DNA of 64,000 bases from an uncultured Candidatus Saccharibacteria bacterium. Its GTDB lineage: Bacteria; Patescibacteriota; Minisyncoccia; Phycocordibacterales; CAZNKJ01. The stretch lies in the NCBI GenBank assembly GCA_964574145.1, contig CAZNKJ010000001.1, positions 16,852-80,851 of the forward strand, in the 5' to 3' direction. Position numbers and translations under genes: made by a program. The notes beneath the pieces are model-generated. The model did no database searches. It was given only the letters and a program-made list of their open reading frames with translations, and had not been told where the DNA came from. Numbering within the stretch: the stretch's first letter is position 1; every line of letters starts with the position of its first letter. Of this stretch, positions 1-64,000 are shown piece after piece.

Positions 1-746
1 GTTGGGTGATTTTCATACACAAGAGCGAACGGCTCTTTAGATTTTATACGGACACTCTTCTTGGCGGTAAGTAACGGATTTGACGATGAAACTGTAACAG
101 AAATATTCAAGCTGTTGAAAAAAGACGCACTTGGGAGTGTTATATTGTGTCTCCCTCTCCCAGATTTACTTCCGAGTATTCGTGAACCAATTTTCCATGT
201 ATAAATTAAACTTTCTGGTGCAATTTTTTTGCCGTTTGTGGAAATAAATTCTGGCACAGCGACTATAGTTACAGGGCTTTGGGAAGTGGCTATAGCTTTA
301 CCTTTATAAAAAGGGGGTGTATAAGTTCTTGCCTCCCATATCAGATCTACATTTGCCGGACGAAAAGTTATTTCTCGTGTAAAACTACCTCGGTCGGGCG
401 TTTGGATTGACACACGTATTAATGTTCGACCACCAATACTTCCTGTTTGAAAGGATGTTTGTTTTTTACCAGTCCCCTTTTCTATAACTTTTCCATCTTT
501 TGTCCAAGTAAAATAAGATTGGTCAATTTCAAAAGAGAAACTTCGAACAAGTATTGTTACATTTTCGTTAGGCCCAGGGTCTCTAGGATAAACATCAAAT
601 GAAAATTGTTCTGTTAGTGGGCTTTGTTGCGATTGCGCATTTGCTATAAAGGAAGATACAAAAAAAAAGGAAAAAATGAAAAACAAAAAAAGAGCAATTC
701 TTATAGAAAAGTTTTGAAATTTACGTTGATTAATTGTTCCCATCAT
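1..746 (-). CDS. Partial CDS for a secreted protein; only the N-terminal ~248 aa lie in the window and the ORF continues past coordinate 1. It is the last visible gene of the T4SS-like operon.
   Basis: Manual minus-strand translation gives MMGTINQRKFQNFSIRIALFLFFIFSFFFVSSFIANAQS... with no stop before the window edge. The N-terminus is a signal peptide. The start lies 69 nt downstream of the preceding minus-strand gene. It is absent from the ORF track because it is truncated by the edge. Confidence 0.5.
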   Translation of the reverse strand, partial: MMGTINQRKFQNFSIRIALFLFFIFSFFFVSSFIANAQSQQSPLTEQFSFDVYPRDPGPNENVTILVRSFSFEIDQSYFTWTKDGKVIEKGTGKKQTSFQTGSIGGRTLIRVSIQTPDRGSFTREITFRPANVDLIWEARTYTPPFYKGKAIATSQSPVTIVAVPEFISTNGKKIAPESLIYTWKIGSRILGSKSGRGRHNITLPSASFFNSLNISVTVSSSNPLLTAKKSVRIKSKEPFALVYENHP

Positions 747-814
747 ATTTACAGTATGTCTTTAAGTATGCCAAGAATAGAGAAGAAAGGGAACTCTTTC
801 TATAGGAGATCTTA

Positions 815-1123
815 TTAAGCTTTTTGGGTAGCCTGTTCCTTGTTGTAATCTTCAATGGTTTTACAGACTGCTATTGTAAAAAACGGGGCAATGTCTAAGA
901 ATGGGATTGCGAATTCCACTAAAGATGCTCCAAAGAAAATAAGGGCGCGTTTAGGTCGTGTAAAACTTACTCCATGTATTAAAAACCAAATATAGAAAAT
1001 AATAAATGCTATAAATGCTATTATGTTTGGTATAAAAACACTCCACGCAAAAAGAAACTGGAGGGTGTCTACCATAATAGCAGTGGTTATAATAAGAACT
1101 GAGCTAGATTTACTTATGCGCAT
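815..1123 (-). CDS. Small integral membrane protein (~3 TM) in the T4SS locus; possible pilin/VirB2-like or accessory subunit
   Basis: 102 aa and highly hydrophobic (FLFAWSVFIPNIIAFIAFIIFYIWFLI). It lies immediately downstream of the VirB4-like gene in the same operon. Confidence 0.45.
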   Translation of the reverse strand: MRISKSSSVLIITTAIMVDTLQFLFAWSVFIPNIIAFIAFIIFYIWFLIHGVSFTRPKRALIFFGASLVEFAIPFLDIAPFFTIAVCKTIEDYNKEQATQKA

Positions 1124-1125
1124 AA

Positions 1126-2976
1126 TTACAAGGAGCCGTTACTGATAGTCGGACCTTCTTCTGTTGGTTTATTCATTTGTAACTCTTGTCTTGCGCGTTT
1201 AATTTCTAATATTTGAGAGGGGTCAGAGGTAATAATCTGATCCTCTGTATATGAAGCAATAACCTTAATGGCGACATGCTTAAGCCCCGCAAAGAATATT
1301 CCCTCCCCAACATCAGATTCAAGTAAAAGATATTTTTCCTCATCACTAAGGTTGAATGTGCTTTGGACAGCGTTAATTGAGGTTGGGGATTGTTTCAAGA
1401 GTATTTGTATAGAAGAGTTGGTTAACATTGGAAGCCCATAGGGTGATTTTAGAAAATCATCAACATCTTGTGTGATAGTAGCTATCCCTAAATAGTATTT
1501 ACGCCCACGTTTTGCCAGTCCATAAAGAAACGAAGCTGTGTCTTCAGATTTCATCATCCACCATGCCTCGTCAATAACCAGAATTCGTTTTTTAAGATTT
1601 CTTCGTATCGCATTCCAAATATAATGAGTAACTATATACATAGCGACTGGCTTAAGGTCGTCTTCCATATCTCTCATTGAAAATACTACAAATTTTTTAT
1701 TAAGATCAACATTAGTTGGTTTATTAATAAAACCAGCCCACGTTCCTTTTGTGTATTTAGAGAGTCGCTGTACAAGAGAGTCGCTTCCTTCCATACCAGA
1801 AAGTACAAGCTCAAAATCTGACAGAAGCGGGGGTTCTATATGAGAAAAATCGGAGTCTCCGGAAATATCCTTCAACGCATATGTTTCAGTAATGGCGCGA
1901 TCAATTAGCGCGTCTTCTTCAGGAGTTATGTTTCCAAGCATAATACGGAACATCCCAACCAGATTTACAATGTTAGAACGTAAGATATCTGCTGCGGATT
2001 CTCCTTCTTGCGGGTTCGGCAAGTCAAACGGATTAATATGATGTTTTGAATTTAGAGAAATGTTAAAATATCTTCCCCCTGTAGCGTCTGCCATGTATTC
2101 ATATTCACGCTCGGGGTCAATAACAATAACTTCTATACCAAACATTAGGCTGCGTAGAATCTCAAGTTTTGCAGCATATGATTTTCCAGAACCAGATGTT
2201 GCGAACATTACAGAGTTATAATTTTCAAGACTAAATCTATCAAATAAAACTAAAGAAGAGTTGTGTCTGTTGATGCCATATAAAATTCCTTTATCAGCAG
2301 TTAGATCAAAAGATATGAATGGAAAAGTACTCGATAGAGGTGCTGAATTTAATTTTGAATGCACGTTCAGTTCGTCGGTCGCTATCGGTAATGTGCTTTT
2401 ATAACCTTGTTCTTGTTGGAATAAAGCGGGTTTTACATAGACAAGCTTTGCTTCAAGTATTGATTTAATTTCAGACTCTGTTTTGTCTAGCTCTTCTTTA
2501 GTGTCTCCATAGATAGTTATATATAACCCAACATCAAAAAGGTGCTCCCGTGCTTGTTGTAGTTGGTCGCGAAGTTGTTCAAGGTCTTGGTGCGCTGTGT
2601 CTAACATTGGATCACGCACAAGACCTCTGTCTTCCCGTGCTCTGATTTGACTTTCAACTTCAGCCACCTTCTTTTGAAATTTTCGTAGTGCGGTAGCGGT
2701 GTCAATTGGGTGTACAAAAATAGAGACATCAAACATTTTGTCCATATTAATAACCGGCGAGAACCAGCTTTCTGTCAAATATCTAGGGTATGAAATAACA
2801 AAAAAACTTCGGGCAATTTTATCTCCAAGCTCAAGTTCGCGAGGGGTAATTTTAAGAGCTGAAGGAGCAATAATATCTTGTAGCTCTAAAACACCGGTAG
2901 CATATATATCCTCGGGTAATATCGGAGCAATAATATTTTTATTTTTTTCTTTCTTTTTCCCAAAAAAGTTAATCAT
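1126..2976 (-). CDS. virB4: VirB4/TrbE/CagE-family type IV secretion ATPase (Gram-positive PrgJ/TraE-like)
   Basis: Walker A motif GSGKSY. The N-terminal block IAPSALKITP...ARSFFVISYPRYL...WFSPVINMD...DVSIFVHPID is typical of Firmicutes VirB4 homologues. A Walker B-like ILVIDEAWWMM motif is present. Confidence 0.85.
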   Translation of the reverse strand: MINFFGKKKEKNKNIIAPILPEDIYATGVLELQDIIAPSALKITPRELELGDKIARSFFVISYPRYLTESWFSPVINMDKMFDVSIFVHPIDTATALRKFQKKVAEVESQIRAREDRGLVRDPMLDTAHQDLEQLRDQLQQAREHLFDVGLYITIYGDTKEELDKTESEIKSILEAKLVYVKPALFQQEQGYKSTLPIATDELNVHSKLNSAPLSSTFPFISFDLTADKGILYGINRHNSSLVLFDRFSLENYNSVMFATSGSGKSYAAKLEILRSLMFGIEVIVIDPEREYEYMADATGGRYFNISLNSKHHINPFDLPNPQEGESAADILRSNIVNLVGMFRIMLGNITPEEDALIDRAITETYALKDISGDSDFSHIEPPLLSDFELVLSGMEGSDSLVQRLSKYTKGTWAGFINKPTNVDLNKKFVVFSMRDMEDDLKPVAMYIVTHYIWNAIRRNLKKRILVIDEAWWMMKSEDTASFLYGLAKRGRKYYLGIATITQDVDDFLKSPYGLPMLTNSSIQILLKQSPTSINAVQSTFNLSDEEKYLLLESDVGEGIFFAGLKHVAIKVIASYTEDQIITSDPSQILEIKRARQELQMNKPTEEGPTISNGSL

Positions 2977-2984
2977 ACTGTTTT

Positions 2985-3632
2985 TTAGTTTAAATTTTCT
3001 TGAAGAGATATTGGTTTCTCAAGCTCTCCTGGGTTAAATAGTTTGTAAAAAAGCTCAATCATTTCCTCAGTCCCAAGTTGTATTACACGAACACCTGTGC
3101 GGGAAATCCCTTGTTCAACAACTGAGACTCTTTGCTGAAGTTGTGTGCGGTTTTCTTCAAAAGATTGACTTTTTTGCTTGTCGCCAACAGCTTTTTTCTT
3201 ATTTCGGAATGAGTCTAAAAAACTACTTTTACTTATTATTATAGATGGTGAAAAAGGCACTACAATAAAAAAACTTTTTGACATTATGTTAGAGTTTTCA
3301 GTAAAATTTTTAACAAAACCGATATATTCACGCACCTGTATGCGCATTAAGTCGTCTGTTTGAGCCTTGTAACGGTCTTCAAGTAGGTTTATATAGGGTC
3401 TAATATCAAGTGCTCGTGACTGTACAAAAAATTGTACAGAAAAATCTAATGAATTAAGAAAGTTTTGAAATTGAAAAAGTATAGACTCCTGTTCATCTTG
3501 TGACTTTAAAGCAAAATTAAGAGATGAGACCATAAGTGTGGCTCTCATAGAGCCGTCATTGAGGATGGCGACACCGTCGCGCACTTCTTTTATGGGTACG
3601 AAATCTTGTGCAGCTTTTGATTTTTTATTCAT
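2985..3632 (-). CDS. T4SS-associated hypothetical protein; possibly VirB4 N-terminal-domain-like
   Basis: 215 aa. The pattern FVPIKEVRDGVAILNDGSMRATLMVSSLNF loosely resembles the N-terminal domain of proteobacterial VirB4. It ends 8 nt before the virB4 start, in a different frame. Confidence 0.4.
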   Translation of the reverse strand: MNKKSKAAQDFVPIKEVRDGVAILNDGSMRATLMVSSLNFALKSQDEQESILFQFQNFLNSLDFSVQFFVQSRALDIRPYINLLEDRYKAQTDDLMRIQVREYIGFVKNFTENSNIMSKSFFIVVPFSPSIIISKSSFLDSFRNKKKAVGDKQKSQSFEENRTQLQQRVSVVEQGISRTGVRVIQLGTEEMIELFYKLFNPGELEKPISLQENLN

Positions 3633-3772
3633 AAATATATGTGATACATGTATCTCATACCATCTTTGTAATTTTATTGATGGATTGTCTCTTAATCAAT
3701 CGGAGATACAATCTATATTATCACGAAGGTTGTTTGACTCAGTCGTACTTATTAACGTATTTTGTAGCTTAC

Positions 3773-4201
3773 TCATTGTTGTTGATTTTTATCGGAGTAG
3801 ATACTCTCTTTAATATCTAGACTCCATGCTAAATCTTTAAGTTTGCTTTTAGATAGAGTAGGAACTATAAGCGTATTAAGATCTTTTTTATTTTTTCCTG
3901 AAGCAGAGCGGATGAGGTTATGTTCTCGTTTTTTCCAAATATAAAGATTGTTTTTTAAGGTAAAGGAAAAAGCTGATTCCAGAATGTTAATAAACGGTCT
4001 GTTGTTAATCTTTATAAATGACAACGCTCCTCCGAGCGCTGCAATGGGGGCTCCTATTAGAAAGACAAGAAATGTTGGAAGAACAGCCCAAAGCATTACT
4101 ATTATCCCGGCTGTTCCTGATAGATAAATAAATTGTCGTAACGTCAACGGACCAAATATTTTATCTTCAACTTCAATAAATTGTGGGACCTGAAAACGCA
4201 T
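3773..4201 (-). CDS. prgI: PrgI-family protein (VirB3-like T4SS membrane component)
   Basis: The N-terminus RFQVPQFIEVEDKIFGPLTLRQFIYLSGTAGIIVMLWAV is followed by a second TM segment, which is the canonical PrgI-family signature. Its position upstream of VirB4 matches Gram-positive T4SS loci. Confidence 0.7.
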   Translation of the reverse strand: MRFQVPQFIEVEDKIFGPLTLRQFIYLSGTAGIIVMLWAVLPTFLVFLIGAPIAALGGALSFIKINNRPFINILESAFSFTLKNNLYIWKKREHNLIRSASGKNKKDLNTLIVPTLSKSKLKDLAWSLDIKESIYSDKNQQQ

Positions 4202-4288
4202 AAGTGGATAGATATCAAGTAATAGTTAACAATATATTTTTTAAGTATACCATGACCTTTTTAAGACCAAATATAAACGTAGTAGGTT

Positions 4289-4825
4289 TTAGTTAATTGA
4301 CTCGCGATATGGATCTATAGAATATGGGCGAGTTTTTTCTTTAGAAGTGGGTGAAGGTAGTAATTCTTTAGTTTGCTGAGTGTTTGCTAAAGATTTTATC
4401 TTTTGTATTTTTTGAGAGGCAGCATCTTCTGTTTTTGTGGAAGTAGGTAATGGTTTCTCTTTTGTATGAATTTGTTTAACATTGTTAGGAAATTCCTCTG
4501 TTTCATTCGTTCTTTCTTCTTTAAGTTCTTTCTTAAGTTTGCTAAATATCTTATTTTCAATTGCTAGAATTATTTGTTCTGCTGCTTCCTTAGATATTCG
4601 CAGGCGTTCTATAAGGTGTGTCACAAATTCGCTTTCTCTGGTAAATCCGAGCAGAACAAGTCCTACTTCATCGGCTAATTTACTAACCTGTTCATTACTT
4701 AATTGCAGGGTTTTACTAATGATACCAACGGCGTTTGCTGTATCTACGGAATAAAGGGTGTCCTGAGTGACTTTTGGGAGCTGGTTAAAACGTTTTTGTA
4801 CTTGTTCAGTTGTTGGGTTGTTCAT
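4289..4825 (-). CDS. Hypothetical protein in the T4SS operon, charged and K/E-rich
   Basis: 178-aa ORF with no recognisable motif; called from operon context only. Confidence 0.35.
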   Translation of the reverse strand: MNNPTTEQVQKRFNQLPKVTQDTLYSVDTANAVGIISKTLQLSNEQVSKLADEVGLVLLGFTRESEFVTHLIERLRISKEAAEQIILAIENKIFSKLKKELKEERTNETEEFPNNVKQIHTKEKPLPTSTKTEDAASQKIQKIKSLANTQQTKELLPSPTSKEKTRPYSIDPYRESIN

Positions 4826-4849
4826 GTCTTAAAAAAGTTAAGTTTAGTT

Positions 4850-7096
4850 TTAGAGGGGGCCCTCTTTTTTCTTTATTACTTTTGTCCACTCATCTTCAGC
4901 AATCTCTTTTGCAGTTTTTTTATTTTCTGATGATGAAGAAGGCTTGTGGGTAGTATCTGTTCCTTTTCCTTGTGCCCATACACGCTGCGCGGGTACTGAT
5001 CGGAAATAATCAGCAGCAGTTTGACGAGATCGTTTTGCTGCGGAAAGTTTCTCCTCATTCTTTTTTGGATCTGCATCTAGATTTATATCAAGCATTTTTT
5101 CATCAACTTTTTCAAGAAAATCAGCAATTGAAGAGAGGTCTTCTGTATCAACCTCTTCTATTCCGTTCTGACCCTTGAGACGTTTGGAGAGTTCTTTAAT
5201 GTGTTCTATGTAACTAGACGTGAGCTCGTCTTTTCTCATACCTAAAGCAGCTGAATGACCCCCTGAGTAGGTTAGGACCATAGCATCTAACATCTTATCT
5301 ACATTTTCTTTATTATCTCCTGTGTGTGAAACAATCACTTTGTCTAGTTTGGAGACGTCAGTAGCTCTTTGTTTGGAAACATTTGTTGCAATTTTTTCAA
5401 GAGAATCTGTTTCTGGGCGGAACTTATCAAGAGTGGATGTAGAGACTCCTGTATTTTTAGCCAAAGCTCTGGCCTGTTGAATTTGCTTAAAACTTAACGA
5501 GCCAAGATCTTCTTTTTTAGTAATAGCTTGAGTTATAGCAGCTTTGTCTATAGGAAGTGTGAATTTTCCAAGTCTTCGTTTTAATTCTGGAGTACTAAAC
5601 TTTTCAAGCTTAGCTGACTTCTTTTTTATATCATCTCTATAAGACTGTGATACGTCTTGTAACCCTTCTCTTACTCCAGGAACATGTGACGCGGCTTTTC
5701 CAATAGGGCGGGCGACTTTCATTATCCCATGCATTGGGTTGAGGCGGTGGCGTTTTTGAGCTTCTCCACTCTCAATTTCGCGGGCAAGTGGAGCGAGACG
5801 ACGTTTTGTCCACCTACCACCAACCTTAAAACCAGCCCCAACACCTTTTTGTGCCCATCCTGTTGCCTTAGATGCCCCAAATATACTCATTTGTTTTGCT
5901 ATAACCAAAGAAGCAATAGTGAATGCCATTACGATTAAGAAATTTACCAAAATAACAACAGAACCTGGGTCTCCTGTTGTTAGTCCGCTAAATTTTGCAC
6001 TCGTCATCGTATTACCGTTTGCATCTATAAGTCCAATACTTTGTCTAAAACCATCACCCTCAACAATTCTGAGAGTAAACCATGTAAACAGAAAAAAAAT
6101 TGGAGCAAATAATGCGTTATTTATAAGGGCATTCCACCATTTAGAGGCAAGTCCGCTGAATTTTGGTATAGCCATAGCCACAAATGCGAGAGGTGACAGA
6201 ATCATTAAAAAGATAAGGATTACAAATCTGGAAATAAGTATTAATGCCGCTGCAAAAAAAACAGCAGCAGTTATTATAAATAACAACGATGACATTATTC
6301 CTATTAAGAATATATTTTCCGTATTTAATCTATTAGAATTAATTTCTCCTGTTTTTGTGTCAAATCCGTATAGAGACGTTAAAGAAAGTGCCTTCATGTA
6401 GCGTGTTGCGATACCACCTCCCGCTTTTAATTTTTCAACTAAGGATGGGTTTGTGTTTGCGTCTATTCCAACTGATTTATAATAAAATTGTGTAGCCAGT
6501 ATATTACTTACATCAATCACTATGTTAGTGAAGAACAGGCTGAAATTTATAAGGAGCGCTATTATAATTACACGCACTAAAAGATCTTTCATTCTGTAGC
6601 CGGACACTCTGAGAATAGTAGAAATTCCTATAATAAGAAGTAGGAAAATGAGAACTATGTTTGCCAAATCACGGAAAGTTGCCCAACCAACACTGATAGC
6701 TGTAATTTGCTTCACCATAACTGACATTTGCACCACTGTTTGGAAGGATACATAATTTAGAAGTAGTCCGCTTGCCCATACCAAAATGGCAAAGAAACCC
6801 ATTATTGCCAGCATTAAATAAGCCATAGCGCTTTTAAACTGTCTCATAAACCACCCGTCTCCTTCTTTAGAGCTGTCGTTACTATCACTTCCCGAAGTGG
6901 CTTCTATGGAACTTTCTGACCCGGGACCAGATATTGGGCCATCTTCATCTACCCCAACAACTTTGTTAGCGGCCTCTATGTAAGAAGTATTCAATATTTG
7001 TTTAGAGTAATTAGCTGAAATAGGGGTAAAAACCCCAATAGAAAATATCACCATCAGTAATATTCCTAGCACAGTATTTTTTATTGGGAAATTCAT
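4850..7096 (-). CDS. VirB6/TrbL-like polytopic membrane protein with a long hydrophilic C-terminal extension
   Basis: 748 aa with an N-terminal signal/TM and at least 8 hydrophobic helices across residues ~90-420. A ~300-aa charged C-terminal tail follows. The size and topology match Gram-positive VirB6 analogues (PrgH/TraL-like). Confidence 0.55.
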   Translation of the reverse strand: MNFPIKNTVLGILLMVIFSIGVFTPISANYSKQILNTSYIEAANKVVGVDEDGPISGPGSESSIEATSGSDSNDSSKEGDGWFMRQFKSAMAYLMLAIMGFFAILVWASGLLLNYVSFQTVVQMSVMVKQITAISVGWATFRDLANIVLIFLLLIIGISTILRVSGYRMKDLLVRVIIIALLINFSLFFTNIVIDVSNILATQFYYKSVGIDANTNPSLVEKLKAGGGIATRYMKALSLTSLYGFDTKTGEINSNRLNTENIFLIGIMSSLLFIITAAVFFAAALILISRFVILIFLMILSPLAFVAMAIPKFSGLASKWWNALINNALFAPIFFLFTWFTLRIVEGDGFRQSIGLIDANGNTMTSAKFSGLTTGDPGSVVILVNFLIVMAFTIASLVIAKQMSIFGASKATGWAQKGVGAGFKVGGRWTKRRLAPLAREIESGEAQKRHRLNPMHGIMKVARPIGKAASHVPGVREGLQDVSQSYRDDIKKKSAKLEKFSTPELKRRLGKFTLPIDKAAITQAITKKEDLGSLSFKQIQQARALAKNTGVSTSTLDKFRPETDSLEKIATNVSKQRATDVSKLDKVIVSHTGDNKENVDKMLDAMVLTYSGGHSAALGMRKDELTSSYIEHIKELSKRLKGQNGIEEVDTEDLSSIADFLEKVDEKMLDINLDADPKKNEEKLSAAKRSRQTAADYFRSVPAQRVWAQGKGTDTTHKPSSSSENKKTAKEIAEDEWTKVIKKKEGPL

Positions 7097-8529
7097 AAGG
7101 AGTTCTGAGAGGTGTTATTAGTTGAACCACATTCGGCAATGGCGGTATTGATGTTGGTTTGAAGTGATTTCATTTCTTGGATTATACTAGCACTTTCTTT
7201 TCGTGCGATTCTAATATCTGCTTCTGTGCGCAAAGCGCCGCTGGTTTGTAGGTCAAGAAATGGTTGTATCGCAGTTTTAAGGTCGTTTGGGTTTGAAGCT
7301 GTTGATATTTCTGTCTGTATAGTATTAAGATTTTGAAGTCTTTGTTCTGAGAGAGTCGCTTTTTCTGATATGGAATTTTTTCTCAATAAAATAGTTGAGG
7401 TAAATAGCCCTGTTTTAATAGGGTCACATGTGCTTAGTGTCGCATTTAGTTTTTCTGTTGAGAGAATTGTACTTAAACTGCTGAGTACGGTGTTTTTGTA
7501 AGTCTCTTCAATTTTAATAGCTGAGCTAATCTCTTTAGAGACAGTTTCTTTAGCTTTGTTTAAAATCTTATTAGTGGCTGTGGAATCTGCTCGTAGTCGT
7601 GAGGTGTACGAAGGTTGTCCATTTTGGTTTTGGCTAAGTCCGAAGAGTCCACCTGACCCGCTAAGTGCTTGTTGTGTAAGTTGAGTAAGAAGAGCCCCTA
7701 TTATTTCATCAATTTCATCTGCGACTATTAATCTGTTACGTCCTGAGTCAAGGGTGTCGTTAAGCTGTGACTCAATAACCTTGCCTGGGGTAACTACAGG
7801 ACAGTTTGCTGTGCTGATGGAGTCGGTGGCTCCCGATCCGCCACATTCTTTCCAGGAAAGAAAACCATTTCCCCAGTCAAGGAGTTTTAATTCACGACCT
7901 CTTGCATTTACAATACGAGCATTAAGGCTTTCAGAAGCTTGAAGATATCTTGAATAAGGATTATCTTGCACAGTCAATTCATACCACCCATCCCACCCCC
8001 CTGATTCAAAGTTTCCGGATAAAAAATTATCTATATTATTAACCACATTACTAAGACGGCACTCTATCGTTTTGCCAAAAGAAGAATTGTAATTTATAGC
8101 AAGGGCTCGGCGTATCTGTAGTTGAAATGGGTCACACAATAAACCAAGCTCAGTTCCTTCTATGAAGGAACCAGCAACTTTATCTGAAATATCAGTAAGG
8201 AAACCCCCTAAGTCAGTAACAAATGCCGGATTACCGTCAAAACCAGAGTTTATCCAGTTAACAATATTATGAGACATTTCTTGTATCACAATATTTGCTA
8301 TAGCCCACCCAATTTTATCTAAGGCATATTCTTTTACAACAAGTGTTTGGCTACCACTTGCAGAAATAGCAGTAAAGCCAGTAATTTGAGATATGAAGCC
8401 AAGTTGCGGTCCCACTTCAGTGGTGGGAATGGCCTCAGCTTTTTTGTATGGATATAGTAAAAAAACTGAAGTTAGTAGGGTTAGTGCCAGTAGAGAAATA
8501 AATTTTTGTTTGTGTGCAGAGTGTATCAT
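7093..8529 (-). CDS. Secreted hypothetical protein (signal peptide); candidate T4SS surface or channel component
   Basis: 478 aa with the signal peptide MIHSAHKQKFISLLALTLLTSVFLLYPYKKAEA. An ATGA start/stop overlap with the upstream gene suggests translational coupling. Confidence 0.45.
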   Translation of the reverse strand: MIHSAHKQKFISLLALTLLTSVFLLYPYKKAEAIPTTEVGPQLGFISQITGFTAISASGSQTLVVKEYALDKIGWAIANIVIQEMSHNIVNWINSGFDGNPAFVTDLGGFLTDISDKVAGSFIEGTELGLLCDPFQLQIRRALAINYNSSFGKTIECRLSNVVNNIDNFLSGNFESGGWDGWYELTVQDNPYSRYLQASESLNARIVNARGRELKLLDWGNGFLSWKECGGSGATDSISTANCPVVTPGKVIESQLNDTLDSGRNRLIVADEIDEIIGALLTQLTQQALSGSGGLFGLSQNQNGQPSYTSRLRADSTATNKILNKAKETVSKEISSAIKIEETYKNTVLSSLSTILSTEKLNATLSTCDPIKTGLFTSTILLRKNSISEKATLSEQRLQNLNTIQTEISTASNPNDLKTAIQPFLDLQTSGALRTEADIRIARKESASIIQEMKSLQTNINTAIAECGSTNNTSQNSL

Positions 8530-8534
8530 CGTAT

Positions 8535-9524
8535 TTAAAAAGGCAGATTGTTTAATAAGTATCCATCTTCGTTTTTATTGAAAGTTATATTTTTTTGCGT
8601 GAAATAGGTCTGCATATTTTTTAAAGATTGTGCTGTTTTTGCTGAATCAGTAGTATATTTTTTAAGCTTTACTAAAGCCTGCAACGGGTCAATAAATAGG
8701 TTTCTAAGGCTGGTTAAAGAATCATACAGAGAAGAAATATTATTTATAAGCTCGAGATGGATATTTACAGCACTATTTGGTGTAGGTACAGCAAGAAGAT
8801 TGTCCACAATGTCTTTATAGCTCTTTAGGATAGAGTCTAGTTTCTTTAGCTCATTTGGTTTGTTCCCAATCACCGCTTTTTCAACAATATCAAGCGCTCG
8901 TTCTCTTCCAGAATTTCCATATATTTTCAATACAGAACCCATTTGATTTCCAAAAGTTCTTATAGTTTCTGGAGTTTCCTTAACAACTATAATATCATTT
9001 ATATTATATATTGTTGGGGTGGTAGAGAGGATTTTTTTAGCTTTTTCTAAAAGAATTTTTGTTTGTGTAGGGTCTTTTAGTTTTCCAGATTTACGCAAAC
9101 TCATATAATCAGTGAAAAATTGTTGTGAAAAAATCTCAGTAGAGTTTAAAGAAGTAGAATCTTTAGTAAGAGGTGCTACTTTTACATTTAGGTAGTCATC
9201 GGGACCTTTTTTGAGTGGGTTTCGATTTAGATCCACCTCTTCTCCATCTTTTGTGCCATCACCGTCTGTGTCGGGATTGTTTGGGTCTGTATTCCATAGT
9301 GTCTCTTCCCAATCAAGCAAGCCGTCTTTGTCACGGTCATTATTTCTAAGTTTTTTTTGGAGAACACCAGTTATATTTTTTTCCGCGAAATCTGTTTGAA
9401 TATTTTTGTTGAGAGCAGAGCTTTTTGAAGTATGGAATGATAAATATAGAAAAATTGCAAAAACAAAGAGCGTTAACAGCCCCCCTGCGGCAAATATTCT
9501 AATTGTGCGTGGTAATAATTGCAA
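8535..9524 (-). CDS. Membrane-anchored protein with thrombospondin-type-3-like Ca-binding repeats; first gene of the T4SS-like operon
   Basis: An N-terminal TM segment (IFAAGGLLTLFVFAIFLYL) is followed by the repeats DKDGLLDWEE...DTDGDGTKDGEEVDLNRNP, which fit the DxDxDG pattern. Confidence 0.5.
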   Translation of the reverse strand: MQLLPRTIRIFAAGGLLTLFVFAIFLYLSFHTSKSSALNKNIQTDFAEKNITGVLQKKLRNNDRDKDGLLDWEETLWNTDPNNPDTDGDGTKDGEEVDLNRNPLKKGPDDYLNVKVAPLTKDSTSLNSTEIFSQQFFTDYMSLRKSGKLKDPTQTKILLEKAKKILSTTPTIYNINDIIVVKETPETIRTFGNQMGSVLKIYGNSGRERALDIVEKAVIGNKPNELKKLDSILKSYKDIVDNLLAVPTPNSAVNIHLELINNISSLYDSLTSLRNLFIDPLQALVKLKKYTTDSAKTAQSLKNMQTYFTQKNITFNKNEDGYLLNNLPF

Positions 9525-9620
9525 AATAATACCCCCTTATTACCTTTTTAGTATACCGCACCTTAGCATTAGAGCTATGTGTGATTAATAAGAAATGTTG
9601 AAAAATGGATGTAAAATATT

Positions 9621-10418
9621 TTATCTTTTTTTAAAATGGCGCGTAATTTGTATCCAATTCTCAAGACTGATATCCTCAGCTCGTACATTGCTTGGAATAT
9701 TGAGTTTATGAAACATGGCTGTTAATAGTTCAGGTTTAATCAGAGATTTAAGATTACTTTTTAAAAATTTTCTTTTTTGTGCAAAACCTGTTTTAACCAC
9801 TTCAAAAAAAAATCTCTCATTTATGTCAGCAAGTTTTTTGTTATTTATATCTTCTATCATTAAAACTGCAGAAGAAACGTTGGGTTCTGGTCGAAAAGCT
9901 TTTTTCCCCACAGTTCGTATGTATTTAGGAGAGCCGAATGCTTTAACAGATATAGACAGAACACTTTCTTTTTCACCTAATGAGTGCCCCACTATCCTTC
10001 TAGCCACCTCCTTTTGAAGAAGAAACACTATCATCGTTGGTTTTATTTTTCCACTTAAAAAGGTTCTCAGTAGTTCACCTGTAATATAGTAAGGAATATT
10101 CGCAATAAGTTTAAAAGGATGTTTGGAAAAATGATATTTTTTTAAATCAACATCTCGCACATCTGCGATTATAAGTTCTAAAAAGCCAGAATCTATTTCG
10201 TTTTTAAATTGCGTAGATATTTTTTCAGCTAAGATAGGGTCTTTTTCAATAGTGGTTACATGGCCTGCGTATTTTAAAAGCTCTTTTGTTAGCATCCCTT
10301 TACCAGGTCCTATTTCAAGCACATAGTCGTTTTTTTTTAATTTCCCTGCTGCCACTATAGAAGCTAGAACTTTTTTGTCTTTTAGAAAGTGTTGTCCTAG
10401 TCGGGCTTTTGTTTTCAT
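9621..10418 (-). CDS. rsmA: 16S rRNA (adenine1518/1519-N6)-dimethyltransferase RsmA/KsgA
   Basis: GQHFL-D motif and the EIGPGKG SAM-binding motif; length 265 aa. Confidence 0.9.
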   Translation of the reverse strand: MKTKARLGQHFLKDKKVLASIVAAGKLKKNDYVLEIGPGKGMLTKELLKYAGHVTTIEKDPILAEKISTQFKNEIDSGFLELIIADVRDVDLKKYHFSKHPFKLIANIPYYITGELLRTFLSGKIKPTMIVFLLQKEVARRIVGHSLGEKESVLSISVKAFGSPKYIRTVGKKAFRPEPNVSSAVLMIEDINNKKLADINERFFFEVVKTGFAQKRKFLKSNLKSLIKPELLTAMFHKLNIPSNVRAEDISLENWIQITRHFKKR

Positions 10419-10498
10419 GTCTTAGATTTAGTTATGAGTGTAATGTAATGAATATTTCAGATGTTTTTGGACTCTTATTAGGAGTGAAATGAGTATAA

Positions 10499-12451
10499 TT
10501 AATCTATATATACCACGCTTCCACTCTCTTCCCCACTCCACTCTATAGTTTCTGTGTACACATCATCAATGTCGGTGATAAACTCTGACGGGATGTTTAT
10601 TTTCCGTGACCCAAAGATAGTTCTTATAGATGTGTAAGTAAGAAAGAGCTTTTTCTTTGCACGGGTTAAGGCTACATAAAAAAGACGTCGTTCCTCTTCT
10701 TCGTCAATACGCTCCGCTGAAATTTTTTTGTGAGGGAATAAGCCTTCTTCAAGTCCTGTGATAAATACAGTATCAAATTCCAATCCCTTAGACGCATGGA
10801 CTGTCATTAATTTTACAGCGTCTTTTTCTTCTTTTATTTCATCTTGGTCTGTCGCAAGAGCGGCGTCTTCTAAAAGTTTCTCCACTCCTTCTTCAGGGGT
10901 GAGAGTGTCGTATCGCATAGCAAGAGTTACTAATTCATGTATGTTTTCCAGACGTTCTTGTTCGTCACTTGTTCCTTTACGTAAAACTTCTTCCAGCCCA
11001 CTCTTTTTAAGTACAAACAAAATAGTTTTAGATATCGGCTGTGTTTGTGCGCACTCTCGTATTTGAGTCAAAAGATTTTGAAATTCAGCTACATTTTTCT
11101 TGGCTCGTGGTGAAAGGAGGTCTTCTCTGTGGGTAGTTATTTTAAGCAGTGTTACTTTCCCAATACCACGCGGAGGAACATTTACTATACGTTTTATGTC
11201 ACTTAGACTTTCTGGGTTAATGGCGACGCGTATAAAGGAGAGAATGTCTTTCACTTCTTTACGTTCAAAAAAACGGACACCCAATACTTGGTATGGGACC
11301 TCGTTTGCTAGAAAGGCTTCTTCAAGTGCGCGTGATTGAAAATTTGCTCTATACAAAACAGTAATGTCTTTTGCAGAGGTACCAGCGCTGATTTCTTTCA
11401 AAGATTGTTTTGCTATAAAAATAGCTTCTGCGTTTTCATCGTAAACAGATACCAAGGCAACTTTCTCCCCTTTTGGGTTGTCGGTAAATAATTTTTTCTC
11501 TTTCCTCTGTTTATTTTTTTGTATAATAGTATTTGAAACTTCCAATATTGTTTTGGTGGATCTATAATTTTGTTCTAAAAGAAGAGTTGTCGTTTTTGGA
11601 TATTTTTTTTCAAACGCAAGGATATTGTCAATATTGGCTCCCCGCCAGCTGTATATATTTTGATCTATATCTCCAACAACACAAATATTATTTTTAGGTG
11701 CTGTAAGAGTATGTGCTATACGGCATTGTACCAAGTTTGTGTCTTGGTACTCATCGATATGAATATATTGCCATAGACTTCTATAGTGGTTTCGAATATT
11801 CTCATTTTTAATAAGCAGATTCAATGTTTTTAGAAGAAGGTCGTCAAAATCAAGAGCTTTTTCGTTAAATAAGATTTTTTCATATTCTTTCCATACTGAA
11901 ATAATTGTACGGGGGTAAAAACCACTATTATTTTTTTCATATGATTCTAATGTTAAAGCGTTCCCCTTAGCTCGTGAAATAGAGCTTAATATTTTACGTG
12001 GCTCAAACTGTTTAGGGTCTACCCCAACAATTTTTGTTGCTTCTTTTATTGCGCGGATAGAGTCATTTCGATCAAAGATCGTAAATGAGCGTGGGAGTCC
12101 CAGAATCTGCGAATTAGACCTGAGGATTTGTACACCCAATGCGTGGAAAGTTGAAATGAAAGGAACCCCTCTTCTTTTTTCAATATTTTCATGGGAGTTT
12201 CTTGACTGGAGTAGTTCTAATACTCTTCCACGCATTTCTTTTGCCGCTTTGTTTGTAAAAGTGACAGCCAGAATGTTTTCTGGAGATACACCATTGTGGA
12301 CAAGATTCAGGATTCTGTGTGTGATAACTCTGGTTTTTCCAGCACCAGCACCAGCTAAGATTAGAAGAGGTCCGTTTCTATGCAAAACAGCCTTTTTTTG
12401 TTCCTCGTTAAGGTTTTTCATGTTTAATATAGAGACATCATACCATGTCAC
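10499..12451 (-). CDS. pcrA: UvrD/PcrA-family ATP-dependent DNA helicase
   Basis: The N-terminus LNEEQKKAV...LILAGAGAGKTRVITHRI carries the Walker A motif. Length is 650 aa with helicase motifs throughout. Confidence 0.9.
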   Translation of the reverse strand: MTWYDVSILNMKNLNEEQKKAVLHRNGPLLILAGAGAGKTRVITHRILNLVHNGVSPENILAVTFTNKAAKEMRGRVLELLQSRNSHENIEKRRGVPFISTFHALGVQILRSNSQILGLPRSFTIFDRNDSIRAIKEATKIVGVDPKQFEPRKILSSISRAKGNALTLESYEKNNSGFYPRTIISVWKEYEKILFNEKALDFDDLLLKTLNLLIKNENIRNHYRSLWQYIHIDEYQDTNLVQCRIAHTLTAPKNNICVVGDIDQNIYSWRGANIDNILAFEKKYPKTTTLLLEQNYRSTKTILEVSNTIIQKNKQRKEKKLFTDNPKGEKVALVSVYDENAEAIFIAKQSLKEISAGTSAKDITVLYRANFQSRALEEAFLANEVPYQVLGVRFFERKEVKDILSFIRVAINPESLSDIKRIVNVPPRGIGKVTLLKITTHREDLLSPRAKKNVAEFQNLLTQIRECAQTQPISKTILFVLKKSGLEEVLRKGTSDEQERLENIHELVTLAMRYDTLTPEEGVEKLLEDAALATDQDEIKEEKDAVKLMTVHASKGLEFDTVFITGLEEGLFPHKKISAERIDEEEERRLFYVALTRAKKKLFLTYTSIRTIFGSRKINIPSEFITDIDDVYTETIEWSGEESGSVVYID

Positions 12452-12756
12452 TTTTTTAAATTATTTTTATTAAAAAATATAGTTTTTACCGCCTTGTTAA
12501 GCCATTTAAGCGGAACTCAATTGTTGTCCACTTAGGGCTATTTTCTTGTTCTTGACTTCTTCGCTCTCATCGGTAGAGTAGGTAGCATATTACAGAGATA
12601 CAGAGCAGTAGATAGTCCTCCTTTAGGAGGCTTCAGAGTGACTCATTCCTTTAATTAACGATTTGACTTATTTTACCAAGTGAACAAGATTCTGACCCTT
12701 CATATAAGAAATTTCTCGGTCGGAAAAGCATACAAGCCACAAGTCGGCGATATTTA

Positions 12757-13764
12757 TTGAGCTTAGTTTTATTGAGCTTCTTTTTTGTATTTCCTGTGTC
12801 CGCTAATGCAAATATTTTTTCATACATATCTTCTTTTTTGTTTCCCAAAGATCAAGCGGCTCAAACAAACACCGCAGCTTCTTTAAATTCTCAAACTATT
12901 CCGCTTTTGCGCGCCGCTCTAAATATTGACCCAAATCCATCAAAAGGAGGAGGGGGTATCCTAATTGTAGGAGGAGTTTCTCTTTTATCAGAGACAGGTC
13001 CTTCAGGTACTATTGCTGATATTGAAGAAAGTCCTGCAACTTCAGACCAAATAAGTGTTTATGTTGTTCGTGAAGGAGATACTCTGTCTCAGATTGCGAG
13101 TATGTTTGGAGTTTCTGTAAATACCATAAGATGGGCAAATAATATTCGTTCTTCAAAAAGTATTCATGAAGGACAAACTCTTGTGATTCTTCCTATTTCT
13201 GGTGTTAGACATACTGTGGTAAAGGGAGACACTCTAAAGAGTATTACAAAAAAATATGATGGAGATTTAGGTGATGTGCTGAGTTATAACAATCTTACTA
13301 AAGATTCCCCGCTTGTAATTGGAAATATTGTAGTAATACCAAACGGAGAAGTTCCTGCACCAAAAGGTTCTATATATAAAAAGAAAAGGACTTCCCGCAT
13401 TGTTTCTAATGGTCCATTATATAAAGGTTATTACATAAGGCCTGTTAAGGGGGTTCGCACACAGGGGATCCATGGATATAATGCTGTTGATATGGGGGCA
13501 CCAAAAGGTACGCCAATCGTTGCTTCTGCTTCGGGTAAGGTTATCGTGAGCAGAAATGCTGGGTGGAATGGTGGATATGGAATTTATATTGTAATCAAAC
13601 ACAGCAATGGTACTCAGACACTTTATGCGCATAATAGCCGTAATATTGTATATACGGGAAATTCAGTGATCCAAGGACAAGTGATTGGATACATTGGCTC
13701 AACAGGACGTTCAACAGGACCTCATGTTCATTTTGAAGTCAGGGGCGCACGCAATCCATTCTAG
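12757..13764 (+). CDS. Secreted LysM-domain M23 metallopeptidase (cell-wall hydrolase)
   Basis: Signal peptide present. Two LysM repeats (YVVREGDTLSQIASMFGVSVNTIRWAN and HTVVKGDTLKSITKKY). The C-terminal M23 motifs are HNGTQTLYAHN...GYIGSTGRSTGPHVHFEV. The start is apparently TTG. Confidence 0.85.
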   Translation: MSLVLLSFFFVFPVSANANIFSYISSFLFPKDQAAQTNTAASLNSQTIPLLRAALNIDPNPSKGGGGILIVGGVSLLSETGPSGTIADIEESPATSDQISVYVVREGDTLSQIASMFGVSVNTIRWANNIRSSKSIHEGQTLVILPISGVRHTVVKGDTLKSITKKYDGDLGDVLSYNNLTKDSPLVIGNIVVIPNGEVPAPKGSIYKKKRTSRIVSNGPLYKGYYIRPVKGVRTQGIHGYNAVDMGAPKGTPIVASASGKVIVSRNAGWNGGYGIYIVIKHSNGTQTLYAHNSRNIVYTGNSVIQGQVIGYIGSTGRSTGPHVHFEVRGARNPF

Positions 13765-13888
13765 TGAGTAGTTTTTATTTTAATAAATAATCTGAAAGCC
13801 AGGTCTTTTATAAACTGAAAAGAGTTTATTTTAAGAAAAGTAATATAAAACATAATTTCCACATTTCATCAAAAATGATATGTGGTTT

Positions 13889-15442
13889 TCACATCACTTG
13901 GTTATTTTTTGGGCGATACTGCAGGGCTTCAAGCATATGGTCCGTTTCAATAGAATCTTTTTCACTTAAGTCTGCAATAGTTCGCGCAAGCTTAATGACT
14001 CTATGATAAGCGCGAGGAGACAGATCAAGTTTAGTTGCTGCTTGGTTAAGTAGCTCGCGAACCTGTCTATTTAAGATAATAAAATTATCTATATTTTTAA
14101 TTCCCAGTTCACTATTTGTGTTGATGTCTTTATTTAAATCTGTAAAACGTTTTTGTTGTAAAGCACGGGCTTTTACAACCTGATTTGCCATTTTAAAAGA
14201 CTCTCCTTTTGTTTTTTCCTCAGAAAGTTTTTTATAGTCAATAAGTGAAACTTCAATCCACATATCTATGCGGTCTACTATTGGCCCAGATATTTTTTTT
14301 CTGTAGCGTTCAAGTGAAAGAGGTGAGCAGTTGCATTGTTTGTTGCTACCAAAATTACCGCAAGGACATGGGTTTAGAGCAGCTATTAGAATAAAATTAG
14401 CGGGAAAGTGAGCTGTCCCTTTTGATCGAGCTATTGTTATAGATCTTTCTTCTAATGGCTCGCGTAGAGATTCAATCACCCTTCTGTCAAATTCTGGAAA
14501 TTCATCAAGAAAAAGAACTCCACGATGTGCCAGAGTGACCTCTCCTGGGCGTGGTACAGTACCTCCTCCTACTATTGATACGTATGAAGACGTGTGATGG
14601 GGTGATCTAAAAGGAGGAGATGTTACGAGGTTGTTTTCTAATGCTCCGGCAATAGAGTGGATACCTGTGGTTTCAAGTACAGCTTCTAGATTAAGGGGTG
14701 GAAGAATTGATGTAAAAGCGCGTGCAAGCATTGTCTTTCCAGTACCAGGAGGTCCATAAAGGGCGATATTATGGCCGCCAGATGCGGCAATCAGAAGACC
14801 CCTTTTTGCAGTTTCTTGCCCTCTAATATCATCCATTTCAACAGAGTAAGGTGGAGTAATATAGGATATTTTTGTTTTCTTATGTGGAGAAAGTATCTTT
14901 TGTACACCTTCCCCATCTTTCTTTTTTAGATTTAAATGATCAATAAGTTCACGAAGTGTCTGTACTCCGTAAACTTTGATCCCTTTGACAAGAGATCCTT
15001 CCTTTGCATTTTTAAAAGGTAGGAATATTTCCTTGAACCCATTCTTCTTCGCATTTAAGACAAGCGGTAAAATCCCACGAATAGGTTGTAATTCTCCATC
15101 AAGAGAAAGCTCCCCAAGGAATATCTTTTTTTCTGGATCAAAGGTTATATCTCCAGTAGCAAGTAGATAAGCAAGAGCTATTCCAACGTCAAAAATCGGA
15201 CCTTCTTTTTTAAGATTAGCGGGAGCCAGAGAGATGACTACTTTTTGATTTTTACTTTTAGGAGAATCATAACCTGTATTTTTTATTGCAGCCGAAACGC
15301 GATCTTTAGATTCCTCAACAGCTTTATCAGGAAGACCTACAAGTGAAAAAGCGTGGAGTCCTCGCGAGAGGTCAATTTCTATAGAAATGGTTTGAGCTTT
15401 AAGAATGGAAGTCTGCGCACTGTATACTTTTGCAAAGCTCAT
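13889..15442 (-). CDS. comM: YifB/ComM-family Mg-chelatase-like AAA+ ATPase
   Basis: An N-terminal Lon-like domain, Walker A GPPGTGKTMLA, and a C-terminal Mg-chelatase subunit ChlI-like region; 517 aa. Confidence 0.85.
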   Translation of the reverse strand: MSFAKVYSAQTSILKAQTISIEIDLSRGLHAFSLVGLPDKAVEESKDRVSAAIKNTGYDSPKSKNQKVVISLAPANLKKEGPIFDVGIALAYLLATGDITFDPEKKIFLGELSLDGELQPIRGILPLVLNAKKNGFKEIFLPFKNAKEGSLVKGIKVYGVQTLRELIDHLNLKKKDGEGVQKILSPHKKTKISYITPPYSVEMDDIRGQETAKRGLLIAASGGHNIALYGPPGTGKTMLARAFTSILPPLNLEAVLETTGIHSIAGALENNLVTSPPFRSPHHTSSYVSIVGGGTVPRPGEVTLAHRGVLFLDEFPEFDRRVIESLREPLEERSITIARSKGTAHFPANFILIAALNPCPCGNFGSNKQCNCSPLSLERYRKKISGPIVDRIDMWIEVSLIDYKKLSEEKTKGESFKMANQVVKARALQQKRFTDLNKDINTNSELGIKNIDNFIILNRQVRELLNQAATKLDLSPRAYHRVIKLARTIADLSEKDSIETDHMLEALQYRPKNNQVM

Positions 15443-15463
15443 TTGTAAATTTTGTACGCTACT

Positions 15464-15838
15464 TTATTCTTCTTTGTGTGTTATGCAGGTGTTTGCTGCG
15501 GGATTTGCGAAAAGACGTTCTTTTTCTATGGGTTTATTGTCAATTTTACATACCCCATATGTTCCCATTTCTATACGGGAAAGAGCTTTTTCTACCTCAT
15601 TAAAACGTATCTCGAGCTCCTTTAAAGTAGCTGTGTTTTCTTCAAAAGCCTCAATACGATCAGCTGATTCATTACTGTCTGCTTTTTGAGTATCCATTTT
15701 CTCAGGAACAGGTTCCCAATCTGCTGGATTGGTAGGATTTCGTTGGCCAATACGAGATAACTCCTCGTCAAGAATCTTTCTTTCTGTTTTTAATTTAGAA
15801 CGTAATTCGTTAAGTTCTTCTGATGATATGTGTGTCAT
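15464..15838 (-). CDS. DksA/TraR-family C4-type zinc-finger protein (YteA/YocK-like)
   Basis: Coiled-coil N-terminus and a C-terminal YGVCKIDNKPIEKERLFANPAANTCITH, the two-Cys variant of the family. Confidence 0.55.
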   Translation of the reverse strand: MTHISSEELNELRSKLKTERKILDEELSRIGQRNPTNPADWEPVPEKMDTQKADSNESADRIEAFEENTATLKELEIRFNEVEKALSRIEMGTYGVCKIDNKPIEKERLFANPAANTCITHKEE

Positions 15839-15872
15839 AGTTCTAGTTTAGCAGACTGCTTACTTGTAGTCA

Positions 15873-17219
15873 CTATCGCGATACACGTTTGGCACTCATG
15901 CGTTCAAATATTTCAATCAAGGCTTCTTTACTTGTTGTGATTATGAGAGTTTTTTTGTCTACAAATGAATAAAGGAGAATTATTTCTCCTAGAGAGTTAT
16001 AAAGAATTCTAGTGTCTTTATTTTCAATAATTTTGTCTTGAAAATTTGATCGTGATATACGAGGAGAGTCATCCTTATTTTTTATAATTGAGATTCTAGA
16101 AAGAGGAGATATAAACAGAGGAGAGAGGTCTTTAGCTATGTACTCTTCCCACACTAGCATGTCAGCAAAAACGTTTTCAAAGAAAGTTGGTTTGAGAATT
16201 AAAAAAATCTCCACACGATTTTTTTTGTAAAATCCGAGCATGTATTTGTCACTAAAAGATCGAGAAAGAGATTTAGGTGCATGAGTTCCAATCCGTAAAA
16301 GAAGATCCGATACAGTGAGGTTTGCATCTTCGGACTCCCCAACTTTTAATTGTAAATTAGTAATTGAGTCTGTTGGTATGGAAGTTTTGTTTTTTTTATT
16401 TATGATAGCCTTCTGGAAGTCTTTACCATAAAGCTTCTTTATAGATAGGTCTATATTTTTTTCAGCAAATACGAGGGTACTGATTTCAAGAAAAGGAGGC
16501 TTCTCTTTTTCGGAGAACAAGAAAATATATGCTCCATAAAGAACACCAGAACCTACAACAATAAAGAAGAAACTCAACAGAAGTATTTTTAGTGCAGAAT
16601 GTTTATTATGAGAATTAGAAATTTCTACTGGGCGAAGATTTGTTTCGTCCTCACGCCGTTGCTTAAGTAATTGTTCTGCGCTTTTTGTCTCACCTTCTTT
16701 CTTTTTTGGCGGTATTATATCTGCGTATTTAGGATTTTTTTTAATTGGTTTGAGAGGGTTTTCTTTTGTCCTTGTAATAAATGGTTTTTTAAACTTAGAA
16801 GATGCTTGCAACAGATTGTCTTGTACACGTTTTTTTTCTTTTTGTATACGAGCTTCTTCTGTTAAGTTTTTGTTATCTTCCGTTAGGCGCTTTTTTGTAC
16901 GTTCCGTTTCTTTTTGTTTAATTGAAATTTTAGATCCGCCAGATTTTCGAAGAGCTTCAGCAATGTCATCTTTGTAGGTACGTAAGGGGCGTAATATATT
17001 CCATTGGTTTTTTGCCTTTTGAACAGTAGGTGCTGTTTTGTCAGATTTTTGTGTCACAGATAAGCCACCGCGCATGAGTTCTTTTTTTATTTCATCGGCA
17101 TTTGGAATTTTGCTTGGTTTTTCTTTAAATTTAGGAACAAAAGAAACTCCGCCGACAGCACCTTGAGTGGGGGTATTTTTTTGCGGTATTTTTTTGGGTT
17201 GTATATTACGTTCTTCCAT
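15873..17219 (-). CDS. Hypothetical lysine-rich single-pass membrane protein
   Basis: 448 aa with a K/E-rich N-terminal half, one TM segment (ALKILLLSFFFIVVGSGVLYGAYIFLF) and a C-terminal globular domain of unknown function. Confidence 0.4.
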   Translation of the reverse strand: MEERNIQPKKIPQKNTPTQGAVGGVSFVPKFKEKPSKIPNADEIKKELMRGGLSVTQKSDKTAPTVQKAKNQWNILRPLRTYKDDIAEALRKSGGSKISIKQKETERTKKRLTEDNKNLTEEARIQKEKKRVQDNLLQASSKFKKPFITRTKENPLKPIKKNPKYADIIPPKKKEGETKSAEQLLKQRREDETNLRPVEISNSHNKHSALKILLLSFFFIVVGSGVLYGAYIFLFSEKEKPPFLEISTLVFAEKNIDLSIKKLYGKDFQKAIINKKNKTSIPTDSITNLQLKVGESEDANLTVSDLLLRIGTHAPKSLSRSFSDKYMLGFYKKNRVEIFLILKPTFFENVFADMLVWEEYIAKDLSPLFISPLSRISIIKNKDDSPRISRSNFQDKIIENKDTRILYNSLGEIILLYSFVDKKTLIITTSKEALIEIFERMSAKRVSR

Positions 17220-17251
17220 TTTTTGTTTACTTTGTGCTAAATACTAGTTTC

Positions 17252-19396
17252 TTAATCCAAGGTCTTTTTGTTTGTTGCAAAATCTGGATCAATTTTTTTA
17301 ATAGAAAGATTTATTCTCTTTTTTTCATCAATTTCTTTTATTACAACTGGCACCTTTTCTCCAACAGAAAGAACGTCGGACACATTTTCAATTCGGGAAG
17401 GAGCAATTTCAGAAATGTGAACTAGCCCTTCTGTTCCTTCTCCTATTTTCACAAATGCTCCAAAATCAAGTATGCGAGTTACTTCCCCTTCAAATTTTTC
17501 TCCAGCAGAATATTCCCTGGTCATTTCGCTGATAGCTTGTTCTGCTGCTTTTGCGGTACCATTTTTGCCTGTTATATAGACAGTGCCGTCATCTTCAATA
17601 GTAATATCATCTACAGCGGTATTGTCGCGTATCTTATTTATAGTTTTTCCACCAGGCCCAATAACAAGACCTATTTGTTCAGGTTTGATGGTAAGTGTGA
17701 TAATTTGTGGAGCACGGGGTGAAATATTTTCTCGGGGAGCGCTTATTTCATTTTCCATTATATCAAGAATGTGTTCCCGTGCTTTTTTTGCATCTACAAG
17801 CGCTTTTCTAAGAATTGAAATAGGAATTCCGTCAACTTTGACGTCCATTTGAATTGCGGTAACTCCGTTTCGAGTACCTGCTACTTTAAAATCCATGTCA
17901 CCATAGTGGTCTTCAGGGCCTTGGATATCAGTAAGGATTTTGTATTTTAGTATGGAGTCTTCTTTTTCTTGCTCCAACATCATAAGTCCCATAGCGATAC
18001 CTGCAACAGAGGCTTTTAAAGGCACTCCACCGTCTAGAAGGGCTAATGTTGATGCACAAACAGAGGCCATAGACGTAGATCCATTCGAGGCCATACTTTC
18101 AGAAACTACCCGTACTGTATAGGGGAAATCCTCTTTTAAAGGCATTACTGCTTCAAGCGCTTTTTCTGCAAGAGCTCCATGACCTATCATGCGACGATTG
18201 AAACCGCCAACACGTCCTGTTTCTCCAACAGAAAAAGGCGGGAAATTATAATGATGTATAAATCGTTTTTGACCATCCTGTTTCTCCATACTATTGATGA
18301 GTTGAGCGTCTTCTGGTCCGCCGAGGGTAAGGGCTGAAAAGACATGTGTTCCTCCTCGGTAGAAAATACCAGAACCATGAAGCGCTGGAGAAATATTACC
18401 TGCTTGCGCTTGGAGCTTCCGGACCTCCTCCATTGCTCGCTTGTCTGGTCGGAGATTGTTGTTTATTGCTTCAGTGTGTAGGATTTCGTCAATTTTATCT
18501 TCATAATAATCATCTGCAAACGAAGAATTTTCTTCAGGTAAAATCTCTTTATACAATTTCAACCACTCACTTTTAAGTGTATTAATACCAGCCTTTCCAG
18601 CAGTTCCAGAAAAAACAGTGTTAAAGAGCCTAGGCTCGATGTGTTTAGCGAAGAGAGGCTTCATTTCTTCTGGAGAAGTAGGGATAGTTATAGTGCGTTT
18701 TTCTTTTCCAATTTCTTTTCCAATTATTTCTTGAAATTCTTGCAGACGTTCAATTTCTTTTGAAGCTTTCTCAAAGACTTCTCCAAGCACATCTTCACAG
18801 ATCTCTTTTGCGCCCACCTCAATCATGTTGATGTTTTTATTTTTACCGCAAAGGATAGAATCCAGAATGGTATCAGTGTCATCACGGTTTTTATAACTTG
18901 GGTTGATAAAGAGTAAGTCACTTCCTTTTTTCTTTCCAATACGGACTGCGCTTGCTGGTCCACCCCAAGGAATATCTGACGTTAGGATTGCAAGTGAAGC
19001 GGCGTTTACTGCTAGAACGTCTGGATCGTATTCGCCCAAGGAAAGGACTGTGACAACAACCTGAACTTCATTACGTATTGAGTGGTTAAATAGAGGTCGT
19101 ATGGTTCTGTCTATTACACGACCGGAAAGTACTGCTTCGTCTGAAGGCCTACCTTCTCTGCGAGAAAACCGACTGCCTAAAATGGCTCCAGTTGCATAGA
19201 ATTTCTCTTCGTAGTCTACAGAGAGGGGGAAATAAGAAAGACCTTCTCGCACAGAGTCTGACATTACTGCTGTTGCTAAGACGGTAGTGTCGCCACAGCG
19301 GAGTATTACAGATCCGTGTGCCTGATCTGCAAGGTCGGTAAATTGGGCGGTGAGGGTTTTTCCTCCAATCTCAATTGAGTATTCTTTTTTCTGCAT
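17252..19396 (-). CDS. pnp: Polynucleotide phosphorylase (PNPase)
   Basis: 714 aa with two RNase PH domains plus KH and S1 domains (GPGGKTINKI...; S1 motifs at the C-terminus). The position downstream of rpsO is conserved. Confidence 0.95.
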   Translation of the reverse strand: MQKKEYSIEIGGKTLTAQFTDLADQAHGSVILRCGDTTVLATAVMSDSVREGLSYFPLSVDYEEKFYATGAILGSRFSRREGRPSDEAVLSGRVIDRTIRPLFNHSIRNEVQVVVTVLSLGEYDPDVLAVNAASLAILTSDIPWGGPASAVRIGKKKGSDLLFINPSYKNRDDTDTILDSILCGKNKNINMIEVGAKEICEDVLGEVFEKASKEIERLQEFQEIIGKEIGKEKRTITIPTSPEEMKPLFAKHIEPRLFNTVFSGTAGKAGINTLKSEWLKLYKEILPEENSSFADDYYEDKIDEILHTEAINNNLRPDKRAMEEVRKLQAQAGNISPALHGSGIFYRGGTHVFSALTLGGPEDAQLINSMEKQDGQKRFIHHYNFPPFSVGETGRVGGFNRRMIGHGALAEKALEAVMPLKEDFPYTVRVVSESMASNGSTSMASVCASTLALLDGGVPLKASVAGIAMGLMMLEQEKEDSILKYKILTDIQGPEDHYGDMDFKVAGTRNGVTAIQMDVKVDGIPISILRKALVDAKKAREHILDIMENEISAPRENISPRAPQIITLTIKPEQIGLVIGPGGKTINKIRDNTAVDDITIEDDGTVYITGKNGTAKAAEQAISEMTREYSAGEKFEGEVTRILDFGAFVKIGEGTEGLVHISEIAPSRIENVSDVLSVGEKVPVVIKEIDEKKRINLSIKKIDPDFATNKKTLD

Positions 19397-19548
19397 GACA
19401 AGATATTTGATCTTCAGATTTTAGGCTTGAAAGAAATTTTCAATCCTACATATCCAAAGATCAGTATATTACTAAGTAATATACATAGTTTATATCAAGG
19501 AAATGGAAAAGGAAACCATCTATCGCTCTATTTTCAAACGAGAATAAA

Positions 19549-20094
19549 TTATTCGGAGTCTTTTGAGGAAAATACTTTACGCAGAGATTTATTTCCTATT
19601 AAAAATTTCTTAGGGTCATCACACATATCAATAAAATCATCAGTAACTTCTCGCAGTTTCCCAGAAGAAGATCTTCCAAATGATATTACCTCTACTTGGC
19701 ATCCGTGCATTTTAAGATATTCAACAAGTGGTATAAAATCTCCGTCACCAGTAGCTAGTACTACCACATCAAGCTTATCAGATAGTTTTATAGCATCTAC
19801 AGCAATTCCAACATCCCAGTCTGCTTTTTTTGATCCCCCATAGAAAATTTGGAGATCTTTTGTTTTGGTTTCAATATTAAGTTTATTGAGAGCCTCAAAG
19901 AAGGTTTGTTCTTCCCCAGATTCTGTAGACGCAACGTATGCGATTGCGCGAACCAGTTGACGATTGCCAAGCGCCGCCTCAACTATTTTTCCAAAGTTTG
20001 CCTTTGCTTTATAAAGATTTTTTGCACTATGATATATATTTTGTGTATCTATAAAAATACCAACACGTTGATTGGGTTGTTTAATAACAGCCAT
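19549..20094 (-). CDS. NYN-domain (LabA-like, PIN-like) putative ribonuclease
   Basis: RVGIFIDTQNIYHSAK...VRAIAYV...VVLATGDGDFIPLV matches the NYN/LabA family pattern. It is inserted between rpsO and pnp. Confidence 0.7.
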   Translation of the reverse strand: MAVIKQPNQRVGIFIDTQNIYHSAKNLYKAKANFGKIVEAALGNRQLVRAIAYVASTESGEEQTFFEALNKLNIETKTKDLQIFYGGSKKADWDVGIAVDAIKLSDKLDVVVLATGDGDFIPLVEYLKMHGCQVEVISFGRSSSGKLREVTDDFIDMCDDPKKFLIGNKSLRKVFSSKDSE

Positions 20095-20280
20095 AAAAAG
20101 TAATAGGGTCTATTTAAAGTTGGTGTTGTGTTTGCTTTTACACCGAAACTAAAGATCCCAGTTAAATAAATTAAATGTATAAAATTCCCTATTTACAGTA
20201 TACCACGCGAGAGAAATGTATCTGTGTGGGATTGGTGTGAACAATATATAATTTTGAAATAGAAAGTTAGGCTTTAGCTC

Positions 20281-20547
20281 TTACTTTTTCAATTCCAATT
20301 TTTTAACAAGCGTATTATATCGACGCTTGTTTTTTTTCTCCAAATATTTCAAATGTGTTCGGCGGTCTGCGACCATTTGTAAAAGACCGCGGCGAGAATG
20401 CCGATCTTTGTGGTTTTTTTTCAAATGAGCTGCAAGTTCATTGATACGTTTGGTCAGGATTGACACCTGCACTTCCGGAGACCCTGTATCAGTTTCATGA
20501 ATTTGAGTTTCTCGGACTGAATTTTGCTTCTTTCGCTTGGTTAACAT
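20281..20547 (-). CDS. rpsO: 30S ribosomal protein S15
   Basis: 88 aa with TGSPEVQVSILTKRINELAAHLKKNHKDRHSRRGLLQMV, a clear S15 signature. Confidence 0.95.
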   Translation of the reverse strand: MLTKRKKQNSVRETQIHETDTGSPEVQVSILTKRINELAAHLKKNHKDRHSRRGLLQMVADRRTHLKYLEKKNKRRYNTLVKKLELKK

Positions 20548-20667
20548 AACAGGACAAGCTTACCACACATTTGTTAAATACACAAGTGCTATTATTTCAC
20601 CAATTTTAGCCATATTTATATGTTAGCTAACGTTCCAGGTTTATTAGTTGATTTACTTATATAAAAA

Positions 20668-20710
20668 CCCCCTAGCGATGCGATATCGCTAAGAGGGTTT
20701 ATTTTATAGC
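20668..20710. terminator. Hairpin flanked by A-runs and T-runs (bidirectional Rho-independent terminator) downstream of the 20728..21582 gene
   Basis: AAAAACCCCCTAGCGATGCGATATCGCTAAGAGGGTTTATTTTAT: an imperfect GC-rich stem with U-tracts on both strands. Confidence 0.5.
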
Positions 20711-20727
20711 AGGAGAATACACAACTG

Positions 20728-21582
20728 CTAGTTGGAAACGGGCACACCTTGTTTGCCTTTGTCCTCGTCGCGCTTTCTTCGAATGAAGGTGCGAACGAAG
20801 TAGACTGCAAACTCCAGCGAGACCAGACCAACGCAGAATGCGATCCACTCAAGGAGTGCTGAATTTGTAACATCATCCATTGCAAAAATTCCAGCAAATA
20901 CGGTAATGAAAAATCCAATAATCCAGCCCCCAAAAATTCCAGCAATTACGCTGACAGACCTCGCAGTAGCTGGACTTATGACATTTCCGGCAGCGGTTGC
21001 TACAGATACACTTGCAAAAATTCCAGCAATTACGCCTGTAAGCATCGCAACTAGTGGACTCACGACAGTCCCAATGAGAACCCCAACAATGATCCCCACA
21101 ACAATTCCAAAGCTCGCAGGTCTCCACACTAAGGATTTTCCAAAAGTTCCTGAGATGAATGTTGCTATGACCATTAGAATCATAATTCCTTGGAAGTCGT
21201 TCCTTGCGCTTATAGATGTAAGGGATTTACTGCTCCAGTCACCTTCGTCGTAAAAAATCGTTACCGTAGTCAAGGAGTTTTTCGGAGGGAATATGCTTGA
21301 AAGCGAAGATTCCCTACTGACTTCTGGTGAATAATACCTAATGGCTCTCCTCAGCTGAAGTGAGTTTAGCTCTATTCCCTTCGAGCAGAGCGTTTTCACC
21401 AACGTCTTGAGACTGTCTGACGCTGGTATTGCCGTTGCGGACATTTTTAACTGTGCTGTAGGTGGAGATAAACATGCTTCTGATGTTCTTGCCATTGTTG
21501 GTGTTTGATCAACAGCAATGGCAGGAGTGTTCACCAACACTCCCCCAACCAAAATTATCGCAATTCCTATGGATTTCCACAT
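20728..21582 (-). CDS. Hypothetical membrane protein with a signal peptide and Gly-zipper-rich C-terminal TM bundle
   Basis: The likely start is MWKSIGIAIILVGG (the ORF-track start at 21654 has an unlikely N-terminus). The C-terminal region carries GxxxG-type repeats (GIIVGVLIGTVVSPLVAMLTGVIAGIFASV). Confidence 0.45.
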   Translation of the reverse strand: MWKSIGIAIILVGGVLVNTPAIAVDQTPTMARTSEACLSPPTAQLKMSATAIPASDSLKTLVKTLCSKGIELNSLQLRRAIRYYSPEVSRESSLSSIFPPKNSLTTVTIFYDEGDWSSKSLTSISARNDFQGIMILMVIATFISGTFGKSLVWRPASFGIVVGIIVGVLIGTVVSPLVAMLTGVIAGIFASVSVATAAGNVISPATARSVSVIAGIFGGWIIGFFITVFAGIFAMDDVTNSALLEWIAFCVGLVSLEFAVYFVRTFIRRKRDEDKGKQGVPVSN

Positions 21583-21681
21583 AACCAAATACCTTTCTTT
21601 GTAAGTAAGGTGGGTGTACTCTTTTCGTCTACTTCTAGTAGAACACATCTGCACGTATTATGCAACCCCTGTGGTGTTTAC

Positions 21682-21713
21682 CATTGTGCGACATTGTAAA
21701 ATGTCGCACAATG
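21682..21713. promoter_or_regulatory. Perfect 14-bp inverted repeat (CATTGTGCGACATT-GTAA-AATGTCGCACAATG) abutting the xerC start; putative operator or 5' mRNA hairpin
   Basis: Direct read of 14 + 4 + 14 nt with a perfect reverse complement. It ends 8 nt before the xerC ATG, within a 67-bp divergent intergenic region. Confidence 0.4.
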
Positions 21714-21721
21714 TAGAATGT

Positions 21722-22627
21722 ATGGACTTAGAAACACTCAAACGAGAATTTTTAGAACATCTTGAGATTGAAAAAGGACGAAGCTTGAAGACTGTTGAAA
21801 ATTACGACCGCTATCTTTCCAGATTTATTTCATACTCTAAAACTAAGAAACCATTTGATATCACGGATGCTCTTGTTCGAGAGTACAGGCTCTGGTTGAA
21901 TAGGCAGAAGGCACTTGGTAATGACACACTCAAACGCAATACGCAAAACTACCATCTCATAGCTTTACGCGCTTTTTTGAAATACTTACGTAAACGTGAC
22001 ATTGAGTCTCTGTCTCCCGAACGAATTGAGCTTGCAAAGGTTGGGGATCGCGCTTTAGACCTGATTACTATAGAAGAACTTGAACGCCTGATGCATGCTC
22101 CGGATGGAGAGGATCTTTCTGCTTTACGAGACAGGGCAATATTAGAACTTTTGTTTTCAACCGGATTGCGTGTTTCTGAGCTATGTTCTCTTGATAACGA
22201 CATAGATCTTTCTCAGGATGAGCTCTCAGTGCGCGGTAAGGGGGAAAAAGTGCGTGTTGTTTTTCTCTCTCCGCGTGCGAAAGATCGAGTGAAGGTGTAT
22301 TTAAAAAAGCGTAAAGACATGGACGACTCTTTATTTATACAGTTTGGTAAGAATGCAAAGAATTCTCAATCTTTACGTCTTTCCCCCAGATCAGTAGAGC
22401 GAATTGTTAAAAATTGTGCAATAAAAGCTGGGATTTCTAAAAAAGTAACTCCACACATAATACGACATTCTTTTGCCACAGACCTTCTTTCTAATGGAGC
22501 AGACTTACGTTCAGTACAGGCGTTATTGGGGCATGCGAATATTGCTACAACACAGGTTTATACGCACGTTACTGATAAACACCTTCATGATGTGCACCGT
22601 GCTTTTCATGGCAAACGTAGGAAATAA
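21722..22627 (+). CDS. xerC: Tyrosine site-specific recombinase XerC/XerD family
   Basis: N-terminal SAM-like core-binding domain (FLEHLEIEKGRSLKTVENYDRYL). The C-terminal catalytic motifs are RHSFATDLL...LLGHANIATTQVYTHV. Confidence 0.85.
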   Translation: MDLETLKREFLEHLEIEKGRSLKTVENYDRYLSRFISYSKTKKPFDITDALVREYRLWLNRQKALGNDTLKRNTQNYHLIALRAFLKYLRKRDIESLSPERIELAKVGDRALDLITIEELERLMHAPDGEDLSALRDRAILELLFSTGLRVSELCSLDNDIDLSQDELSVRGKGEKVRVVFLSPRAKDRVKVYLKKRKDMDDSLFIQFGKNAKNSQSLRLSPRSVERIVKNCAIKAGISKKVTPHIIRHSFATDLLSNGADLRSVQALLGHANIATTQVYTHVTDKHLHDVHRAFHGKRRK

Positions 22628-22766
22628 GTGTTACGTAGAGGCTTTCTTTTGTGTGTATAAAAAGAAGTGCTTTTAGTATTTGTTTCGTCTAATATTAAAA
22701 GTGAATAATTAATGCACTTTGGTCAGGTGTATTTTGTTAGAAATCTAATAATAATTATTAATTTAT

Positions 22767-23153
22767 ATGGACACCACTTTATTTCTTGCTCAAGTATTAG
22801 GGGTTTATATGACGGTAATTGGTATATCTATTTTGATGTACCCAAAGCGTACAAGTAAAGCTATTCATGAAATGGCAAGCGATTATTTTCTTCCCTACTT
22901 TGGCGGTACAATGGCTCTTGTCTTCGGTCTCTTAATTGTTCTTACACACAATGTGTGGGAAAACTTAACAACAAGTGCAATCAGTTTGATAGGTTGGGCT
23001 GCTCTTGTGAAAGGAATGCTCTTGTTTCTACTCCCCCATGATTCATTTGCGGAATTTGCCGAGAAGTTTAATTCGCGACACGCAATGACTATCTGGGGAG
23101 TCATTGCGTTGGTTATAGGTGTATATCTTTTGTATTCAGGGTTTATTGCGTAA
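22767..23153 (+). CDS. Small integral membrane protein (4 TM), function unknown
   Basis: 128 aa with four hydrophobic segments. Confidence 0.45.
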   Translation: MDTTLFLAQVLGVYMTVIGISILMYPKRTSKAIHEMASDYFLPYFGGTMALVFGLLIVLTHNVWENLTTSAISLIGWAALVKGMLLFLLPHDSFAEFAEKFNSRHAMTIWGVIALVIGVYLLYSGFIA

Positions 23154-23305
23154 TATATAAAACATATTTACAAACTTTACCCCTTCTTTAGTAGATTGGG
23201 GTGAGGTTTTGTGTATGTATTATGTACATAATGTGGTTAGTTATTCTAAGACAATAAAAACAGTATAAAGAAGCGCTAGGAGTGGTGTGATATTATTAAT
23301 ACTTA

Positions 23306-24082
23306 ATGAAACTGATATCTTGGAATGTTAATGGTTTGCGCGCAGTGTACCGCAAAGATAACTTGAAGGATGTTTTTGAGCACGATCCAGATATTCTTTG
23401 TCTTCAAGAAACCAAATCTTCTCCAGATCAGTTGTCTCCAGATCTCAAAAACATTAAAGGATACACTAGTTATTTTTCGTCTTCTGTGGTGAAAAAAGGT
23501 TACAGCGGAGTTGGTTTTTATATGAAAAAAAAGCCTGATTTGATTAAGTATGGTATGGGCATAGAAGAATTTGATCAAGAAGGACGTTTTATTGAAGCTC
23601 GATATGGGGATCTCGTATTTCTTAATATATATTTTCCTAACGGAGGGCAAGGCGCAGTCCGTTTAGAGTATAAGTTGCGTTTTTATGATGCATTTTTCGA
23701 GTATATTCAAGAATTACGAAAACAAAGTAAAAGTATCGTTTTTTGTGGGGACGTAAATACAGCTCATGAAGACATAGATCTTGCTCGTCCAAAAGCAAAT
23801 GAAAAAAATACAGGATTTCTTCCAGAAGAGCGAGCGTGGCTCGATGAAATAATTCGCAATGGTTACTCAGACTCTTTCCGTTATAAATATCCTAATAAAA
23901 AAGAAGCGTATACCTACTGGGATCTCAAGATGCGGAATAGAGACCGTAACGTTGGTTGGCGACTTGATTATGTATTTATATCAGCCGATTTAGAGGACAG
24001 CCTTAAAAAAGCTTTTATCTTAAACGATATATATGGCTCAGACCACTGTCCTGTGGGGATTGAGACGGAGCATAATCTGTAA
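23306..24082 (+). CDS. xth: Exodeoxyribonuclease III / AP endonuclease
   Basis: MKLISWNVNGLRA...DILCLQETK...SDHCPV, the hallmarks of the ExoIII (EEP) family. Confidence 0.9.
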   Translation: MKLISWNVNGLRAVYRKDNLKDVFEHDPDILCLQETKSSPDQLSPDLKNIKGYTSYFSSSVVKKGYSGVGFYMKKKPDLIKYGMGIEEFDQEGRFIEARYGDLVFLNIYFPNGGQGAVRLEYKLRFYDAFFEYIQELRKQSKSIVFCGDVNTAHEDIDLARPKANEKNTGFLPEERAWLDEIIRNGYSDSFRYKYPNKKEAYTYWDLKMRNRDRNVGWRLDYVFISADLEDSLKKAFILNDIYGSDHCPVGIETEHNL

Positions 24083-24336
24083 AGGACATATCCACAGACA
24101 TGTCCTTTACATGTCCTTTACGTTACTTATAATGAATACAGATTCGGAGTACTGTTTATTCTGATATAAGTTCTTTTTGTTCTTTGCGAAATCCCCCTGT
24201 ACTACTGCATTAGGAAGTATTGTGCATATGTAATGAGTCACTCAGTTGTGCTATAAGCCTACATCTTCAATTAACTTTTATCTTTAGAGGCTTTAGCTCA
24301 CACTCATTAGATTTGTAGAATTTCTTTCTAAAAAAT

Positions 24337-24408
24337 GCAGAAAAGCCGCCTTATGACGGACACAACTCTCCACATTTTGTTGTCTGTATTACGAGGCGGC
24401 TTTATTTT
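24337..24408. terminator. Long imperfect nested hairpin overlapping the cca stop codon; outer stem AAAAGCCGCCT/AGGCGGCTTTT
   Basis: An outer 11-bp stem encloses an inner ACAAC/GTTGT-containing hairpin, with a T-rich tract on the minus-strand side. This is a convergent xth/cca region. Confidence 0.4.
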
Positions 24409-25880
24409 ACCCAATATTTATCACGTATTTTTTTTACCTCAACTTCTTCAATTTGTTCTCTTTTTTCCTTACCCTTTTCCCCAAGTTTTTTTAGATTAAT
24501 TTCAGATAATGAAAGTAATTCAAGAGCTCTTTTTTCCATATATTCAGCCGTATTTTTGGAGGGATCATCCAGTACTTCCTCAAGGAGAGCATGAAGAACA
24601 TGCCCAATTTTAGGTCCAGGTCTTTCGTTTGAAATTTTAATTACCTCGTCTCCATCTATAGCCAGCATTGAGACATTGATAGGGTCGCGTAATACTTCTT
24701 CAACCATAGATTTATATTTTCTAAATCTAAAAGGCTGTTCTTTTGGTCTTCCTGTTCCGATACGATCACAAATACGTAGATCTAATAAGTTCCAAATATT
24801 TTCCTTACCAATATTTCGGATAGTTCGCCGTACTGCAGACAGTGTAATTTTTTCTGGATCGGAAAAAAACATGTGCCAGCGTATTAATTTAACCACGGTG
24901 TCTGTAGTGTTTTTTGGAAAATGTAGGTTTTTGAGTGCGGAATGTGCGACTCTGGCGCCGACTACTTCATGTCCGTGAAAGGTCCAATCTTTTTTTTCTT
25001 CTGACCATCTTCGAGTTTCTGGTTTTGATATATCGTGAAAAAGACCTGCAAGACGTAGCTCAAATGACCATTTTTTGTCTGCCGCATGTTGAAGTGTTCG
25101 TAGGTTATGTTCAAATACGCTGAATTTATGTGCTTGATTTTGATTTATATCAACACCACGTTCTATATCTTTTGATATATATTTCAAAACCCCTAATTTG
25201 TGGGCTATGATAAGCGCCTGCATTGGCTCATCGGAATTTAAGATTCGAATGAATTCATCACGAATTCTCTCTTTTGATATACACCTTAACAGATCTGCGT
25301 TTTTTTCAATAGCATTCATTGTTTCTCCTTCGATAACGAAACCGAGTTCTGCAGAAAGTCTAATTCCTCGTAACATACGTAGAGCATCTTCTTTAAATCT
25401 CTCATCAGGATCCCCTACTGCTACGAGAAGTTCGCGCTCCAGGTCTTCCTGTCCTTTATAAAGGTCAATAATTTGTCCTTTAGAAACGTTGTATACTATT
25501 GCATTTACTGTGAAGTCCCTTCTTTTGAGATCGTCTTTTAGACTTTTACTAAAAGAGACAGAATCGGGATGTCTGGAGTTTGAGTAACCAGTTTCTACTC
25601 TGTATGGAGTCACTTCTATTACCTTAAGTCTTGAATCACTAACATCTTCGTTAATAATACCAACTGTTCCATAATTATTTTCATAAAAAGTATTATGAAA
25701 TATGCTTTGAATATCTTCTGGATGGGCATCTGTAGTAATATCCCAATCCTTAGGTTCTTTTCCCAATAATAAATTACGCACACACCCTCCGACTAGAAAC
25801 GCCTCAAAACCGGCCTTTTCCAGGCTTTCTGTTACTTGTGAAACCTCTTTTGGGATAGAAAATGGAAGCTTTTTTAACAT
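24402..25880 (-). CDS. cca: CCA-adding tRNA nucleotidyltransferase with a C-terminal HD domain
   Basis: GGCVRNLLLG...DWDITTD pol-beta NT motif with an HD domain (HDISK); 492 aa. Confidence 0.9.
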   Translation of the reverse strand: MLKKLPFSIPKEVSQVTESLEKAGFEAFLVGGCVRNLLLGKEPKDWDITTDAHPEDIQSIFHNTFYENNYGTVGIINEDVSDSRLKVIEVTPYRVETGYSNSRHPDSVSFSKSLKDDLKRRDFTVNAIVYNVSKGQIIDLYKGQEDLERELLVAVGDPDERFKEDALRMLRGIRLSAELGFVIEGETMNAIEKNADLLRCISKERIRDEFIRILNSDEPMQALIIAHKLGVLKYISKDIERGVDINQNQAHKFSVFEHNLRTLQHAADKKWSFELRLAGLFHDISKPETRRWSEEKKDWTFHGHEVVGARVAHSALKNLHFPKNTTDTVVKLIRWHMFFSDPEKITLSAVRRTIRNIGKENIWNLLDLRICDRIGTGRPKEQPFRFRKYKSMVEEVLRDPINVSMLAIDGDEVIKISNERPGPKIGHVLHALLEEVLDDPSKNTAEYMEKRALELLSLSEINLKKLGEKGKEKREQIEEVEVKKIRDKYWVK

Positions 25881-25944
25881 TATCTATAGTGTAGTACATA
25901 TTTTGCTCATTAGCCAATAATAGCGTATTATTAATGGGTACCTA

Positions 25945-26019
25945 GCGCCCGTGGTGAAATGGATATCATGACTGACTTCGGATCAGTTGTTGCGGGTTCG
26001 AGTCCTGCCGGGCGCACCA
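25945..26019 (+). tRNA. tRNA-Arg (anticodon TCG)
   Basis: Manual fold: acceptor GCGCCCG/CGGGCGC, anticodon stem ACTGA/TCAGT with loop CTTCGGA, and T-arm GGGTTCGAGTCC. CCA is encoded. Confidence 0.8.
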
Positions 26020-26365
26020 GAGAGTAAGAGAAGATTTATTTGGAAACTGGGAAATGACAAGTATCTCAAGAAAGATGCTTAAAATTGGGGGATAAGTTTT
26101 GAGTAATTAGATATATAAAGTGGTGTATCTGTGGATTATATAGAGCAGAAATGAAAACACTAGATAAGGTATACGTAGAAAGTCTGTAATAGTGCTATTT
26201 TTCTAGTGTATATGTGAATGAAAATAGAAATGAGGGTTGTTTAAAAGTAATTTCTCCTAGAAATGAAGTTCCTGTTTCTTACAGTCTTGGTAGATTAGAG
26301 AATTGGTGTCCTCAAAACAGTCGCTATAGATCACTAGTTTTTTAATATATTTTTTTAATTTAAAC

Positions 26366-26394
26366 TTGACGAAAAAAACGTCAAGTAATATACT
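26366..26394 (+). promoter_or_regulatory. Consensus-like sigma70 promoter whose -35 is part of a palindrome (TTGACG-A7-CGTCAA); 17-bp spacer; -10 TATACT
   Basis: TTGACGAAAAAAACGTCAAGTAATATACT lies ~23 nt upstream of the likely ATG (26417) of the wHTH regulator. Confidence 0.45.
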
Positions 26395-26416
26395 GCTAAA
26401 TATAGTGTATAGAGTT

Positions 26417-27304
26417 ATGATTTCAAATTCAAATTCAAATTCAGAAGAAGATGTCAATAAAAAGGATGGCGAAACAGGAGATTTCTCTGCAGAGCGGTTA
26501 AAAATCTTTGGACTAACAGATATTGAGATAAAAATAGTTCTGTGTCTACTGAATGTGGGTCCGTATGGAGTTAGTAAGATTTCACGTGTAACAGATATTC
26601 CGCATACTTCAATTCATTCCGCTATTCGCCGTCTTAAAAAACAAGGGTTGGTTAGGCGGGTCTCGTGTGGGTATTCTAGTGTATGGGAGGTTGTTGGTTT
26701 GGAGAAAATATATAAGAATATTGCCCACTCTCTTGAGTTATTCGAACATTCTCCACCTCAGGAGAGTTTGAACGAGCAAACAGACGCTAATGTTTCAGGT
26801 GAAACACCTTTTCAAGTATTTAAAGGGGTGGAATCTGTCTTGAGGGTATATCAGTGGTTTTTTCTTAACCATTATGGCGAAGTCGTACGAGAGGTACAGG
26901 ATTCAGAGTCGTTTAAGAGCCTTACTACAGTTCTTGGAAAAGAAATGATGGTTCAACTGAGTGATTTTAAGATAATAAACCATACCCGCTCTGAAATCAT
27001 TGTCGAAGAGCCCTTTTTGGATGTATTTAACACATACGCGAAGATAAATAGCCTATGGTTTGCGAAATTAAAGAATAGTGATTTCTTAATAAGGACTGTC
27101 TCTAGAAAAAATCTTGAAAAGAATGTGCATATGATAATTGCCCATAATTCAGCGATAATTATAGATTGGGATAGTATGACCTTAGAGCTAGTTAAGAAAT
27201 CTAGTTTACATAAGTTATTATGTGTATTTTTTCAAAATTTAAATACAGTAAGTGAGCCTCTTAACCAGCCTTATTCTGGTTATCTATTTGAGGAAAAAGA
27301 GTAA
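26417..27304 (+). CDS. Winged-helix (TrmB/MarR-like) transcriptional regulator with a C-terminal uncharacterised domain
   Basis: HTH region DIEIKIVLCLLNVGPYGVSKISRVTDIPHTSIHSAIRRLKKQGLV. The in-frame ATG at 26417 is preferred over the upstream TTG. Confidence 0.55.
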   Translation: MISNSNSNSEEDVNKKDGETGDFSAERLKIFGLTDIEIKIVLCLLNVGPYGVSKISRVTDIPHTSIHSAIRRLKKQGLVRRVSCGYSSVWEVVGLEKIYKNIAHSLELFEHSPPQESLNEQTDANVSGETPFQVFKGVESVLRVYQWFFLNHYGEVVREVQDSESFKSLTTVLGKEMMVQLSDFKIINHTRSEIIVEEPFLDVFNTYAKINSLWFAKLKNSDFLIRTVSRKNLEKNVHMIIAHNSAIIIDWDSMTLELVKKSSLHKLLCVFFQNLNTVSEPLNQPYSGYLFEEKE

Positions 27305-27343
27305 GCGTAGTATAATCAGAGTCGTTTTTGTGTGTTTATCTAG

Positions 27344-27414
27344 GCGGCTATGGTTAAGTGGTATAACACGTCCTTGCCAAGGATGAGTCGGGAGTTCGAT
27401 TCTCCCTAGCCGCA
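27344..27414 (+). tRNA. tRNA-Gly (anticodon GCC)
   Basis: Acceptor GCGGCTA/TAGCCGC, anticodon loop TTGCCAA, and T-arm GGGAGTTCGATTCTCCC. No encoded CCA. Confidence 0.8.
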
Positions 27415-27456
27415 CAAAAATGATCATAAAAGACAAAAAATAGAAAGTTGTCCTTT

Positions 27457-27511
27457 ATATCCACAAGGTTATCCACAAATCGGTGAGTTTGCTCGTATAA
27501 TAAGTGGATAA
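27457..27511. promoter_or_regulatory. Cluster of three DnaA-box-like 9-mers (ATATCCACA, perfect TTATCCACA, and AGTGGATAA on the opposite strand) overlapping a TATAAT -10 element
   Basis: Direct read: tttATATCCACAaggTTATCCACAaatcggtgagtttgctcgTATAATaAGTGGATAAag, followed by ~180 bp of AT-rich DNA before yraN. Confidence 0.45.
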
Positions 27512-27702
27512 AGCTGTGTATTATTAAAAAGTCACTCAAAGTCAAACAAGAACCTGCCGTTGTTTATTTTTTGACTAAATGGCTTTAAATATGTGTAGAA
27601 TCTAGATTCTGGAGATTTTTTAATGTCTTTTATAAAAACATTCCATTATAGAGGATTGATTTAATTATATTATGTTACACATGAAAGCAATAATTATTTT
27701 CC

Positions 27703-28107
27703 ATGGGGAATAACTTTATTTCTACTGCAGAAGTGGGTGATTTGGGGGAGAGTATAGCTTGTAGATTTCTTACAGAAAAGGGTTTTGGTATAGTTACTCG
27801 CAACTATTGGAAAAAATGGGGAGAAATAGACATTGTAGCTGAAAAAAATGGAAAAATACATTTTATTGAGGTAAAAAGTGTTACATGTGAAAATGTTTCT
27901 TTGCAGGTAATGTTGAAAGCTTCAGAATATAGACCTGAAGAAAACGTGCATCCAAAAAAGCTAAAACGTATGCGCAGGGTTATACAATCCTACCTAATAG
28001 AGAAAAATATAAAAGAGGAAAGTTGGATTTTTGATGTTTTAATCGTAGAGATGGATATGAAGAATAGGGTCGCGAAGTGTCGTATGTTAAAGGACATTAT
28101 CCTTTAG
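27703..28107 (+). CDS. yraN: YraN-family (UPF0102) putative endonuclease
   Basis: GDLGESIACRFLTEKGFGIVTRNYW...GEIDIVAEKNGKIHFIEVKS, a PD-(D/E)xK-like YraN signature. Confidence 0.7.
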   Translation: MGNNFISTAEVGDLGESIACRFLTEKGFGIVTRNYWKKWGEIDIVAEKNGKIHFIEVKSVTCENVSLQVMLKASEYRPEENVHPKKLKRMRRVIQSYLIEKNIKEESWIFDVLIVEMDMKNRVAKCRMLKDIIL

Positions 28108-28246
28108 GGCTACTTTTTGCAGAGGTCTAACCTTTGGAATTTTGAATCTTAATATTGTAGTGAATCCTATTAGCGGAGCCACACATAAACACTAGCTTAA
28201 TAGGCGACCCCTAACTGGGCGTTTGAATTTTTGGTATGATTTGAGT

Positions 28247-28945
28247 ATGAAAATTTTTATTACTGGTAGTTCAGGTTTTATAGGAGAGGAATTAGTCAGA
28301 CGTTTGTCTGGAGAGCATGAGGTTGTGGAATATGATTTGGCAAACGGCCAAGATATTTTAGATTACTACAAGTTAAAGAAGGTAATGAGCGGGTGCGATA
28401 CCGTAGTTCATCTCGCAGCCATTCGCGGTCCTGACGAAACTAAGACCTTTCGGGATTATTTTGAAGTCAATTGTCAGGGGACATTCAATGTAGTGCAATC
28501 TGCAATCGAAAACAGCGTCAAGCGGATGGTATACTCCAGCTCAACTGGATATTATGGGCTAGAGAGAGGGGTGCCCTATATCAAACCGATTAGGGAACCA
28601 AATCTTATAATTACGCAACATTTAAAAGCAGAGCAGTTAAATTGTAGGGATTGTGATGTTGCTTATTCAACTAGTAAGGTTATCGCTGAGCAAATCCTTG
28701 CGAATTACGGTCTGAGAAAAAAAATAGAGGTGGTAATTTTGAGGTTGGGGCCAATCGGGTCTGAACAACATGAAAGCTGGGGGGTTGATGGAATTACATT
28801 AAAGATAGACGGCGCCCTGCAGGCTATTGAAAAAGCAATAATGACAGGTAAAAAGATATGGTATGAAGCGCTTACTATTACGGACAAATCGAATGAGGTT
28901 GATCTTTCTAGAGCTGAAGAAGTTTTAGGCTATAGTCCGCTTTAA
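28247..28945 (+). CDS. NAD-dependent epimerase/dehydratase family protein (short-chain, Rossmann fold)
   Basis: MKIFITGSSGFIGEELVRRL contains the GxxGxxG motif, and YSTSK matches the catalytic YxxxK. Confidence 0.75.
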   Translation: MKIFITGSSGFIGEELVRRLSGEHEVVEYDLANGQDILDYYKLKKVMSGCDTVVHLAAIRGPDETKTFRDYFEVNCQGTFNVVQSAIENSVKRMVYSSSTGYYGLERGVPYIKPIREPNLIITQHLKAEQLNCRDCDVAYSTSKVIAEQILANYGLRKKIEVVILRLGPIGSEQHESWGVDGITLKIDGALQAIEKAIMTGKKIWYEALTITDKSNEVDLSRAEEVLGYSPL

Positions 28946-29089
28946 CTGTCCAAACAGGTATAGCAGCCTCTCGTTTTTCATGTAATAGGTTCGAATAGCG
29001 TCTACGACCCGGACAGATACTTAAGACGTGCTACAAATGATAGATTGAGTTTATGGGATTAAACTGGTACTATTCGCACATTGTATAAA

Positions 29090-29160
29090 CGGGGCGTAGC
29101 ATAGTGGTAGTGTACTCGGTTTGGGACCGAGCGGTCCGAGTTCGATTCTCGGCGCCCCGA
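29090..29160 (+). tRNA. tRNA-Pro (anticodon TGG)
   Basis: Acceptor CGGGGCG/CGCCCCG, anticodon stem CTCGG/CCGAG with loop TTTGGGA, and T-arm CCGAGTTCGATTCTCGG. No encoded CCA. Confidence 0.8.
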
Positions 29161-29180
29161 TGATTTGATTGTACTTATAT

Positions 29181-30698
29181 ATGTTTTATGGCTTTTTAAA
29201 AAAAATAAAGACATTTTCAGAAAAGTTTGGCTTGAAAAAAAGTCTCGTTGCGGGGGCTGTTTTGATTATCTTAGTTTATTTTTTAGTTGGGTCTTTTAAG
29301 AAGAGTTTTGTTGAGTTGCCTGTAAATCTACCTGTCGTTGTGAATATAGCAAGTGTTCGTAGTTTAAGTGAAGAGAGGGAAGCATTGTCGGTTCTAGGAA
29401 AGGTGATGTCCCAAACAGAAGCAAATATTCAGACAGAGTCTCGTGGGCAGATTACTCGAGTTCTATACACTTTGGGGGATAATGTATATGCTGGTGCTGT
29501 GATTGCTGAGCTTAGAAATGTTTCAGAAAGAGCAAATGTGAGACAGGCCCAAGCTGTGCTGGATAATTTGGTAAAAAGTTCTTCGCGGGAAGAATCAGAT
29601 GCACGTACTGGAGCCATTAATGCATACAGAAATATTTTCACTTTAGCTTCAGACGCTATTTTTAATCGAGCTGATCAATTTTTTGATAACCCCCAAACAT
29701 CTGCTCCAAGAATAAACATAAGTTTTTTTGGTGTTGGTGATATCAACAAAAGACGTTCTAAGGTTGGTGAAATACTTACAGGTTGGCAGAGAGGTCTCAA
29801 AAATATTTCACTGGAAAGTGATCTATACAAACAGATTGATCAAGTAAAACAAGATTTGTTTATCATACAAACTTTTTTAGTAGATTTGTCTGGTTCGGTG
29901 AATAGACAAAAAATATCAAGCTCTTTATCTCAAAATTCGCTTGATTTACAGAAATCTTCCATATCTATAGCTCGGTCTAATATAGACGCTGGTATTATAA
30001 GTCTTACAAAGTCTGAAGACAGACTAAATAGCACGAGATTGCTTTATGGTAAAGAGTATGTGAGTGAGAAAAGTGAAAAAATTGCTGTTGCAAAAGCAGC
30101 TTTGTCCTCAGCTCAGGCATCTCTTGAAAAAACTATTGTTAGGGCACCGATAAGCGGTACTATTAACATGCTGAAGCTTGAATTGGGAGATTTTGTATCG
30201 GCATTCACACCAATAGTGACTATTGCAAATAATGATGCGTTACAGATTGAGTCGTTTATTACAGAAGATGACAAAGCAGATCTAGCTGTTGGGAGTAATG
30301 CCCTCATAGACGGTCGTTATAAGGGTATCATTATACGTATTGCTCCGGCACTAGACCCTCGTACAAAAAAAATCCAAATTAAAATTGGGATTAAAGATAA
30401 AAATACGAATCTTATAAATGGCGAATCAGTTGAAGTATTGTTAGAACGTAGAGCAGGTGTTTCAAATAGAAAAGAGGTTGAGATTGCTATTCCTCTCTCT
30501 TCGCTAAAGGTTATGTCAAACTCAACAATAGTTTTTACAGTGGATAAGGATAGCCGTTTGGTCGCACACCCTGTCCTTGGGGGATTGATTCTGGGTGGGA
30601 AGGTTATTATTAAAGAAGGGATTACTCAAGATATGTTTATTGTTCTTGATGCTCGTGGGTTAAGGTCTGGACAAGAAGTGGAGGTTGTTTCTAACTAA
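29181..30698 (+). CDS. HlyD/efflux-adaptor (membrane fusion protein) family periplasmic adaptor subunit
   Basis: N-terminal TM, coiled-coil middle region, and a C-terminal beta-barrel motif IVRAPISGTINMLKLELGDFV. It overlaps the downstream RND gene by 14 nt. Confidence 0.75.
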   Translation: MFYGFLKKIKTFSEKFGLKKSLVAGAVLIILVYFLVGSFKKSFVELPVNLPVVVNIASVRSLSEEREALSVLGKVMSQTEANIQTESRGQITRVLYTLGDNVYAGAVIAELRNVSERANVRQAQAVLDNLVKSSSREESDARTGAINAYRNIFTLASDAIFNRADQFFDNPQTSAPRINISFFGVGDINKRRSKVGEILTGWQRGLKNISLESDLYKQIDQVKQDLFIIQTFLVDLSGSVNRQKISSSLSQNSLDLQKSSISIARSNIDAGIISLTKSEDRLNSTRLLYGKEYVSEKSEKIAVAKAALSSAQASLEKTIVRAPISGTINMLKLELGDFVSAFTPIVTIANNDALQIESFITEDDKADLAVGSNALIDGRYKGIIIRIAPALDPRTKKIQIKIGIKDKNTNLINGESVEVLLERRAGVSNRKEVEIAIPLSSLKVMSNSTIVFTVDKDSRLVAHPVLGGLILGGKVIIKEGITQDMFIVLDARGLRSGQEVEVVSN

Positions 30699-33600
30699 TT
30701 TTATGTATAACATCTGGAGTTTTTTTATACACAAAAGTCGTTTCAGCTATTTATTTTTAATTACATTAGTTGGTTTTGGATTTTTCTCAGTATTAACTAT
30801 CCCAAAAGAATCTGCTCCTGAGGTTCAGATACCTGTTGGTACAGTTACCGTCACTTTTCCAGGAGCTTCTGCCCTGGATGTTGAGAAGCTTGTTACTAAC
30901 AAAATAGAAGAAGGATTAGAAGGAGGCCTTGATAATCTAGATAAGATTGTTTCTTCTTCACAAGAGGGGGTTTCTGTAGTAACAGCTAAGTTTAATGCAG
31001 ATGCTGACATTGATGTGTCTATTCAGAAGCTTCGTGAAGAAGTTGATAAAATCAAACCAGAACTTCCTACTAATTCTAACGATCCGATTATTTCGGAAAT
31101 TAATTTTGTTGACCAGCCTATTATCACCATAGCAATTTCTGGCAATCTCTTACCTCAAGAGTTTGTTCAGTTAGCGCGAGAGGTTAAAAGTAGAATTCTT
31201 AGTATTCAAGGTATCTCAAAAGTGAATATTTCCGGTATGCGAGATCGGGAAGTTCAGGTGATTGTTAATAAGGACGCCCTTAATACATTTGATTTACGTC
31301 TAGTTGACGTTGTTGGGGCTATACGGTTAACAAATAGTGCTTTACCAGTTGGGTCTATTACGGTTGATGATGTTAAATATAATATTGAATTTGCTGGTGA
31401 TATAAGGGAGCCGTCGGAAATCGCCGATATCGCTGTGCTTTCGTCTGCAGGGGAACCCGTTTATGTTCGTGATTTTGCCTCAGTGTTTGACGGGCTAACA
31501 AAAGTGACCACTCTCTCTAGAGTAAGTGTGAACGGCAGTCCGTCGCAATCCGCTCTTTCTCTTAATGTTTTTAAAAACACAGGCGGAGATATAACAAAAT
31601 TAACAAAAGAGGTTCGTGGCGCGTTTGAGAATATGCAAAAGGAAGGAGAGATTCTCAGCGATACGGATGTTTTAGTTGTTTTTGATAGAGGGAAACTTTT
31701 AAAGAAGGATCTTACTAATCTTAGTCGGTCGGGATTACAAACCATTGTTCTTGTGATGGTAATTCTTTTTCTTACTATTGGGTGGAGAGAAGCTTTAATT
31801 GCTGGAAGTGCCATACCATTATCTTTTCTGATAGCTTTTATTGGGTTGTTTAATTTTGGGAACACTCTCAATTTTGTCAGTCTTTTTGCTCTTATTTTAG
31901 CCATCGGAATTTTGGTTGACTCAGCTATCGTTGTTGTAGAAGGTATTCATACTCACATGAAGAAAGGTGTGGGGAAGAAGGAGGCATCCTTACTTGCTAT
32001 AAAAGAGTTTCATTCACCTCTTACTTCTGGGACTCTTACTACTGTGGCTGTGTTTGCGCCACTTTTTTTAATATCAGGCATAACTGGAAAATTTATTGCA
32101 AGTATTCCATTTACTATTATTTTTGTTTTACTGGCTTCCCTTTTAGTAGCTTTAGGTCTCGTTCCTCTAGTCGCTTCAGTGGTCTTACGTAGAAGAACAA
32201 TAGGTGCAGTTGAAAAGTGGCAAGAAGTTTTTATAACTAAACTACAAATTTGGTACAAATATTATCTATTGCGTATTTTGGGGTATCGAAATCGCGAGTA
32301 TATATTTATGGGCAGTCTTCTTATTGTATTTACCCTGACCCTTATGTTTCCTTTGGTAGGCTTGGTGAAGGTGGAGTTTTTTGGACAAGAGAATGTTGAT
32401 TGGGTTGTTGTTGGAGTAGAGAAAACACAGGGAACAACCTTAGGTGACAGCGATTTTGAGGTTAGAAAGGTTGAAGAGCTTCTTTATAACAAACCATACA
32501 TTGAATCTTTTTTAACAACCGTTGGTCGCTCCAGCGCTTTTATTGGAGACGGAGGTGTCTCTAGAGATTCTAAACTTGCTAATATATTCATAACCCTGCG
32601 TCCAAAACGAAACCTTACAAGTACTGAGATAGTTAATGATTTACGTCGCACACTTTCTTCTATACGCACGTCTAGTATTAAAGTCAGTCAGCCAAATTCT
32701 GGTCCGCCTGTCGGCGCACCAATATCAATTTCTTTTTTAGGAGATAATTTAGAAGAGCTTGATAGAGTTGTTTCTAACGCTGCGGGTTTGTTGACAACGA
32801 TTCCCGGCACTACAGAAGTTTCAACAAGCGCACGTAATGATAATACAGAATTTGTAATTACTGTAGACAAAGCGCGGGCAACAGAACTTGGACTTAATTC
32901 AAATATTCTAGCTCAAACGTTAAGAGCTTCTGTGTATGGGGCAAAAGCTACAACAATAAAAAATTTTAGTGAAGATATAGATGTTGTTGTTAAGTTAAAC
33001 CTGAACTCGGCATATCGTAACCCCCACGACACTTCGCGTACGACAATAGACACTATACGTCAGATGGGTATTGGGACAGCTTCTGGTCCAGTGTTGCTCG
33101 GCTCTATAGTGAACATTTCTCTTAAAAAGAGCAGTGCTGTGATCCAACATGAAAGACGTAAACGAGCGGTCGTTCTTTCAGGGCAACTTGTTGAAGGCGC
33201 GAACACTCGGGAAGTAGTTGCGCAATTTCGTTCACGATTAAACGAAATTAAAGTTCCAGATGGAATATCTGTTATTGTCGGCGGGGAAGATAAAGAAGAG
33301 AGTCAGTCTTTTCGTGATATGTTTTGGGCTTTGGTTCTAGGAATCATTCTGATGTTCACGATTCTTGTGCTTCAATTTAATTCATACAGATATGCTATCT
33401 ATGTATTAATGATAGTTCCATTTTCTCTTATTGGTATTATGTTTGGGTTGGCATTAACCGGCAAAGCTTTGTCGTTTACTTCCATTATGGGTTTCATAGC
33501 TTTGTCGGGGATAGTTGTGAATAACTCCATTATTCTTATAGACAAGATGAATAACTTGCGAAAAAAGAATCCAGAAAAACCCTACAAAGAATTAGTTGTA

Positions 33601-33816
33601 GAAGCTTCTACTGCACGCTTGCGCCCGATCGCCCTCACAACCTTAACGACAGTTATTGGAGTCATTCCACTCATTTTTGTTTCTGAGTTATGGGCACCGT
33701 TGGCTTACGCTATTATGTTTGGGCTCTCGTTCTCTGTCATTATTACTTTGTTTTTAATCCCTGTTATCTATAATCGTTGGCCGGGTGGGGGGCGGGAGGA
33801 CAAAAAAATAAGTTAA
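30685..33816 (+). CDS. RND-family efflux transporter permease (AcrB/HAE1-like)
   Basis: 1043 aa with 12 TM segments in two blocks and two large extracytoplasmic loops; typical motifs ALILAIGILVDSAIVVVE and GFIALSGIVVNNSIILID. Confidence 0.9.
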   Translation: MFLTNFMYNIWSFFIHKSRFSYLFLITLVGFGFFSVLTIPKESAPEVQIPVGTVTVTFPGASALDVEKLVTNKIEEGLEGGLDNLDKIVSSSQEGVSVVTAKFNADADIDVSIQKLREEVDKIKPELPTNSNDPIISEINFVDQPIITIAISGNLLPQEFVQLAREVKSRILSIQGISKVNISGMRDREVQVIVNKDALNTFDLRLVDVVGAIRLTNSALPVGSITVDDVKYNIEFAGDIREPSEIADIAVLSSAGEPVYVRDFASVFDGLTKVTTLSRVSVNGSPSQSALSLNVFKNTGGDITKLTKEVRGAFENMQKEGEILSDTDVLVVFDRGKLLKKDLTNLSRSGLQTIVLVMVILFLTIGWREALIAGSAIPLSFLIAFIGLFNFGNTLNFVSLFALILAIGILVDSAIVVVEGIHTHMKKGVGKKEASLLAIKEFHSPLTSGTLTTVAVFAPLFLISGITGKFIASIPFTIIFVLLASLLVALGLVPLVASVVLRRRTIGAVEKWQEVFITKLQIWYKYYLLRILGYRNREYIFMGSLLIVFTLTLMFPLVGLVKVEFFGQENVDWVVVGVEKTQGTTLGDSDFEVRKVEELLYNKPYIESFLTTVGRSSAFIGDGGVSRDSKLANIFITLRPKRNLTSTEIVNDLRRTLSSIRTSSIKVSQPNSGPPVGAPISISFLGDNLEELDRVVSNAAGLLTTIPGTTEVSTSARNDNTEFVITVDKARATELGLNSNILAQTLRASVYGAKATTIKNFSEDIDVVVKLNLNSAYRNPHDTSRTTIDTIRQMGIGTASGPVLLGSIVNISLKKSSAVIQHERRKRAVVLSGQLVEGANTREVVAQFRSRLNEIKVPDGISVIVGGEDKEESQSFRDMFWALVLGIILMFTILVLQFNSYRYAIYVLMIVPFSLIGIMFGLALTGKALSFTSIMGFIALSGIVVNNSIILIDKMNNLRKKNPEKPYKELVVEASTARLRPIALTTLTTVIGVIPLIFVSELWAPLAYAIMFGLSFSVIITLFLIPVIYNRWPGGGREDKKIS

Positions 33817-34056
33817 GTTATTTTATTCGTCAATATGTTTTTTTATTGGGCATACGTGTTTCTAGTAGAGTAATTCAGTTTGCAGTTTTTCTGATTAGTA
33901 GAGGAACTAATGTGAAAACATTAGGAGAAGAGGAGTTTGTAGATAAATTTGTCTTTTTTATTTCTAAATTAAAAATAGAAATTTGTCCTATAAGTAACGG
34001 TATTAGAAATCGCGCACGTTTCACTGATGTATTTTTAATATAAAGAAGTTTTTATC

Positions 34057-35217
34057 TCATTGAGACTTTTTATTGAGAGAGTTTAATAATAATTTTGTTA
34101 GGAGAGGGGCAGTTGTTAGATTAAAAGCCTGTGATCGTAATAGAAGATTCCCTGCGAGAAGTTGTTCAAAAGTTGTTCCATTTTCTTTTATAAGATTTCT
34201 ATTTATATAGGCGGGTGTGAGTGCGCGTAGTTCACGGTTTAGCACTAGAGCGTTAGTTGTGCTGGTAACAATGAGCCCAACTAGAGAATCGTCTTTATTT
34301 ATTATCGCTCCGCCTGAAGATCCTCGTTGAGCAGCGATGTTTCCTAGCATACCAAAGAGATCAAGAAAATTGTCTCCAAATGTAAAGAGTGTTCCCACTG
34401 ATGTCTCTGTTGATACGAGATACAGGCTGTCTTTTACAGCCTGACTCTCTGCTATGATTGCAGGGTAACTTATTACAAATACTGAATCTTTTTTCTTTAC
34501 AACTTCCTCACGTGTATTGATTTGAATATATGGAAAAGAAGAAGGAACCAAAATATCTTTCTCAATTGATTTTGTAATATAAAGCAAGGCATAATCTTCT
34601 TTTCCCGTTCCGGAAGGGTTTTTTAGTGTAAGACTGTCTGAATTAGCTTGTATCCAAGTAATAGGGATGTATAGAAGAGAGGCCTCGTATGTATCTCTGG
34701 CAGGATTACCTGTTCGAATGGAGCATTTTGTCGCATCTTTTTTTGGATAATCAGTGAGTAGGAAATATTGGGCGATATGTGCGTTGGTGAGAATAACTCC
34801 TTGTTCGCTTACAATGACACCACTTCCAGTTACTGTTTGAATAGATCTCTCTTTTCTCGTTTCGCAAAATATATTTACAACAGCAGACCGAGCTTTTTTG
34901 TTAATAGTAGCAGGAAAGTTTACCGTTTTTTGTGGTTTTTTGCTCACTGGAGCAGTTATAGTTTTTTTTGTAGGCTTTTGGTTTACTACTGTTTCTTGTT
35001 TTTGTTTAGTTTCTAGCCCTTTTGATTTAATTTGCTTCGGGTATTCTGTGGATATATTAGTTTCAGCTTCTGGGGTATGTTCCTCTGGCAGAGGTGCTTG
35101 TAGGGGGGCGTTCTTGTTTGTTTGAGAGACATCTCCACTAAAGAAGGCTGAGATGGTAAGAAAGACAGCCGCTACGATAGAAAGAACCCCTTTTAAGATA
35201 TTAAAAATAACAGGCAT
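34057..35217 (-). CDS. Membrane-anchored trypsin-like (S1-family) serine protease
   Basis: An N-terminal TM precedes the His-motif GSGVIVSEQGVILTNAHI and the Ser-motif QRGSSGGAIINKDDSLVGLIVTS. No PDZ domain. Confidence 0.75.
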   Translation of the reverse strand: MPVIFNILKGVLSIVAAVFLTISAFFSGDVSQTNKNAPLQAPLPEEHTPEAETNISTEYPKQIKSKGLETKQKQETVVNQKPTKKTITAPVSKKPQKTVNFPATINKKARSAVVNIFCETRKERSIQTVTGSGVIVSEQGVILTNAHIAQYFLLTDYPKKDATKCSIRTGNPARDTYEASLLYIPITWIQANSDSLTLKNPSGTGKEDYALLYITKSIEKDILVPSSFPYIQINTREEVVKKKDSVFVISYPAIIAESQAVKDSLYLVSTETSVGTLFTFGDNFLDLFGMLGNIAAQRGSSGGAIINKDDSLVGLIVTSTTNALVLNRELRALTPAYINRNLIKENGTTFEQLLAGNLLLRSQAFNLTTAPLLTKLLLNSLNKKSQ

Positions 35218-35379
35218 ATAATTTTTTCAGTATACCATTTCTGTATAAAGGGATGTTTCAGTTTTAGTTGGTCTAGATTAAACAAAAAGTAAATTATATA
35301 AGAGAAAGTAGTGTTTATTTAATTCATTTCAGGAACAGGCAGGTCTTATTTTTAATTATACAATTTTGCTTTTTAGAGG

Positions 35380-35407
35380 TTGACAATTATGTCACAAAGT
35401 GTATACT
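35380..35407 (+). promoter_or_regulatory. Near-consensus sigma70 promoter (TTGACA - 16 bp - TATACT)
   Basis: Direct read: ggTTGACAattatgtcacaaagtgTATACTcta. Confidence 0.45.
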
Positions 35408-35433
35408 CTAGTAGTAGAACTTGGTTGGTTTCA

Positions 35434-35461
35434 GCCGAGTTTTTATATCGGCATCTTTTTT
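35434..35461 (+). terminator. Short hairpin plus U-tract (GCCGAgtttttataTCGGCatctttttt), ~27 nt downstream of the predicted TSS; attenuator or tiny-sRNA terminator
   Basis: 5-bp GC stem followed by ATCTTTTTT. Confidence 0.4.
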
Positions 35462-35523
35462 AGGTGCCATCTATTATCAGGATTTTAACTGCTTATGTGG
35501 TTGGAATTAACTGAATATTCATT

Positions 35524-35634
35524 ATGAATCCAGAAGAGAACACAACTCCAGAGGGAGGTGAGGCTACTACTACTCCTGCTGAGGGAGAGACTACTGAAGC
35601 TCCTGCTGAGAATAATGGTGAGGCAGCTGCCTAA
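35524..35634 (+). CDS. Putative 36-aa acidic peptide (MNPEENTTPEGGEATTTPAEGETTEAPAENNGEAAA)
   Basis: Short ORF absent from the ORF track. It sits between the promoter/attenuator pair and a strong terminator. No SD sequence, so coding status is uncertain. Confidence 0.3.
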   Translation: MNPEENTTPEGGEATTTPAEGETTEAPAENNGEAAA

Positions 35635-35650
35635 CTATTAGTTCACAAAC

Positions 35651-35686
35651 AAAAGCCCTGTCTTATGACAGGGCTTTTGTTTTTTA
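35651..35686 (+). terminator. Rho-independent terminator
   Basis: AAAAGCCCTGTCttatGACAGGGCTTTTGTTTTTT. Confidence 0.65.
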
Positions 35687-35713
35687 CTAAATTTCAGTTA
35701 CTATATACAAACT

Positions 35714-35784
35714 GCGGGTATAGTTTAGTGGTAGAATGACTGCCTTCCAAGCAGTATACGGGAGTTCGATTCTCCCTACCCGCA
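35714..35784 (+). tRNA. tRNA-Gly (anticodon TCC)
   Basis: Acceptor GCGGGTA/TACCCGC, anticodon stem ACTGC/GCAGT with loop CTTCCAA, and T-arm GGGAGTTCGATTCTCCC. Confidence 0.8.
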
Positions 35785-35932
35785 CAAGATATTCCCTGTG
35801 CTTTCAGTGTAAAAAGTTTCTGCACGGAGTTTAGTATTTAAAGTCATTACTAAGTAGTGAGGTTGCTAATTTGTGTGGAAGGACAGTGAGTTTTTTATTG
35901 AGATTAATTTATCTAAATTTATATAAGCACAT

Positions 35933-35959
35933 AAAAACCGCCCTTTATGGGCGGTTTTT
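35933..35959. terminator. Bidirectional Rho-independent terminator downstream of hup
   Basis: AAAAACCGCCCtttatGGGCGGTTTTT. Confidence 0.65.
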
Positions 35960-35977
35960 ATGTACAGTGACAATACC

Positions 35978-36250
35978 TTACTTAACAGCATCTTTCAAAG
36001 CTTTTGCGGCACGGAACTTTGGTACGCGCATAGCTTGGATTTGAATGCTTTCTCCGGTACGAGGGTTACGACCCTGTCGTGCTGGTCGCATTTTGGTTGA
36101 AAAAATACCAAGACCTGCGATAGAAACTTCATTACCACCTTTGAGATCCTCAATGATGGAATTTACCATTGTGTCAACAGCTCGCTCAGCGTTTGCTTTT
36201 GTGTCGCCAAGCACTTCGTGTACTTTGTCAACAATATCTGCTTTGTTCAT
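35978..36250 (-). CDS. hup: DNA-binding protein HU
   Basis: MNKADIVDKV...GFGTF-like core with the RPARQGRNPRTGE arm; 90 aa. Confidence 0.9.
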   Translation of the reverse strand: MNKADIVDKVHEVLGDTKANAERAVDTMVNSIIEDLKGGNEVSIAGLGIFSTKMRPARQGRNPRTGESIQIQAMRVPKFRAAKALKDAVK

Positions 36251-36548
36251 AACAATATATGTGGATTTAGTATGAGTAAATCTCGACCTTATTAATCAAC
36301 GAGCCCTTGTTAGCCCTAAGCTTGGCTACAAGTTCTGGAATTAAGTATATAGACTGCCATTTTTTACGCAACTTGAAAGTCTTAATAACCGTAGCGTTGT
36401 ATTTGAACAATGTTTTTCTGGTGTGTATGAACGGGTTTTCTTTTTAGTTAGACAGACTATTTGAATATAAGTAGTTTTATACTGAATAAGGCTGAATTAT
36501 GGTCATAAAGGAGGGTATATGGCAGTTTTTCGTTGCTAAGAGGGGTGT

Positions 36549-38117
36549 TTATCTAGCGTATTGGAGTGCCCGTGTTTCTCGAATTACTGCAATTTTTATT
36601 TCACCAGGGTATTTTAATTCACTTTCTATACGTAAAGCTATATCTCTGGCAATCTGAAGGGTTTTTATATCAGATACTTTCTCAGGTGTTACAAATACAC
36701 GCACTTCTCGTCCTGCTTGGATTGCAAATGATTTCTCAACTCCCTCAAAAGAATTCGCAATATCTTCAAGATCACCGAGACGTTTAAGATAACTTTCAGC
36801 GGTATCGTGTCGCGCGCCAGGACGTCCTCCAGATATGGCATCTGCTGCTTGAACAATAATTGACTCTGGTGTTTCGTAAGGGTACTCCTCATGGTGGGCC
36901 TGCATAGCCTGTATGATTGTCTCATCTACATGAAATTTCTGAAGTACCCTTCGTCCGATTTCAACATGCGTACCTTGGACTTCATGGTCTAGAGCTTTTC
37001 CTATATCGTGTAGTAAAGCTCCAGCCTTAGCAGTATTAACATCAACCCCTAACTCCTCGGCAATTATCCCAGAAATATGTGCCATCTCGATTGAGTGTTG
37101 AAGCACGTTTTGTCCGTAACTAGTTCGAAAATGTAATCGTCCAAGTATGGTGAGAAGTTTTGGATCTAAGTTTAGAATGCCACATTCGTAAGCAGCTTGC
37201 TCACCTTTTTCTTTCATAACATGATTTATCTCTTCTCGCGCTTTTTCAACAAATTCTTCAATTTTAGCTGGCTGTATTCGGCCATCTATAATGAGATTTT
37301 CAAGCGCGACACGTGCGATTTGTCGTCGAACGGAGTCAAAAGATGAAAGAGTTATAGCCCCTGGGGTGTCGTCAATAATGATATCTACTCCAGTAGCGCG
37401 TTCCAACGCTTTTATATTTCGCCCTTCTTTACCAATGATTTTACCCTTCATTTCATCGGATGGGAGCGAGACTACTGTTGTCATTACATCGGAAGGGACT
37501 GAGTTACTTAGTCGATGTATCGCTGTAGTCAGTATCTCTTGAGCTTTTTTTTCAAGACGTTCCCGTCCAGCGTTCTCTAATTTTTGCAGTCGAGCCATAA
37601 TATTTTCTTCTTCTTGTTTCTCAACTACCTCCATAAGCTCTACTTTTGCTTCTTCTGTAGAAAGTCGAGCAATTTTCTCGAGTTCTTCATTTTTTCTTTC
37701 CTCAATTTCTTCTGCTTTTCTTTTAATCTCTTGAATTTCTTCAGTCTTATGTTTGACTATTTCAATCTCTTTGTCGATATCAATTTGGCGTGTATCAAGA
37801 AATTCTTCTTTTTTAATCAAACGTTTCTCATTTGTTTTTATCTGGACGTCTCTTTCTTTAAGTTCTTGTTTTCTTTCTTCCACTACTTTATTTGCTCTAG
37901 ATTCCGAACTTTCTTCTATAAGCTTTGCTTTTTCTCGCGCCTCAAGCATCATTTGTTTGATCTCAAGTTCCATGGAGCCACGTTTACCCAACGAAATGAT
38001 CCAGCGTAGAAAATAACCAAAAGCCGTTCCAAAAAGTCCAGAGAGAAGTAGAAGCACTAGTGCTATTTTTAATGACATAATAATTACTGGTTTGCTCATT
38101 TTCATTGTGTTCAACAA
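36549..38117 (-). CDS. rny: Ribonuclease Y
   Basis: N-terminal TM, long coiled coil, a KH domain (GKIIGKEGRNIKALE), and an HD domain (HSIEMAHI...LLHDIGKA). Confidence 0.9.
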   Translation of the reverse strand: MLNTMKMSKPVIIMSLKIALVLLLLSGLFGTAFGYFLRWIISLGKRGSMELEIKQMMLEAREKAKLIEESSESRANKVVEERKQELKERDVQIKTNEKRLIKKEEFLDTRQIDIDKEIEIVKHKTEEIQEIKRKAEEIEERKNEELEKIARLSTEEAKVELMEVVEKQEEENIMARLQKLENAGRERLEKKAQEILTTAIHRLSNSVPSDVMTTVVSLPSDEMKGKIIGKEGRNIKALERATGVDIIIDDTPGAITLSSFDSVRRQIARVALENLIIDGRIQPAKIEEFVEKAREEINHVMKEKGEQAAYECGILNLDPKLLTILGRLHFRTSYGQNVLQHSIEMAHISGIIAEELGVDVNTAKAGALLHDIGKALDHEVQGTHVEIGRRVLQKFHVDETIIQAMQAHHEEYPYETPESIIVQAADAISGGRPGARHDTAESYLKRLGDLEDIANSFEGVEKSFAIQAGREVRVFVTPEKVSDIKTLQIARDIALRIESELKYPGEIKIAVIRETRALQYAR

Positions 38118-38346
38118 GAAAAAAGAGCAGGAAATCTTACCCCTCAGTACCTATTTTATAGCTTAGTTGACGTGTTTGTTTTCTGAAAGAATCGTAAAAA
38201 TGTTTTAAAAAGTATATATTTTATGTACGTTTTATTATCTATCTATTCAGAGTCAACTTACGAACAAGGTTGTACCAAAATGGGTGAGTTTCAAAATATT
38301 AACAACAAATAATGAAGTATGGTCTCACTGTAACAGAATTGGGCTT

Positions 38347-38388
38347 ACACAGCAATCAGCGCTCCTTAAGGAGCGCTGATTGCTGTGT
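38347..38388. terminator. Perfect 19-bp-stem palindrome (ACACAGCAATCAGCGCTCC-TTAA-GGAGCGCTGATTGCTGTGT) downstream of clpP
   Basis: Direct read; the reverse complement is perfect. Confidence 0.6.
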
Positions 38389-38405
38389 AGAGCCAATATT
38401 TATTA

Positions 38406-39008
38406 TTATTTAGTTTTTAAGATTTCATCCACGATTCCATATTTTTTTGACTCTTCAGCAGTCATAAAGAAATCGCGCTCAACATCTTTTTCAATCTGTG
38501 TCAGTGATTTGTCAGTGTGTTTGGCAAGAATTTTGTTGAGACGGTCTCGAACAGAAAGAATATGTTTGGCAGTTATCTCAATATCAGTTGCTTGTCCTTG
38601 AGCACCGCCCCATGGTTGGTGTATCATCACCTCGGCGTTTGGAAGGATAAAACGTTTCCCTTTTTTGCCAGCTGCAAGAAGTACTGCAGCTCCAGAAGCG
38701 GCTATTCCCACACATACAGTCGATACGTCTGGTTTAATGTAGTTCATAGTGTCAAGCATTGCCAGAGTGGCGGTTACAGACCCTCCTGGTGAGTTGATAT
38801 AGAGACTGATACCTTTTTTAGAATCCTCAGATTCTAGAAAAAGGAGTTGTGCAATTATCAAGTTTGCTGAATAGTCTTCTATAGGTCCACTGAGAAAGAT
38901 AATCCGGTCTCTTAGTAGTCGTGAATAGATATCAAATGCTCTTTCGCCAAACTGTGATTTTTCCACAACAACAGGAACAAGTTGGTTTTGTATAATATTT
39001 TTTTTCAT
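38406..39008 (-). CDS. clpP: ATP-dependent Clp protease proteolytic subunit
   Basis: [11 protein letters not shown]...[14 protein letters not shown]...MIHQP, the catalytic Ser/His region. Confidence 0.95.
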
Positions 39009-39047
39009 AGATTGATTATAACGTGCTTCTATATTTTTTAAAATAAA

Positions 39048-40118
39048 TTATTTTTTATCTTTCAATTCTTTTGTAATTTCTGTGTTTTCTAATAGCTGGA
39101 ATACTTTTTCGTTAGTTAATATTGTTTCTACATATACAACTACTCGATTAGGGTCTGCATCCTTGTGGTGTTCCAAAATATGTTTAGATTCTTTATCTAT
39201 TTCATCTTTTGGAATGTGGATATTTTCTTCCGCAGCGATAGCATTTAATATTAGTTGTAGTTTTGCGCGTTTTTTTGCATCTATTTCAAATTCTTTTCTA
39301 ATAGCATCTTCGGTTTTTTTAATATTTTTAATATAATCTTCAAATTTCATTCCCATTCGTTCAATGTCACTTTTTAATTGGGAGACCATTTTATCCAATT
39401 CACTTTCCACAAGGATTTTGGGGAGAAGGATTTCTGTTTTTTCTATTATTTTTTCTCCTATTTCGATACGAGTTTTTTCTTTCGCTTTGTGTTCTTTCTC
39501 GATTTTAAGATTTTCTTCAAGCTTTTTTTTGAAATCATCTATATTCTTAAAATCTCCAAATGATTTTACCAATTCTTCAGTCAAGACGGGTTTGGTTTTT
39601 TGTGGTTCATTCGTTCCAGTGTCTTTTTCTTTTTTTGTTTTATTCTGTAAAATTTGATTTATTACCTCGTCAATGTCTTGTTTTGTTACAAGAATAATTT
39701 CTTGTTTCTTGGTTACTTCGCCAGAAATTTTTTTATAATCTGGTAATATAATTTCTGGTAACACTGCAGTTTCAATAGTGAATCCTATTGGATTCCCAGG
39801 AGCTAATTTTGTTATTGTTACTTTAGGGCGTCCTATGGCTTTGATTTTGTGTTCCTCGATTATCTGTGGATAAATGTCTTGTAATGACAGTTCTGCAATT
39901 TGGTTTAGAATTATTTCTTCTGCTACATGTTTTGTAAGAATATGATCCGGAATATGTCCTTTTCTAAAACCAGGTATTTTCGCATCAGCACCTATTTTTT
40001 TGAGTACTTGCGTTCGATAAGTAGAAAAAACATCTTTTTGTATTTCTCCAGTAATTTTTAATTCAGAATCATCTTTTTTTACTATGGAGATATTATTATA
40101 AATAGACTTTGTAGACAT
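39048..40118 (-). CDS. tig: Trigger factor (short form)
   Basis: N-terminal ribosome-binding domain with GFRKGHIP, a PPIase-like middle and a C-terminal arm. Its position upstream of clpP is conserved. Confidence 0.85.
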   Translation of the reverse strand: MSTKSIYNNISIVKKDDSELKITGEIQKDVFSTYRTQVLKKIGADAKIPGFRKGHIPDHILTKHVAEEIILNQIAELSLQDIYPQIIEEHKIKAIGRPKVTITKLAPGNPIGFTIETAVLPEIILPDYKKISGEVTKKQEIILVTKQDIDEVINQILQNKTKKEKDTGTNEPQKTKPVLTEELVKSFGDFKNIDDFKKKLEENLKIEKEHKAKEKTRIEIGEKIIEKTEILLPKILVESELDKMVSQLKSDIERMGMKFEDYIKNIKKTEDAIRKEFEIDAKKRAKLQLILNAIAAEENIHIPKDEIDKESKHILEHHKDADPNRVVVYVETILTNEKVFQLLENTEITKELKDKK

Positions 40119-40218
40119 GTGTTTTAGAAGGATATGTAATAATCACGAATATTTTACTATAACACAAAAAACTTTCGTCTGCAAACGAAAGTTTTTTGTT
40201 ATTTGTATTTTTGTTGGA

Positions 40219-40620
40219 CTATTGAGTAAATACGGAGTCGATATTAGAAAGGTCTTCGTCAATATTACCTAAGTCTGTTGTTCCTAAATCTTTTTCAATG
40301 GAGCTTACTTCATCAGAAGTTCCTTGAGTTTTCAGGCTCTTTACTACAGGATCTGGTTCTGTTGCGACGTTATTTTGTTGTGGATTTACAATGTCTGCTT
40401 TTTTAGAGTAGTATTGATTGCCCCAGAAATATATTCCTCCTAAAGCAAGTACAGAAATAATAATAATAATTCCAGCAACTTGACCTATTGTGTGTTTTTC
40501 TGGCTCAGGGTTGTTAGAAGTTTCTGTTGGAGTTTCTTCTGTCGTGTCGACATTAGACACATTTTCGTTTTCATTATTTTGCTTCTCGTTTTGTTCTTCT
40601 TGTGTGTTCATATAAGTCAA
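40219..40620 (-). CDS. Hypothetical single-TM protein, acidic and N-rich
   Basis: 133 aa with one TM (IIIISVLALGGIYFW). Confidence 0.35.
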   Translation of the reverse strand: MTYMNTQEEQNEKQNNENENVSNVDTTEETPTETSNNPEPEKHTIGQVAGIIIIISVLALGGIYFWGNQYYSKKADIVNPQQNNVATEPDPVVKSLKTQGTSDEVSSIEKDLGTTDLGNIDEDLSNIDSVFTQ

Positions 40621-40665
40621 TATATTTATTTCTAATAGAGATTATAATTTTATTATTACCTCTCC

Positions 40666-41493
40666 TTAATTTCTAGAATCGGAATTATTATTGGTAGTAT
40701 TTTCATCTCTATTATCCGACCTAATCTCACGTAGAGCCCTTACTGTTTCTATGAGAGTTTCGCGCGCTTTTAGAATTCCGTTTTTTGCGATAGTGGCCAT
40801 CTCGCGCGCTTTTTGGAAGGAATCTTGTGGGTTTTCGGTTTCAATTGCTGAAAACGCTTCATCAAGGAATTGTTTAGTCGCTTCTCGAGCAGTTTCAAGC
40901 TCATTTTGCGATTTTTCTAGAAGATCGCGCTCCTCAGTCATATCTTTTCCCTGAGCTTCAAGTTTTTCAATACGAGATTGTACACGTTTACCGATTTTGT
41001 AAATTCTATTTATTGCCATTTCAAATCTGTTCCCAAATCGTTTAAGATGTTTTTTTATTCGCTCTTTTGATTTATTCCCAAGCTTTATTTCTCGTTTTTG
41101 AAATTTTTCACGCAGACCACCTTTCCTTTTTTCAATTTTTTCAATTCGCTCTTTCATATTTTCACGCAACTCAAGTCGTTTTTTATCTAATCGCGCGCGA
41201 ATTTTATCTCGTCTGGAAGAATACTCCTCTCTTGTGTTGTCAAAACGTTCTTTTAATCTTTGTTCTTTTTCATCTATTTCCTTACGGATTTTATTATGCC
41301 GCCTGGGTGTTACGGCAGGGGCTAATTTTTTAGCCTTAATATTCTCTCCCTCAACTTCTTTTGCGGTAGATGCTGATGAGTCATCGGTGTGGGCAAGAGC
41401 AGGATTTGCGATAAAAAACAGAGCAAAGGCGAATATTAACAATAGTATAGAGTTCTTAACGTTTAAGATTTCTTTAAAATGAGTTATTTTCAT
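40666..41493 (-). CDS. Secreted K/R/E-rich coiled-coil hypothetical protein
   Basis: Signal peptide MKITHFKEILNVKNSILLLIFAFALFFIANPALA, followed by highly charged heptad-like repeats. Confidence 0.4.
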   Translation of the reverse strand: MKITHFKEILNVKNSILLLIFAFALFFIANPALAHTDDSSASTAKEVEGENIKAKKLAPAVTPRRHNKIRKEIDEKEQRLKERFDNTREEYSSRRDKIRARLDKKRLELRENMKERIEKIEKRKGGLREKFQKREIKLGNKSKERIKKHLKRFGNRFEMAINRIYKIGKRVQSRIEKLEAQGKDMTEERDLLEKSQNELETAREATKQFLDEAFSAIETENPQDSFQKAREMATIAKNGILKARETLIETVRALREIRSDNRDENTTNNNSDSRN

Positions 41494-41594
41494 AGACTGT
41501 TGTTTTGTGAGGTTTATAATTGTATCTAATTCAGATAGGGAAGGATTTTATATATCCTACGTATTTTATAAAAAACCTATATATTTTTAAGTAT

Positions 41595-41630
41595 ACACAA
41601 CCCAGCTCTTTTAAAAGAGCTGGGTTGTGT
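41595..41630. terminator. Perfect 18-bp-stem palindrome (ACACAACCCAGCTCTTTT|AAAAGAGCTGGGTTGTGT) downstream of ppa
   Basis: Direct read; the reverse complement is perfect. Confidence 0.6.
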
Positions 41631-41655
41631 ATATCCAGATCAATAATCTGGATAT

Positions 41656-42177
41656 TTATGAGAATTTCTTTTGATAGAGAGCGCGTGCGCGATCAAAGGC
41701 TTTTTGAGCCTCTTTAACACCCTCAAACCCGACAACTTTTACCTCTTTATTTTGAAGTTTTTTGTAAGTTGAGTAGAAATGTTCCATCTCTTTAATGGTA
41801 TGGGGGTTAATATCACCTATATCTTTAGTAAGATCCCAACGTGGGTCTTTTATGGGAACTGCAATAACCTTATCATCAGATTCTCCATCATCTATCATTT
41901 TCATGAGAGCCACAGGTCTTACTCGTACTAGGATACCTGGAGCTAGTGGGAATGTTGCAAGTACAATAACATCTAGTGCATCATCATCATCCCATAGAGT
42001 TTTAGGGACAAACCCGTAATCATATGGGAAGTCTTGAGCTGTGTGCGCTGCCCGGTCAAGAGCTATCAGACCTGTTTCTTTGTCAATCTCATATTTATTT
42101 TTTGAACCTTTTGGTATTTCAATGATAACGTTTATTTCATCATGCGTACCGGGTTCAATGTCGTGCCAAAGATTCAT
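41656..42177 (-). CDS. ppa: Inorganic pyrophosphatase (family I)
   Basis: IEIPKGSKNKYEID...DGDALDVIV-like motifs; 173 aa. Confidence 0.9.
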   Translation of the reverse strand: MNLWHDIEPGTHDEINVIIEIPKGSKNKYEIDKETGLIALDRAAHTAQDFPYDYGFVPKTLWDDDDALDVIVLATFPLAPGILVRVRPVALMKMIDDGESDDKVIAVPIKDPRWDLTKDIGDINPHTIKEMEHFYSTYKKLQNKEVKVVGFEGVKEAQKAFDRARALYQKKFS

Positions 42178-42226
42178 AGACTTATTTTGTTATTTAATAA
42201 TAAAGCAGATTGCTCGTTTTTTTTAT

Positions 42227-43477
42227 TTACACTGTGTCTTTTCCGTCCAGTTCTTTCTGGACATCCTTATCATTTACAATAGTCTTTTTATTTTCAATTT
42301 TTTCTTTCACCACTTCTTTCTCTGAGGTAGAGGCTTTTGCTTTTTCTATTGTAACACCGTCTTCATCTGCTGTAGCAACATTATCTCCTTGTAAAGATTG
42401 GATGTCTATTTTCCAACCAGTAAGTTTCGCAGCCAATCGAACATTTTGCCCACCTTTGCCTATTGCAAGAGATTGTTGGTCTTCAGAAACCTCAACTCGA
42501 GCCTGTTTATCTTCTTCTGAAATTTCTACACTAATAATCTTTGCAGGTGAAAGAGCGTCTTCAATAAACTCAACTTGATCTTCAGACCATTCAATAATGT
42601 CAATTTTTTCTCCAGCAAGCTCACTCATTACTGTTGAAACACGAACACCGCGTTGTCCAACCAAGGAACCTACAGGGTCTATGTGTTCATCGTGAGAAAG
42701 CACAGCAATTTTAGAACGTGACCCTGCTTCACGAGCAACAGCCTTTATCTCAATAGTTTTATTTGCTAGTTCGGGGGACTCCATTTCAAACAATTTTTCA
42801 AGAAATTTTGGATGAGAGCGAGACAGTCTTAAGAATACGCCGCGATGACTATCATCAACTGCAAACAAGTATGCTCGTATACGTTCGCCTTGTCGGAATC
42901 GTTCGCCTGGGATTTGTTCATCATAAGGGATGACTCCTGTTGTGCGACCAAGGTCAATAAAAACATTACCCCTCTCTATACGTTGAACTGTTCCATTCAC
43001 TATTTCTCCTTGTCGTCCACCAAAATCTTCCAGGACAGAAGTTTTTTCCGCTTCACGAATTTTTTGAATAATGACCTGCTTTGCTGTTTGGGCCGCTATA
43101 CGCCCAAAATCACCCTTTTCTTCCAAAGGGAATATTATTTCGTCGTCAAGCTCTGTATTTTTTTTGATCCTTTTTGCATCTTCAAGAAGGATATGATGTT
43201 CAGTATTAAAACGAATTCTTTCATCATCTTCTCCTTCTTTTTCATCTTCTTCCATTAGTACAGAAGATGGATCAACAACTATTTTTACTTGGAAGAACTC
43301 TGTTGAGCCAGTGCCTATGTCAAAAACTGCGCGTACAATTTGTCCTTTTTTCCCGTATTCTTTTTTGTAAGCAGTTGCTAGAGCGGATTCAATAGCCTCA
43401 ATCATTTTTTCACGAGGGATACCGCGTTCTTCTTCTAATTGGTCTAGTACTGAGTTTATTACTTTTAAGTCAAACAT
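42227..43477 (-). CDS. nusA: Transcription termination/antitermination factor NusA
   Basis: The N-terminus INSVLDQLEEERGIPREKMIEAIESALATAYKK, an S1 domain and two KH domains; 416 aa. Confidence 0.9.
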   Translation of the reverse strand: MFDLKVINSVLDQLEEERGIPREKMIEAIESALATAYKKEYGKKGQIVRAVFDIGTGSTEFFQVKIVVDPSSVLMEEDEKEGEDDERIRFNTEHHILLEDAKRIKKNTELDDEIIFPLEEKGDFGRIAAQTAKQVIIQKIREAEKTSVLEDFGGRQGEIVNGTVQRIERGNVFIDLGRTTGVIPYDEQIPGERFRQGERIRAYLFAVDDSHRGVFLRLSRSHPKFLEKLFEMESPELANKTIEIKAVAREAGSRSKIAVLSHDEHIDPVGSLVGQRGVRVSTVMSELAGEKIDIIEWSEDQVEFIEDALSPAKIISVEISEEDKQARVEVSEDQQSLAIGKGGQNVRLAAKLTGWKIDIQSLQGDNVATADEDGVTIEKAKASTSEKEVVKEKIENKKTIVNDKDVQKELDGKDTV

Positions 43478-43705
43478 GTCTTAGATTTAGTTAACGAATG
43501 ATAATGAGTTTAGTAAATCTTAGATGCCCTGTAGCTCTCGTATAGAGCGAAATGGGTATAAATTAGATTTAGTTAACGAATGATAATGAGTTTAGTAAAT
43601 CTTAGATGCCCTGTAGCTCTCGTATAGATAGCTCTCGTATAGAGCGAAATGGGTATAGATTAGATTTACTTAGTGGGCGTATAGTGAGCTTAGTAATTCA
43701 TCATC
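43478..43705. repeat. Tandem direct repeat array (~2.3 copies of an 82-bp unit) immediately upstream of nusA. Each unit holds a GCTCTCGTATAGAGC hairpin, and copy 2 has an internal 15-bp duplication.
   Basis: Copy 1 at 43482-43563 and copy 2 at 43564-~43660 are near-identical. A degenerate third copy extends to ~43705. Confidence 0.7.
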
Positions 43706-43777
43706 TTCCGAATTTTTTAAAAAAATGTGCCCGCACAAAGGCGGACATAACACACAGTAGTATACTGTATAGATGTC

Positions 43778-44419
43778 TCATGTCAAGTTGCTCCCTAGGT
43801 GGGAATGATCCATCCATGTGGTCATGTTCCAAGAATTAAGCTTTTCATTATATTCACAAATAGTTATGCCGGTATTTCTTGTTTTCATAAATAACCCTAG
43901 ATGTGTGTAAATGTTTGAATCAAGCTCTTTGTCGAATATCATAAGTGAGATTAACATACGTAAAAAAACACCATGTGTAATAACAGCTATTTGAGAGTCA
44001 GGTTGTGTTATAAGGAGTTCAAGTGCTTTAAGCGCGCGATTTTTCAGATCATTAAAATTTTCTTCATTGGAATAGTGCCAGTTTGGTATATGAAAATTCT
44101 GTAAGATTGTATCTTCTATTTTTTTGCGTTTCGGATCTTCTCTGTGGAGCCCTTTTATTTCTGAAGGACGCTTTTGTTCTATAAATAGGTCAGAGTAAGT
44201 AGACGGTTTGTTAAGAAGTTTGTTGAAAATAATCGCAGTTTCTTTTGTGCGTACAAAAGGACTTACAATAATAGAATCAATGGGGATAGATTGAAAACGT
44301 TGTGCCAAGAATGTTGACTGTTCTATTCCTTTTTGTGTTAGCTTACCTTCAGCTCCCATGTAAATTCCAGAAGAGTTTGACTCACTTTCGCCGTGTCGCA
44401 CAAAGTAGAAACGTTTCAT
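43778..44419 (-). CDS. Histidine phosphatase family protein (phosphoglycerate-mutase-like)
   Basis: FYFVRHGESESN at the N-terminus (RHG motif) and a C-terminal catalytic His region (VITHG). Confidence 0.75.
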   Translation of the reverse strand: MKRFYFVRHGESESNSSGIYMGAEGKLTQKGIEQSTFLAQRFQSIPIDSIIVSPFVRTKETAIIFNKLLNKPSTYSDLFIEQKRPSEIKGLHREDPKRKKIEDTILQNFHIPNWHYSNEENFNDLKNRALKALELLITQPDSQIAVITHGVFLRMLISLMIFDKELDSNIYTHLGLFMKTRNTGITICEYNEKLNSWNMTTWMDHSHLGSNLT

Positions 44420-44495
44420 ATTGAAGCTAATATAACATGGTCTGTTGAGAAGTTAGGTAGTTAGTCGTGAGTTTCTTGATATAATTAAGACACTT

Positions 44496-46247
44496 ATGCT
44501 TATTGGAGCAAAACAACTCAAGCGTTTTCTTGTGGATGCTGGTTTGGTATCTAACACTCAATTTGAGACAGCTGAAAAAGAAGCGAAAAAACATGACACA
44601 AGTGTGAGTGAAGAACTGGTGTCAAAAGGAGAACTTTCTGAGAACGACCTGAGGAGAGTTGAAGCTTATGTGTTGGGGATTCCTTTTGTTAGTTTAAAAG
44701 ATCGCAAGATAGAGTTTGAAGTACTTTCTCTTGTGCCAGAACCAATAGCTAGGAATAATAATATTATTCCTTTTAAAAAAGGGGATGGGGTGCTTGAGGT
44801 AGCGATGCTTAACACTGATGATTTAGAATCCATTGATTTCATAAAGAAAAAAACAGGGCTAAAGATCTTACCTAGATTAACCGACACTGAGTCTATAAAG
44901 CATGCGCTAATTCAGTATCAGAAAACTCTAAAAGATGAATTTGGAGATTTGATTGAGAGGGAGGCAGGAGAGCTTAAAGAAATTCCTGAAGGTGAGGATA
45001 AGGAAATGTCTGAAGGCGATCTAAAAAAGCTCGCAGAAGATGTCCCTGTTGTGCGCATTGTTGATGCCCTCCTTAAGCATGCAATTATACAAAATGCTTC
45101 TGATATTCACATAGAACCGATGGAAAAAGAAGTTTTGGTAAGATACCGTATAGATGGAATATTGCATGACGCAATGACTCTTCCAAAGTCTGCTTCATCT
45201 TCAGTTAGCGCTAGAGTAAAAGTGCTTGCAAATTTAAAACTAGATGAGAAACGTCTTCCTCAGGACGGTCGGTTTAAAGTTGAGTCAAATAGTGAAAAAG
45301 TTTCTTTTCGTGTATCAGTTTTGCCAACATATTTTGGAGAGAAAATAGTAATGAGGCTTTTAAAAGAGAGTGTCTCTGGTTTTACACTAGAGAGTCTGGG
45401 TTTCCATGGGGAAGGGCTAGAGCGAATTTATCGAGCAACGAGGAAAAAAACCGGATTGATTTTAACTACAGGTCCGACTGGGTCAGGAAAGACAACAACT
45501 CTTTATACAATGCTTGATATTTTAAATACTCCAGAAGTAAATATTTCAACAATTGAAGATCCTATTGAGTATCAGATGCCCCGGATAAACCAAACACAGG
45601 TGCGTTCTGATATAGGGTTTTCTTTTGCGCAAGGCCTACGTTCTTTAGTTAGACAAGACCCAGATATTGTAATGGTCGGTGAGATTCGAGACACTGAGAC
45701 AGCCTCTTTGGCTATTAATGCTGCTCTTACAGGTCATCTGGTTTTTTCAACACTTCATACGAACTCTTCTGCTGGAGCCATTCCACGTCTTTTAGATATG
45801 GAAGCAGAAACTTTTCTTTTGGTATCTACTCTTGAGGTTATTATAGGTCAACGTCTTGTGCGACAATTATGCAAAGGGAAGATAGAACACAAACTTTCTG
45901 ATGAGGAAATTAAAGTGCTTGGAGAGTCTGTAGATTTAGATGCCGTTCTGAAGACTCTAAAAGAAGAAAAAATTATTTCAAAAACTGCAGAATGGGAAGA
46001 TGTCTCCTTTTATAAGCCAAAAGAGACAGCAGAGTGCAAAGATGGTTTCAAGGGACGGATTGGTATTCATGAAGTTCTTGATGTAACGCAGTCTATTCGT
46101 AATTTAGTTATGAGTGGAGCTACTACAAAAAAGATAGAAGAACAGGCAAAAAAAGAGGGAATGTTGACTATGATTGAGGACGGTATTTACAAAGCAGCAA
46201 AAGGGATCACTTCTATTGAAGAAGTTTTGCGAGTAGTGTCCGAATAA
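44496..46247 (+). CDS. pilB: Type IV pilus / type II secretion assembly ATPase (GspE/PilB family)
   Basis: N-terminal GSPII_E_N-like domain, Walker A GPTGSGKTTTL, Asp-box and His-box (LVFSTLHTNSSAGAI), and tetra-Cys-like region. Confidence 0.9.
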   Translation: MLIGAKQLKRFLVDAGLVSNTQFETAEKEAKKHDTSVSEELVSKGELSENDLRRVEAYVLGIPFVSLKDRKIEFEVLSLVPEPIARNNNIIPFKKGDGVLEVAMLNTDDLESIDFIKKKTGLKILPRLTDTESIKHALIQYQKTLKDEFGDLIEREAGELKEIPEGEDKEMSEGDLKKLAEDVPVVRIVDALLKHAIIQNASDIHIEPMEKEVLVRYRIDGILHDAMTLPKSASSSVSARVKVLANLKLDEKRLPQDGRFKVESNSEKVSFRVSVLPTYFGEKIVMRLLKESVSGFTLESLGFHGEGLERIYRATRKKTGLILTTGPTGSGKTTTLYTMLDILNTPEVNISTIEDPIEYQMPRINQTQVRSDIGFSFAQGLRSLVRQDPDIVMVGEIRDTETASLAINAALTGHLVFSTLHTNSSAGAIPRLLDMEAETFLLVSTLEVIIGQRLVRQLCKGKIEHKLSDEEIKVLGESVDLDAVLKTLKEEKIISKTAEWEDVSFYKPKETAECKDGFKGRIGIHEVLDVTQSIRNLVMSGATTKKIEEQAKKEGMLTMIEDGIYKAAKGITSIEEVLRVVSE

Positions 46248-46272
46248 GAGTGGTAATAAACTTTTTATTTTT

Positions 46273-47493
46273 ATGAAAAAATTTATATATACGGCAACAA
46301 ACACTAATGGAGAAGCTTATACACGTACAGTTGAGGCGAAAGATAGATTTGAAATATATGATTTGGTCCGAAAGGAAAACGGGACGATTGTTTCTATTAA
46401 AAAAGCTGGAAGCTTTTTTGGAGGTGGTTTTTTTAGCAAAGCGGATGCTTTTTTGGGGACAGTAAAAGAGGCAGAAAAAATAATCTTTGCAAGGAATGTT
46501 TCTACTATGATCAAGTCTGGGTTACCGCTGTCTAGGACCCTAGATGTTATGATACGCCAGACAAAAAATAAAAAATTTAAAGAAATCTTACGAGCTATTA
46601 TTAAGGATATAAATGCAGGAGAATCCTTATATACTGCTCTTGGGAAATTTCCAAAAGTATTTTCTCCGCTTTTTGTATCTATGGTTAAGGCTGGTGAAGA
46701 AAGCGGAAAGCTCTCAGAAACTTTTTTAGTAATTGCTCACCAAATGGAAGAGGCTTATTCTCTAAAACGTAAAATACGTGGGGCACTTATATATCCATCG
46801 ATTATATTAATAGCGATGTTTATTATAGGGATACTAATGATGATGTTTGTGGTACCAACGCTTTCGTCAACTTTTGAAGAACTCGGAGCAGACCTTCCGA
46901 AGTCTACCCAAGTAATTATCTTTATAAGTGGTTTTCTTGTAAATAACACATTGATATCGTTGCTTAGTATTGTTGCTGTGTTTTTTGGTTTAATTGTGGC
47001 GTTACGCACAAAACGTGGTAAACGTATGGTAGATTTTATTATCTTGCGAGTGCCAGTTATTTCGGAGTTGGTTAAGGAGACTAACTCTGCTCGTACAGCT
47101 CGGACACTTTCCTCTCTATTATCTGCGGGAGTTGGAATTGTTTCTTCTTTTTCTATTACACAAGATGTTTTACAAAATTCTTACTATAAGGATGTTCTAA
47201 AAACCGCAAAAACTAACGTAGAAAAAGGTAGCCCCATTGCCCAAGTTTTTGTGGAAAATACTGATATATATCCAGTAATGGTGGGCGATATGATTTCAGT
47301 AGGTGAAGAGACGGGACAACTTTCGCAAGTTCTTATGGAGGTAGCAGATTTTTACGAGGAGGATGTTTCTCAGAGGACAAAAGATCTTTCCACAATTATA
47401 GAGCCTTTTCTTATGATAATAATAGGTACAGTGGTTGGTTTTTTTGCTATTTCAATGATTACTCCTATTTATTCAATTTCGGGAAGTATTTAA
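46273..47493 (+). CDS. pilC: Type IV pilus platform protein (GspF/PilC family)
   Basis: 406 aa with a duplicated T2SS_F-domain architecture and 3-4 TM segments. Confidence 0.85.
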   Translation: MKKFIYTATNTNGEAYTRTVEAKDRFEIYDLVRKENGTIVSIKKAGSFFGGGFFSKADAFLGTVKEAEKIIFARNVSTMIKSGLPLSRTLDVMIRQTKNKKFKEILRAIIKDINAGESLYTALGKFPKVFSPLFVSMVKAGEESGKLSETFLVIAHQMEEAYSLKRKIRGALIYPSIILIAMFIIGILMMMFVVPTLSSTFEELGADLPKSTQVIIFISGFLVNNTLISLLSIVAVFFGLIVALRTKRGKRMVDFIILRVPVISELVKETNSARTARTLSSLLSAGVGIVSSFSITQDVLQNSYYKDVLKTAKTNVEKGSPIAQVFVENTDIYPVMVGDMISVGEETGQLSQVLMEVADFYEEDVSQRTKDLSTIIEPFLMIIIGTVVGFFAISMITPIYSISGSI

Positions 47494-47497
47494 GAGA

Positions 47498-49249
47498 ATG
47501 ACTGGAACATATAAACACAGTCAAGGTACGTCGTTTATAGATGTGTTAATAAGCATAGCTCTTTTAGCTCTTATATTTTGGGGAATATTTGGAGTATTTC
47601 AATTGGCTTTAGAACTTGTCGGTAACTCTCGTGCTAAGGCTGGTGCTCTCGCACTCGCTAATGAGCGAATGGAATTTCTGAGGTCTCTCTCTTATGATTC
47701 AGTGGGGACTGTTGGTGGGATACCTTCTGGCAATATAGCTCAAACGGAGACAGTAGTTCTTAATAGTCTATCTTATACACGACGTACTTTTATACAGTTT
47801 GTGGATGCTCCAGAAGATGGTATAGGGGCTCTTGACTCAAATGGAATCACTGCAGATTATAAAGTTGCAAAAGTCGAGCTTAGTTGGAATACCCGTAGCG
47901 GTATACGACAATTCTCATTAATATCAACGATTGTCCCAAAAAATATTGAAACGGTGGCTGGTGGAGGAACCCTACTTTTAAACACCATTGATGCTTTTGG
48001 TCTTCCTGTAGCAAATGCTTTAGTGCGGGTACAAAATTTTGCCACCACTCCAACAATTGATGTTACTACTTTCAGCAATATAAACGGGCAGGTGATTTTT
48101 CCAGGTAGTCCTGCTGCCGGGAGCTATCAAGTTACGGTTACAAAAAATGGTTATAGTACTGCGCAAACATATGATGTAACTACAGGGAACCCCAATCCAG
48201 TTCCTCGACATTTTACTATAGTTGAGGGTGCCACCACCGCGGCAACTTTTGCTATTGATAGTTTGGTAAGCAAAACGATACGTACGTTAGAGCCTATAAA
48301 GGATGCTGAATTAGAAGATCTGTTTAATAACCAAAGTTTAATTGAGACACTCTCTCAAACAGTTGTCGTTGGAGGCGGAGTCACTCTTCTTGATTCCGGG
48401 TCAGGGTACCCTGCAAGTGGTAGTGTGATTTCAAATAGCGTGACCCCTGCGTATCTTAATCAGTGGACGCTTCTGTCTTGGAATGACACAGTACCAGTAG
48501 GAACGGCTATTTTATACCAGGTGTATTTTGAGGTGAGCCCGGGGGTGTGGCAGTCTATACCAGATAGTGATCTTCCTGGTAATACTGCAGGATTTTCGAC
48601 TTCAGGTGTTGATCTAACTTCGTTAGCAACTAGTACGTATAGTTCTGTAAAACTTTACGGTTCACTTTCAACAAATAATGCTTCCTCAACTTCTTCAATA
48701 GAAGACTGGAAACTTGATTATAAGGTTGGCCCCACCCCTATCTCTAATGTGGCGTTTTCAATGAGCGGAGCAAAGACGATTGGCACAGACGATGCAGGTA
48801 ATCCTATTTATAAATATGAACAAGTTCTTTCAACAGATAGTAATGGAATATACGCAACCTCAACTCTTGAGTGGGATGTTTATAATATTACTATCGATGG
48901 CACAACAGAAGGTTTTGATATTTCTGAATCTTGTGATCCACAACCAAGGTCGCTTTCGCCAGGCGGTAGTATAGACACAGATCTTTTTTTGTTACCACAC
49001 ACAACAAATTCGCTTCTTGTGGTAGTTCTTGATGGTATGGGGGCAATTATTCCAGGGGCGAGCGTTAACCCTGTATTAGGGTTGTTTAACCAAACAAAAT
49101 CTACCTCGTTATGTGGACAGGTGTTCTTTCCGTCACTTTCTAACGGGACATATAATGTAACAATATCCGCAAGCGGTTATCAGACTGAAATAACTACTGC
49201 AGATGTAAGTGGGACGACTCAAATGTTGATAACACTTATTACACCATAG
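47498..49249 (+). CDS. Large pilin-like protein (putative minor pilin or tip adhesin) with a non-canonical prepilin N-terminus
   Basis: The N-terminus QGTSFIDVLISIALLALIFWGIFGVFQLAL is a hydrophobic helix resembling a class-III signal. A ~550-aa beta-rich T/S/G-rich domain follows. It lies between pilC and a canonical pilin. Confidence 0.45.
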   Translation: MTGTYKHSQGTSFIDVLISIALLALIFWGIFGVFQLALELVGNSRAKAGALALANERMEFLRSLSYDSVGTVGGIPSGNIAQTETVVLNSLSYTRRTFIQFVDAPEDGIGALDSNGITADYKVAKVELSWNTRSGIRQFSLISTIVPKNIETVAGGGTLLLNTIDAFGLPVANALVRVQNFATTPTIDVTTFSNINGQVIFPGSPAAGSYQVTVTKNGYSTAQTYDVTTGNPNPVPRHFTIVEGATTAATFAIDSLVSKTIRTLEPIKDAELEDLFNNQSLIETLSQTVVVGGGVTLLDSGSGYPASGSVISNSVTPAYLNQWTLLSWNDTVPVGTAILYQVYFEVSPGVWQSIPDSDLPGNTAGFSTSGVDLTSLATSTYSSVKLYGSLSTNNASSTSSIEDWKLDYKVGPTPISNVAFSMSGAKTIGTDDAGNPIYKYEQVLSTDSNGIYATSTLEWDVYNITIDGTTEGFDISESCDPQPRSLSPGGSIDTDLFLLPHTTNSLLVVVLDGMGAIIPGASVNPVLGLFNQTKSTSLCGQVFFPSLSNGTYNVTISASGYQTEITTADVSGTTQMLITLITP

Positions 49250-49328
49250 TCATATGTATAAGAATAAAAAATCTACCAATCCGCGTTTTTTACTTTTCTT
49301 TGTAAAAGAAAGGATGTCTTCTATAAGT

Positions 49329-49931
49329 ATGGTTAAAAAAACAGCATTTGGGTTTACTTTGATAGAAACAGTCGTTACTGTTGGTATTTTTGCTTTAGTA
49401 ATGCTCACTATCACTTCTTCAGTTCTCTATTTTTATCGAGTGAACGCAAATGCGATTGAGCAGGCTTTTGCTATTAATAGTTCTCGCAGAGGGATTGAAT
49501 TTACTGTACGTGATATTCGCGAAATAACCTACGCTGACAATGGAGCATATCCAGTCATGTCTATTGGAAGCACCACACTCTCTTTTTATAGTGATATAGA
49601 TCGGGACAGCAGTGTTGAGTTAGTTCGTTATTTTTTAAATGGTGACATATTGCAAAAAGGGGTAACAAAAGCAACGGGCGATCCGGCCGTATACAACACC
49701 CTCAACGAAGTGGTGTCTGTTATTTCAACTGATGTGCGAAATGTTCCAAACGCTATTCCTATTTTTAGATATTTTGACAATACAGGAACGGAAGTCACTA
49801 ATTTTACAAAAGTGACTGATGTTGCTTTTGTAAACATTACGCTTATTATTAATATAAACCCATCACGTCTACCAGAAGATTTTACACTTCAGTCTAGTGC
49901 GACACTACGTAACCTCAAAATAAATCTATGA
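49329..49931 (+). CDS. Type IV pilin / pseudopilin with a canonical prepilin motif
   Basis: MVKKTAFG|FTLIETVVTVGIFALVML has the G-FTLIE cleavage/methylation site. The start is assigned to the internal ATG, giving an 8-aa leader. Confidence 0.75.
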   Translation: MVKKTAFGFTLIETVVTVGIFALVMLTITSSVLYFYRVNANAIEQAFAINSSRRGIEFTVRDIREITYADNGAYPVMSIGSTTLSFYSDIDRDSSVELVRYFLNGDILQKGVTKATGDPAVYNTLNEVVSVISTDVRNVPNAIPIFRYFDNTGTEVTNFTKVTDVAFVNITLIININPSRLPEDFTLQSSATLRNLKINL

Positions 49932-51358
49932 GTACATACCCTTTAGTACATAATAATGCGAGGGGGTATTTAATGTTGTTAGTTCTTGTATTTGGAGCAG
50001 TTTTTCTTGCGGTGACCTCTTCTCTCACTGGTTTTATTTTTTCACAACAGAAATTACAACTTGCAAAGGAGAATCGTGAAAATGCGCTTCAAATTTCCGA
50101 AGCAGGATTAGATTATTATAAATGGTTTCTAGCGCATTTTCCTGACGATCTCCAGAATGGTACTGGTTTACCTGGTCCTTATGTGGTTCCTTACAATGAT
50201 CCTGAGGGTGGGGAGTTGGGAAAATTTTCACTTGAGGTTTCAGGAAATAGCAAATGCAATGCTGTTTCTTCAATTGACATAACATCAACGGGTTGGACCA
50301 ACGCAGACCCATCTTTTACCCAGACTGTTTTTGGGCGTTATGCACGTCCTTCTGTCGCAGAGTATGCATACATTATAAATAGTAATGTATGGGCGGGATC
50401 AGACCGTAATATCGTAGGGCCTTATCATTCTAATGGAGGGGTACGGATGGATGGCACAAGTAATTCAACAGTAACGAGTGCAATTGATCAATGGCTATGT
50501 ACCTCGAGTTTTGGCTGTAGTCCAAATCAAAATCAGCCGGGAGTGTTTGGTAGTGGTAACAGTGAGTTGTGGACATACCCAGTTCCACAAATTGATTTTG
50601 CTGGACTTACAGTTGATTTAATAACTATGAAATCACAAGCACAGACGGGAGGTCTTTATTTTGGTCCTTCTGGTCGTGGATATAGAATTGTTTTTAAAAA
50701 TGACGGCACAATTGATGTATATAGAGTCAACAGTACAGCTTGGGTGTGGGGGTATTCATCTGAAAATGGATGGCAACGTGATTACCATCGAATAACGAGT
50801 GAAAGTTTCCAGGGAAATTTCACCCCACCCGCCAGCTGTCAGCTCGTTTTTGTAGAGGATGATTTATGGATTGAGGGGAATGTTAGTAACAAGATTACTG
50901 TAGCCTCAGCTGATGTTACTAGTCCTAATATTGACACTACTATTATATTGAATAATGACATAACTTATACAACTACTGATGGATCTGTAGGATTAACAGC
51001 AATTGCTGAAAAAGATGTTCTTATTCCACTTGTTTCTCCTGACAACATGACTCTTCGCGGCATTTTCATGGCTCAAAAAGGTCACTTTGGTCGTAATTAT
51101 TACACCACTTCAGGGTCAAGGGATGTTCCTAATTGGCTTAATAATTATGTTAAACAAAGCAGTCTTACTATGACAGGCACAATAGTCTCCAGTGGTCGTG
51201 TAGGTACTAAGTGGTCGTGTGGATGGAGTGGTTATTTTTGTTCTGGATATGCAACTCGTTATAATTTCTATGATCGAAATCTTGCGAACGAACCTCCTCC
51301 TTTAACGCCGTTTGTCTCAACAGATTTTCGTTTTATTGAGTGGAGGGAGGGAATGTAG
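49928..51358 (+). CDS. PilX-like minor pilin / pilus assembly protein
   Basis: ARGYLMLLVLVFGAVFLAVTSSL...ALQISEAGLDY resembles the PilX_N architecture. An ATGA overlap with the upstream pilin indicates coupling. Confidence 0.5.
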   Translation: MSTYPLVHNNARGYLMLLVLVFGAVFLAVTSSLTGFIFSQQKLQLAKENRENALQISEAGLDYYKWFLAHFPDDLQNGTGLPGPYVVPYNDPEGGELGKFSLEVSGNSKCNAVSSIDITSTGWTNADPSFTQTVFGRYARPSVAEYAYIINSNVWAGSDRNIVGPYHSNGGVRMDGTSNSTVTSAIDQWLCTSSFGCSPNQNQPGVFGSGNSELWTYPVPQIDFAGLTVDLITMKSQAQTGGLYFGPSGRGYRIVFKNDGTIDVYRVNSTAWVWGYSSENGWQRDYHRITSESFQGNFTPPASCQLVFVEDDLWIEGNVSNKITVASADVTSPNIDTTIILNNDITYTTTDGSVGLTAIAEKDVLIPLVSPDNMTLRGIFMAQKGHFGRNYYTTSGSRDVPNWLNNYVKQSSLTMTGTIVSSGRVGTKWSCGWSGYFCSGYATRYNFYDRNLANEPPPLTPFVSTDFRFIEWREGM

Positions 51359-51392
51359 ACGGTACTTAGAAGCTCTGTGTTACAATGCTTTT

Positions 51393-52172
51393 ATGAAAAA
51401 GAAAGGGTATGTTATTGCCAATTGGAAGATGAACCCAGATACGGTAGCAGATGCCAAGGAGCTTTTTTTTGATATAAAAAGCGTTGTTGGCAGACTAAAG
51501 AATTTAAATGTTGTGATAGCCCCACCTATTATTTTTCTCGCTGAGCTTCGTAGGCTTTACTCAGGTCGCCAACTTGAATTTGGAGCACAAAATATTTCTT
51601 TTGAAGAAAAAGGATCTTTTACTGGCGAAACGAGTGCCAAAATGGCTAGAAGTATAGGAACCACTTATGTGATAGTTGGACATTCGGAACGTCGTTTAAT
51701 GGGAGAGACAGATAAAGATGTAAATAAAAAAATTGTAGCCGCTCTTCTTCAGAAATTTACCATAGTTCTTTGTATTGGGGAAAAAGAAAGAGATTCTCAG
51801 GGGAGTTACCTTTCTTTTTTAGAAGAGGAGTTGCGGTCTGCTCTCACTGGAGTTTCTAAAAAGTCACTCAAGCATATTTTAATAGCATATGAGCCAATAT
51901 GGGCTATAGGTAAAACTGGTAAGGAGGCGATGAGTCCTCGTGATGTACATGAGACTTCTTTGTTTTTACATAAAATTCTTATGCAAATTTATGATAGAAA
52001 GTCAGCCTTTGCTGTGCCTATACTTTATGGAGGTTCGGTTGAACCGGAAAACAATGAAGAGTTGCTTCATGGCGGTGGAATCTCAGGTTTCCTTGTTGGG
52101 CATGCTAGTTTAGAAACATCTTCATTTTTATCTATTCTTAAAACATCAAATAATTTTTTCGGAAATTCCTAG
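51393..52172 (+). CDS. tpiA: Triosephosphate isomerase
   Basis: VIANWKMN...VIVGHSERR...GGSV motifs. The start is set at the in-frame ATG downstream of the overlapping ORF-track start. Confidence 0.9.
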   Translation: MKKKGYVIANWKMNPDTVADAKELFFDIKSVVGRLKNLNVVIAPPIIFLAELRRLYSGRQLEFGAQNISFEEKGSFTGETSAKMARSIGTTYVIVGHSERRLMGETDKDVNKKIVAALLQKFTIVLCIGEKERDSQGSYLSFLEEELRSALTGVSKKSLKHILIAYEPIWAIGKTGKEAMSPRDVHETSLFLHKILMQIYDRKSAFAVPILYGGSVEPENNEELLHGGGISGFLVGHASLETSSFLSILKTSNNFFGNS

Positions 52173-52173
52173 T

Positions 52174-53316
52174 ATGAAACTTCCACTTCTGCGAGAAATT
52201 AGTAACCTTAAAGGTAAGCGAGTATTAGTACGGGCTTCGCTAAATGTTCCCTTAGAGAAAGGAGCTGTTTTAAGTGATTTTCGTCTTGTGCGACTGTTTC
52301 CAACAATAGAATACCTTCGTGAGCATGGAGCACGAATTATAATCATTGGACATATAGGTCGTGATCCAAAAGAAACACTCAAGCCTGTGTGCCAGTATCT
52401 CAATAAGAAGTTTGATATTACTTTTGTAAAAGATAGTATTGGGTCGTATGCGAGTGATGTAGTAGCTAATATGCAAAATGGGGACATTGTTCTTCTTGAG
52501 AACCTAAGGCAGAAAGATGGAGAGTATACTAACGATGAAAGTTTTAGTAAGCGCCTCGCATCTCTCGCGGATATATATGTTAATGAGGCATTTGCTGTTT
52601 CACATAGGAAGCATGCGTCTATAGTAGGAGTTCCAGCATATTTGCCGAGTTACGCAGGTCTGGCTTTTGAAGATGAGGTTGAAAATTTATCTAAGGCGCT
52701 TAGTCCTAAAAAATCGTCTTTATTTATTCTAGGCGGAGCAAAATTTGCAACGAAAGAACCTCTCATTAGAAAATTTCTTAATGTATATGACTGTGTGTTT
52801 GTAGGAGGAGCTCTCGCAAATGATTTTTTTAAAGCGAAGGGTCTTTCAGTAGGGAAATCCTTGGTGGCAAAAGCTGATCATCATCTTAAAGATATTGTAG
52901 ATCATCCAAATTTGGTGTTACCGAAAGATGTTATTGTTCAAAATTTAGAAGGTCGTGTTATAAAAAAGCCAGATAGTATAGAGGAAGAAGATTCTATTTT
53001 AGATGCTGGTCCTGAAACTATAGAAGAGATTTTTTCTCTCCTAAAAAAAACCTCTTTTGTTTTATGGAATGGCCCTCTTGGAGATTATGAGAAAGGTTTT
53101 AATGAACACACAGAACAGCTTGCTGAGGGAATAGTATCTTCTGGTATTGAAAGTATTGTAGGGGGTGGGGATACTATCGCAGCTCTTTCAAAACTTGGGC
53201 TTTTAGATAGATTAAGTTTTGTGTCCTCGGCTGGAGGGGCGATGCTTTCTTTTTTACTTGAGGGTACCTTGCCGGGGATAGACGCTCTGAAGAAATCTAA
53301 ATCACCAAGTTCTTAA
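52174..53316 (+). CDS. pgk: Phosphoglycerate kinase
   Basis: KRVLVRASLNVPL at the N-terminus and the hinge GGGDT-like region (VGGGDTIAAL); 380 aa. Confidence 0.95.
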   Translation: MKLPLLREISNLKGKRVLVRASLNVPLEKGAVLSDFRLVRLFPTIEYLREHGARIIIIGHIGRDPKETLKPVCQYLNKKFDITFVKDSIGSYASDVVANMQNGDIVLLENLRQKDGEYTNDESFSKRLASLADIYVNEAFAVSHRKHASIVGVPAYLPSYAGLAFEDEVENLSKALSPKKSSLFILGGAKFATKEPLIRKFLNVYDCVFVGGALANDFFKAKGLSVGKSLVAKADHHLKDIVDHPNLVLPKDVIVQNLEGRVIKKPDSIEEEDSILDAGPETIEEIFSLLKKTSFVLWNGPLGDYEKGFNEHTEQLAEGIVSSGIESIVGGGDTIAALSKLGLLDRLSFVSSAGGAMLSFLLEGTLPGIDALKKSKSPSS

Positions 53317-53318
53317 AA

Positions 53319-53729
53319 TTACTCTATAAGCCTCCGTATTTTTTCAGCAATATCTTTTTCTTCGTTGTTTTTGTAAGAGATATGTTTTGGCTGGGAGTAA
53401 ATATTGTCCCCTTCAAATCGAGGAACTATATGTATGTGGGCATGCATCACTTCTTGTCCGGCAGCTTGTCCGTTATTCATATGAATATTTATACCGTCTG
53501 CGTTTAGAGCTTTTTTAACGGCCAGTGAAAGTTTCTTTGCGGTTTTTATCATGTCACAGAGAATGTTCTCAGGGATGTCTAAAATATTTTGATATTTTGT
53601 TTTTGGTATAACCAGTAGATGTCCTTTGTTGTGCGGGTTAATGTCAAGAATAGCAAAAGTATTTTTGTCTTCAAATATTTTTGTAGATGGTATTTTCCCA
53701 GCTAGGATATTAAGAAATAGATCTTCCAT
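53319..53729 (-). CDS. HIT-family (histidine triad) nucleotide hydrolase
   Basis: HAHIHIVPR is the histidine triad motif; 136 aa. Confidence 0.85.
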   Translation of the reverse strand: MEDLFLNILAGKIPSTKIFEDKNTFAILDINPHNKGHLLVIPKTKYQNILDIPENILCDMIKTAKKLSLAVKKALNADGINIHMNNGQAAGQEVMHAHIHIVPRFEGDNIYSQPKHISYKNNEEKDIAEKIRRLIE

Positions 53730-53772
53730 TGTTAAATGATACCAAAAACCGCAAAGAAATAAATTACTTCGA

Positions 53773-55518
53773 GTGTCTTTTGGGGTATTTGGTCATGTTA
53801 TAGTATGTTTTATGCAGCAGTATACAGAGAGACCTTTTATTGGGGATGATAAACGTAAAGGTCTAAAAATATATCCAGAACTTCTCCAAGAGCTTTTATT
53901 GGCTCGAGAAATAGAAACCGAAGAAGAGGCAGAAAAATTTCTAAATATTGACTATGAGAAGGGAATACATGATCCCTTCCTTATGAAGGACATGGATCGT
54001 GCTGTGTCTAGAGTTTTGTCAGCTATTTCAAAAAAAGAAAAAATAGTTATATATAGCGACTATGATTGTGACGGTATCCCTGGAGGGGTACTTTTACATG
54101 ATTTTTTTAATCTCATCGGGTATCAGAATTTTTCTAACTACATTCCACATCGTCACAAAGAAGGATATGGAATAAATATACAAGCAGTTGAAAAAATAAA
54201 AGAGGAAGATAAGGCAGACCTTATTATTACTGTTGACGTTGGAATTACTGATGTTGACCAAGTAGCTCGAGCTAATGAACTTGGAATGGATGTGATTATT
54301 ACGGATCATCATTTACCAGGAGATGTGTTACCACCTGCGTATGCAATCCTAAATCCAAAACAGAAAGATGATTTATATCCTGACAAAACGCTTTGTGGTA
54401 CGGGAGTGGCTTTTAAGTTAGCTCAGGGAATTTTAGCGAAGGATCGTTTTGGTGTGAAAGAGGGAAGAGAAAAATGGTTATTGGATTTAGCAGGTCTGGC
54501 AACTATAGCAGACATGGTGCCTCTGGTCGGGGAGAATCGTGCATTTGCTTATTTTGGCTTAAAGGTTTTGCGTAAATCTCCTCGATTGGGGCTTCAAAAA
54601 CTTTGTCGCAAAATACGCATTAACCAGCAGTACATAACCGAAGACGATATTGGTTTTATGATTGCTCCGCGTATTAATGCGGCAAGTCGTATGGATGAGC
54701 CAATGGAAGCTTTTCATCTTCTTGCGACTTTGGATGAAGCAGAGGCTGATGTGCGCGCAAAACACCTCAACAAAATTAATGATCAGCGCAAGGGTGTGGT
54801 GGCCTCAATGGCTAGGGAAATTAAAAAAAGAATACTTGAACGTGAGGTTCTAAACAAGGTGATTGTTGTCGGAGACCCTCGTTGGAAGCCTTCTCTTTTA
54901 GGGCTTGCTGCGAATAGTTTGGTAGAGGAGTATAAACGTCCTGTTTTTTTATGGGGACGCGAAGGGGATGATCGTATAAAAGGGTCGTGCCGTTCAGACG
55001 GTAGTGTTGATTTGGTCAAACTAATGAAAGGGGTTGGGAGATTTTTAACAGAAAGTGGCGGACATGCTTTTGCTGGAGGATTTTCTGTGCTTCACGAAAA
55101 TGTTCATTTACTTGAAAAGAAACTTTCAGAGGTTTATGTGAAAATTGGACAAAGTGAAAATTCTATAAAAAGTATTATTGTTGACCGCCGTCTTTCTCTT
55201 GAAGAAGTTAGTTGGGAGACATATAAAATAATAAATAGACTAGCCCCTTTTGGTATAGGGAATGAAAAACCAATTTTTCTTTTTGCTAATGTTGAGATAG
55301 AATCTTTGCGTAGTTTTGGTCGAGATGGGGCACATCTCGAGGTTTCTTTTTTAAAAAATAATAATAAAATTATCAAAGCGATTGGTTTTTTTACTACAGT
55401 AGACCAGTACAAGAAAGTTCCGAAAAAGGGAGACAAGATAAATCTTATTGCTAATATTGAAAGGTCTATGTTTAAGAATTATCCAGAATTACGTTTGCGG
55501 ATTATTGATATTAATTAA
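53773..55518 (+). CDS. recJ: Single-stranded-DNA-specific exonuclease RecJ (DHH/DHHA1)
   Basis: DYDCDGI, VITDHH and GGH motifs; 581 aa. Confidence 0.85.
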   Translation: MSFGVFGHVIVCFMQQYTERPFIGDDKRKGLKIYPELLQELLLAREIETEEEAEKFLNIDYEKGIHDPFLMKDMDRAVSRVLSAISKKEKIVIYSDYDCDGIPGGVLLHDFFNLIGYQNFSNYIPHRHKEGYGINIQAVEKIKEEDKADLIITVDVGITDVDQVARANELGMDVIITDHHLPGDVLPPAYAILNPKQKDDLYPDKTLCGTGVAFKLAQGILAKDRFGVKEGREKWLLDLAGLATIADMVPLVGENRAFAYFGLKVLRKSPRLGLQKLCRKIRINQQYITEDDIGFMIAPRINAASRMDEPMEAFHLLATLDEAEADVRAKHLNKINDQRKGVVASMAREIKKRILEREVLNKVIVVGDPRWKPSLLGLAANSLVEEYKRPVFLWGREGDDRIKGSCRSDGSVDLVKLMKGVGRFLTESGGHAFAGGFSVLHENVHLLEKKLSEVYVKIGQSENSIKSIIVDRRLSLEEVSWETYKIINRLAPFGIGNEKPIFLFANVEIESLRSFGRDGAHLEVSFLKNNNKIIKAIGFFTTVDQYKKVPKKGDKINLIANIERSMFKNYPELRLRIIDIN

Positions 55519-55535
55519 GAATTTTATAATTTTTT

Positions 55536-55967
55536 ATGGAAAAAATAATTGTTTATACGGATGGTGGTGCTCGTAATAACCCAGGTCCAGCAGGCGCGGG
55601 TGCATATGTGGTTGATGAGTATGGAAAAATGCTAAAGGAGGCGTCGCAATACTTGGGTGTACAAACTAATAATTGGGCAGAGTACGAGGCGGTTGCTCTT
55701 GGATTAAATACTATAAAGAAAATTTTTGGTAAAAAGACAAAAAATATTTCTGTTGAGGTTAGGTTAGACAGCCAGCTAGTTTCTGAGCAGCTTTCGGGCA
55801 GATATCAGATAAAGGAAGAAACCTTATTTCCACAATATATAAAAGTGCATAATATGCGTGTCAGAGATTTTCCAAATCTATCCTTTACTCATATTCCACG
55901 AGAGAAAAATAAAGAGGCAGATCGTCTGGCAAACGAGGCGATGGATTGTGGGCAGGTTATTCACTAG
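55536..55967 (+). CDS. rnhA: Ribonuclease HI
   Basis: IVYTDGGARNNPGPAGAGA...NNWAEYEAV...TDSQ-like motifs; 143 aa. Confidence 0.85.
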   Translation: MEKIIVYTDGGARNNPGPAGAGAYVVDEYGKMLKEASQYLGVQTNNWAEYEAVALGLNTIKKIFGKKTKNISVEVRLDSQLVSEQLSGRYQIKEETLFPQYIKVHNMRVRDFPNLSFTHIPREKNKEADRLANEAMDCGQVIH

Positions 55968-56029
55968 TGCTTTTCCAGTGATTTTGTTATAAAAGTGAGA
56001 GGAAAGAGGAAAAATGGAGGACTAAAGTA

Positions 56030-56320
56030 ATGTCTGACAACGCTGACAACAAAAACAGAAGTAAAACTCTGGATTACAGAAGGATCACGGCTCGGCTGTT
56101 TGTTGAATCAATTAATGAAAGTGGAGGCTTGGACACTTTCTGTATTAGGTGGAGTTGTTTAGATCAACCTCCCGACCTTCCCAAATTGCATTCGTTTGTA
56201 GAAGCCGTTGAGAGAAAGTCAGGTATAGAGGTTGTCGATGTGGAATTGTCTTACTTTGTTTTTAACAGAGACGTTGATTTTTTTCGAGTCTTTAATTGTG
56301 GAAATAATCTAGTTCAATAA
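56030..56320 (+). CDS. Hypothetical protein
   Basis: 96-aa ORF with no recognisable motif. Confidence 0.3.
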   Translation: MSDNADNKNRSKTLDYRRITARLFVESINESGGLDTFCIRWSCLDQPPDLPKLHSFVEAVERKSGIEVVDVELSYFVFNRDVDFFRVFNCGNNLVQ

Positions 56321-56358
56321 AATTTAAATAATAAAAAGATAGTCACAAGATTTGTCGT

Positions 56359-57864
56359 ATGTCATATAATGAGAACACTTCTCATTATATGAACATGCGA
56401 TACATTTGGATCTATTTTTTTGTTGGAGGATTCGGAATAGGAGTGCTTTGGCGCTCCTTTTTTTATTTGGGAGTGGGGTTTTCTGTTTTTGTTATCGTTC
56501 TTGCTGTAGCTTTATTTCTTCTCTATTTGGGATCTCGTCACGCGTTACATTTTTTTTCGGCGCTTGTTCTTCTAGGTGTCGCTTTTGGTGTTATTCGTTT
56601 TGACATCGCTGATTTTTCGCAAGGAAGTTTTTATTTTAATGAACGAGTTGGGGTGGAGAGTTCATTTGAAGCTGTTGTTATTGATGAGCCTGATTTTCGA
56701 GATACTAATACAAAGCTCATAGTTCTTGCGGGAGGTGCTGCAGTTACGAGTAAAGAAAAAATATTAATCACGACGGAACGATATCCGCGGTATTCATATG
56801 GTGATCGTCTGGAAATTGAGGGTGTGCTTAAAAAACCAATTGCATTTGCAGGCAACGATGGGAAGGTGTTTGATTACCCCGCGTATCTAGGGAAAGATGG
56901 TATCTATTACACAATGTTTCCTAGGTCTATTAAGAAAATAGGAGAAGGTGGTGGGAATGTTGTAAAACGAACTCTTTTTAGATTAAAATCCGCATTCCTT
57001 GAACGTATCGGGCGGGTTATACCTGAGCCGCAGGCCTCTCTTTTGGGCGGTTTGGTGGTTGGAGCGAAGAGGTCTTTAGGGGGTGATTTGCTTGATAAGT
57101 TTCGTCGCGCTGGAATTATACATATTGTGGTGCTCTCCGGCTATAACGTTACTATTGTTGCGGAGTTTATAATGCGTACACTTTCATTTTTACCGAGTGT
57201 TTTGACTCGGTCGTTTGGAGTTGGTTCCATTGCTCTTTTTGCGGTGATGACCGGTGCGGGGGCAACGGTGGTGCGAGCTTCTATTATGGCGATATTGGTA
57301 GTTATAGCTCGTGCGACAGGACGAACGTATCAAATAACACATGCGTTAATTGTCGCAGGGTTTTTTATGGTTCTTCAGAATCCAAAAATCATTGCTTTTG
57401 ATTCGTCTTTTCAGCTTTCTTTTATGGCAACTGTAGGACTTATTTATCTTGCGCCTAAACTAGAGTCATATTTTGGGTGGGTGCCAACTAAATGGCAGTT
57501 ACGAGAATTTGCTACCGCTACTATTGCAACTCAGATTTTTGTTCTTCCTATGTTGCTCTATAAAATGGGTGCGTTGAGCATTGTCGCATTTCCAGTCAAC
57601 CTTCTCGTCTTACCAGTTATTCCCATCACTATGCTCCTGGGCTTTTTTACTGGAGTAGCTGGTTTTGTGAATACATTTTTTGCACTTCCTTTTTCATTTG
57701 TTACAACGGTTTTACTTTCTTATCAGTTATTTGTAGTTGATATTTTTGCTCGTTTGCCGTTTGCTTCAGTTACTATTGAACACTTTTCTCTTTTTGCGAC
57801 GGTGTCTACATATGTCTTGTATGGAGTAATTTTATTTTGGTTACATAAAAATATAACTAAATAA
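56359..57864 (+). CDS. comEC: ComEC/Rec2-family DNA-uptake channel protein (membrane 'competence' domain only; no MBL domain)
   Basis: Multiple TM segments, an N-terminal DUF4131-like region and the Competence-domain block GLLGGLVVGAKRSLGGDLLDKFRRAGIIHIVVLSGYNV. Confidence 0.75.
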   Translation: MSYNENTSHYMNMRYIWIYFFVGGFGIGVLWRSFFYLGVGFSVFVIVLAVALFLLYLGSRHALHFFSALVLLGVAFGVIRFDIADFSQGSFYFNERVGVESSFEAVVIDEPDFRDTNTKLIVLAGGAAVTSKEKILITTERYPRYSYGDRLEIEGVLKKPIAFAGNDGKVFDYPAYLGKDGIYYTMFPRSIKKIGEGGGNVVKRTLFRLKSAFLERIGRVIPEPQASLLGGLVVGAKRSLGGDLLDKFRRAGIIHIVVLSGYNVTIVAEFIMRTLSFLPSVLTRSFGVGSIALFAVMTGAGATVVRASIMAILVVIARATGRTYQITHALIVAGFFMVLQNPKIIAFDSSFQLSFMATVGLIYLAPKLESYFGWVPTKWQLREFATATIATQIFVLPMLLYKMGALSIVAFPVNLLVLPVIPITMLLGFFTGVAGFVNTFFALPFSFVTTVLLSYQLFVVDIFARLPFASVTIEHFSLFATVSTYVLYGVILFWLHKNITK

Positions 57865-57944
57865 TTTTTTTAAATTGAGAGAACCGAGATTGATTTTGAT
57901 TGGTGTTTATAGGTAAATAGAATCGTTTTGTCTTGTTAGGTAAT

Positions 57945-58553
57945 TTACTTTGCGTTTTCAAAGCGTTTTTCTATAACTCCCCAGTTTAAATTCTTGAAGA
58001 ATGCTTCAATATATTGTCTTTTCTCTGCAGGCGTGTAGTCCATCATGTATGCGTGTTCCCACATATCCATAGCAAGAATAATAGGAAGCCCTGCAAGCTG
58101 TCCTAGCTCATGGTCTCCAACCCAAGAGGTATGTAGAGTCTTGCCCCGCGGATCAAAATAAAGAATAGCCCACCCAATACCTCGTGTACCACCCCCGACC
58201 ATTTTAAAATGTTCTATTCCCGCCTCAAGACTTCCATATTTTTCTGAAAAAGCATTTGCTAAAGAGGAAATCTCTTCTATTTTTTGGGCTTTCTTTTCCC
58301 ACTGTTCAAAATAGTATTCATGCATACGCATTCCGTTGAACTCAAATCCAAGCCGTCGGCGTGTTTCTGTTTCTGCGTATGCGAATTTTCCGGGACCGGA
58401 ATCTTTCATCTCATGCAACTGCTCGCGGAGCAAATTAACGTGTTTAACATAGCCACCATATAGCCCCAAGTGGATCTCTACTTGCTTTGAAGAAATATCT
58501 TTTAGTTCCTGCAAGTTAAATTTTTTTTCTTTATACTCCATATTGATTTTCAT
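57945..58553 (-). CDS. sodA: Fe/Mn superoxide dismutase
   Basis: The C-terminal DMWEHAYMMDY motif, plus the N-terminal and middle His ligands (EIHLG, MRMHEYYF). The ORF-track N-terminus probably over-extends, so an internal ATG is preferred. Confidence 0.75.
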   Translation of the reverse strand: MKINMEYKEKKFNLQELKDISSKQVEIHLGLYGGYVKHVNLLREQLHEMKDSGPGKFAYAETETRRRLGFEFNGMRMHEYYFEQWEKKAQKIEEISSLANAFSEKYGSLEAGIEHFKMVGGGTRGIGWAILYFDPRGKTLHTSWVGDHELGQLAGLPIILAMDMWEHAYMMDYTPAEKRQYIEAFFKNLNWGVIEKRFENAK

Positions 58554-58600
58554 ACTAAGCAGTTTTTTGCTAAAAAAGAGGCTACTCAGCTTCATTTTAC

Positions 58601-58837
58601 ATGATACCATGTGGAGATATGATGCGTATTATTCTTTCATTGGTTGTTGTTATGGCTGTTGTTATTCTAGCTCTCGTATATTTAAACGGACATTCTATTT
58701 CAGCACCAAAAAATTTAAATGATGCCACAAAAACAGAGCGTTGTGCAAAATTTAGACAAGTAGACGAAGAAGACAATGGTGTATATTCGCTCGGGTACGG
58801 TGGACGTATACGTCAGCTTATTCATGGTTGTTTTTAA
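58601..58837 (+). CDS. Small hypothetical membrane protein
   Basis: 78 aa with one TM (IILSLVVVMAVVILALVYL), followed by a strong terminator. Confidence 0.35.
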   Translation: MIPCGDMMRIILSLVVVMAVVILALVYLNGHSISAPKNLNDATKTERCAKFRQVDEEDNGVYSLGYGGRIRQLIHGCF

Positions 58838-58880
58838 AAACGCGACTACCTGTGTGGTGTCGCGTTTTATTTTTTTTGTA
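58836..58880. terminator. Rho-independent terminator (AAAAACGCGAC-loop-GTCGCGTTTTATTTTTTTT)
   Basis: 10-bp stem plus T-tract. Confidence 0.6.
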
Positions 58881-58887
58881 CCACAGT

Positions 58888-59067
58888 TTAATTTGTCGCA
58901 CGCACAAATGCTCTTAAGGCAGCCATTCCTATTCGTCTAAATTGTTCAAGTGTATCGGCGGCTGTGGCCTTGATAGCGAGATCTTTAAGGAGGGAGATTG
59001 TTTCAGTTCTTTCTACTTCACCCTTCGTTCGTTGCCCAGTCATTCCTTGGGTGGTTTGTTTACTCAT
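58888..59067 (-). CDS. Small hypothetical protein (~59 aa from the MSKQ start)
   Basis: The ORF-track N-terminus is hydrophobic junk, so the internal ATG is more plausible. No motif recognised. Confidence 0.3.
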   Translation of the reverse strand: MSKQTTQGMTGQRTKGEVERTETISLLKDLAIKATAADTLEQFRRIGMAALRAFVRATN

Positions 59068-59207
59068 GAAATAACTCCTCTCCAAATAACAAACAAAAAT
59101 CTTTATCAACTCTATTTTGAAATATATCATAAGAAATTATGATTCACAATCTTTAGGTCATTTCTTTGTTTGTAGTGTCGTAATTGATGTGAGGGTATAC
59201 TTTTTCT

Positions 59208-60065
59208 ATGTTTGGTAATAAAGAAAAAATGAAGCTTGGGGTTCTTTTTTTTCTTTTTCTAACAGCAATAGTTATTTGGACGGTACTTCTGAATAATGAA
59301 AAAAGATTACTAACAGTGGCATTTTTAGATGTAGGTCAGGGTGATGCTGTTTATATAGAGGCACCTAATGGAAATCAGATGCTTGTTGACAGCGGTTCTG
59401 GCCCTGTTGTTTTGAGAGAGCTTGGAAAAGTAATGCCTTTGTATGATCGCTCTATTGACGTGTTGGTAGCCACGCATCCAGACAAGGATCATATAGGGGG
59501 ACTTCCAGATGTATTGAGACATTATAAAGTTAATTTATTATTGCGTTCAGGTGCCAAGAATGTTACAGGTGTATTTAAAGAGTTGAATTTACTTTCGCAA
59601 AAAGAAAGTATCCAAAAAATTTTAGCGCGAAGGGGAATGGTTATTCGGTTTGGGGGAGGAGTATATGCTGAAATTCTTTCTCCATTTCGTATAGTTCCGT
59701 TCGCTGATTCAAATGATGCCTCTGTTGTTATTCGTCTGGTTTATGGAGGCACGGAGTTCATGCTTACTGGTGACGCTCCACAAAAAATTGAAAGAAATCT
59801 TGTTTCAAAATATGGGAAACATCTTAGGAGTAACGTATTAAAAGCAGGCCATCATGGTTCAAAAACCTCTTCAGCAATATCTTTTATTAAATCTGTCTCT
59901 CCTAATTACGTGGTGATTTCTGCAGGTAAAAACAATAGATATGGGCATCCACATAAGGAGACATTAGCTCGTCTGGCGCAATTTGATGCATCAGTTTTGA
60001 ATACAGCGAAAGAGGGAACAATAATATTTACTTCTGACGGAGAGGCAGTTTTGTATAAAAAGTAA
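59208..60065 (+). CDS. Membrane-anchored MBL-fold metallo-hydrolase resembling the ComEC C-terminal beta-lactamase-like domain
   Basis: An N-terminal TM, then LTVAFLDVGQGDAVYIE...VLVATHPDKDHIGG...KAGHHGSKTSS...GKNNRYGHPH, the pattern of ComEC C-terminal domains. Confidence 0.7.
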   Translation: MFGNKEKMKLGVLFFLFLTAIVIWTVLLNNEKRLLTVAFLDVGQGDAVYIEAPNGNQMLVDSGSGPVVLRELGKVMPLYDRSIDVLVATHPDKDHIGGLPDVLRHYKVNLLLRSGAKNVTGVFKELNLLSQKESIQKILARRGMVIRFGGGVYAEILSPFRIVPFADSNDASVVIRLVYGGTEFMLTGDAPQKIERNLVSKYGKHLRSNVLKAGHHGSKTSSAISFIKSVSPNYVVISAGKNNRYGHPHKETLARLAQFDASVLNTAKEGTIIFTSDGEAVLYKK

Positions 60066-60299
60066 TGGTTTGTGCTTAGATCTTTGTGAGTTATATTCTG
60101 AATAAGAATTATCTAAGAATTTTTTTTAAAAAATATGGGCAAACAGTATGAAGAATGTTTCCGACTCAGATTTAGAGTGGCAATGTCCTATTATTCTTTA
60201 ACTTTTTAACGAAAAATTATAACAGCTAGTTTTCATTATTATTTTTTTTGGTAACTGTGTAGGTAGTAAGGGCTATTTTTTATAAAACTGTCTAAATAT

Positions 60300-60331
60300 A
60301 AAACTCTATTCTTTTAAAAGAATAGAGTTTT
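60300..60331. terminator. Perfect palindromic terminator downstream of rpmB (AAAACTCTATTCTTTT|AAAAGAATAGAGTTTT)
   Basis: Direct read. Confidence 0.6.
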
Positions 60332-60355
60332 ATATAATCCACCATTGCTTATTTT

Positions 60356-60598
60356 TTAAATAAGACCCGCTTTCTTGAGAGTTTTGTACGCTCCGTTTTT
60401 ATTGAGTGTTTTTAATCCCTTAGTAGAAATTTGTACTGTCACAGTTTTTTTTATCTCTGGCACAAAAATTCTTCGTTTTTGAATATTGGCTTTACGACGA
60501 ACCTTTCCTGTGGGGTTGAACTGAGTAGCACGCGTACGGTTTGAATAACCGCCCGCCATCTTAGTAGATTTTCCTGTGATTTTACAAACTTTCGTCAT
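60356..60598 (-). CDS. rpmB: 50S ribosomal protein L28
   Basis: MTKVCKITGKSTKMAGGYSNRTRATQ... is the L28 N-terminal pattern; 80 aa. Confidence 0.8.
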   Translation of the reverse strand: MTKVCKITGKSTKMAGGYSNRTRATQFNPTGKVRRKANIQKRRIFVPEIKKTVTVQISTKGLKTLNKNGAYKTLKKAGLI

Positions 60599-60653
60599 AT
60601 GTTCGCGCTATGGTAGCATTGTATTATAAAACTAGCAACCAAAATATAATTTT

Positions 60654-61304
60654 ATGGATCCTGTCATTACTACAATTATTGTAGCCATCTTAATCTTTTC
60701 TGTCATTCTTCATGAACTTTCTCATGGATACATGGCTCTGTTTTTTGGCGACCCTACAGCAAAATTAGCAGGCAGACTTACTCTAAATCCTATTTCTCAT
60801 ATAGATCCTATTGGATCTATATTAATTCCAGCGATTCTTGCGCTTACTCCAGGAGGTCTTATATTTGGATGGGCAAAGCCAGTCCCCTATAATCCCTATA
60901 ATTTAAGGAACCAGAAGTGGGGAGAGGCAATGGTTGCCCTTGCTGGACCAGTTTCCAATCTTTTTATCGCTTTAGCTTTCGGGTTGTTTATTCGTTTTAG
61001 TGGAATATTTCTATCTTCTTCTGTAATAGAGATTATGTCTATAATAGTTTTTATAAATATCTTACTTGCATTTTTTAACTTAATACCAATTCCTCCGCTC
61101 GATGGGTCAAAGGTACTTATTCCATTATTACCGCACAAAGCTTGGGTTTTTTATAAACGATTGCAGGAAAAAATAGAGAGTTATGGCTTTTTAGCAACGT
61201 TCCTGTTTATTTTCTTGTTCATATACATATTATGGCAACCTTTTATTCTGTTTGTTTCCATTGTTTTTACGTTGATCACAGGTTCTCATTTAGGTCAGCT
61301 TTAG
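60654..61304 (+). CDS. Site-2-protease-like (M50-family) membrane zinc metalloprotease
   Basis: HELSHGYMA is the HExxH motif within a TM segment. NPISHIDPIGS and later TM segments follow. Confidence 0.6.
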   Translation: MDPVITTIIVAILIFSVILHELSHGYMALFFGDPTAKLAGRLTLNPISHIDPIGSILIPAILALTPGGLIFGWAKPVPYNPYNLRNQKWGEAMVALAGPVSNLFIALAFGLFIRFSGIFLSSSVIEIMSIIVFINILLAFFNLIPIPPLDGSKVLIPLLPHKAWVFYKRLQEKIESYGFLATFLFIFLFIYILWQPFILFVSIVFTLITGSHLGQL

Positions 61305-61424
61305 TTTCTTTCAATTCTGTCTAATATTATTATGTAGTCTAAGGTGGAAGAATATTTTGCTTATTGCAATTTTTCTCATCAGATAGTACAGTAATGGCGC
61401 TGTGGGAAGTCACAGTTTTTGTTT

Positions 61425-61841
61425 ATGGTAACAATCAATCAACTAATAAAAAAGAAAAGAAAAAATGTAACCAGAAAGCCCAAGACACCAGCAATGGGTC
61501 GTGGTTTTAATACATTGAAAAATCGTCCCACATTTTATCCATCTCCTTTTAAGCGTGGTGTGTGCGTTAAGGTAACCACTAAGACTCCTCGTAAGCCAAA
61601 CTCTGCTATTCGTAAGATTGCGCGCGTTCGGCTTACTAATGGAATGGAAATAACAGCTTATATTCCTGGGGAGGGGCACAATCTGCAGGAACACTCTGTT
61701 GTTCTGGTGCGTGGAGGGCGTGTAAAAGATATTAATGTACGCTACACAGTAGTTCGAGGTAAGCTTGATGCTGGAGGAGTTGAGGCGCGTAAGCAGAGCC
61801 GAAGTCGTTATGGTTCTAAGCTAACAAAAGGAGATTCCTAA
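61425..61841 (+). CDS. rpsL: 30S ribosomal protein S12
   Basis: TINQLIKK...[60 protein letters not shown]. It carries an N-terminal insertion relative to the E. coli protein. Confidence 0.9.
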
Positions 61842-61873
61842 AAATATAAATTTTTTCATAAGAAATAATTAAT

Positions 61874-62344
61874 ATGCGAAGACCTATAAAAAAACGAAAC
61901 ATAGTCAAGCCTGAGGGAATATATAACTCAGTACGTCTTGCTCAGTTCATTAATTATGTAATGAAAGATGGTAAGAAAAACACAGCTCGTAAGGTTGTCT
62001 ATGGGGCTTTTGAGAATATAAAAAAGAAGACAAAAACGGATAACCCTCTTGAAATTTTTGAGACGGCTATACGGAATGTGAGCCCGTCCATGGAGGTTCG
62101 TTCCAGGCGTGTGGGAGGGGCCAATTATCAGGTACCGCGTGAAGTTCGCCCAGAACGAAAGCAGGCTCTTGCTATGCGATGGATTTTAATAGCAGCAGGG
62201 TCAAAAAAAGGGTCTCCAATGCATGAGCGTTTAGCAGACGAGCTTATTGCGGCAAGCAATGAAGAAGGAGAGGCAATGAAGAAGAAAGAAAACACTATAA
62301 AAATGGCAGAGGCCAACAAGGCGTTTGCGCACTTTGCTTGGTAA
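61874..62344 (+). CDS. rpsG: 30S ribosomal protein S7
   Basis: 156 aa with typical S7 motifs (RRVGGANYQVP). Confidence 0.95.
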   Translation: MRRPIKKRNIVKPEGIYNSVRLAQFINYVMKDGKKNTARKVVYGAFENIKKKTKTDNPLEIFETAIRNVSPSMEVRSRRVGGANYQVPREVRPERKQALAMRWILIAAGSKKGSPMHERLADELIAASNEEGEAMKKKENTIKMAEANKAFAHFAW

Positions 62345-62346
62345 AT

Positions 62347-62375
62347 TCAACTCTCTTTAAAGAGTGTTGAATAGT
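62347..62375 (+). terminator. Hairpin immediately after rpsG (TTCAACTCTCTTT|AAAGAGTGTTGAA, one mismatch); attenuator between rpsG and fusA
   Basis: 13-bp stem with no strong U-tract. Confidence 0.35.
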
Positions 62376-62520
62376 AGCATAATTCTCCTTTTACTAAGGT
62401 TCTCTAAAATAATTTGAATAACTTGCCAGATAGTGACTGGTGATGTATTCTTTATTTTGTTTGTTCTGACAATGTGACGTTTGTCGCATTTTTATTTTAA
62501 CTATTTGATAAATATAAATT

Positions 62521-64000
62521 ATGGATCGAGATTACCCATTGGAGAGAATTCGAAATATAGGGATTATTGCGCATATTGACGCTGGTAAAACCACTACCAC
62601 TGAGCGTGTTCTTTTCTATACAGGGATTTCACATAAAATTGGCGAAGTGCATGAGGGAGAAGCTGTTATGGATTGGATGGAGCAAGAGCGAGAAAGAGGT
62701 ATTACTATTACTTCTGCTGCAACTACAGCTTTTTGGACTCCTTCTTATGAAGATGATCGTTTAAGTGAGGACAAAAAATATCGTTTTAATATTATTGATA
62801 CACCTGGACATGTGGATTTTACAGTGGAAGTAGAACGCTCCATGCGAGTTTTAGATGGAGGAGTCGTTGTTTTTGATGGTGTTGCTGGTGTAGAACCACA
62901 GTCTGAGACTGTATGGAGACAAGCAGATAAATATAACGTACCCCGTATTTGTTTTATTAATAAAATTGATAGAACGGGAGCTTCTTTTGATAGATCTTTT
63001 CAGACTATTTTACAACGTTTAACAAAAAATGCGGTAAAGATGCAAATTCCTATAGGGGAAGAAGAGAAACTTGAAGGAGTTATTGATTTACTTTCTATGA
63101 AAGCACATTATTTTGATGGGGAGCGGGGAGAAAAGGTACGTACCGAAGATGTGCCTGCAGATCTTAAGCCTGAGGCTGAAAAACTTCGTGGAGAGCTTAT
63201 TGAGAAAATTGTTGAGAATGATGAGTCCGCTATGAACGCTTACCTTGAGGGGAAAGAACCTGAGCTTTCTGAACTTAAGCGAATATTACGTTCAGCAGTT
63301 ATTGATAATCAGCTCGTGCCAGTTTTTACTGGTTCGGCTTTGAAAAATAAAGGCGTACAGTTGGTGCTCGATGCTGTAGTTGACTATCTTCCTGCTCCTA
63401 CAGATGTCCCGGCTATTAAAGGAACTAATCCAAAGACGGGAGAAGAAGAAAGTCGTCCATCGTCTGACTCAGAGCCTTTTGCAGCTCTTGCTTTTAAAAT
63501 AGCTACTGACCCCTATGTAGGACAGTTGACATATTTCCGAGTTTACTCCGGAGCGCTTGAAGCAGGTTCGTATGTGTTGAATACACGTACTGGTAATAAA
63601 GAACGTGTGGGGCGTATTGTACGTATGCATGCTAATAATCGTGAAGAAGTTAAAAAGGTGTACGCTGGTGAAATTGCAGCGGCTGTTGGTCTTAATGATA
63701 CAAAAACAGCGGACACGCTTTGTGACGAAGCGCATCCCATTGTACTTGAGTCTATAGATTTTCCTGATCCTGTTGTTAATCTACGTATTGATCCAAAAAC
63801 TAAAGCAGATCAAGAAAAGATGGGCAGTGCCTTGCATAAACTTATGGATGAAGATCCGACTTTTCGTGTTTCAACAGACGAAGACACCCTCGAAACTATT
63901 ATTTCTGGTATGGGAGAACTCCATTTGGATATTATTGTAGATCGCATGAAACGAGAATTTGATGTTGAGGCGAATGTTGGTAAACCACAAGTTTCCTATA
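62521..64000 (+). CDS. fusA: Elongation factor G (N-terminal ~493 aa; continues beyond the window)
   Basis: [23 protein letters not shown] is the G1 motif, followed by DTPGHVDF and NKIDR. The ORF is truncated by the window end. Confidence 0.95.

Follow-up and report, generated by a model that had tools for sequence, protein, structure and literature searches.

The type IV secretion systems (T4SS) described for Patescibacteria comprise a VirB4 clade, TrsD, PrgI, VirB6 and VirB2-like pilins, with relaxases absent, and are sited near dnaA, rnpA, ksgA and rpmH (PMC12102498; Quinonero-Coronel et al., 2025). In Southlakia epibionticum, a Saccharibacterium, Tn-seq showed the T4SS genes and the pilins to be essential for epibiotic growth (PMC10633639; Wang et al., 2023), and a possible pilus or conduit is discussed in PMC12857230. 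A system of the kind reported here was thus already described in 2023–2025 (PMC12102498; PMC10633639).

I analyzed a stretch of 64,000 nucleotides (hereafter the window), and extended it leftward by 8.9 kb via an identical contig (L001), for a total of ∼73 kb inspected. The left end holds a gene block that very probably is a chromosomal, non-conjugative T4SS typical of Patescibacteria (CPR). As in the Patescibacteria-clade systems, including S. epibionticum SEML1_0006-0019, there is an MPF_FATA-type VirB4 with a separate TrsD. The PrgI/VirB3, VirB6 and VirB2-like pilin genes, the CPR host, the lack of a relaxase and of an adjacent coupling protein (T4CP), and the location near dnaA, dnaN, rnpA, rpmH and ksgA are likewise shared with that clade. 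In contrast, a single short pilin (130 aa) is found here instead of arrays of 2–11, and for six accessory genes that are conserved in this lineage, neither PMC12102498 nor PMC10633639 names a counterpart. It is possibly to these six uncharacterized proteins, five of them envelope proteins, that the undescribed content is limited.

Layout of the gene block

The block consists of 11 co-directional genes, in the order p329, p478, VirB6, p178, PrgI/VirB3, TrsD, VirB4, p102, p353, pilin and p414 (Table 1). ORF calling in the window recovers the nine minus-strand genes listed in a first-pass annotation of this DNA, including the secreted protein said to run off the left edge: this ninth ORF (1–746) begins with a signal peptide, and its full version lies at 3597–4658 of L001. 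The pilin and a 414-aa propeller-like protein, just past the window edge, were missed by that annotation. It had also described tight packing, with ATGA overlaps and gaps of 2–69 nt. The ATGA overlap was verified at the p478/virB6 junction (7093–7096), but the gap range does not stand, as spacings between successive genes are 5, −4, 24, 87, 140, 8, 2 and 68 nt, and hence run from −4 to 140 nt. A signal or TM segment is found in nine of the 11 products, but not in the cytoplasmic TrsD, in p178, which is presumably also cytoplasmic, or in VirB4.

Table 1. Genes of the block, in block order. Positions refer to the window unless the contig is named.
Gene	Position	Strand	Product
p329	8535–9524	minus	329 aa, membrane-anchored, thrombospondin-type-3 repeats; first gene of the block
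p478	7093–8529	minus	478-aa secreted or anchored all-alpha protein
Extended VirB6-like	4850–7096	minus	748-aa polytopic membrane protein
p178	4289–4825	minus	178 aa, without TM segment
PrgI (VirB3 analogue)	3773–4201	minus	142 aa, two TM segments
TrsD-like	2985–3632	minus	215 aa, VirB4 N-terminal domain as its own gene
VirB4	1126–2976	minus	616-aa ATPase, Firmicutes/MPF_FATA type
p102	815–1123	minus	102-aa membrane protein, three predicted TM segments
p353	1–746	minus	codons 1–248 of the gene for a secreted protein of 353 aa; remainder past the window edge
VirB2-like pilin	L001 4661–5053, just left of the window		130-aa ORF, PF18895 match
p414	just outside the window		414-aa propeller-like protein

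The ATPase motor and the membrane platform

The VirB4 sequence passes the cut-off of the NCBIfam model conju_CD1110 (371.5 bits against 325), covering profile positions 185–733 of 752, which bears out its earlier annotation as a Firmicutes-type VirB4. It also matches Pfam P-loop_TraG (E 7e-25), and both the Walker A (ATSGSGKS) and Walker B (ILVIDE) motifs were found. Similarity to pCF10 PrgJ (26% identity to residues 215–772, E 6e-43), a PrgI-type VirB3 analogue and a single membrane are features in common with the MPF_FATA systems (pCF10 PrgH/I/J; pGO1 TrsC/D/E). Its placement in the Patescibacteria VirB4 clade, which is putative, rests on similarity and context.

This VirB4 is without the customary N-terminal domain. 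The ORF located 8 nt upstream of virB4, overlooked in the first-pass annotation, is that domain in TrsD-like form: its 215 residues match N-terminal parts of VirB4 models (CD1110 positions 2–118, Mbov_0397 positions 98–233) as well as NF041427 TrsD/TraD (E 2.8e-6), and the precomputed Pfam annotation assigns it to PF26593, TraC-like. A TrsD-like separate N-terminal domain is also a feature of the pGO1 subclass. Since a separate trsD-like ORF, of about 196–222 aa, recurs in 56 of 80 related loci (see below), the split VirB4 is not a frameshift. VirB4 shares 69–82% identity with its counterparts in 51 related Parcubacteria-labeled loci, whereas VirB6 identity across genomes is only about 35%, which argues for strong purifying selection on the motor.

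For the membrane platform, the first-pass annotation had proposed a PrgI-family VirB3 analogue and a VirB6-like protein with a hydrophilic tail, to be checked by HMM searches. The 142-aa protein passes the PF12666 cut-off (38.2 bits against 27), possesses two hydrophobic segments, and is present in 56/80 loci at 40–61% identity. The 748-aa protein gave no direct Pfam match at E ≤ 0.1, nor a gathering score for PF04610, so this part of the check failed as such. However, several of its 426 homologues carry a PF04610 or PF19590 annotation, and PF04610 (TrbL/VirB6) is matched by 14 of the 36 aligned homologues. In addition, its TM core is modeled confidently by AlphaFold (pLDDT about 85–95), and a Foldseek search of the PDB with this core returned R388 TrwI/VirB6 chains at the top (8rt9_F, 7o3v_J and 8rtd_L; probability 1.0, E 0.02–0.05, TM 0.43–0.48). 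I therefore infer that it is an extended VirB6-like protein, by transitive membership through its homologues and by predicted fold, and the earlier proposal holds by this route. About eight hydrophobic segments lie within residues 1–400, followed by a hydrophilic C-terminal tail of ∼330 aa.

The predicted core is thus best matched by the stalk component of the R388/pKM101 (MPF_T) systems. In contrast to these, the organism is taken to be monoderm, no VirB7/9/10 outer-membrane core was found, and the VirB6 carries the ∼330-aa tail, predicted to be cytoplasmic.

Chromosomal setting and mobility

The extended contig places the left boundary of the block at jag-yidC-rnpA-rpmH|dnaA-dnaN, that is, at the replication origin, a position that the first-pass annotation had overlooked. 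On the other side, the core genes rsmA/ksgA and pcrA are found, as that annotation had reported, and the further flank comM-M23-pcrA is common to relatives. Its suggestion to compare synteny with other Patescibacteria loci was followed with 80 species-level genomes titled Paceibacterota, Zambryski-, Kaiser-, Taylor-, Campbell- or Wolfebacteria. The 11-gene order between rsmA and jag/yidC is kept in most of these, where the contig reaches, and persists despite the low identity of VirB6. The pcrA gene is syntenic in 61/80 loci and comM in 38/80. The nearest homologues and loci bear the same titles or that of the Patescibacteria group, with syntenic housekeeping flanks; the locus belongs to a Parcubacteria/Paceibacteria-type genome, beside its replication origin. 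GC content is uniform over the window, with no island signature.

As claimed by the first-pass annotation, no relaxase, T4CP or integrase is present in positions 1–9524, and the leftward extension that it recommended ends the block at the origin genes, with no VirD4, relaxase or integrase in the 8.9 kb. Over the whole ∼73 kb, none of the scanned ORFs is a relaxase, a VirD4 or an ICE integrase; in the window, the scan covered 36 of the 37 non-overlapped ORFs longer than 200 aa, including those of 312 and 240 aa, and left out one at 57945–58610 (221 aa). The sole recombinase, encoded at 21614–22627, 12 kb away, is of the tyrosine type and scores ∼247 bits against both the XerC and the XerD model. 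Thus, of the hallmarks of a conjugative element, the relaxase and the VirD4/TcpA coupling protein are lacking from the window and its extension, and instead of an integrase with variable site occupancy there is an XerC/D-type recombinase and a block fixed in most of the 80 genomes. The conserved 11-gene order, together with the absence of relaxase, VirD4 and integrase in ∼73 kb, indicates a fixed chromosomal apparatus and not a mobile element, a view already put forward in the first-pass annotation and strengthened by the left boundary, the shared synteny and the uniform GC content; published studies arrive at it as well (PMC12102498; PMC10633639). As the inspected region spans ∼73 kb only, a VirD4-like gene is likely present elsewhere in the genome; in most Patescibacteria genomes surveyed, such genes are far from virB4 (PMC12102498).

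VirB4, PrgI and TrsD belong to families typical of conjugative elements of Gram-positive bacteria, and with a tyrosine recombinase gene 12 kb off, the T4SS genes could be relics of a degraded or domesticated ICE that no longer form a working machine. This is very improbable: every ORF is intact and the Walker motifs of VirB4 are kept, VirB4 is highly conserved in the 51 loci within a gene order fixed amid housekeeping genes, the recombinase is an XerC/XerD-type enzyme, and neither an island signature nor, in the scanned ORFs, a relaxase or T4CP was detected. The fixed apparatus also differs from the MPF_FATA systems, which are borne on plasmids or ICEs and have no VirB2-like pilin, in that no relaxase, PcfC-type T4CP, PrgK-type hydrolase, PrgL/VirB8-like protein or LPXTG adhesin was recognized in it.

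Bordetella Ptl, Brucella VirB and Helicobacter ComB are devoted to protein export or DNA import, not conjugation, and function with neither a relaxase nor a T4CP alongside. The present locus is similarly chromosomal, with no relaxase and no adjacent coupling protein; however, these three are diderm MPF_T systems with VirB7-10, and beyond VirB4, VirB6 and VirB2 the relation is at the superfamily level only. The comparison with H. pylori ComB was raised in PMC11665869, and would make the block an uptake machine, importing host DNA or other macromolecules to be processed by the neighboring PcrA and ComM. The missing relaxase and T4CP and the synteny of pcrA and comM with the block agree with such a role, as do the comF, recG and radA genes noted beside the T4SS of class ABY1 (PMC12102498) and the absence of de novo nucleotide synthesis from Patescibacteria (PMC10633639). 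I nonetheless consider it improbable, as a canonical route is already encoded in the window (T4P PilB/PilC at 44.5–47.5 kb, ComEC at 56359–57864, and RecJ), VirB7/9/10-type ComB components are absent in an organism presumed monoderm, and oriC-side synteny in tiny genomes may reflect mere gene-order conservation. Furthermore, according to the passage of PMC12857230 that cites Wang 2023, S. epibionticum without comEC is no longer competent yet stays viable, whereas its T4SS is essential; import, if any, would thus have to be ComEC-independent.

Pilin, accessory proteins and proposed machine

The pilin passes the PF18895 cut-off (28.6 bits against 26.6, with relatives scoring up to 38.7 bits), and possesses a signal peptide and two TM segments. 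Taken as a whole, the locus is probably best explained as the origin-side, non-conjugative T4SS of Patescibacteria, which may work as a pilus-forming machine at the epibiont-host interface. In such a machine, the TrsD and VirB4 ATPase pair would dock onto the VirB3/VirB6 platform in the single membrane, and drive extraction of the VirB2-like pilin and its polymerization into a filament or conduit on the cell surface, while the conserved secreted or anchored proteins would form the wall-spanning or host-contacting part. It would serve for transfer of protein or other macromolecules, or for contact and adhesion, and not for conjugation. The data establish the gene identities, the split VirB4, the fixed chromosomal synteny and the lack of relaxase, T4CP and integrase genes nearby, whereas I infer that a pilus forms, what is transported and in which direction, and that the machine takes part in host interaction; for a pilus-forming, host-directed translocator I see an even chance.

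The filament could instead act in host attachment only, without substrate translocation, as the block includes a pilin gene together with Ca-binding, Ig-like and propeller-like surface proteins, and no substrate-recruiting T4CP is nearby. This too appears improbable, given that the window also encodes type IV pili, a different system, for adhesion and motility, and that Ptl and Brucella VirB secrete proteins despite having no T4CP (PMC12102498).

The comparisons run linked no accessory protein of the six to a known T4SS component, and no VirB8-like (PrgL/TraM) or VirB1-like (PrgK/TrsG) gene was found in the block with Pfam and NCBIfam. Comparison by hhalign of family profiles with single pCF10 proteins also returned nothing, but has low power, PrgI against PrgI reaching a probability of only 19%.

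Of the six, p329 is present in 73/80 loci. Its thrombospondin-type-3 Ca-binding repeats, noted in the first-pass annotation, are confirmed by a TSP3_bac score above the cut-off (27.4 bits against 25). Of 30 homologues, 23 have the repeat, in which a DxDxD...WEE motif is almost invariant. The p329 profile matches Ca-binding regions in lanmodulin and in a surface protein associated with biofilms (7c7u), and the C-terminal domain is helical.

In MPF_T systems, virB5 and virB6 are adjacent. Similarly to VirB5 (TrwJ)-VirB6 of R388/pKM101, the helical secreted p478 is encoded immediately upstream of virB6 and overlaps it, and p478 is possibly, if speculatively, the VirB5-position partner of VirB6. 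It is present in 70/80 loci; its 272 homologues carry almost no Pfam domain, and the family alignment shows conserved Cys and Trp columns. In the structural model, confidence is confined to a C-terminal helical bundle. No match to the PDB and no detectable similarity to VirB5 were found. One homologue (P0135) scores 31.5 bits for DUF4141, above the cut-off of 30.

Neither p178 nor p102 matches a family in Pfam or NCBIfam. No hydrophobic segment is found in p178, and a weakly similar protein occupies its position in 63/80 loci. Directly downstream of virB4, p102 has three hydrophobic segments and a homologue at the same position in 36/80 loci; it was considered as a pilin-family member, and rejected as unrelated (hhalign probability only 0.3%). 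For p353, with its single N-terminal hydrophobic segment (signal or TM), the Pfam matches are sub-threshold only (Ig_3 and Lmo2446-like_N), and a homologue is at the same position in 46/80 loci.

It is conceivable, though unlikely, that p329, p478, p178, p102, p353 and p414 are structural subunits replacing the missing VirB5, VirB8, VirB1 and adhesin functions, with p478 as a VirB5-like partner of VirB6. The T4SS would then be of a structurally new, pilus-forming type for a single-membrane envelope, and maybe a ComEC-independent importer of host macromolecules linked to the conserved neighbors PcrA and ComM. Unlike in the Patescibacteria-clade systems, no peptidase or lysozyme gene directly follows virB4; an M23/LysM peptidase gene (12757–13764) lies 3 kb off the block, beyond pcrA, and is a conserved neighbor.

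Extent of the locus and gene order among relatives

The first-pass annotation had described a chromosomally fixed T4SS-like apparatus made of nine co-directional minus-strand ORFs in the first 9.5 kb of the window, flanked by rsmA and pcrA. All nine ORFs were recovered at the same positions, and a family scan bore out both flanking genes. The ATGA overlap of the genes for p478 (proteins labeled p are named by their length in amino acids) and VirB6 is real; the range of 2–69 nt proposed for the tight packing is not quite right, the measured gaps being 5, −4, 24, 87, 140, 8, 2 and 68 nt. The 140-nt non-coding gap between prgI and trsD (window 3633–3772) has a promoter-like site only at chance level; the same spacing is 3–8 nt in the related loci spot-checked (L013 and L036; L numbers label individual loci). 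A promoter and terminator scan gave counts at chance level, and Rfam and tRNA scans returned only four tRNAs, distant from the T4SS locus.

What had been missed is that the T4SS cluster continues past the window edge. The Logan contig L001 is 100% identical to window positions 1–4342 and reaches 8.9 kb further left, completing a block of eleven genes, nine of whose products are membrane or secreted proteins. Identical sequence is also present on contigs of GCA_006243245.1, GCA_006243105.1 and SRR6439370. The GC skew switches sign near dnaA-dnaN, the window plus strand being G-rich, which fits an origin of replication at this site; DnaA-box counts in L001 are at chance level. The T4SS block, rsmA and pcrA (window 1–12451, L001 1–13217) are transcribed towards the origin. 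Given this direction and the skew, the operon, despite lying close to the origin, appears to face replication head-on, an orientation kept in related loci.

Coordinates of the T4SS block, its neighbours and other window features
Feature	Location	Strand	Remarks
p329	8535–9524	−
p478	7093–8529	−
VirB6	4850–7096	−	748 aa
p178	4289–4825	−
PrgI	3773–4201	−	142 aa
TrsD	2985–3632	−	215 aa
VirB4	1126–2976	−	616 aa
p102	815–1123	−
p353	1–746, remainder left of window in L001	−	353-aa secreted protein
VirB2-like pilin	L001 4661–5053		130 aa; PF18895 28.6 bits (cut-off 26.6); signal peptide, two TM segments
p414	left of window, L001		anchored, 414 aa; faint TolB/PD40 propeller signals
jag, yidC, rnpA, rpmH, then divergent dnaA and dnaN	L001, beyond p414
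M23 peptidase with LysM domains	12757–13764	+
ComM (Mg-chelatase-like)	13889–15442
308-aa ORF without family	20728–21654		divergent from next
XerC/D-type recombinase	21614–22627
RND efflux pair	29169–33816	+
PilB-like T2SSE ATPase	44496–46247	+	type IV pilus cluster
PilC-like T2SSF	46273–47493	+	type IV pilus cluster
CarboxypepD_reg/PEGA protein	47498–49249	+	type IV pilus cluster; 583 aa
N_methyl pseudopilin	49254–49931	+	type IV pilus cluster
476-aa protein without family	within 44496–51358	+	type IV pilus cluster
RecJ	53773–55518
ComEC 'Competence' domain protein	56359–57864
Metallo-beta-lactamase-fold ORF	59208–60065

Eighty loci from distinct species-level genomes were collected through an alignment of the VirB6 family, and all window proteins were mapped onto them; their titles name Paceibacterota, Zambryski-, Kaiser-, Taylor-, Campbell- or Wolfebacteria, or the Patescibacteria group. 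Gene order is constant wherever the contig reaches far enough: comM, the M23 peptidase, pcrA and rsmA adjoin p329, followed by p478, VirB6, p178, PrgI, TrsD, VirB4, p102, p353, the pilin and p414, and then by jag, yidC, rnpA, rpmH and dnaA. The exception is a set of five loci (L020, L022, L048, L057 and L066, about 12–18 kb in each), where the block is broken after VirB6/p178 and continues with rpsG-fusA-tuf, so that the p329–p178 module is separable from the PrgI–p414 module. One 7.8-kb contig titled 'Nitrospira sp.' (L046, JBEBJM010000026.1) carries the Parcubacteria-type pcrA-rsmA-p329-p478-VirB6 arrangement, and is probably mis-binned. The M23 peptidase is a neighbour of the block in 51 of the 80 loci. 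Since M23/LysM domains occur on some VirB1-like proteins in a published survey (PMC12102498), this peptidase might, by analogy, provide the wall-hydrolase activity missing from the block.

Scanning the window ORFs turned up no relaxase, VirD4-type protein or ICE integrase; the sole recombinase among the scanned ORFs is XerC/D-like, and GC content is flat along the window. The fixed synteny, the lack of these mobility genes among the scanned ORFs and the flat GC support the initial view that the apparatus is fixed in the chromosome of an episymbiont-type genome. The opposite reading, that the block is the relic of an ICE, is effectively excluded by the synteny, the Xer-type recombinase and the uniform GC content. 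A ComB-like importer is a further rival to a host-interaction machine, favored by pcrA and comM as conserved neighbours and by the failure to find a T4CP or relaxase. The start of the recombinase gene overlaps the divergent 308-aa ORF; probably the start codon has been over-called in one of them.

Core components of the apparatus

The Firmicutes-type VirB4 and the PrgI protein were confirmed by family models, the former with 371.5 bits for NCBIfam conju_CD1110 (cut-off 325) and an E-value of 7e-25 for Pfam P-loop_TraG, the latter with 38.2 bits (cut-off 27). Both Walker A (ATSGSGKS) and Walker B (ILVIDE) of VirB4 are intact. Identity to the related loci is 69–82% for VirB4 (median 78%), and about 61% for TrsD, 51% for PrgI and 35% for VirB6; membrane and surface components, at about 30–40%, are far less conserved than the motor (about 78%).

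The 215-aa ORF located 8 nt upstream of virB4, left unidentified by the first reading, is, as judged from sequence matches, the N-terminal domain of VirB4 as a separate, TrsD-like gene. It aligns to positions 2–118 of the CD1110 model and 98–233 of the Mycoplasma VirB4 model (Mbov_0397), and also matches TrsD/TraD and PF26593, while the 616-aa VirB4 covers CD1110 positions 185–733 and aligns to PrgJ residues 215–772. The split is conserved, with a separate ORF of about 196–222 amino acids in 56 related loci.

The 748-aa protein, proposed to be VirB6-like, is not matched directly by any VirB6 model of Pfam or NCBIfam, which weakened the assignment by the annotation's own reckoning; it was restored by its homologues and its predicted fold. 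Several of its 426 database homologues are annotated with PF04610 or PF19590, and 14 of 36 aligned homologues individually match TrbL/VirB6 (best E-value 1.1e-7). In an AlphaFold model built on the alignment of those homologues, the TM core (residues 80–420) is confident, with pLDDT of about 85–95. A Foldseek search of the PDB with this model gave as best matches the TrwI/VirB6 chains of the R388 T4SS stalk (8rt9_F, 7o3v_J, 8rtd_L), with probability 1.0, weak E-values of 0.02–0.05 and target TM-scores of 0.43–0.48, and VirB6 chains make up eight of the twelve top matches. The protein, in which about eight hydrophobic segments are combined with a hydrophilic tail some 330 amino acids long, is accepted as a predicted "extended" VirB6.

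The pilin here is of a short form, compared to ORFs of 200–500 amino acids in many relatives (L071 17198–18169, L080, L058, L010, L047, L037, L083 18223–19719 and others). These longer ORFs carry a C-terminal extension of 100–350 amino acids without known family, which is Cys-rich in L071 and has one weak CHAP match in L083. The pilin also has a weak, below cut-off NCBIfam match to Mbov_0395, a pilin-like conjugal transfer protein of Mycoplasma ICEs (E 5.7e-5), and the model for the neighbouring Mbov_0397 ATPase is matched by VirB4 as well as TrsD; there are hints that pilin-like proteins may not be wholly absent from MPF_FATA systems. A role of p102 as a second pilin was ruled out (hhalign probability 0.3%).

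Accessory proteins and relation to published systems

The remaining p329, p478, p178, p102, p353 and p414 are six uncharacterised proteins without family, five of them envelope proteins. The TSP3_bac repeat annotated in p329 was verified (27.4 bits, cut-off 25), and its profile matches PDB sequences within this Ca-binding repeat only. Profile searches against PDB sequences with the p478, p414, p353 and VirB6 families gave nothing significant, and comparing all ten family profiles by hhalign with individual pCF10 proteins (PrgC–PcfC) was uninformative, the PrgI-versus-PrgI control reaching only 19% probability. The AlphaFold model of p478 (42-sequence alignment) has a mean pLDDT of 62, and its conserved N-terminal half is below 50, so that the Foldseek PDB result, generic helical bundles with nothing at E≤0.001, is meaningless. 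The p478 gene overlaps virB6, and virB5 adjoins virB6 in other T4SSs, a resemblance that may serve as a lead only. Scanning the members of the p478 family one by one against Pfam revealed no family common to them; a single homologue matches DUF4141 just above threshold, another possible lead and no more. In conjugative transposons of Bacteroides, the genes for DUF4141 proteins lie between traG and traJ (PMC10434189).

The T4SS locus is of a published kind and brings no new principle; what could still be new would be the conserved accessory proteins and the function of the system. In a survey of 3,035 Patescibacteria genomes, Quinonero-Coronel et al. 2025 (PMC12102498) describe a monophyletic VirB4 clade nested in MPF_FATA, with TrsD the most common associated component, PrgI/VirB3, VirB6 and VirB2-like pilins close to virB4, relaxases almost absent and T4CP genes seldom nearby; the T4SSs of Paceibacteria and Microgenomatia lie close to dnaA, dnaN, rnpA, ksgA and rpmH. 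The present locus agrees with these in every defining feature tested, the grouping of its VirB4 being by similarity and context. In the Saccharibacterium Southlakia epibionticum, Tn-seq showed the T4SS and pilin genes to be essential when it grows as an epibiont, and neither a coupling protein nor a relaxase could be recognised (Wang et al. 2023, PMC10633639). Construction of a pilus or conduit has been raised as a speculation in a 2025 review (PMC12857230), and the function of such T4SSs has been called "completely unknown" (PMC11665869).

A possible mechanism can be inferred, in which TrsD and VirB4 would dock onto a PrgI/VirB6 platform and drive the VirB2-like pilin to assemble as a filament or conduit at the cell surface, with the Ca-binding p329, all-alpha p478, Ig-like p353 and propeller-like p414 as its wall-spanning or host-contacting part. 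The machine would then serve host interaction, not conjugation; a filament for adhesion only is a rival to this reading. Such T4SS loci are among the few candidate machines for host exploitation by the ultrasmall, biosynthetically crippled CPR bacteria. This one is a clean Parcubacteria-type case in which both boundaries are defined, by rsmA at one end and jag/oriC at the opposite end. With a conserved motor and accessory proteins that accompany the core genes in at least 80 species, it provides a defined parts list for structural and genetic work.

Other genes in the window

About 35 kb away from the T4SS, a type IV pilus cluster (window 44496–51358) forms another surface machine. Genes for competence and recombination are spread over the window; among them, the metallo-beta-lactamase-fold ORF, 1.3 kb downstream of ComEC, may be a split-off ComEC C-terminal domain. 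The RND efflux pair, an HlyD-type membrane-fusion protein and a 1043-aa AcrB-family transporter (E 4e-184), occurs in a genome presumed to be single-membrane.

Follow-up and report, generated by a model that had tools for sequence, protein, structure and literature searches.

A conserved DnaA-box cluster joined to parS-type palindromes upstream of yraN in Paceibacteria, outside the canonical dnaA-dnaN origin

The analysed stretch of DNA, 64,000 nucleotides long and referred to here as the window, contains a 288-bp spacer between a tRNA-Gly gene and yraN in which DnaA-box-like 9-mers lie close together. The features of this spacer and of its borders are as follows:

27344-27415, plus strand: tRNA-Gly(GCC), conserved to the left of the module
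27428-27456, minus strand: hairpin inverted repeat AAAAGACA-N13-TGTCCTTT, from the sequence, a motif scan, an RNA fold and a profile match
27457-27465, plus strand: DnaA box ATATCCACA, 8/9 match
27469-27477, plus strand: DnaA box TTATCCACA, perfect
27472-27501, plus strand: sigma-70-like promoter TCCACA-18-TATAAT, consensus match 10/12, aimed at yraN
27503-27511, minus strand: DnaA box TTATCCACT, 8/9 match, convergent with both plus-strand boxes
27515-27523, minus strand: weak DnaA box TAATACACA, 7/9 match (2 mismatches)
27512-27702, no strand: A+T-rich spacer from the boxes to the yraN start, 73.8% A+T
27703-28107, plus strand: yraN (UPF0102 endonuclease), to which the module is linked in 80/80 relatives

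The whole cluster comprises three boxes with at most one mismatch and one weak box, spanning 67 bp. An earlier, sequence-only reading had noticed three boxes here, one of them inverted, and we recovered them at 27457 (plus), 27469 (plus) and 27503 (minus). Its view that such clustering is not expected by chance was borne out: nowhere else in the 64-kb window do three boxes (at most one mismatch) come within 60 bp, and first-order Markov simulation of the window failed to reproduce this density in any of 300 runs. Across the window there are 25 boxes with at most one mismatch, a slight excess over the 17.8 +/- 3.7 of shuffled sequences. Since this total is barely above the shuffles, the non-random part is the clustering. 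Another perfect TTATCCACA, at 39865-39873 on the minus strand, lies inside the trigger-factor gene without other features of the module and is probably a chance match.

The AT-rich stretch described after the boxes was found as well; it measures 191 bp, and its A+T content of 73.8% (62.6% in the window) places it in the top 0.8% of 191-bp windows. The boxes had been said to overlap a TATAAT, which proved inexact: the TATAAT at 27496-27501 only abuts the minus-strand box. On the other side, the box core is flanked by the hairpin at 27428-27456, for which the RNA fold gives -6.1 kcal/mol (z = -3.4) and which may double as the terminator of the tRNA-Gly transcript.

YraN homologues place the window in the CPR class Paceibacteria (Kaiser-, Nomura-, Taylor-, Yonath-, Wolfebacteria and similar groups). 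The comparison set consisted of 80 yraN loci, each with 10 kb on either side, taken from species-representative genomes. A box is present within 950 bp in all 80, and in 74 of them a box with at most one mismatch lies within 450 bp upstream of yraN. The perfect TTATCCACA occurs at 64 of the 80 loci, as against 2.3% expected from background density, and is found without exception on the strand opposite yraN. This invariant element is the universal high-affinity DnaA box. Because they are conserved in 80 genomes, the boxes are almost certainly real DnaA sites.

Anchored on the box, the loci share a 40-nt core, aAAacTGTGGATAAcTaTGTgggtAttGTTtATAAAGgacA, which upstream of yraN takes the form TGTGGATAA-3-TGTnnnnAt-tGTtTATAA-AGGACA. 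Its three boxes share one orientation and sit at offsets 0, 12 and 21; one is strong and two are weaker, and the weaker ones retain the TGT...ATAA positions. A small hairpin, AAAGGACA-N10-14-TGTCTTTT, usually follows the core in relatives. The distance from the core to the yraN start codon is 165-330 bp, and in some genomes the core directly adjoins the 3' end of a tRNA gene. Synteny is kept in the order xerC-xth-cca(-)/tRNA-Arg/tRNA-Gly/module/yraN(+)/tRNA-Pro/tRNA-Gly(TCC), with the two upstream tRNAs varying in orientation; where cca has been relocated (L022, L029), the module is still found with yraN.

The tRNA set Arg(TCG), Gly(GCC), [yraN], Pro(TGG), Gly(TCC) is itself maintained (L005-L084, locus positions ~9400-10700). 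Both the upstream and the downstream pair flip in order or orientation between genomes, which indicates repeated small inversions around the module. Between divergent tRNAs the spacer has 79-89% A+T. Rfam searches of the spacer, at gathering and at permissive thresholds, returned tRNAs only and no known RNA family.

To place the window's cluster within this pattern, a module profile built from 68 relatives was searched against the window with nhmmer. The best match lies on the minus strand (27484->27430, E = 7.5e-6), where the reverse complement reads TGTGGATAA-cct-TGTGGATAT-AAAGGACA-N14-TGTCTTTT. The profile match and this reading together identify the plus-strand boxes and the 27428-27456 hairpin as an inverted form of the conserved core that lacks one weak box. 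The counterpart of the invariant 'box 1' (TGTGGATAA on the opposite strand) is the box at 27469, and the box at 27457 is the second box of the core, inverted relative to yraN here. The box at 27503, at -200 relative to the yraN ATG, is placed and oriented like box 1 of relatives, and the 3 bp that separate it from the box at 27515 equal the box 1-box 2 spacing of their core. We take the minus-strand boxes at 27503 and 27515 to be a degenerate direct copy at the canonical position, and the window's core copy is degenerate as well. Convergent box pairs about 27 bp apart occur in at least nine relatives (L032, L036, L042, L054, L057, L070, L077, L082 and others).

Other segments of the window resemble the module in part. 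A second copy of the core after tRNA-Arg (26087-26138) was suggestive by eye but gave no match to the module profile, and we rejected it. The surrounding segment, 26020-26365, is a very degenerate look-alike, with GGGGGATAA at 26087, TGTGGATTA at 26130 and ATATAAAG between them; it may be a remnant from the insertion of a segment carrying a TrmB-like gene and tRNA-Gly. Further away, between the convergent genes xth and cca, a strong hairpin at 24078-24120 (AAAGGACATATCCACAGACATGTCCTTT, -16.8 kcal/mol) has the same GGACA/TGTCC arms as the module's hairpin. Its loop holds the DnaA-box-like ATATCCACA, and another TGTCCTTT repeat follows the hairpin.

The boxes are accompanied by a second kind of site. 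Between the core and yraN, 77 of the 80 loci carry the palindrome GTTTCACGTGAAAC, as a perfect 14-mer in 44. Flanking T and A extend the 14-mer to a 16-mer that is exactly the published consensus of chromosomal parS, TGTTNCACGTGAAACA (review PMC7022226). Just upstream of yraN the relatives have GTTTCACGTGAAAC and/or GTTACACATGTAAC, and the parS palindrome tGTTTCACGTGAAACa typically stands 125-160 bp from the box core. Sites with at most two mismatches to parS reach 2.09 per kb from -1500 to +500 of yraN and 0.034 per kb outside, a 61-fold difference; conserved positions also lie within yraN and in the 5' part of cca. The sequence-only reading saw the boxes but missed these palindromes, which change the identity of the locus. 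An interpretation of the palindrome as a LexA/SOS operator was dropped, the sequence being identical to parS.

From box 1 to the first parS the distance is 125-127 bp in 28 loci, followed by classes of 143-148 and 155-162 bp, whereas the parS-to-yraN distance varies from 7 to 220 bp. The constraint on the former and not on the latter argues that core and parS form one unit. Helical phasing between them was considered and rejected: p is about 1e-7 if related genomes are treated as independent and 0.29 on unique distances.

In the window, the following parS-like sites (none assigned to a strand) surround the cluster:

25831-25844: GTTACTTGTGAAAC, 11/14, in the 5' part of cca, at a site conserved in the cca of relatives
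26579-26592: ATTTCACGTGTAAC, 12/14, inside the TrmB-like ORF
26792-26805: tGTTTCAGGTGAAACa, 15/16 to TGTTNCACGTGAAACA, the best in the window, inside the TrmB-like ORF
27674-27687: GTTACACATGAAAG, 11/14, degenerate, in the spacer just upstream of yraN
27880-27893: GTTACATGTGAAAA, 11/14, inside yraN

Five of the six parS-like matches of the 64-kb window thus fall within 2.1 kb (25.8-27.9 kb). These copies are degenerate, one matching at 15/16 and the others at 11-12/14. The best of them, tGTTTCAGGTGAAACa, is a Streptomyces-type parS variant read on the other strand. At the place of the 27880 site, yraN +147 to +204, relatives have one or two near-perfect parS sites. The TrmB-like HTH ORF (26366-27304) is an insertion present in 2 of the 80 relatives. 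As for parS location, the several copies are origin-proximal, 33 kb from dnaA-dnaN.

Some of these sites coincide with coding sequence. In the yraN frame (window 27850-27900), GTT TCA CGT GAA AC encodes V-S-R-E-T/N, and a similar coincidence of peptide and DNA is seen in the TrmB-like ORF (26579, 26792). As the 'VSRE' stretch is specific to Paceibacteria YraN, it suggests that the protein sequence may accommodate the DNA sites.

Searches for the corresponding proteins (tblastn, a GERRxRA motif scan and phmmer) found no ParB or ParA in the window, in the adjoining public contig L165 or in 2.2 Mb of related yraN/dnaA loci; they covered about 160 Paceibacteria contigs around yraN and dnaA. No ParA/Soj or ParB/Spo0J is thus seen near the origin or the parS cluster, unlike in most bacteria, where parAB is origin-proximal. 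In the literature searched we came across nothing on ParB/parS in CPR.

The 64-kb window contains no dnaA, dnaN, parA or parB. The earlier observation that dnaA and dnaN lie outside it was confirmed, and both could be located to its left. A look-up of the TraG-like protein at the window's left edge led to L165, a contig of 16 kb that is 100% identical to window positions 1-4342 and runs 8.9 kb further left; look-ups with yraN or pnp returned short contigs only. On L165 lie jag-yidC-rnpA-rpmH and, transcribed away from them, dnaA and dnaN. Counted from the window, dnaA occupies -4125 to -5507 on the minus strand and the dnaA-dnaN spacer -5508 to -5791, the origin region being L165 8224-10134 (window about -3880 to -5791). 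The spacer, with the sequence ...TTATCCGTTTATCCACCTATCAACAcccccTAATAGTATTACAAT..., is laid out as tandem boxes TTATCCGTT-TATCCACC-TATCAACA, CCCCC, a trio-like TAATAGTATTACAAT and then A+T-rich DNA. Tandem boxes, a C-run, a trio run and A+T-rich DNA constitute the box-trio architecture.

In the joined 73-kb sequence (window plus L165 extension) the cumulative GC-skew minimum is at window -6692. Together with the dnaA-dnaN position this puts the origin about 33 kb from the cluster, although the cluster is the strongest DnaA-box group across the same 73 kb. The working origin is the canonical dnaA-dnaN box-plus-trio site, and the cluster at 27.5 kb is not oriC here. The possible oriC proposed for the cluster is therefore refuted by the very landmarks that the sequence-only reading had named as decisive, namely dnaA-dnaN and the skew minimum.

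Other observations agree in placing no origin at the cluster. Third-codon GC (GC3) skew in plus-strand terms stays above zero to the left and to the right of 27.5 kb, whichever way the genes point: for minus-strand genes it is +0.113 on the left (n = 16) and +0.118 on the right (n = 11), and regression yields a constant of 0.189 +/- 0.021, a strand term of 0.068 and a side term of 0.032 +/- 0.023. There is no change of sign at 27.5 kb, and the plus strand thus behaves as the leading strand throughout. Neither in the window nor in the modules of relatives are the boxes followed by a DnaA-trio array (a TAG/TAA-type run), and, given the orientation of the boxes, box-trio unwinding would need the A+T-rich stretch on their other side.

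The divergent gene layout, previously offered as an origin sign, has another explanation. The minus-strand block at 815-21654 is a conserved block upstream of dnaA and pointing towards it (27/27 related loci). It is also not uninterrupted as described, since a LysM/M23 peptidase gene (12757-13764) lies on the plus strand. Within the block, window 815-9524 carries a type IV secretion-like set (PrgI-like, TraC-like and TraG/VirB4-like ATPase genes and large unknown proteins). The PrgI-, TraC- and TraG-like genes are located 6-8.7 kb upstream of dnaA, in its orientation, at 27 of 27 loci with enough flank, so they would be head-on to forks leaving the origin. This set is a conserved chromosomal feature and not a mobile island.

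As an origin control we used 80 Paceibacteria dnaA loci (L093-L163 among those with the secretion-like set). The dnaA-dnaN pair is conserved in them, boxes lie in the dnaA-dnaN spacer, and in most of them TAA/TAG trio runs like TAATAGTAATAATAA come after the last boxes. In 95% of these loci dnaA-dnaN marks a switch in same-strand GC3 skew (right minus left +0.187). Within 10 kb of dnaA there is no parS, except in the L085/L014 lineage, where module and dnaA are on one contig, 8.7 kb apart. In L085 the skew has a V-shaped minimum at dnaA and the module is on the descending limb.

At the yraN loci of other relatives the picture is less simple. In 11 of 37, raw cumulative skew over the +/-10-kb locus reaches its minimum in the module spacer, at -735 to -199 from yraN and often between divergent tRNA genes. 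On average, same-strand GC3 also shifts across the module, right minus left, by +0.131 for plus genes (83% of loci) and +0.081 for minus genes (69%). The switch at dnaA is symmetric (L085), but this change is asymmetric: values are clearly below zero on the left flank and close to zero on the right. We did not accept an origin in relatives from raw skew, as gene orientation alone can give such skew, nor from the skew at the module, as the same picture would result from an intra-replichore inversion with one end at the tRNA cluster. To some extent these data allow for origin-like behaviour in other members of the class.

The cluster also touches a possible promoter. Its -35-like TCCACA (27472-27477) shares sequence with the perfect box, and the transcription start predicted for it is inside the next box. 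No sigma-70 promoter over the core was reproduced in the relatives L044, L051 and L014, so this geometry is specific to the window among those checked, and a conserved promoter was dropped from consideration. The earlier suggestion of DnaA control of yraN may hold in the window, where boxes cover a consensus match to promoter elements aimed at yraN, but this arrangement was not recovered in the three relatives. YraN has been described as the partner endonuclease of ComM that resolves the transformation D-loop (bioRxiv 10.1101/2024.02.06.579203). Given that the boxes bracket the promoter-like site and that YraN is reported to be a transformation nuclease, DnaA control of yraN would be a reasonable secondary role.

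A transformation toolkit is spread across the window (13889-15442, 44496-49931 and 56359-57864), including comM, which encodes the helicase partner of YraN, type IV pilus/T2SS-like genes and comEC. The com and pilus gene set fits DNA uptake as a core CPR function.

Taken together, we consider it moderately probable that the locus is a non-origin, origin-proximal DnaA-binding cluster integral to the lineage's parS centromere-like region beside yraN. DnaA binding, ParB binding and all functional consequences at the cluster are what we infer from the DNA sequence. DnaA binding is the economical assumption because the high-affinity box is invariant, the weak boxes keep their TGT...ATAA contacts and a canonical DnaA is encoded; the gene on L165 (8468-9850) specifies a standard DnaA with a C-terminal DNA-binding domain. 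The conserved non-coding module consists of a high-affinity box, two weaker boxes at fixed spacing, the hairpin, an A+T-rich spacer and one or two parS palindromes upstream of yraN. DnaA would dock on the perfect box and spread cooperatively over the adjacent weak boxes. In the window, the inverted core and the degenerate direct copy would make DnaA molecules face each other across the 25-bp spacer that holds the TATAAT. Rather than unwinding DNA, the complex would retain DnaA near the origin or modulate it there, like the B. subtilis clusters, Streptomyces D78 and E. coli datA/DARS. In this genome, bound DnaA would also occlude the promoter-like site aimed at yraN. As the cluster stands beside ParB-type sites, DnaA occupancy and the partition complex may in addition be linked, in the way reported for the centromere of Caulobacter. 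A bolder version, which we regard as rather unlikely, is a class-wide fused DnaA-box/parS unit of about 150 bp that would bring the initiator and the partition system (or another parS reader, should ParB be absent) onto the same DNA; DnaA might then license centromere function, or the unit might be an auxiliary or ancestral origin still firing in lineages in which skew polarity changes at it.

Several other explanations have to be weighed against the centromere-associated cluster. The simplest is a plain DnaA-controlled yraN promoter, repressed or activated, that would tie the nuclease to the replication cycle, with parS as an unrelated neighbour. The 10/12 match with its -35 in the perfect box and its start in the next one speaks for it, as does the fact that the module follows yraN where cca has moved (L022, L029); YraN as the ComM-partner nuclease, with comM, comEC and type IV pilus genes in the window, would provide a context. 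We nevertheless find it improbable, since relatives lack the promoter geometry over the core, and the core keeps its distance to parS and not to the yraN start, from which it is 165-330 bp away, sometimes abutting a tRNA 3' end. A functional origin, whether the real oriC, a second one or an ancestral one still firing in part of the class, would account for DnaA boxes next to a 74% A+T stretch and parS sites, and for the skew minima in 11 of 37 relatives and the GC3 shifts of +0.131 (83%) and +0.081 (69%). It is, however, very unlikely. This genome has its skew minimum and a box-trio origin 33 kb from the cluster, at dnaA-dnaN, and GC3 shows no switch at the cluster itself; in L085/L014, with both elements on one contig, the minimum is at dnaA. 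The cluster also has no trio array and its A+T side is wrong for the box orientation, while the 'V' loci are asymmetric and could be explained by gene orientation or by inversion at the tRNA cluster.

Finally, the 9-mers and palindromes might be operators of other lineage-specific DNA-binding proteins that merely resemble DnaA boxes and parS. This would agree with the failure to find ParB/ParA near yraN or dnaA loci, with a conserved core that reaches past the 9-mers (cTaTGT, ATAAAGGACA) and with the TrmB-like HTH gene beside the cluster in the window. We give this idea very little credence, because the invariant element is exactly TTATCCACA in 64 of 80 genomes, the weak boxes keep TGT...ATAA, this genome encodes a canonical DnaA, and the palindrome is exactly the 14-16-bp parS consensus; the TrmB-like gene, moreover, is found in only 2 of 80 relatives.

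Both components of the centromere-associated cluster are of already known kinds: DnaA-box clusters outside an origin, and parS sites close to one. In B. subtilis, the DnaA-box clusters (DBCs) near oriC hold back initiation and have genetic interactions with Spo0J/Soj (Okumura et al. 2012, PMC3245932). Like the cluster described here, they and Streptomyces D78 are intergenic, lie outside but near oriC, and stand beside ordinary genes; their proposed role is to hold DnaA and damp initiation. The present cluster differs in being joined to parS-type sites at a constrained distance, in keeping one syntenic position across a whole class and in having only three or four boxes. E. coli DARS1/DARS2 and datA likewise bind DnaA away from the origin. 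Of the three boxes in the DARS core, box I is oriented against II and III (review PMC5742627), and the window also has two boxes facing one or two opposite ones. The spacing differs here, and most relatives, unlike DARS, have three boxes in one orientation; no homology is implied.

Mera, Kalogeraki and Shapiro reportedly placed DnaA sites in the parS region of Caulobacter crescentus, several kb from the origin and with a role separate from initiation. The likeness is in DnaA sites within a parS region; the differences are another phylum and sequence context and, here, a fixed multi-box core beside parS. DnaA at that centromere is the subject of their 2014 paper, which is cited in PMC6667618. 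A canonical oriC shares with the cluster DnaA boxes that adjoin an A+T-rich stretch, whereas the cluster has no trio array and no skew switch and is not beside dnaA. The box-trio unwinding system itself (DnaA boxes plus DnaA-trios) was reportedly described by Richardson in 2016 and Pelliciari in 2021.

The parS-type sites resemble chromosomal parS (PMC7022226) in the identical palindrome, in occurring as several copies, many of them in coding regions, and in being origin-proximal. They are unusually dense (about four sites in 2 kb), are fused to a DnaA-box core and have no parAB nearby. In P. aeruginosa, oriCII upstream of gidAB-parAB provides an example of DnaA boxes outside the working origin that regulate transcription of a neighbouring segregation-linked locus (PMC13438810). 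Its target is the parAB operon itself, whereas the neighbours here are yraN and the parS sites. In the literature searched we found no class-wide syntenic DnaA-box/parS fusion at constrained spacing, in CPR and away from parAB.

CPR bacteria have genomes of 0.6-1 Mb and a mostly episymbiotic lifestyle, and we know of no experimental work on their replication timing or chromosome segregation. The dense parS cluster at tRNA-Arg/tRNA-Gly/yraN is the likely centromere of the class, and a high-affinity DnaA-box core is joined to it in about 80 genomes. If ParB is absent from Paceibacteria, the palindrome would be an orphan read by another protein. For origin prediction the locus is a caution, as the strongest DnaA-box cluster of a 73-kb region is not the origin. 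To our knowledge, the only signs of DnaA-ParB coupling so far are scattered genetic hints from work on Bacillus and Caulobacter; the module offers a short, synthesizable DNA element for in vitro work on this coupling.

What the first reader, a model, noticed from the sequence alone, without database searches (positions are those of the whole stretch)
44496..51358. Minimal type IV pilus operon (PilB-PilC-large pilin-like-pilin-PilX-like) lacking PilT/PilM-Q/PilD in cis, flowing directly into tpiA-pgk
The operon is an assembly ATPase, a platform protein, a 583-aa pilin-like protein with a non-canonical prepilin N-terminus (QGTSFIDV...), a canonical G|FTLIE pilin and a PilX-like protein. The last three are translationally coupled. 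No retraction ATPase, alignment complex, secretin or prepilin peptidase is encoded nearby. That is consistent with a monoderm competence-type or adhesive pilus. The PilX-like stop is only 34 nt before tpiA, which suggests co-transcription with glycolysis genes. The same window carries comM, recJ and a ComEC pair, giving a coherent DNA-uptake theme.
Basis: partly seen in the sequence, partly recalled or inferred. Interest (0 to 1): 0.55.

Follow-up and report, generated by a model that had tools for sequence, protein, structure and literature searches.

The report
Pilus motor plus tip-complex operon
This is a real and highly conserved gene cluster of an ultra-small (CPR/Patescibacteria) bacterium that encodes the motor of a type IV pilus and three proteins that most likely form the pilus tip. 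It belongs to a known kind of system and is probably not transcribed together with the neighbouring glycolysis genes.

Summary
PilB (T2SSE, 2.5e-122) and PilC (2x T2SSF) are unambiguous. All three downstream proteins have pilin-type N-termini.

- The 583-aa protein has G|TSFID; relatives carry D or E at +5, and 9/35 hit N_methyl. A PilV/GspI/ComGE-like module is followed by about 430 aa of Ig-like beta-sandwich "stalk".
- The 225-aa protein has a canonical G|FTLIE; 24/24 relatives hit N_methyl.
- The 476-aa protein has no acidic +5 residue and has a PilX_N-like helix. Its only significant structural match is Thermus ComZ, the beta-solenoid tip pilin (Foldseek E 4e-8).

I read this as the extension motor plus a GspI-J-K-type priming/tip complex, not a complete "minimal pilus". 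No major pilin, PilT, PilD, PilMNO or secretin lies in the 64-kb window, and only one stray pilin-like ORF (about 10 kb away) turned up in 80 related loci.

The organism is a Paceibacteria-type CPR bacterium. The order pilB-pilC-583-225-476 | tpiA-pgk | recJ-rnhA-comEC recurs in nearly all 80 relatives.

Co-transcription with tpiA is not supported. tpiA carries its own extended -10 promoter 6-9 nt before its ATG in 76% of relatives (background 1.5%), and the 476-tpiA gap varies up to 7 kb.

Verdict: new member of a known kind, moderate interest.

The parts
44477..44485 (+). Extended -10 promoter-like motif TGATATAAT, 10 nt upstream of the pilB ATG. Likely start of the pil transcription unit.
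   Evidence: Read directly. Most of the 25 relatives' upstream regions printed show TGnTAnnnT motifs 10-60 nt upstream of pilB (judged by eye, not counted). Consensus match only; not experimentally shown.
44496..46247 (+). pilB: type IV pilus extension ATPase (583 aa). N-terminal MshEN domain, Walker A GPTGSGKT at residue 326.
   Evidence: Pfam T2SSE 2.5e-122 and MshEN 3e-14. TIGR02538 PilB 1.7e-163, 545 bits, below the 676-bit cutoff. Median 67% identity across 61 related loci. Walker A.
46273..47493 (+). pilC: polytopic platform protein (406 aa).
   Evidence: Pfam T2SSF 7.4e-62, two stretches. GspF and PilC NCBIfam models 1e-80 to 1e-92, below cutoffs.
47498..49249 (+). 583-aa modular minor pilin. 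It has a non-canonical class III signal (QG|TSFID, Asp at +5) and a PilV/GspI/ComGE-like pilin module (about residues 1-150). About 430 aa of four beta-sandwich domains follow, two of them CarboxypepD_reg/transthyretin-like. Putative adhesin-bearing tip subunit.
   Evidence: Alignment A2 shows the +5 residue is D or E, with several relatives carrying a canonical G|FSLIE. N_methyl in 9/35 relatives and CarboxypepD_reg in 35/35. The N-terminal module hits ComGE in 16/25, PilV in 9/25 and GspI in 4/25, all sub-threshold. AF2 pLDDT 88.8, helix 13-63 plus a 4-strand sheet, then beta domains. Foldseek top hits are Gram-positive pilin/MSCRAMM Ig-like stalks: TIE, SdrD, BcpA, RrgB.
49254..49931 (+). 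Canonical prepilin (G|FTLIE), most likely a minor pilin in the GspJ/PilW/ComGF position. The start is ambiguous: 49254 gives 225 aa with a 33-aa leader, 49314 gives 205 aa with a 13-aa leader, and 49329 is also possible.
   Evidence: N_methyl 21.4 bits against a cutoff of 21.2; 24/24 relatives hit N_methyl. Relatives have 7-20-aa leaders ending in [KR]G. Sub-threshold hits: GspJ 20/24, ComGE 19/24, GspI 19/24, ComGF 17/24, against major-pilin models ComGC/GspG 8/24. The globular part has no PDB or Pfam sequence relative.
49928..51358 (+). 476-aa PilX/GspK-type capping pilin. It lacks an acidic +5 residue (RG|YLMLL), has a PilX_N-like helix (…AKENRE..QISEAGLDYYKW) and a large beta-rich (solenoid-like) domain. 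Structurally ComZ-like. Its ATG overlaps the stop of the preceding gene (ATGA).
   Evidence: Alignment A1. PilX_N in 5/31 relatives, best 1.9e-5. AF2 pLDDT 79, pTM 0.75, helix 11-70. Foldseek against PDB: 6QVI ComZ at E 4e-8, prob 1.0, and no other hit below E 0.4. No sequence-level PDB hit. 1120 representative clusters at E<=1e-3. Median 53% identity in 80/80 related loci.
51378..51386 (+). Extended -10 motif TGTTACAAT, 6 nt upstream of the tpiA ATG (51393). Predicted own, leaderless promoter of tpiA-pgk, marking the 3' boundary of the pil operon.
   Evidence: Sequence. TGnTAnnnT at 6-9 nt upstream of the tpiA start in 58/76 related loci against a 1.5% background; 1-7% for the internal pil genes and 3% for pgk.

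Best explanation
The locus is one operon, pilB-pilC-583-225-476, of a Paceibacteria-type CPR bacterium. It encodes the extension motor of a type IV pilus (PilB ATPase and PilC platform) and a three-subunit minor-pilin 'priming/tip' complex. This is not a complete pilus system.

By analogy with GspI-GspJ-GspK, PilV-PilW-PilX and ComGE-GF-GG, which share the same gene order, I infer the following steps.
1. The three proteins insert into the membrane through their N-terminal helices.
2. They assemble on PilC into a heterotrimer.
3. The heterotrimer nucleates polymerisation of a major pilin that is encoded elsewhere.
4. The complex ends up at the distal tip of the pilus.

Inferred roles of the subunits:
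- The 476-aa protein lacks the +5 acidic residue and carries a ComZ-like beta-solenoid. It is the terminal cap or 'plug'.
- The 225-aa protein is the connecting subunit.
- The 583-aa protein has a PilV/GspI-like module and a roughly 430-aa Ig-like stalk. It is the least conserved of the three and presents an adhesive or ligand-binding arm.

A tip complex this bulky (the three precursors total about 137 kDa) would fit a cell envelope without a secretin.

Shown here: gene identities, pilin-type N-termini, fold resemblance, operon compactness and conservation. Inferred: complex formation, tip location and ligand. I favour host or surface attachment through the 583-aa arm, with DNA binding by the ComZ-like cap as the main alternative. 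tpiA-pgk is a separate transcription unit that is leaderless and driven by its own promoter.
For: - PilB and PilC HMM assignments.
- Class-III-type N-termini: 225-aa family 24/24 N_methyl; 583-aa family has D/E at +5 and 9/35 N_methyl; 476-aa family has no acidic +5 and 5/31 PilX_N.
- Subunit typing: the 583-aa N-terminal module best matches ComGE/PilV/GspI. The 225-aa protein matches GspJ/ComGE/GspI/ComGF more often than major-pilin models. The only significant structural match of the 476-aa protein is ComZ. ComZ is a GspK-like tip pilin with an inserted beta-solenoid that binds its neighbouring pilin PilA2 (PMC6561018). The same PilX-plus-solenoid architecture is reported for cyanobacterial PilX as a 'tip plug' (bioRxiv 10.64898/2026.02.12.705559).
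- Stoichiometric design: intergenic gaps of 2-9 nt (medians) across 62-78 related loci, and an ATGA overlap of 225/476 in the window.
- No other pilin-like ORF in the window, and only one stray pilin in 80 x 21-kb related loci. The major pilin is therefore elsewhere.
- Conservation ranking: PilB 67% > 476 53% > PilC 49% > 225 45% > 583 42%. This fits a structural cap plus a faster-evolving adhesive arm.
- Precedent in cultured CPR: Saccharibacteria T4P loci have large PilX minor pilins with accessory domains and non-canonical signal peptides, and PilX2 is needed for host binding (PMC11623550).
- tpiA promoter evidence.
Against: - No experiment and no multimer model supports the heterotrimer.
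- All subunit-type HMM matches are below curated cutoffs and are largely driven by the N-terminal helix.
Its GspJ/PilW-like nature rests on gene position and weak HMM hits, so it could still be the major pilin.
- The ComZ match has low global TM (0.27-0.31) and no detectable sequence homology. The insertion topology could only be read from the DSSP string, not from coordinates.
- The most conserved segment of the 476-aa protein (residues 150-220, YHSNGG[IV]RMDG…C-x5-C) is the least confidently modelled and is not explained by a pure 'plug' role.
- The rest of the genome could not be inspected. PilD, PilT, PilM and a major pilin are assumed from literature on other CPR.
Confidence: 0.72

Rival explanations
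1. First reader's version. This is a self-contained minimal adhesive or competence pilus in which the 225-aa G|FTLIE protein is the major (shaft) pilin. The 583-aa and 476-aa proteins are accessory pilins, and the operon is co-transcribed with tpiA-pgk.
For: The 225-aa protein is the only fully canonical prepilin in the window. Essentially no other pilin gene lies within about 10 kb in 80 relatives. No terminator is predicted in the 34-nt gap to tpiA in the window.
Against: The gene sits between two bulky pilin-like genes with 2-4-nt spacing or overlap and has no promoter of its own (1-7% ext -10 at internal genes). Major pilins are normally expressed in large excess from their own promoter; this rests on general knowledge and on PMC11623550. 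HMM leanings are to GspJ/ComGE/ComGF (17-20 of 24) rather than ComGC/GspG (8 of 24). The mature size of about 190 aa is large for a CPR major pilin. tpiA has its own conserved leaderless promoter, and the gap is variable.
Confidence: 0.13
2. Same tip-complex architecture, but the pilus is dedicated to DNA capture. The ComZ-like 476-aa cap, with the adjacent 225-aa pilin, would be a tip DNA receptor. It would feed DNA to the ComEC channel encoded 5 kb downstream, with RecJ, RNase H and ComM acting on the imported DNA, for transformation or nucleotide scavenging.
For: ComZ is the only significant structural match, and ComZ binds DNA and its neighbouring pilin (PMC6561018). The pil operon lies within 5-8 kb of recJ-rnhA-comEC in most of 80 relatives. 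comM is also in the window. CPR com genes are conserved, and ComEC-dependent natural transformation is shown in Saccharibacteria (PMC10633639). The 476-aa protein is more conserved than PilC, which fits an invariant ligand.
Against: The 476-aa protein is acidic (pI 5.05) and the 583-aa protein more so (pI 4.3). There is no sequence homology to ComZ, so its DNA-binding lysines cannot be mapped. The conserved synteny also includes nusA, ppa, tpiA, pgk and a HIT gene, so linkage is not specific. In cyanobacteria, solenoid PilX proteins occur in both competence and motility pili. In TM7x, T4P-2 pilin mutants keep wild-type competence.
Confidence: 0.25
3. A type II secretion-like or Com-like short pseudopilus rather than a surface-exposed pilus. 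PilB/PilC plus the GspI-J-K-like trio would drive a piston that secretes proteins or pulls substrates through the wall.
For: PilB and PilC score almost as well on the GspE and GspF models as on PilB and PilC. The minor-pilin trio and its order are those of T2SS and Com systems.
Against: A cap plus a 430-aa Ig-like stalk makes sense for an exposed tip, not for a periplasmic piston. There is no secretin or GspC/L/M in the window. ComGA and ComGB models score far below cutoff (250 vs 300; 147 vs 240). Pili are seen on CPR cells by cryo-ET (PMC11623550).
Confidence: 0.07

Closest known systems
Thermus thermophilus competence pilin locus (pilA1-pilA2-pilA3-comZ-pilA4); ComZ tip pilin (PDB 6QVI)
   Same: The 476-aa protein has a GspK/PilX-type pilin domain without the usual prepilin features plus a large beta-rich solenoid-like domain. 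It is encoded directly next to a smaller canonical pilin. ComZ is its only significant Foldseek hit (E 4e-8). Both are inferred to sit at the tip because of their bulk.
   Different: No detectable sequence homology and global TM of only about 0.3. Thermus is diderm, and ComZ must pass the PilQ secretin. The Thermus locus includes the major pilin PilA4 and lacks pilB/pilC. DNA binding is shown for ComZ and untested here. The CPR protein is acidic and has a unique invariant YHSNGG[IV]RMDG / C-x5-C segment.
Core minor-pilin tip complexes: T2SS GspI-GspJ-GspK, T4aP (FimU)-PilV-PilW-PilX, Gram-positive ComGE-ComGF-ComGG
   Same: Three consecutive pilin-like genes in I-J-K order. The last lacks Glu5 and has a PilX_N-like helix. 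The genes are tightly spaced, which suggests a stoichiometric complex. Weak HMM matches go to exactly these families.
   Different: No GspH/FimU/ComGD-like fourth subunit and no major pilin in the operon. The I/V-like subunit carries a 430-aa multi-domain extension. All HMM scores are below family cutoffs.
Saccharibacteria (TM7x) T4P-1 / T4P-2 loci with large PilX1 / PilX2 minor pilins (PMC11623550)
   Same: CPR lineage. The pilB/pilC motor genes are clustered with pilins. There are large minor pilins with C-terminal accessory domains and non-canonical signal peptides. A host-binding role was shown for PilX2.
   Different: Different class (Paceibacteria). The accessory folds differ: jelly-roll and beta-propeller in TM7x, ComZ-like solenoid and Ig-like stalk here. 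The TM7x loci also carry pilM/N/O, and locus 1 carries pilT and pilD, all absent from this window.
Cyanobacterial PilX families with inserted beta-solenoid (bioRxiv 10.64898/2026.02.12.705559)
   Same: A PilX lacking Glu5 with a bulky beta-solenoid, proposed as a 'tip plug' replacing PilY1. It is part of a core priming complex with PilV and PilW.
   Different: Diderm hosts. The cyanobacterial sets are linked to competence versus EPS/motility functions by genetics.
Modular type IV pilins of Streptococcus sanguinis (PilB vWA, PilC lectin)
   Same: A pilin module with a functional module grafted on at the C-terminus, in a monoderm. This is the concept that fits the 583-aa protein.
   Different: The grafted domains are unrelated (vWA or lectin versus transthyretin-like/Ig-like repeats).

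Membership tests
Type IV filament (T4P/T2SS/Com) assembly systems | PilB/GspE-family secretion ATPase | tested here: met
   T2SSE 2.5e-122, Walker A GPTGSGKT. The TIGR02538 score of 545 is below its equivalog cutoff of 676, so family-level membership holds but the protein is not a curated equivalog.
Type IV filament (T4P/T2SS/Com) assembly systems | PilC/GspF platform protein with two T2SSF domains | tested here: met
   PF00482 7.4e-62, two stretches.
Type IV filament (T4P/T2SS/Com) assembly systems | Pilins with class III signal: Gly at -1, hydrophobic helix, Glu at +5 | tested here: met
   The 225-aa protein has G|FTLIE with N_methyl at the cutoff, and 24/24 relatives hit. The 583-aa protein has G|TSFID, with D/E at +5 across the family.
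Type IV filament (T4P/T2SS/Com) assembly systems | Prepilin peptidase (PilD, Peptidase_A24) | not testable with these tools
   None among the window ORFs scanned.
Type IV filament (T4P/T2SS/Com) assembly systems | Major pilin | tested here: not met
   No further class-III-signal ORF in the 64-kb window, and only 1 stray candidate in 80 related 21-kb loci. Presumably encoded elsewhere, or the 225-aa protein fills the role (rival 1).
Canonical diderm T4aP (PilMNOPQ, PilT) | Secretin PilQ, alignment complex PilMNOP, retraction ATPase PilT | tested here: not met
   tblastn with PilB finds no paralogue in the window. No Secretin or PilM/N/O Pfam hits. This holds for the window only. PilT and PilM are reported as widespread in other CPR phyla (PMC11623550).
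GspI-J-K / PilV-W-X / ComGE-GF-GG core minor pilin complex | Terminal subunit lacking Glu5 with a PilX_N/GspK-type N-terminus | tested here: met
   In the 476-aa family the residue after Gly is Y/S/F and the +5 position is hydrophobic in all 31 sequences. PilX_N is detected in 5/31 (best 1.9e-5), though not in the window protein itself.
GspI-J-K / PilV-W-X / ComGE-GF-GG core minor pilin complex | I/V-type and J/W-type partner pilins encoded adjacently, in that order | tested here: inconclusive
   The 583-aa N-terminal module hits ComGE in 16/25, PilV in 9/25 and GspI in 4/25. The 225-aa protein hits GspJ in 20/24 and ComGF in 17/24, but also ComGE and GspI in 19/24. All are sub-threshold and mostly in the N-terminal helix.
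GspI-J-K / PilV-W-X / ComGE-GF-GG core minor pilin complex | Physical heterotrimer that primes assembly | not testable with these tools
ComZ-like beta-solenoid tip pilins | [quoted passage not shown] | tested here: inconclusive
   Foldseek 6QVI chains A-C at E 4e-8 to 5e-7, prob 1.0, over about 556 columns, but TM 0.27-0.31. The DSSP order is helix 11-70, four strands 85-139, a long beta region 243-447 and a final strand 468-474. This is compatible with such an insertion, but the coordinates could not be inspected.
ComZ-like beta-solenoid tip pilins | Sequence homology to ComZ | tested here: not met
   A profile of 31 family members against all PDB sequences gave no ComZ hit at E<=10.
ComZ-like beta-solenoid tip pilins | DNA binding | not testable with these tools
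   Needs EMSA or a similar assay. The acidic pI of 5.05 is mildly unfavourable.
Gram-positive competence pilus ComGA-GG | ComGA / ComGB equivalogs | tested here: not met
   ComGA 250.6 bits against a cutoff of 300, covering only residues 191-456. ComGB 146.7 against 240. The PilB/GspE and PilC/GspF models score much higher.
NCBIfam 'CPR Pam pilus system' | Match to CPR_Pam_pilin models | tested here: not met
   No Pam model hit for any of the five window proteins at E<=1. Only 4/24 relatives of the 225-aa protein hit CPR_Pam_pilin_C weakly (1e-3).

The most novel reading that the evidence does not exclude
The most conserved, Pfam-less member of the operon is the 476-aa ComZ-like cap family: 1120 representative clusters, 50-61% identity to the window protein across the 80 related Paceibacteria-type loci, and an invariant YHSNGG[IV]RMDG…C-x5-C segment that AF2 cannot place. 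Under this reading it is not just a plug. It would be the ligand-engaging or catalytic head of a Paceibacteria-wide pilus-tip machine. That machine would be a receptor that captures extracellular or host DNA (or attacks a conserved host-envelope polymer) and hands it to the syntenic RecJ-RNase H-ComEC module. This would give these nucleotide-auxotrophic ultra-small bacteria a dedicated pilus-based nucleic-acid acquisition device.
Probability: 0.2. Interest if true: 0.65.

Novelty: new member of a known kind. Interest (0 to 1): 0.38.

Why it matters
Type IV pili are thought to be central to how CPR/Patescibacteria attach to hosts and take up DNA. Functional work so far exists only for Saccharibacteria.

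This locus shows three things about the much larger Paceibacteria (Parcubacteria) radiation:
- It keeps a strictly conserved five-gene module of motor plus a three-protein tip complex.
- The cap belongs structurally with Thermus ComZ and the cyanobacterial solenoid-PilX proteins.
- The PilV-like subunit carries a long Ig-like arm.

This gives concrete candidates (the 476-aa and 583-aa families, currently 'hypothetical') for the host- or DNA-recognition step. It also corrects the annotation ('carboxypeptidase regulatory-like domain protein').

The side finding on promoters is useful for operon calling in these genomes. Extended -10 promoters lie 6-9 nt before start codons (tpiA, recJ, rnhA), and Shine-Dalgarno motifs are almost absent.

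None of this overturns current understanding.

Tried and rejected
- **Retrieving the rest of the genome.** I wanted to look for pilD, pilT, pilM and a major pilin. The look-up of encoding contigs returned only 8.6-14.5-kb Logan contigs, not the 107-kb contig, so I abandoned this.
- **Sequence-level link of the 476-aa family to ComZ or any solved structure.** None found.
- **Sequence-level link of the 583-aa pilin module to PDB.** None found.
- **The 225-aa family against PDB.** Only the N-terminal helix matches pilins such as geopilin, PilA and MshA.
- **Phage tailspike or depolymerase-like reading of the 476-aa beta domain.** No BFVD hit below E 0.18, and PDB beta-helix hits (pectinase, FHA, hemolysin) are non-significant. 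Rejected for lack of support.
- **Gram-positive ComG system and 'CPR Pam pilus' membership.** Rejected on HMM scores.
- **Names or organisms for distant family members.** None carried.
- **Sigma-70 and terminator consensus scan of the region.** Counts were below shuffled expectation and uninformative. The comparative motif analysis was what resolved the tpiA promoter.
- **pilB promoter analysis with the same 25-nt window.** This gave only 12%, because pilB has a longer 5' UTR. Visual inspection of the printed upstream regions shows the motif 10-60 nt upstream in most of them, but I did not quantify it rigorously.
- **Rfam scan of the window.** Only four tRNAs.

Full report
**1. Observation**

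The five + strand ORFs are exactly as reported.
- 44496-46247 is PilB: T2SSE 2.5e-122 plus MshEN, TIGR02538 1.7e-163, Walker A at residue 326.
- 46273-47493 is PilC, with two T2SSF stretches.
- The next three ORFs (47498-49249, 49254-49931, 49928-51358) start with QG|TSFIDV…, FG|FTLIE… and RG|YLMLLV…

A six-frame scan shows that the first two of these three are the only ORFs in the 64-kb window with a Gly-x4-[D/E]-hydrophobic-helix signature.

tpiA (ATG 51393; TIM 3.3e-69) and pgk follow after a 34-nt gap. recJ, an RNase H gene, a split comEC (DUF4131+Competence at 56359-57864; Lactamase_B at 59208-60065) and comM (13889-15442) are all confirmed.

The window contains no second PilB/PilC-like gene. 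None of the other ORFs hits Peptidase_A24, PilM/N/O or a secretin; they are housekeeping genes, a T4SS-like cluster or unknowns.

**2. Host and distribution**

Homologues of the 583-aa and 476-aa proteins carry names such as Kaiserbacteria, Paceibacterota, Parcubacteria, Nomurabacteria and 'Patescibacteria group'. The window therefore comes from a Paceibacteria-type CPR bacterium (about 37% GC).

The 476-aa family was found in 455 species-representative genomes by two peptide patterns. It forms 1120 clusters at 50% identity. No Pfam or NCBIfam model covers it.

**3. The three pilin-like proteins**

*583-aa protein.*
- In alignment A2 the residue five positions after the conserved Gly is always D or E. 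Several relatives have a canonical G|FSLIE, and 9/35 reach N_methyl.
- AF2 (pLDDT 88.8) gives a helix at 13-63, a small 4-stranded sheet up to about residue 145, then four beta-sandwich domains.
- The isolated N-terminal module hits ComGE (16/25), PilV (9/25) and GspI (4/25), all sub-threshold.
- The whole model resembles Ig-like stalks of Gram-positive pilins and MSCRAMMs.
- It is thus a modular PilV/GspI-type minor pilin with a roughly 430-aa arm.

*225-aa protein.*
- All 24 relatives tested hit N_methyl.
- Leaders in relatives are 7-20 aa and end in [KR]G. The window protein may therefore start at 49314 or 49329 rather than 49254.
- Its globular part has no detectable relatives in PDB or Pfam.
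- Sub-threshold NCBIfam hits favour minor-pilin families (GspJ 20/24, ComGE 19/24, GspI 19/24, ComGF 17/24) over major-pilin models (8/24).

*476-aa protein.*
- The family never has an acidic +5 residue. It has the …AKENRE..QIAEAGLDYYKW helix typical of PilX_N, detected in 5/31 relatives.
- AF2 (pLDDT 79, pTM 0.75) gives helix 11-70, four strands, then a long beta-rich region and a terminal strand.
- Foldseek against PDB gives only one significant match, Thermus thermophilus ComZ (E 4e-8, prob 1.0). Everything else is at E>0.4.
- ComZ is a GspK-like pilin with an inserted beta-solenoid. It is argued to cap the competence pilus and binds DNA and the adjacent pilin PilA2 (PMC6561018).
- Cyanobacterial PilX proteins share this architecture and are proposed as tip plugs.
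- There is no sequence-level link to ComZ, and the global TM is low (about 0.3). This is a structural resemblance, not demonstrated membership.

**4. Operon structure and comparative genomics**

In 80 related loci the order (ppa, nusA on the - strand) | pilB pilC 583 225 476 | tpiA pgk | HIT(-) | recJ rnhA comEC is nearly invariant.

| Junction | Median gap |
|---|---|
| pilB-pilC | 9.5 nt |
| pilC-583 | 7 nt |
| 583-225 | 3 nt |
| 225-476 | 2 nt |
| 476-tpiA | 124 nt (15/76 over 500 nt, up to 7.3 kb) |

Several relatives show obvious hairpin terminators in the 476-tpiA gap (output).

An extended -10 motif (TGnTAnnnT) lies 6-9 nt upstream of the tpiA start in 58/76 loci. The background is 1.5%, the internal pil genes show 1-7% and pgk 3%. 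The window has TGTTACAAT at 51378-51386, then 6 nt, then the ATG. tpiA-pgk is therefore predicted to be its own, leaderless, transcription unit. Read-through from the pil operon cannot be excluded in this genome, because no terminator is predicted in the 34-nt gap, but it is not what the comparative data point to.

pilB has TGATATAAT 10 nt upstream of its ATG. Most of the relatives' upstream regions printed show similar motifs 10-60 nt upstream.

Median identities to the window proteins are PilB 67, 476-aa 53, RecJ 50, PilC 49, Pgk 48, 225-aa 45, TpiA 44 and 583-aa 42%. The cap is under stronger constraint than the platform protein. The arm-bearing subunit is the most variable.

The 80 x 21-kb loci contain essentially no additional pilin gene.

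**5. Interpretation**

The best-supported reading is a motor (PilB/PilC) plus a GspI-J-K / PilV-W-X / ComGE-GF-GG-type priming and tip complex. It shares the gene order of those systems, with a ComZ-like cap and an Ig-like adhesive arm. The major pilin, the prepilin peptidase and any retraction or alignment components are encoded elsewhere.

CPR literature supports the plausibility of this. The machinery genes pilB, pilT, pilM and pilC are widespread across Patescibacteria, while pilins diverge. In TM7x, large PilX minor pilins with accessory domains and non-canonical signal peptides exist, and PilX2 is needed for efficient host binding (PMC11623550).

Whether the tip binds host surface or DNA is unresolved.
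- For DNA: the ComZ resemblance, the nearby recJ-rnhA-comEC, and ComEC-dependent competence in Saccharibacteria (PMC10633639).
- Against DNA: the acidic pI of 5.05 and 4.3, the non-specific nature of the synteny, and solenoid-PilX proteins serving both competence and motility pili in cyanobacteria.

I commit to the following. Priming and capping by the 476-aa protein is inferred from fold and the lack of E5. Attachment through the 583-aa arm is inferred from fold and lower conservation. DNA reception is the main alternative.

**6. Novelty**

T4P in CPR, modular minor pilins and solenoid-bearing PilX/ComZ caps are all known. What is new is the recognition that two large 'hypothetical' or 'carboxypeptidase regulatory-like' protein families of Paceibacteria are the V-type and X-type subunits of a conserved tip complex, and the definition of the operon boundary. 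I found no open-access paper linking ComZ to CPR. This makes it a new member of a known kind.

**7. Caveats**

- Subunit typing rests on sub-threshold HMM hits and one Foldseek match.
- The 225-aa protein was not modelled.
- No multimer prediction was available.
- The rest of the genome was unavailable.
- Promoter inference is by motif conservation only.

Noticed in passing
window 815-9524 (- strand): A type IV secretion-like cluster. It has a VirB4/CD1110-family ATPase split into two ORFs (2985-3632 N-terminal part; 1126-2976, 8e-111) and a PrgI-family protein (3773-4201). It also has three large unknown proteins (748, 478 and 329 aa; the last with a TSP3 repeat). It resembles the monoderm-type T4SS described for Patescibacteria (PMC12102498). 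This window therefore carries both of the CPR surface machines.
   Followed up: partly
window 56359-60065: ComEC is split into two genes: DUF4131+Competence at 56359-57864 and the metallo-beta-lactamase domain at 59208-60065. They are separated by an oppositely oriented Fe/Mn superoxide dismutase gene (57945-58610) and a small ORF. The N-terminal part is syntenic in most relatives.
   Followed up: partly
related loci L001-L080 and window 51378-51392, 53740-53772: Extended -10 motifs (TGnTAnnnT) sit 6-9 nt upstream of start codons of operon-initial genes: tpiA 76%, recJ 60%, rnhA 43% (background 1.5%). Shine-Dalgarno-like motifs are rare (2-17%) at all genes examined. This suggests widespread leaderless translation in these Paceibacteria.
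   Followed up: partly
window 50375-50590 (residues 150-220 of the 476-aa protein): The most conserved stretch of the family (NVWAG..R.I.G.YHSNGG[IV]RMDG … W.C…F.C … G.FG, many invariant columns) is the region AF2 models with the lowest confidence (pLDDT below 50). It might be a partner interface, a metal or disulfide site, or an active site.
   Followed up: no
window 29169-33816 (+): A HlyD-type membrane-fusion protein (509 aa) and an AcrB/RND transporter (1043 aa, 4e-184) in a lineage generally regarded as lacking an outer membrane.
   Followed up: no
window 21614-22627 (+), tRNAs at 25945, 27344, 29090, 35714: A tyrosine recombinase (Phage_integrase 1.8e-43; XerC/D-like or an integrase). 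Its ORF as called overlaps the start of the divergent 308-aa unknown membrane protein (20728-21654). Four tRNA genes lie nearby. I did not examine whether this marks an integrated element.
   Followed up: no
NCBIfam NF058581 (CPR_Pam_pilin_C), seen: NCBIfam contains models for a 'CPR Pam pilus system'. 4/24 relatives of the 225-aa pilin hit its pilin model weakly (1e-3). The phrase 'Pam pilus' occurs in no paper of the searched library. The relation of that system to this operon is unknown.
   Followed up: partly
window 40219-41493 (- strand): Two unknown proteins with no family match. One is a 133-aa acidic single-pass membrane protein. The other is a 275-aa secreted, highly charged coiled-coil-like protein (K/R/E-rich).
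   Followed up: no
related loci L011, L013, L044-L046, L055, L056, L058, L063, L073, L074, L079: Some relatives have 1-7-kb insertions between pilB and pilC or between the 476-aa gene and tpiA. The insertions contain no pilin-like ORFs. Their content was not examined.
   Followed up: no
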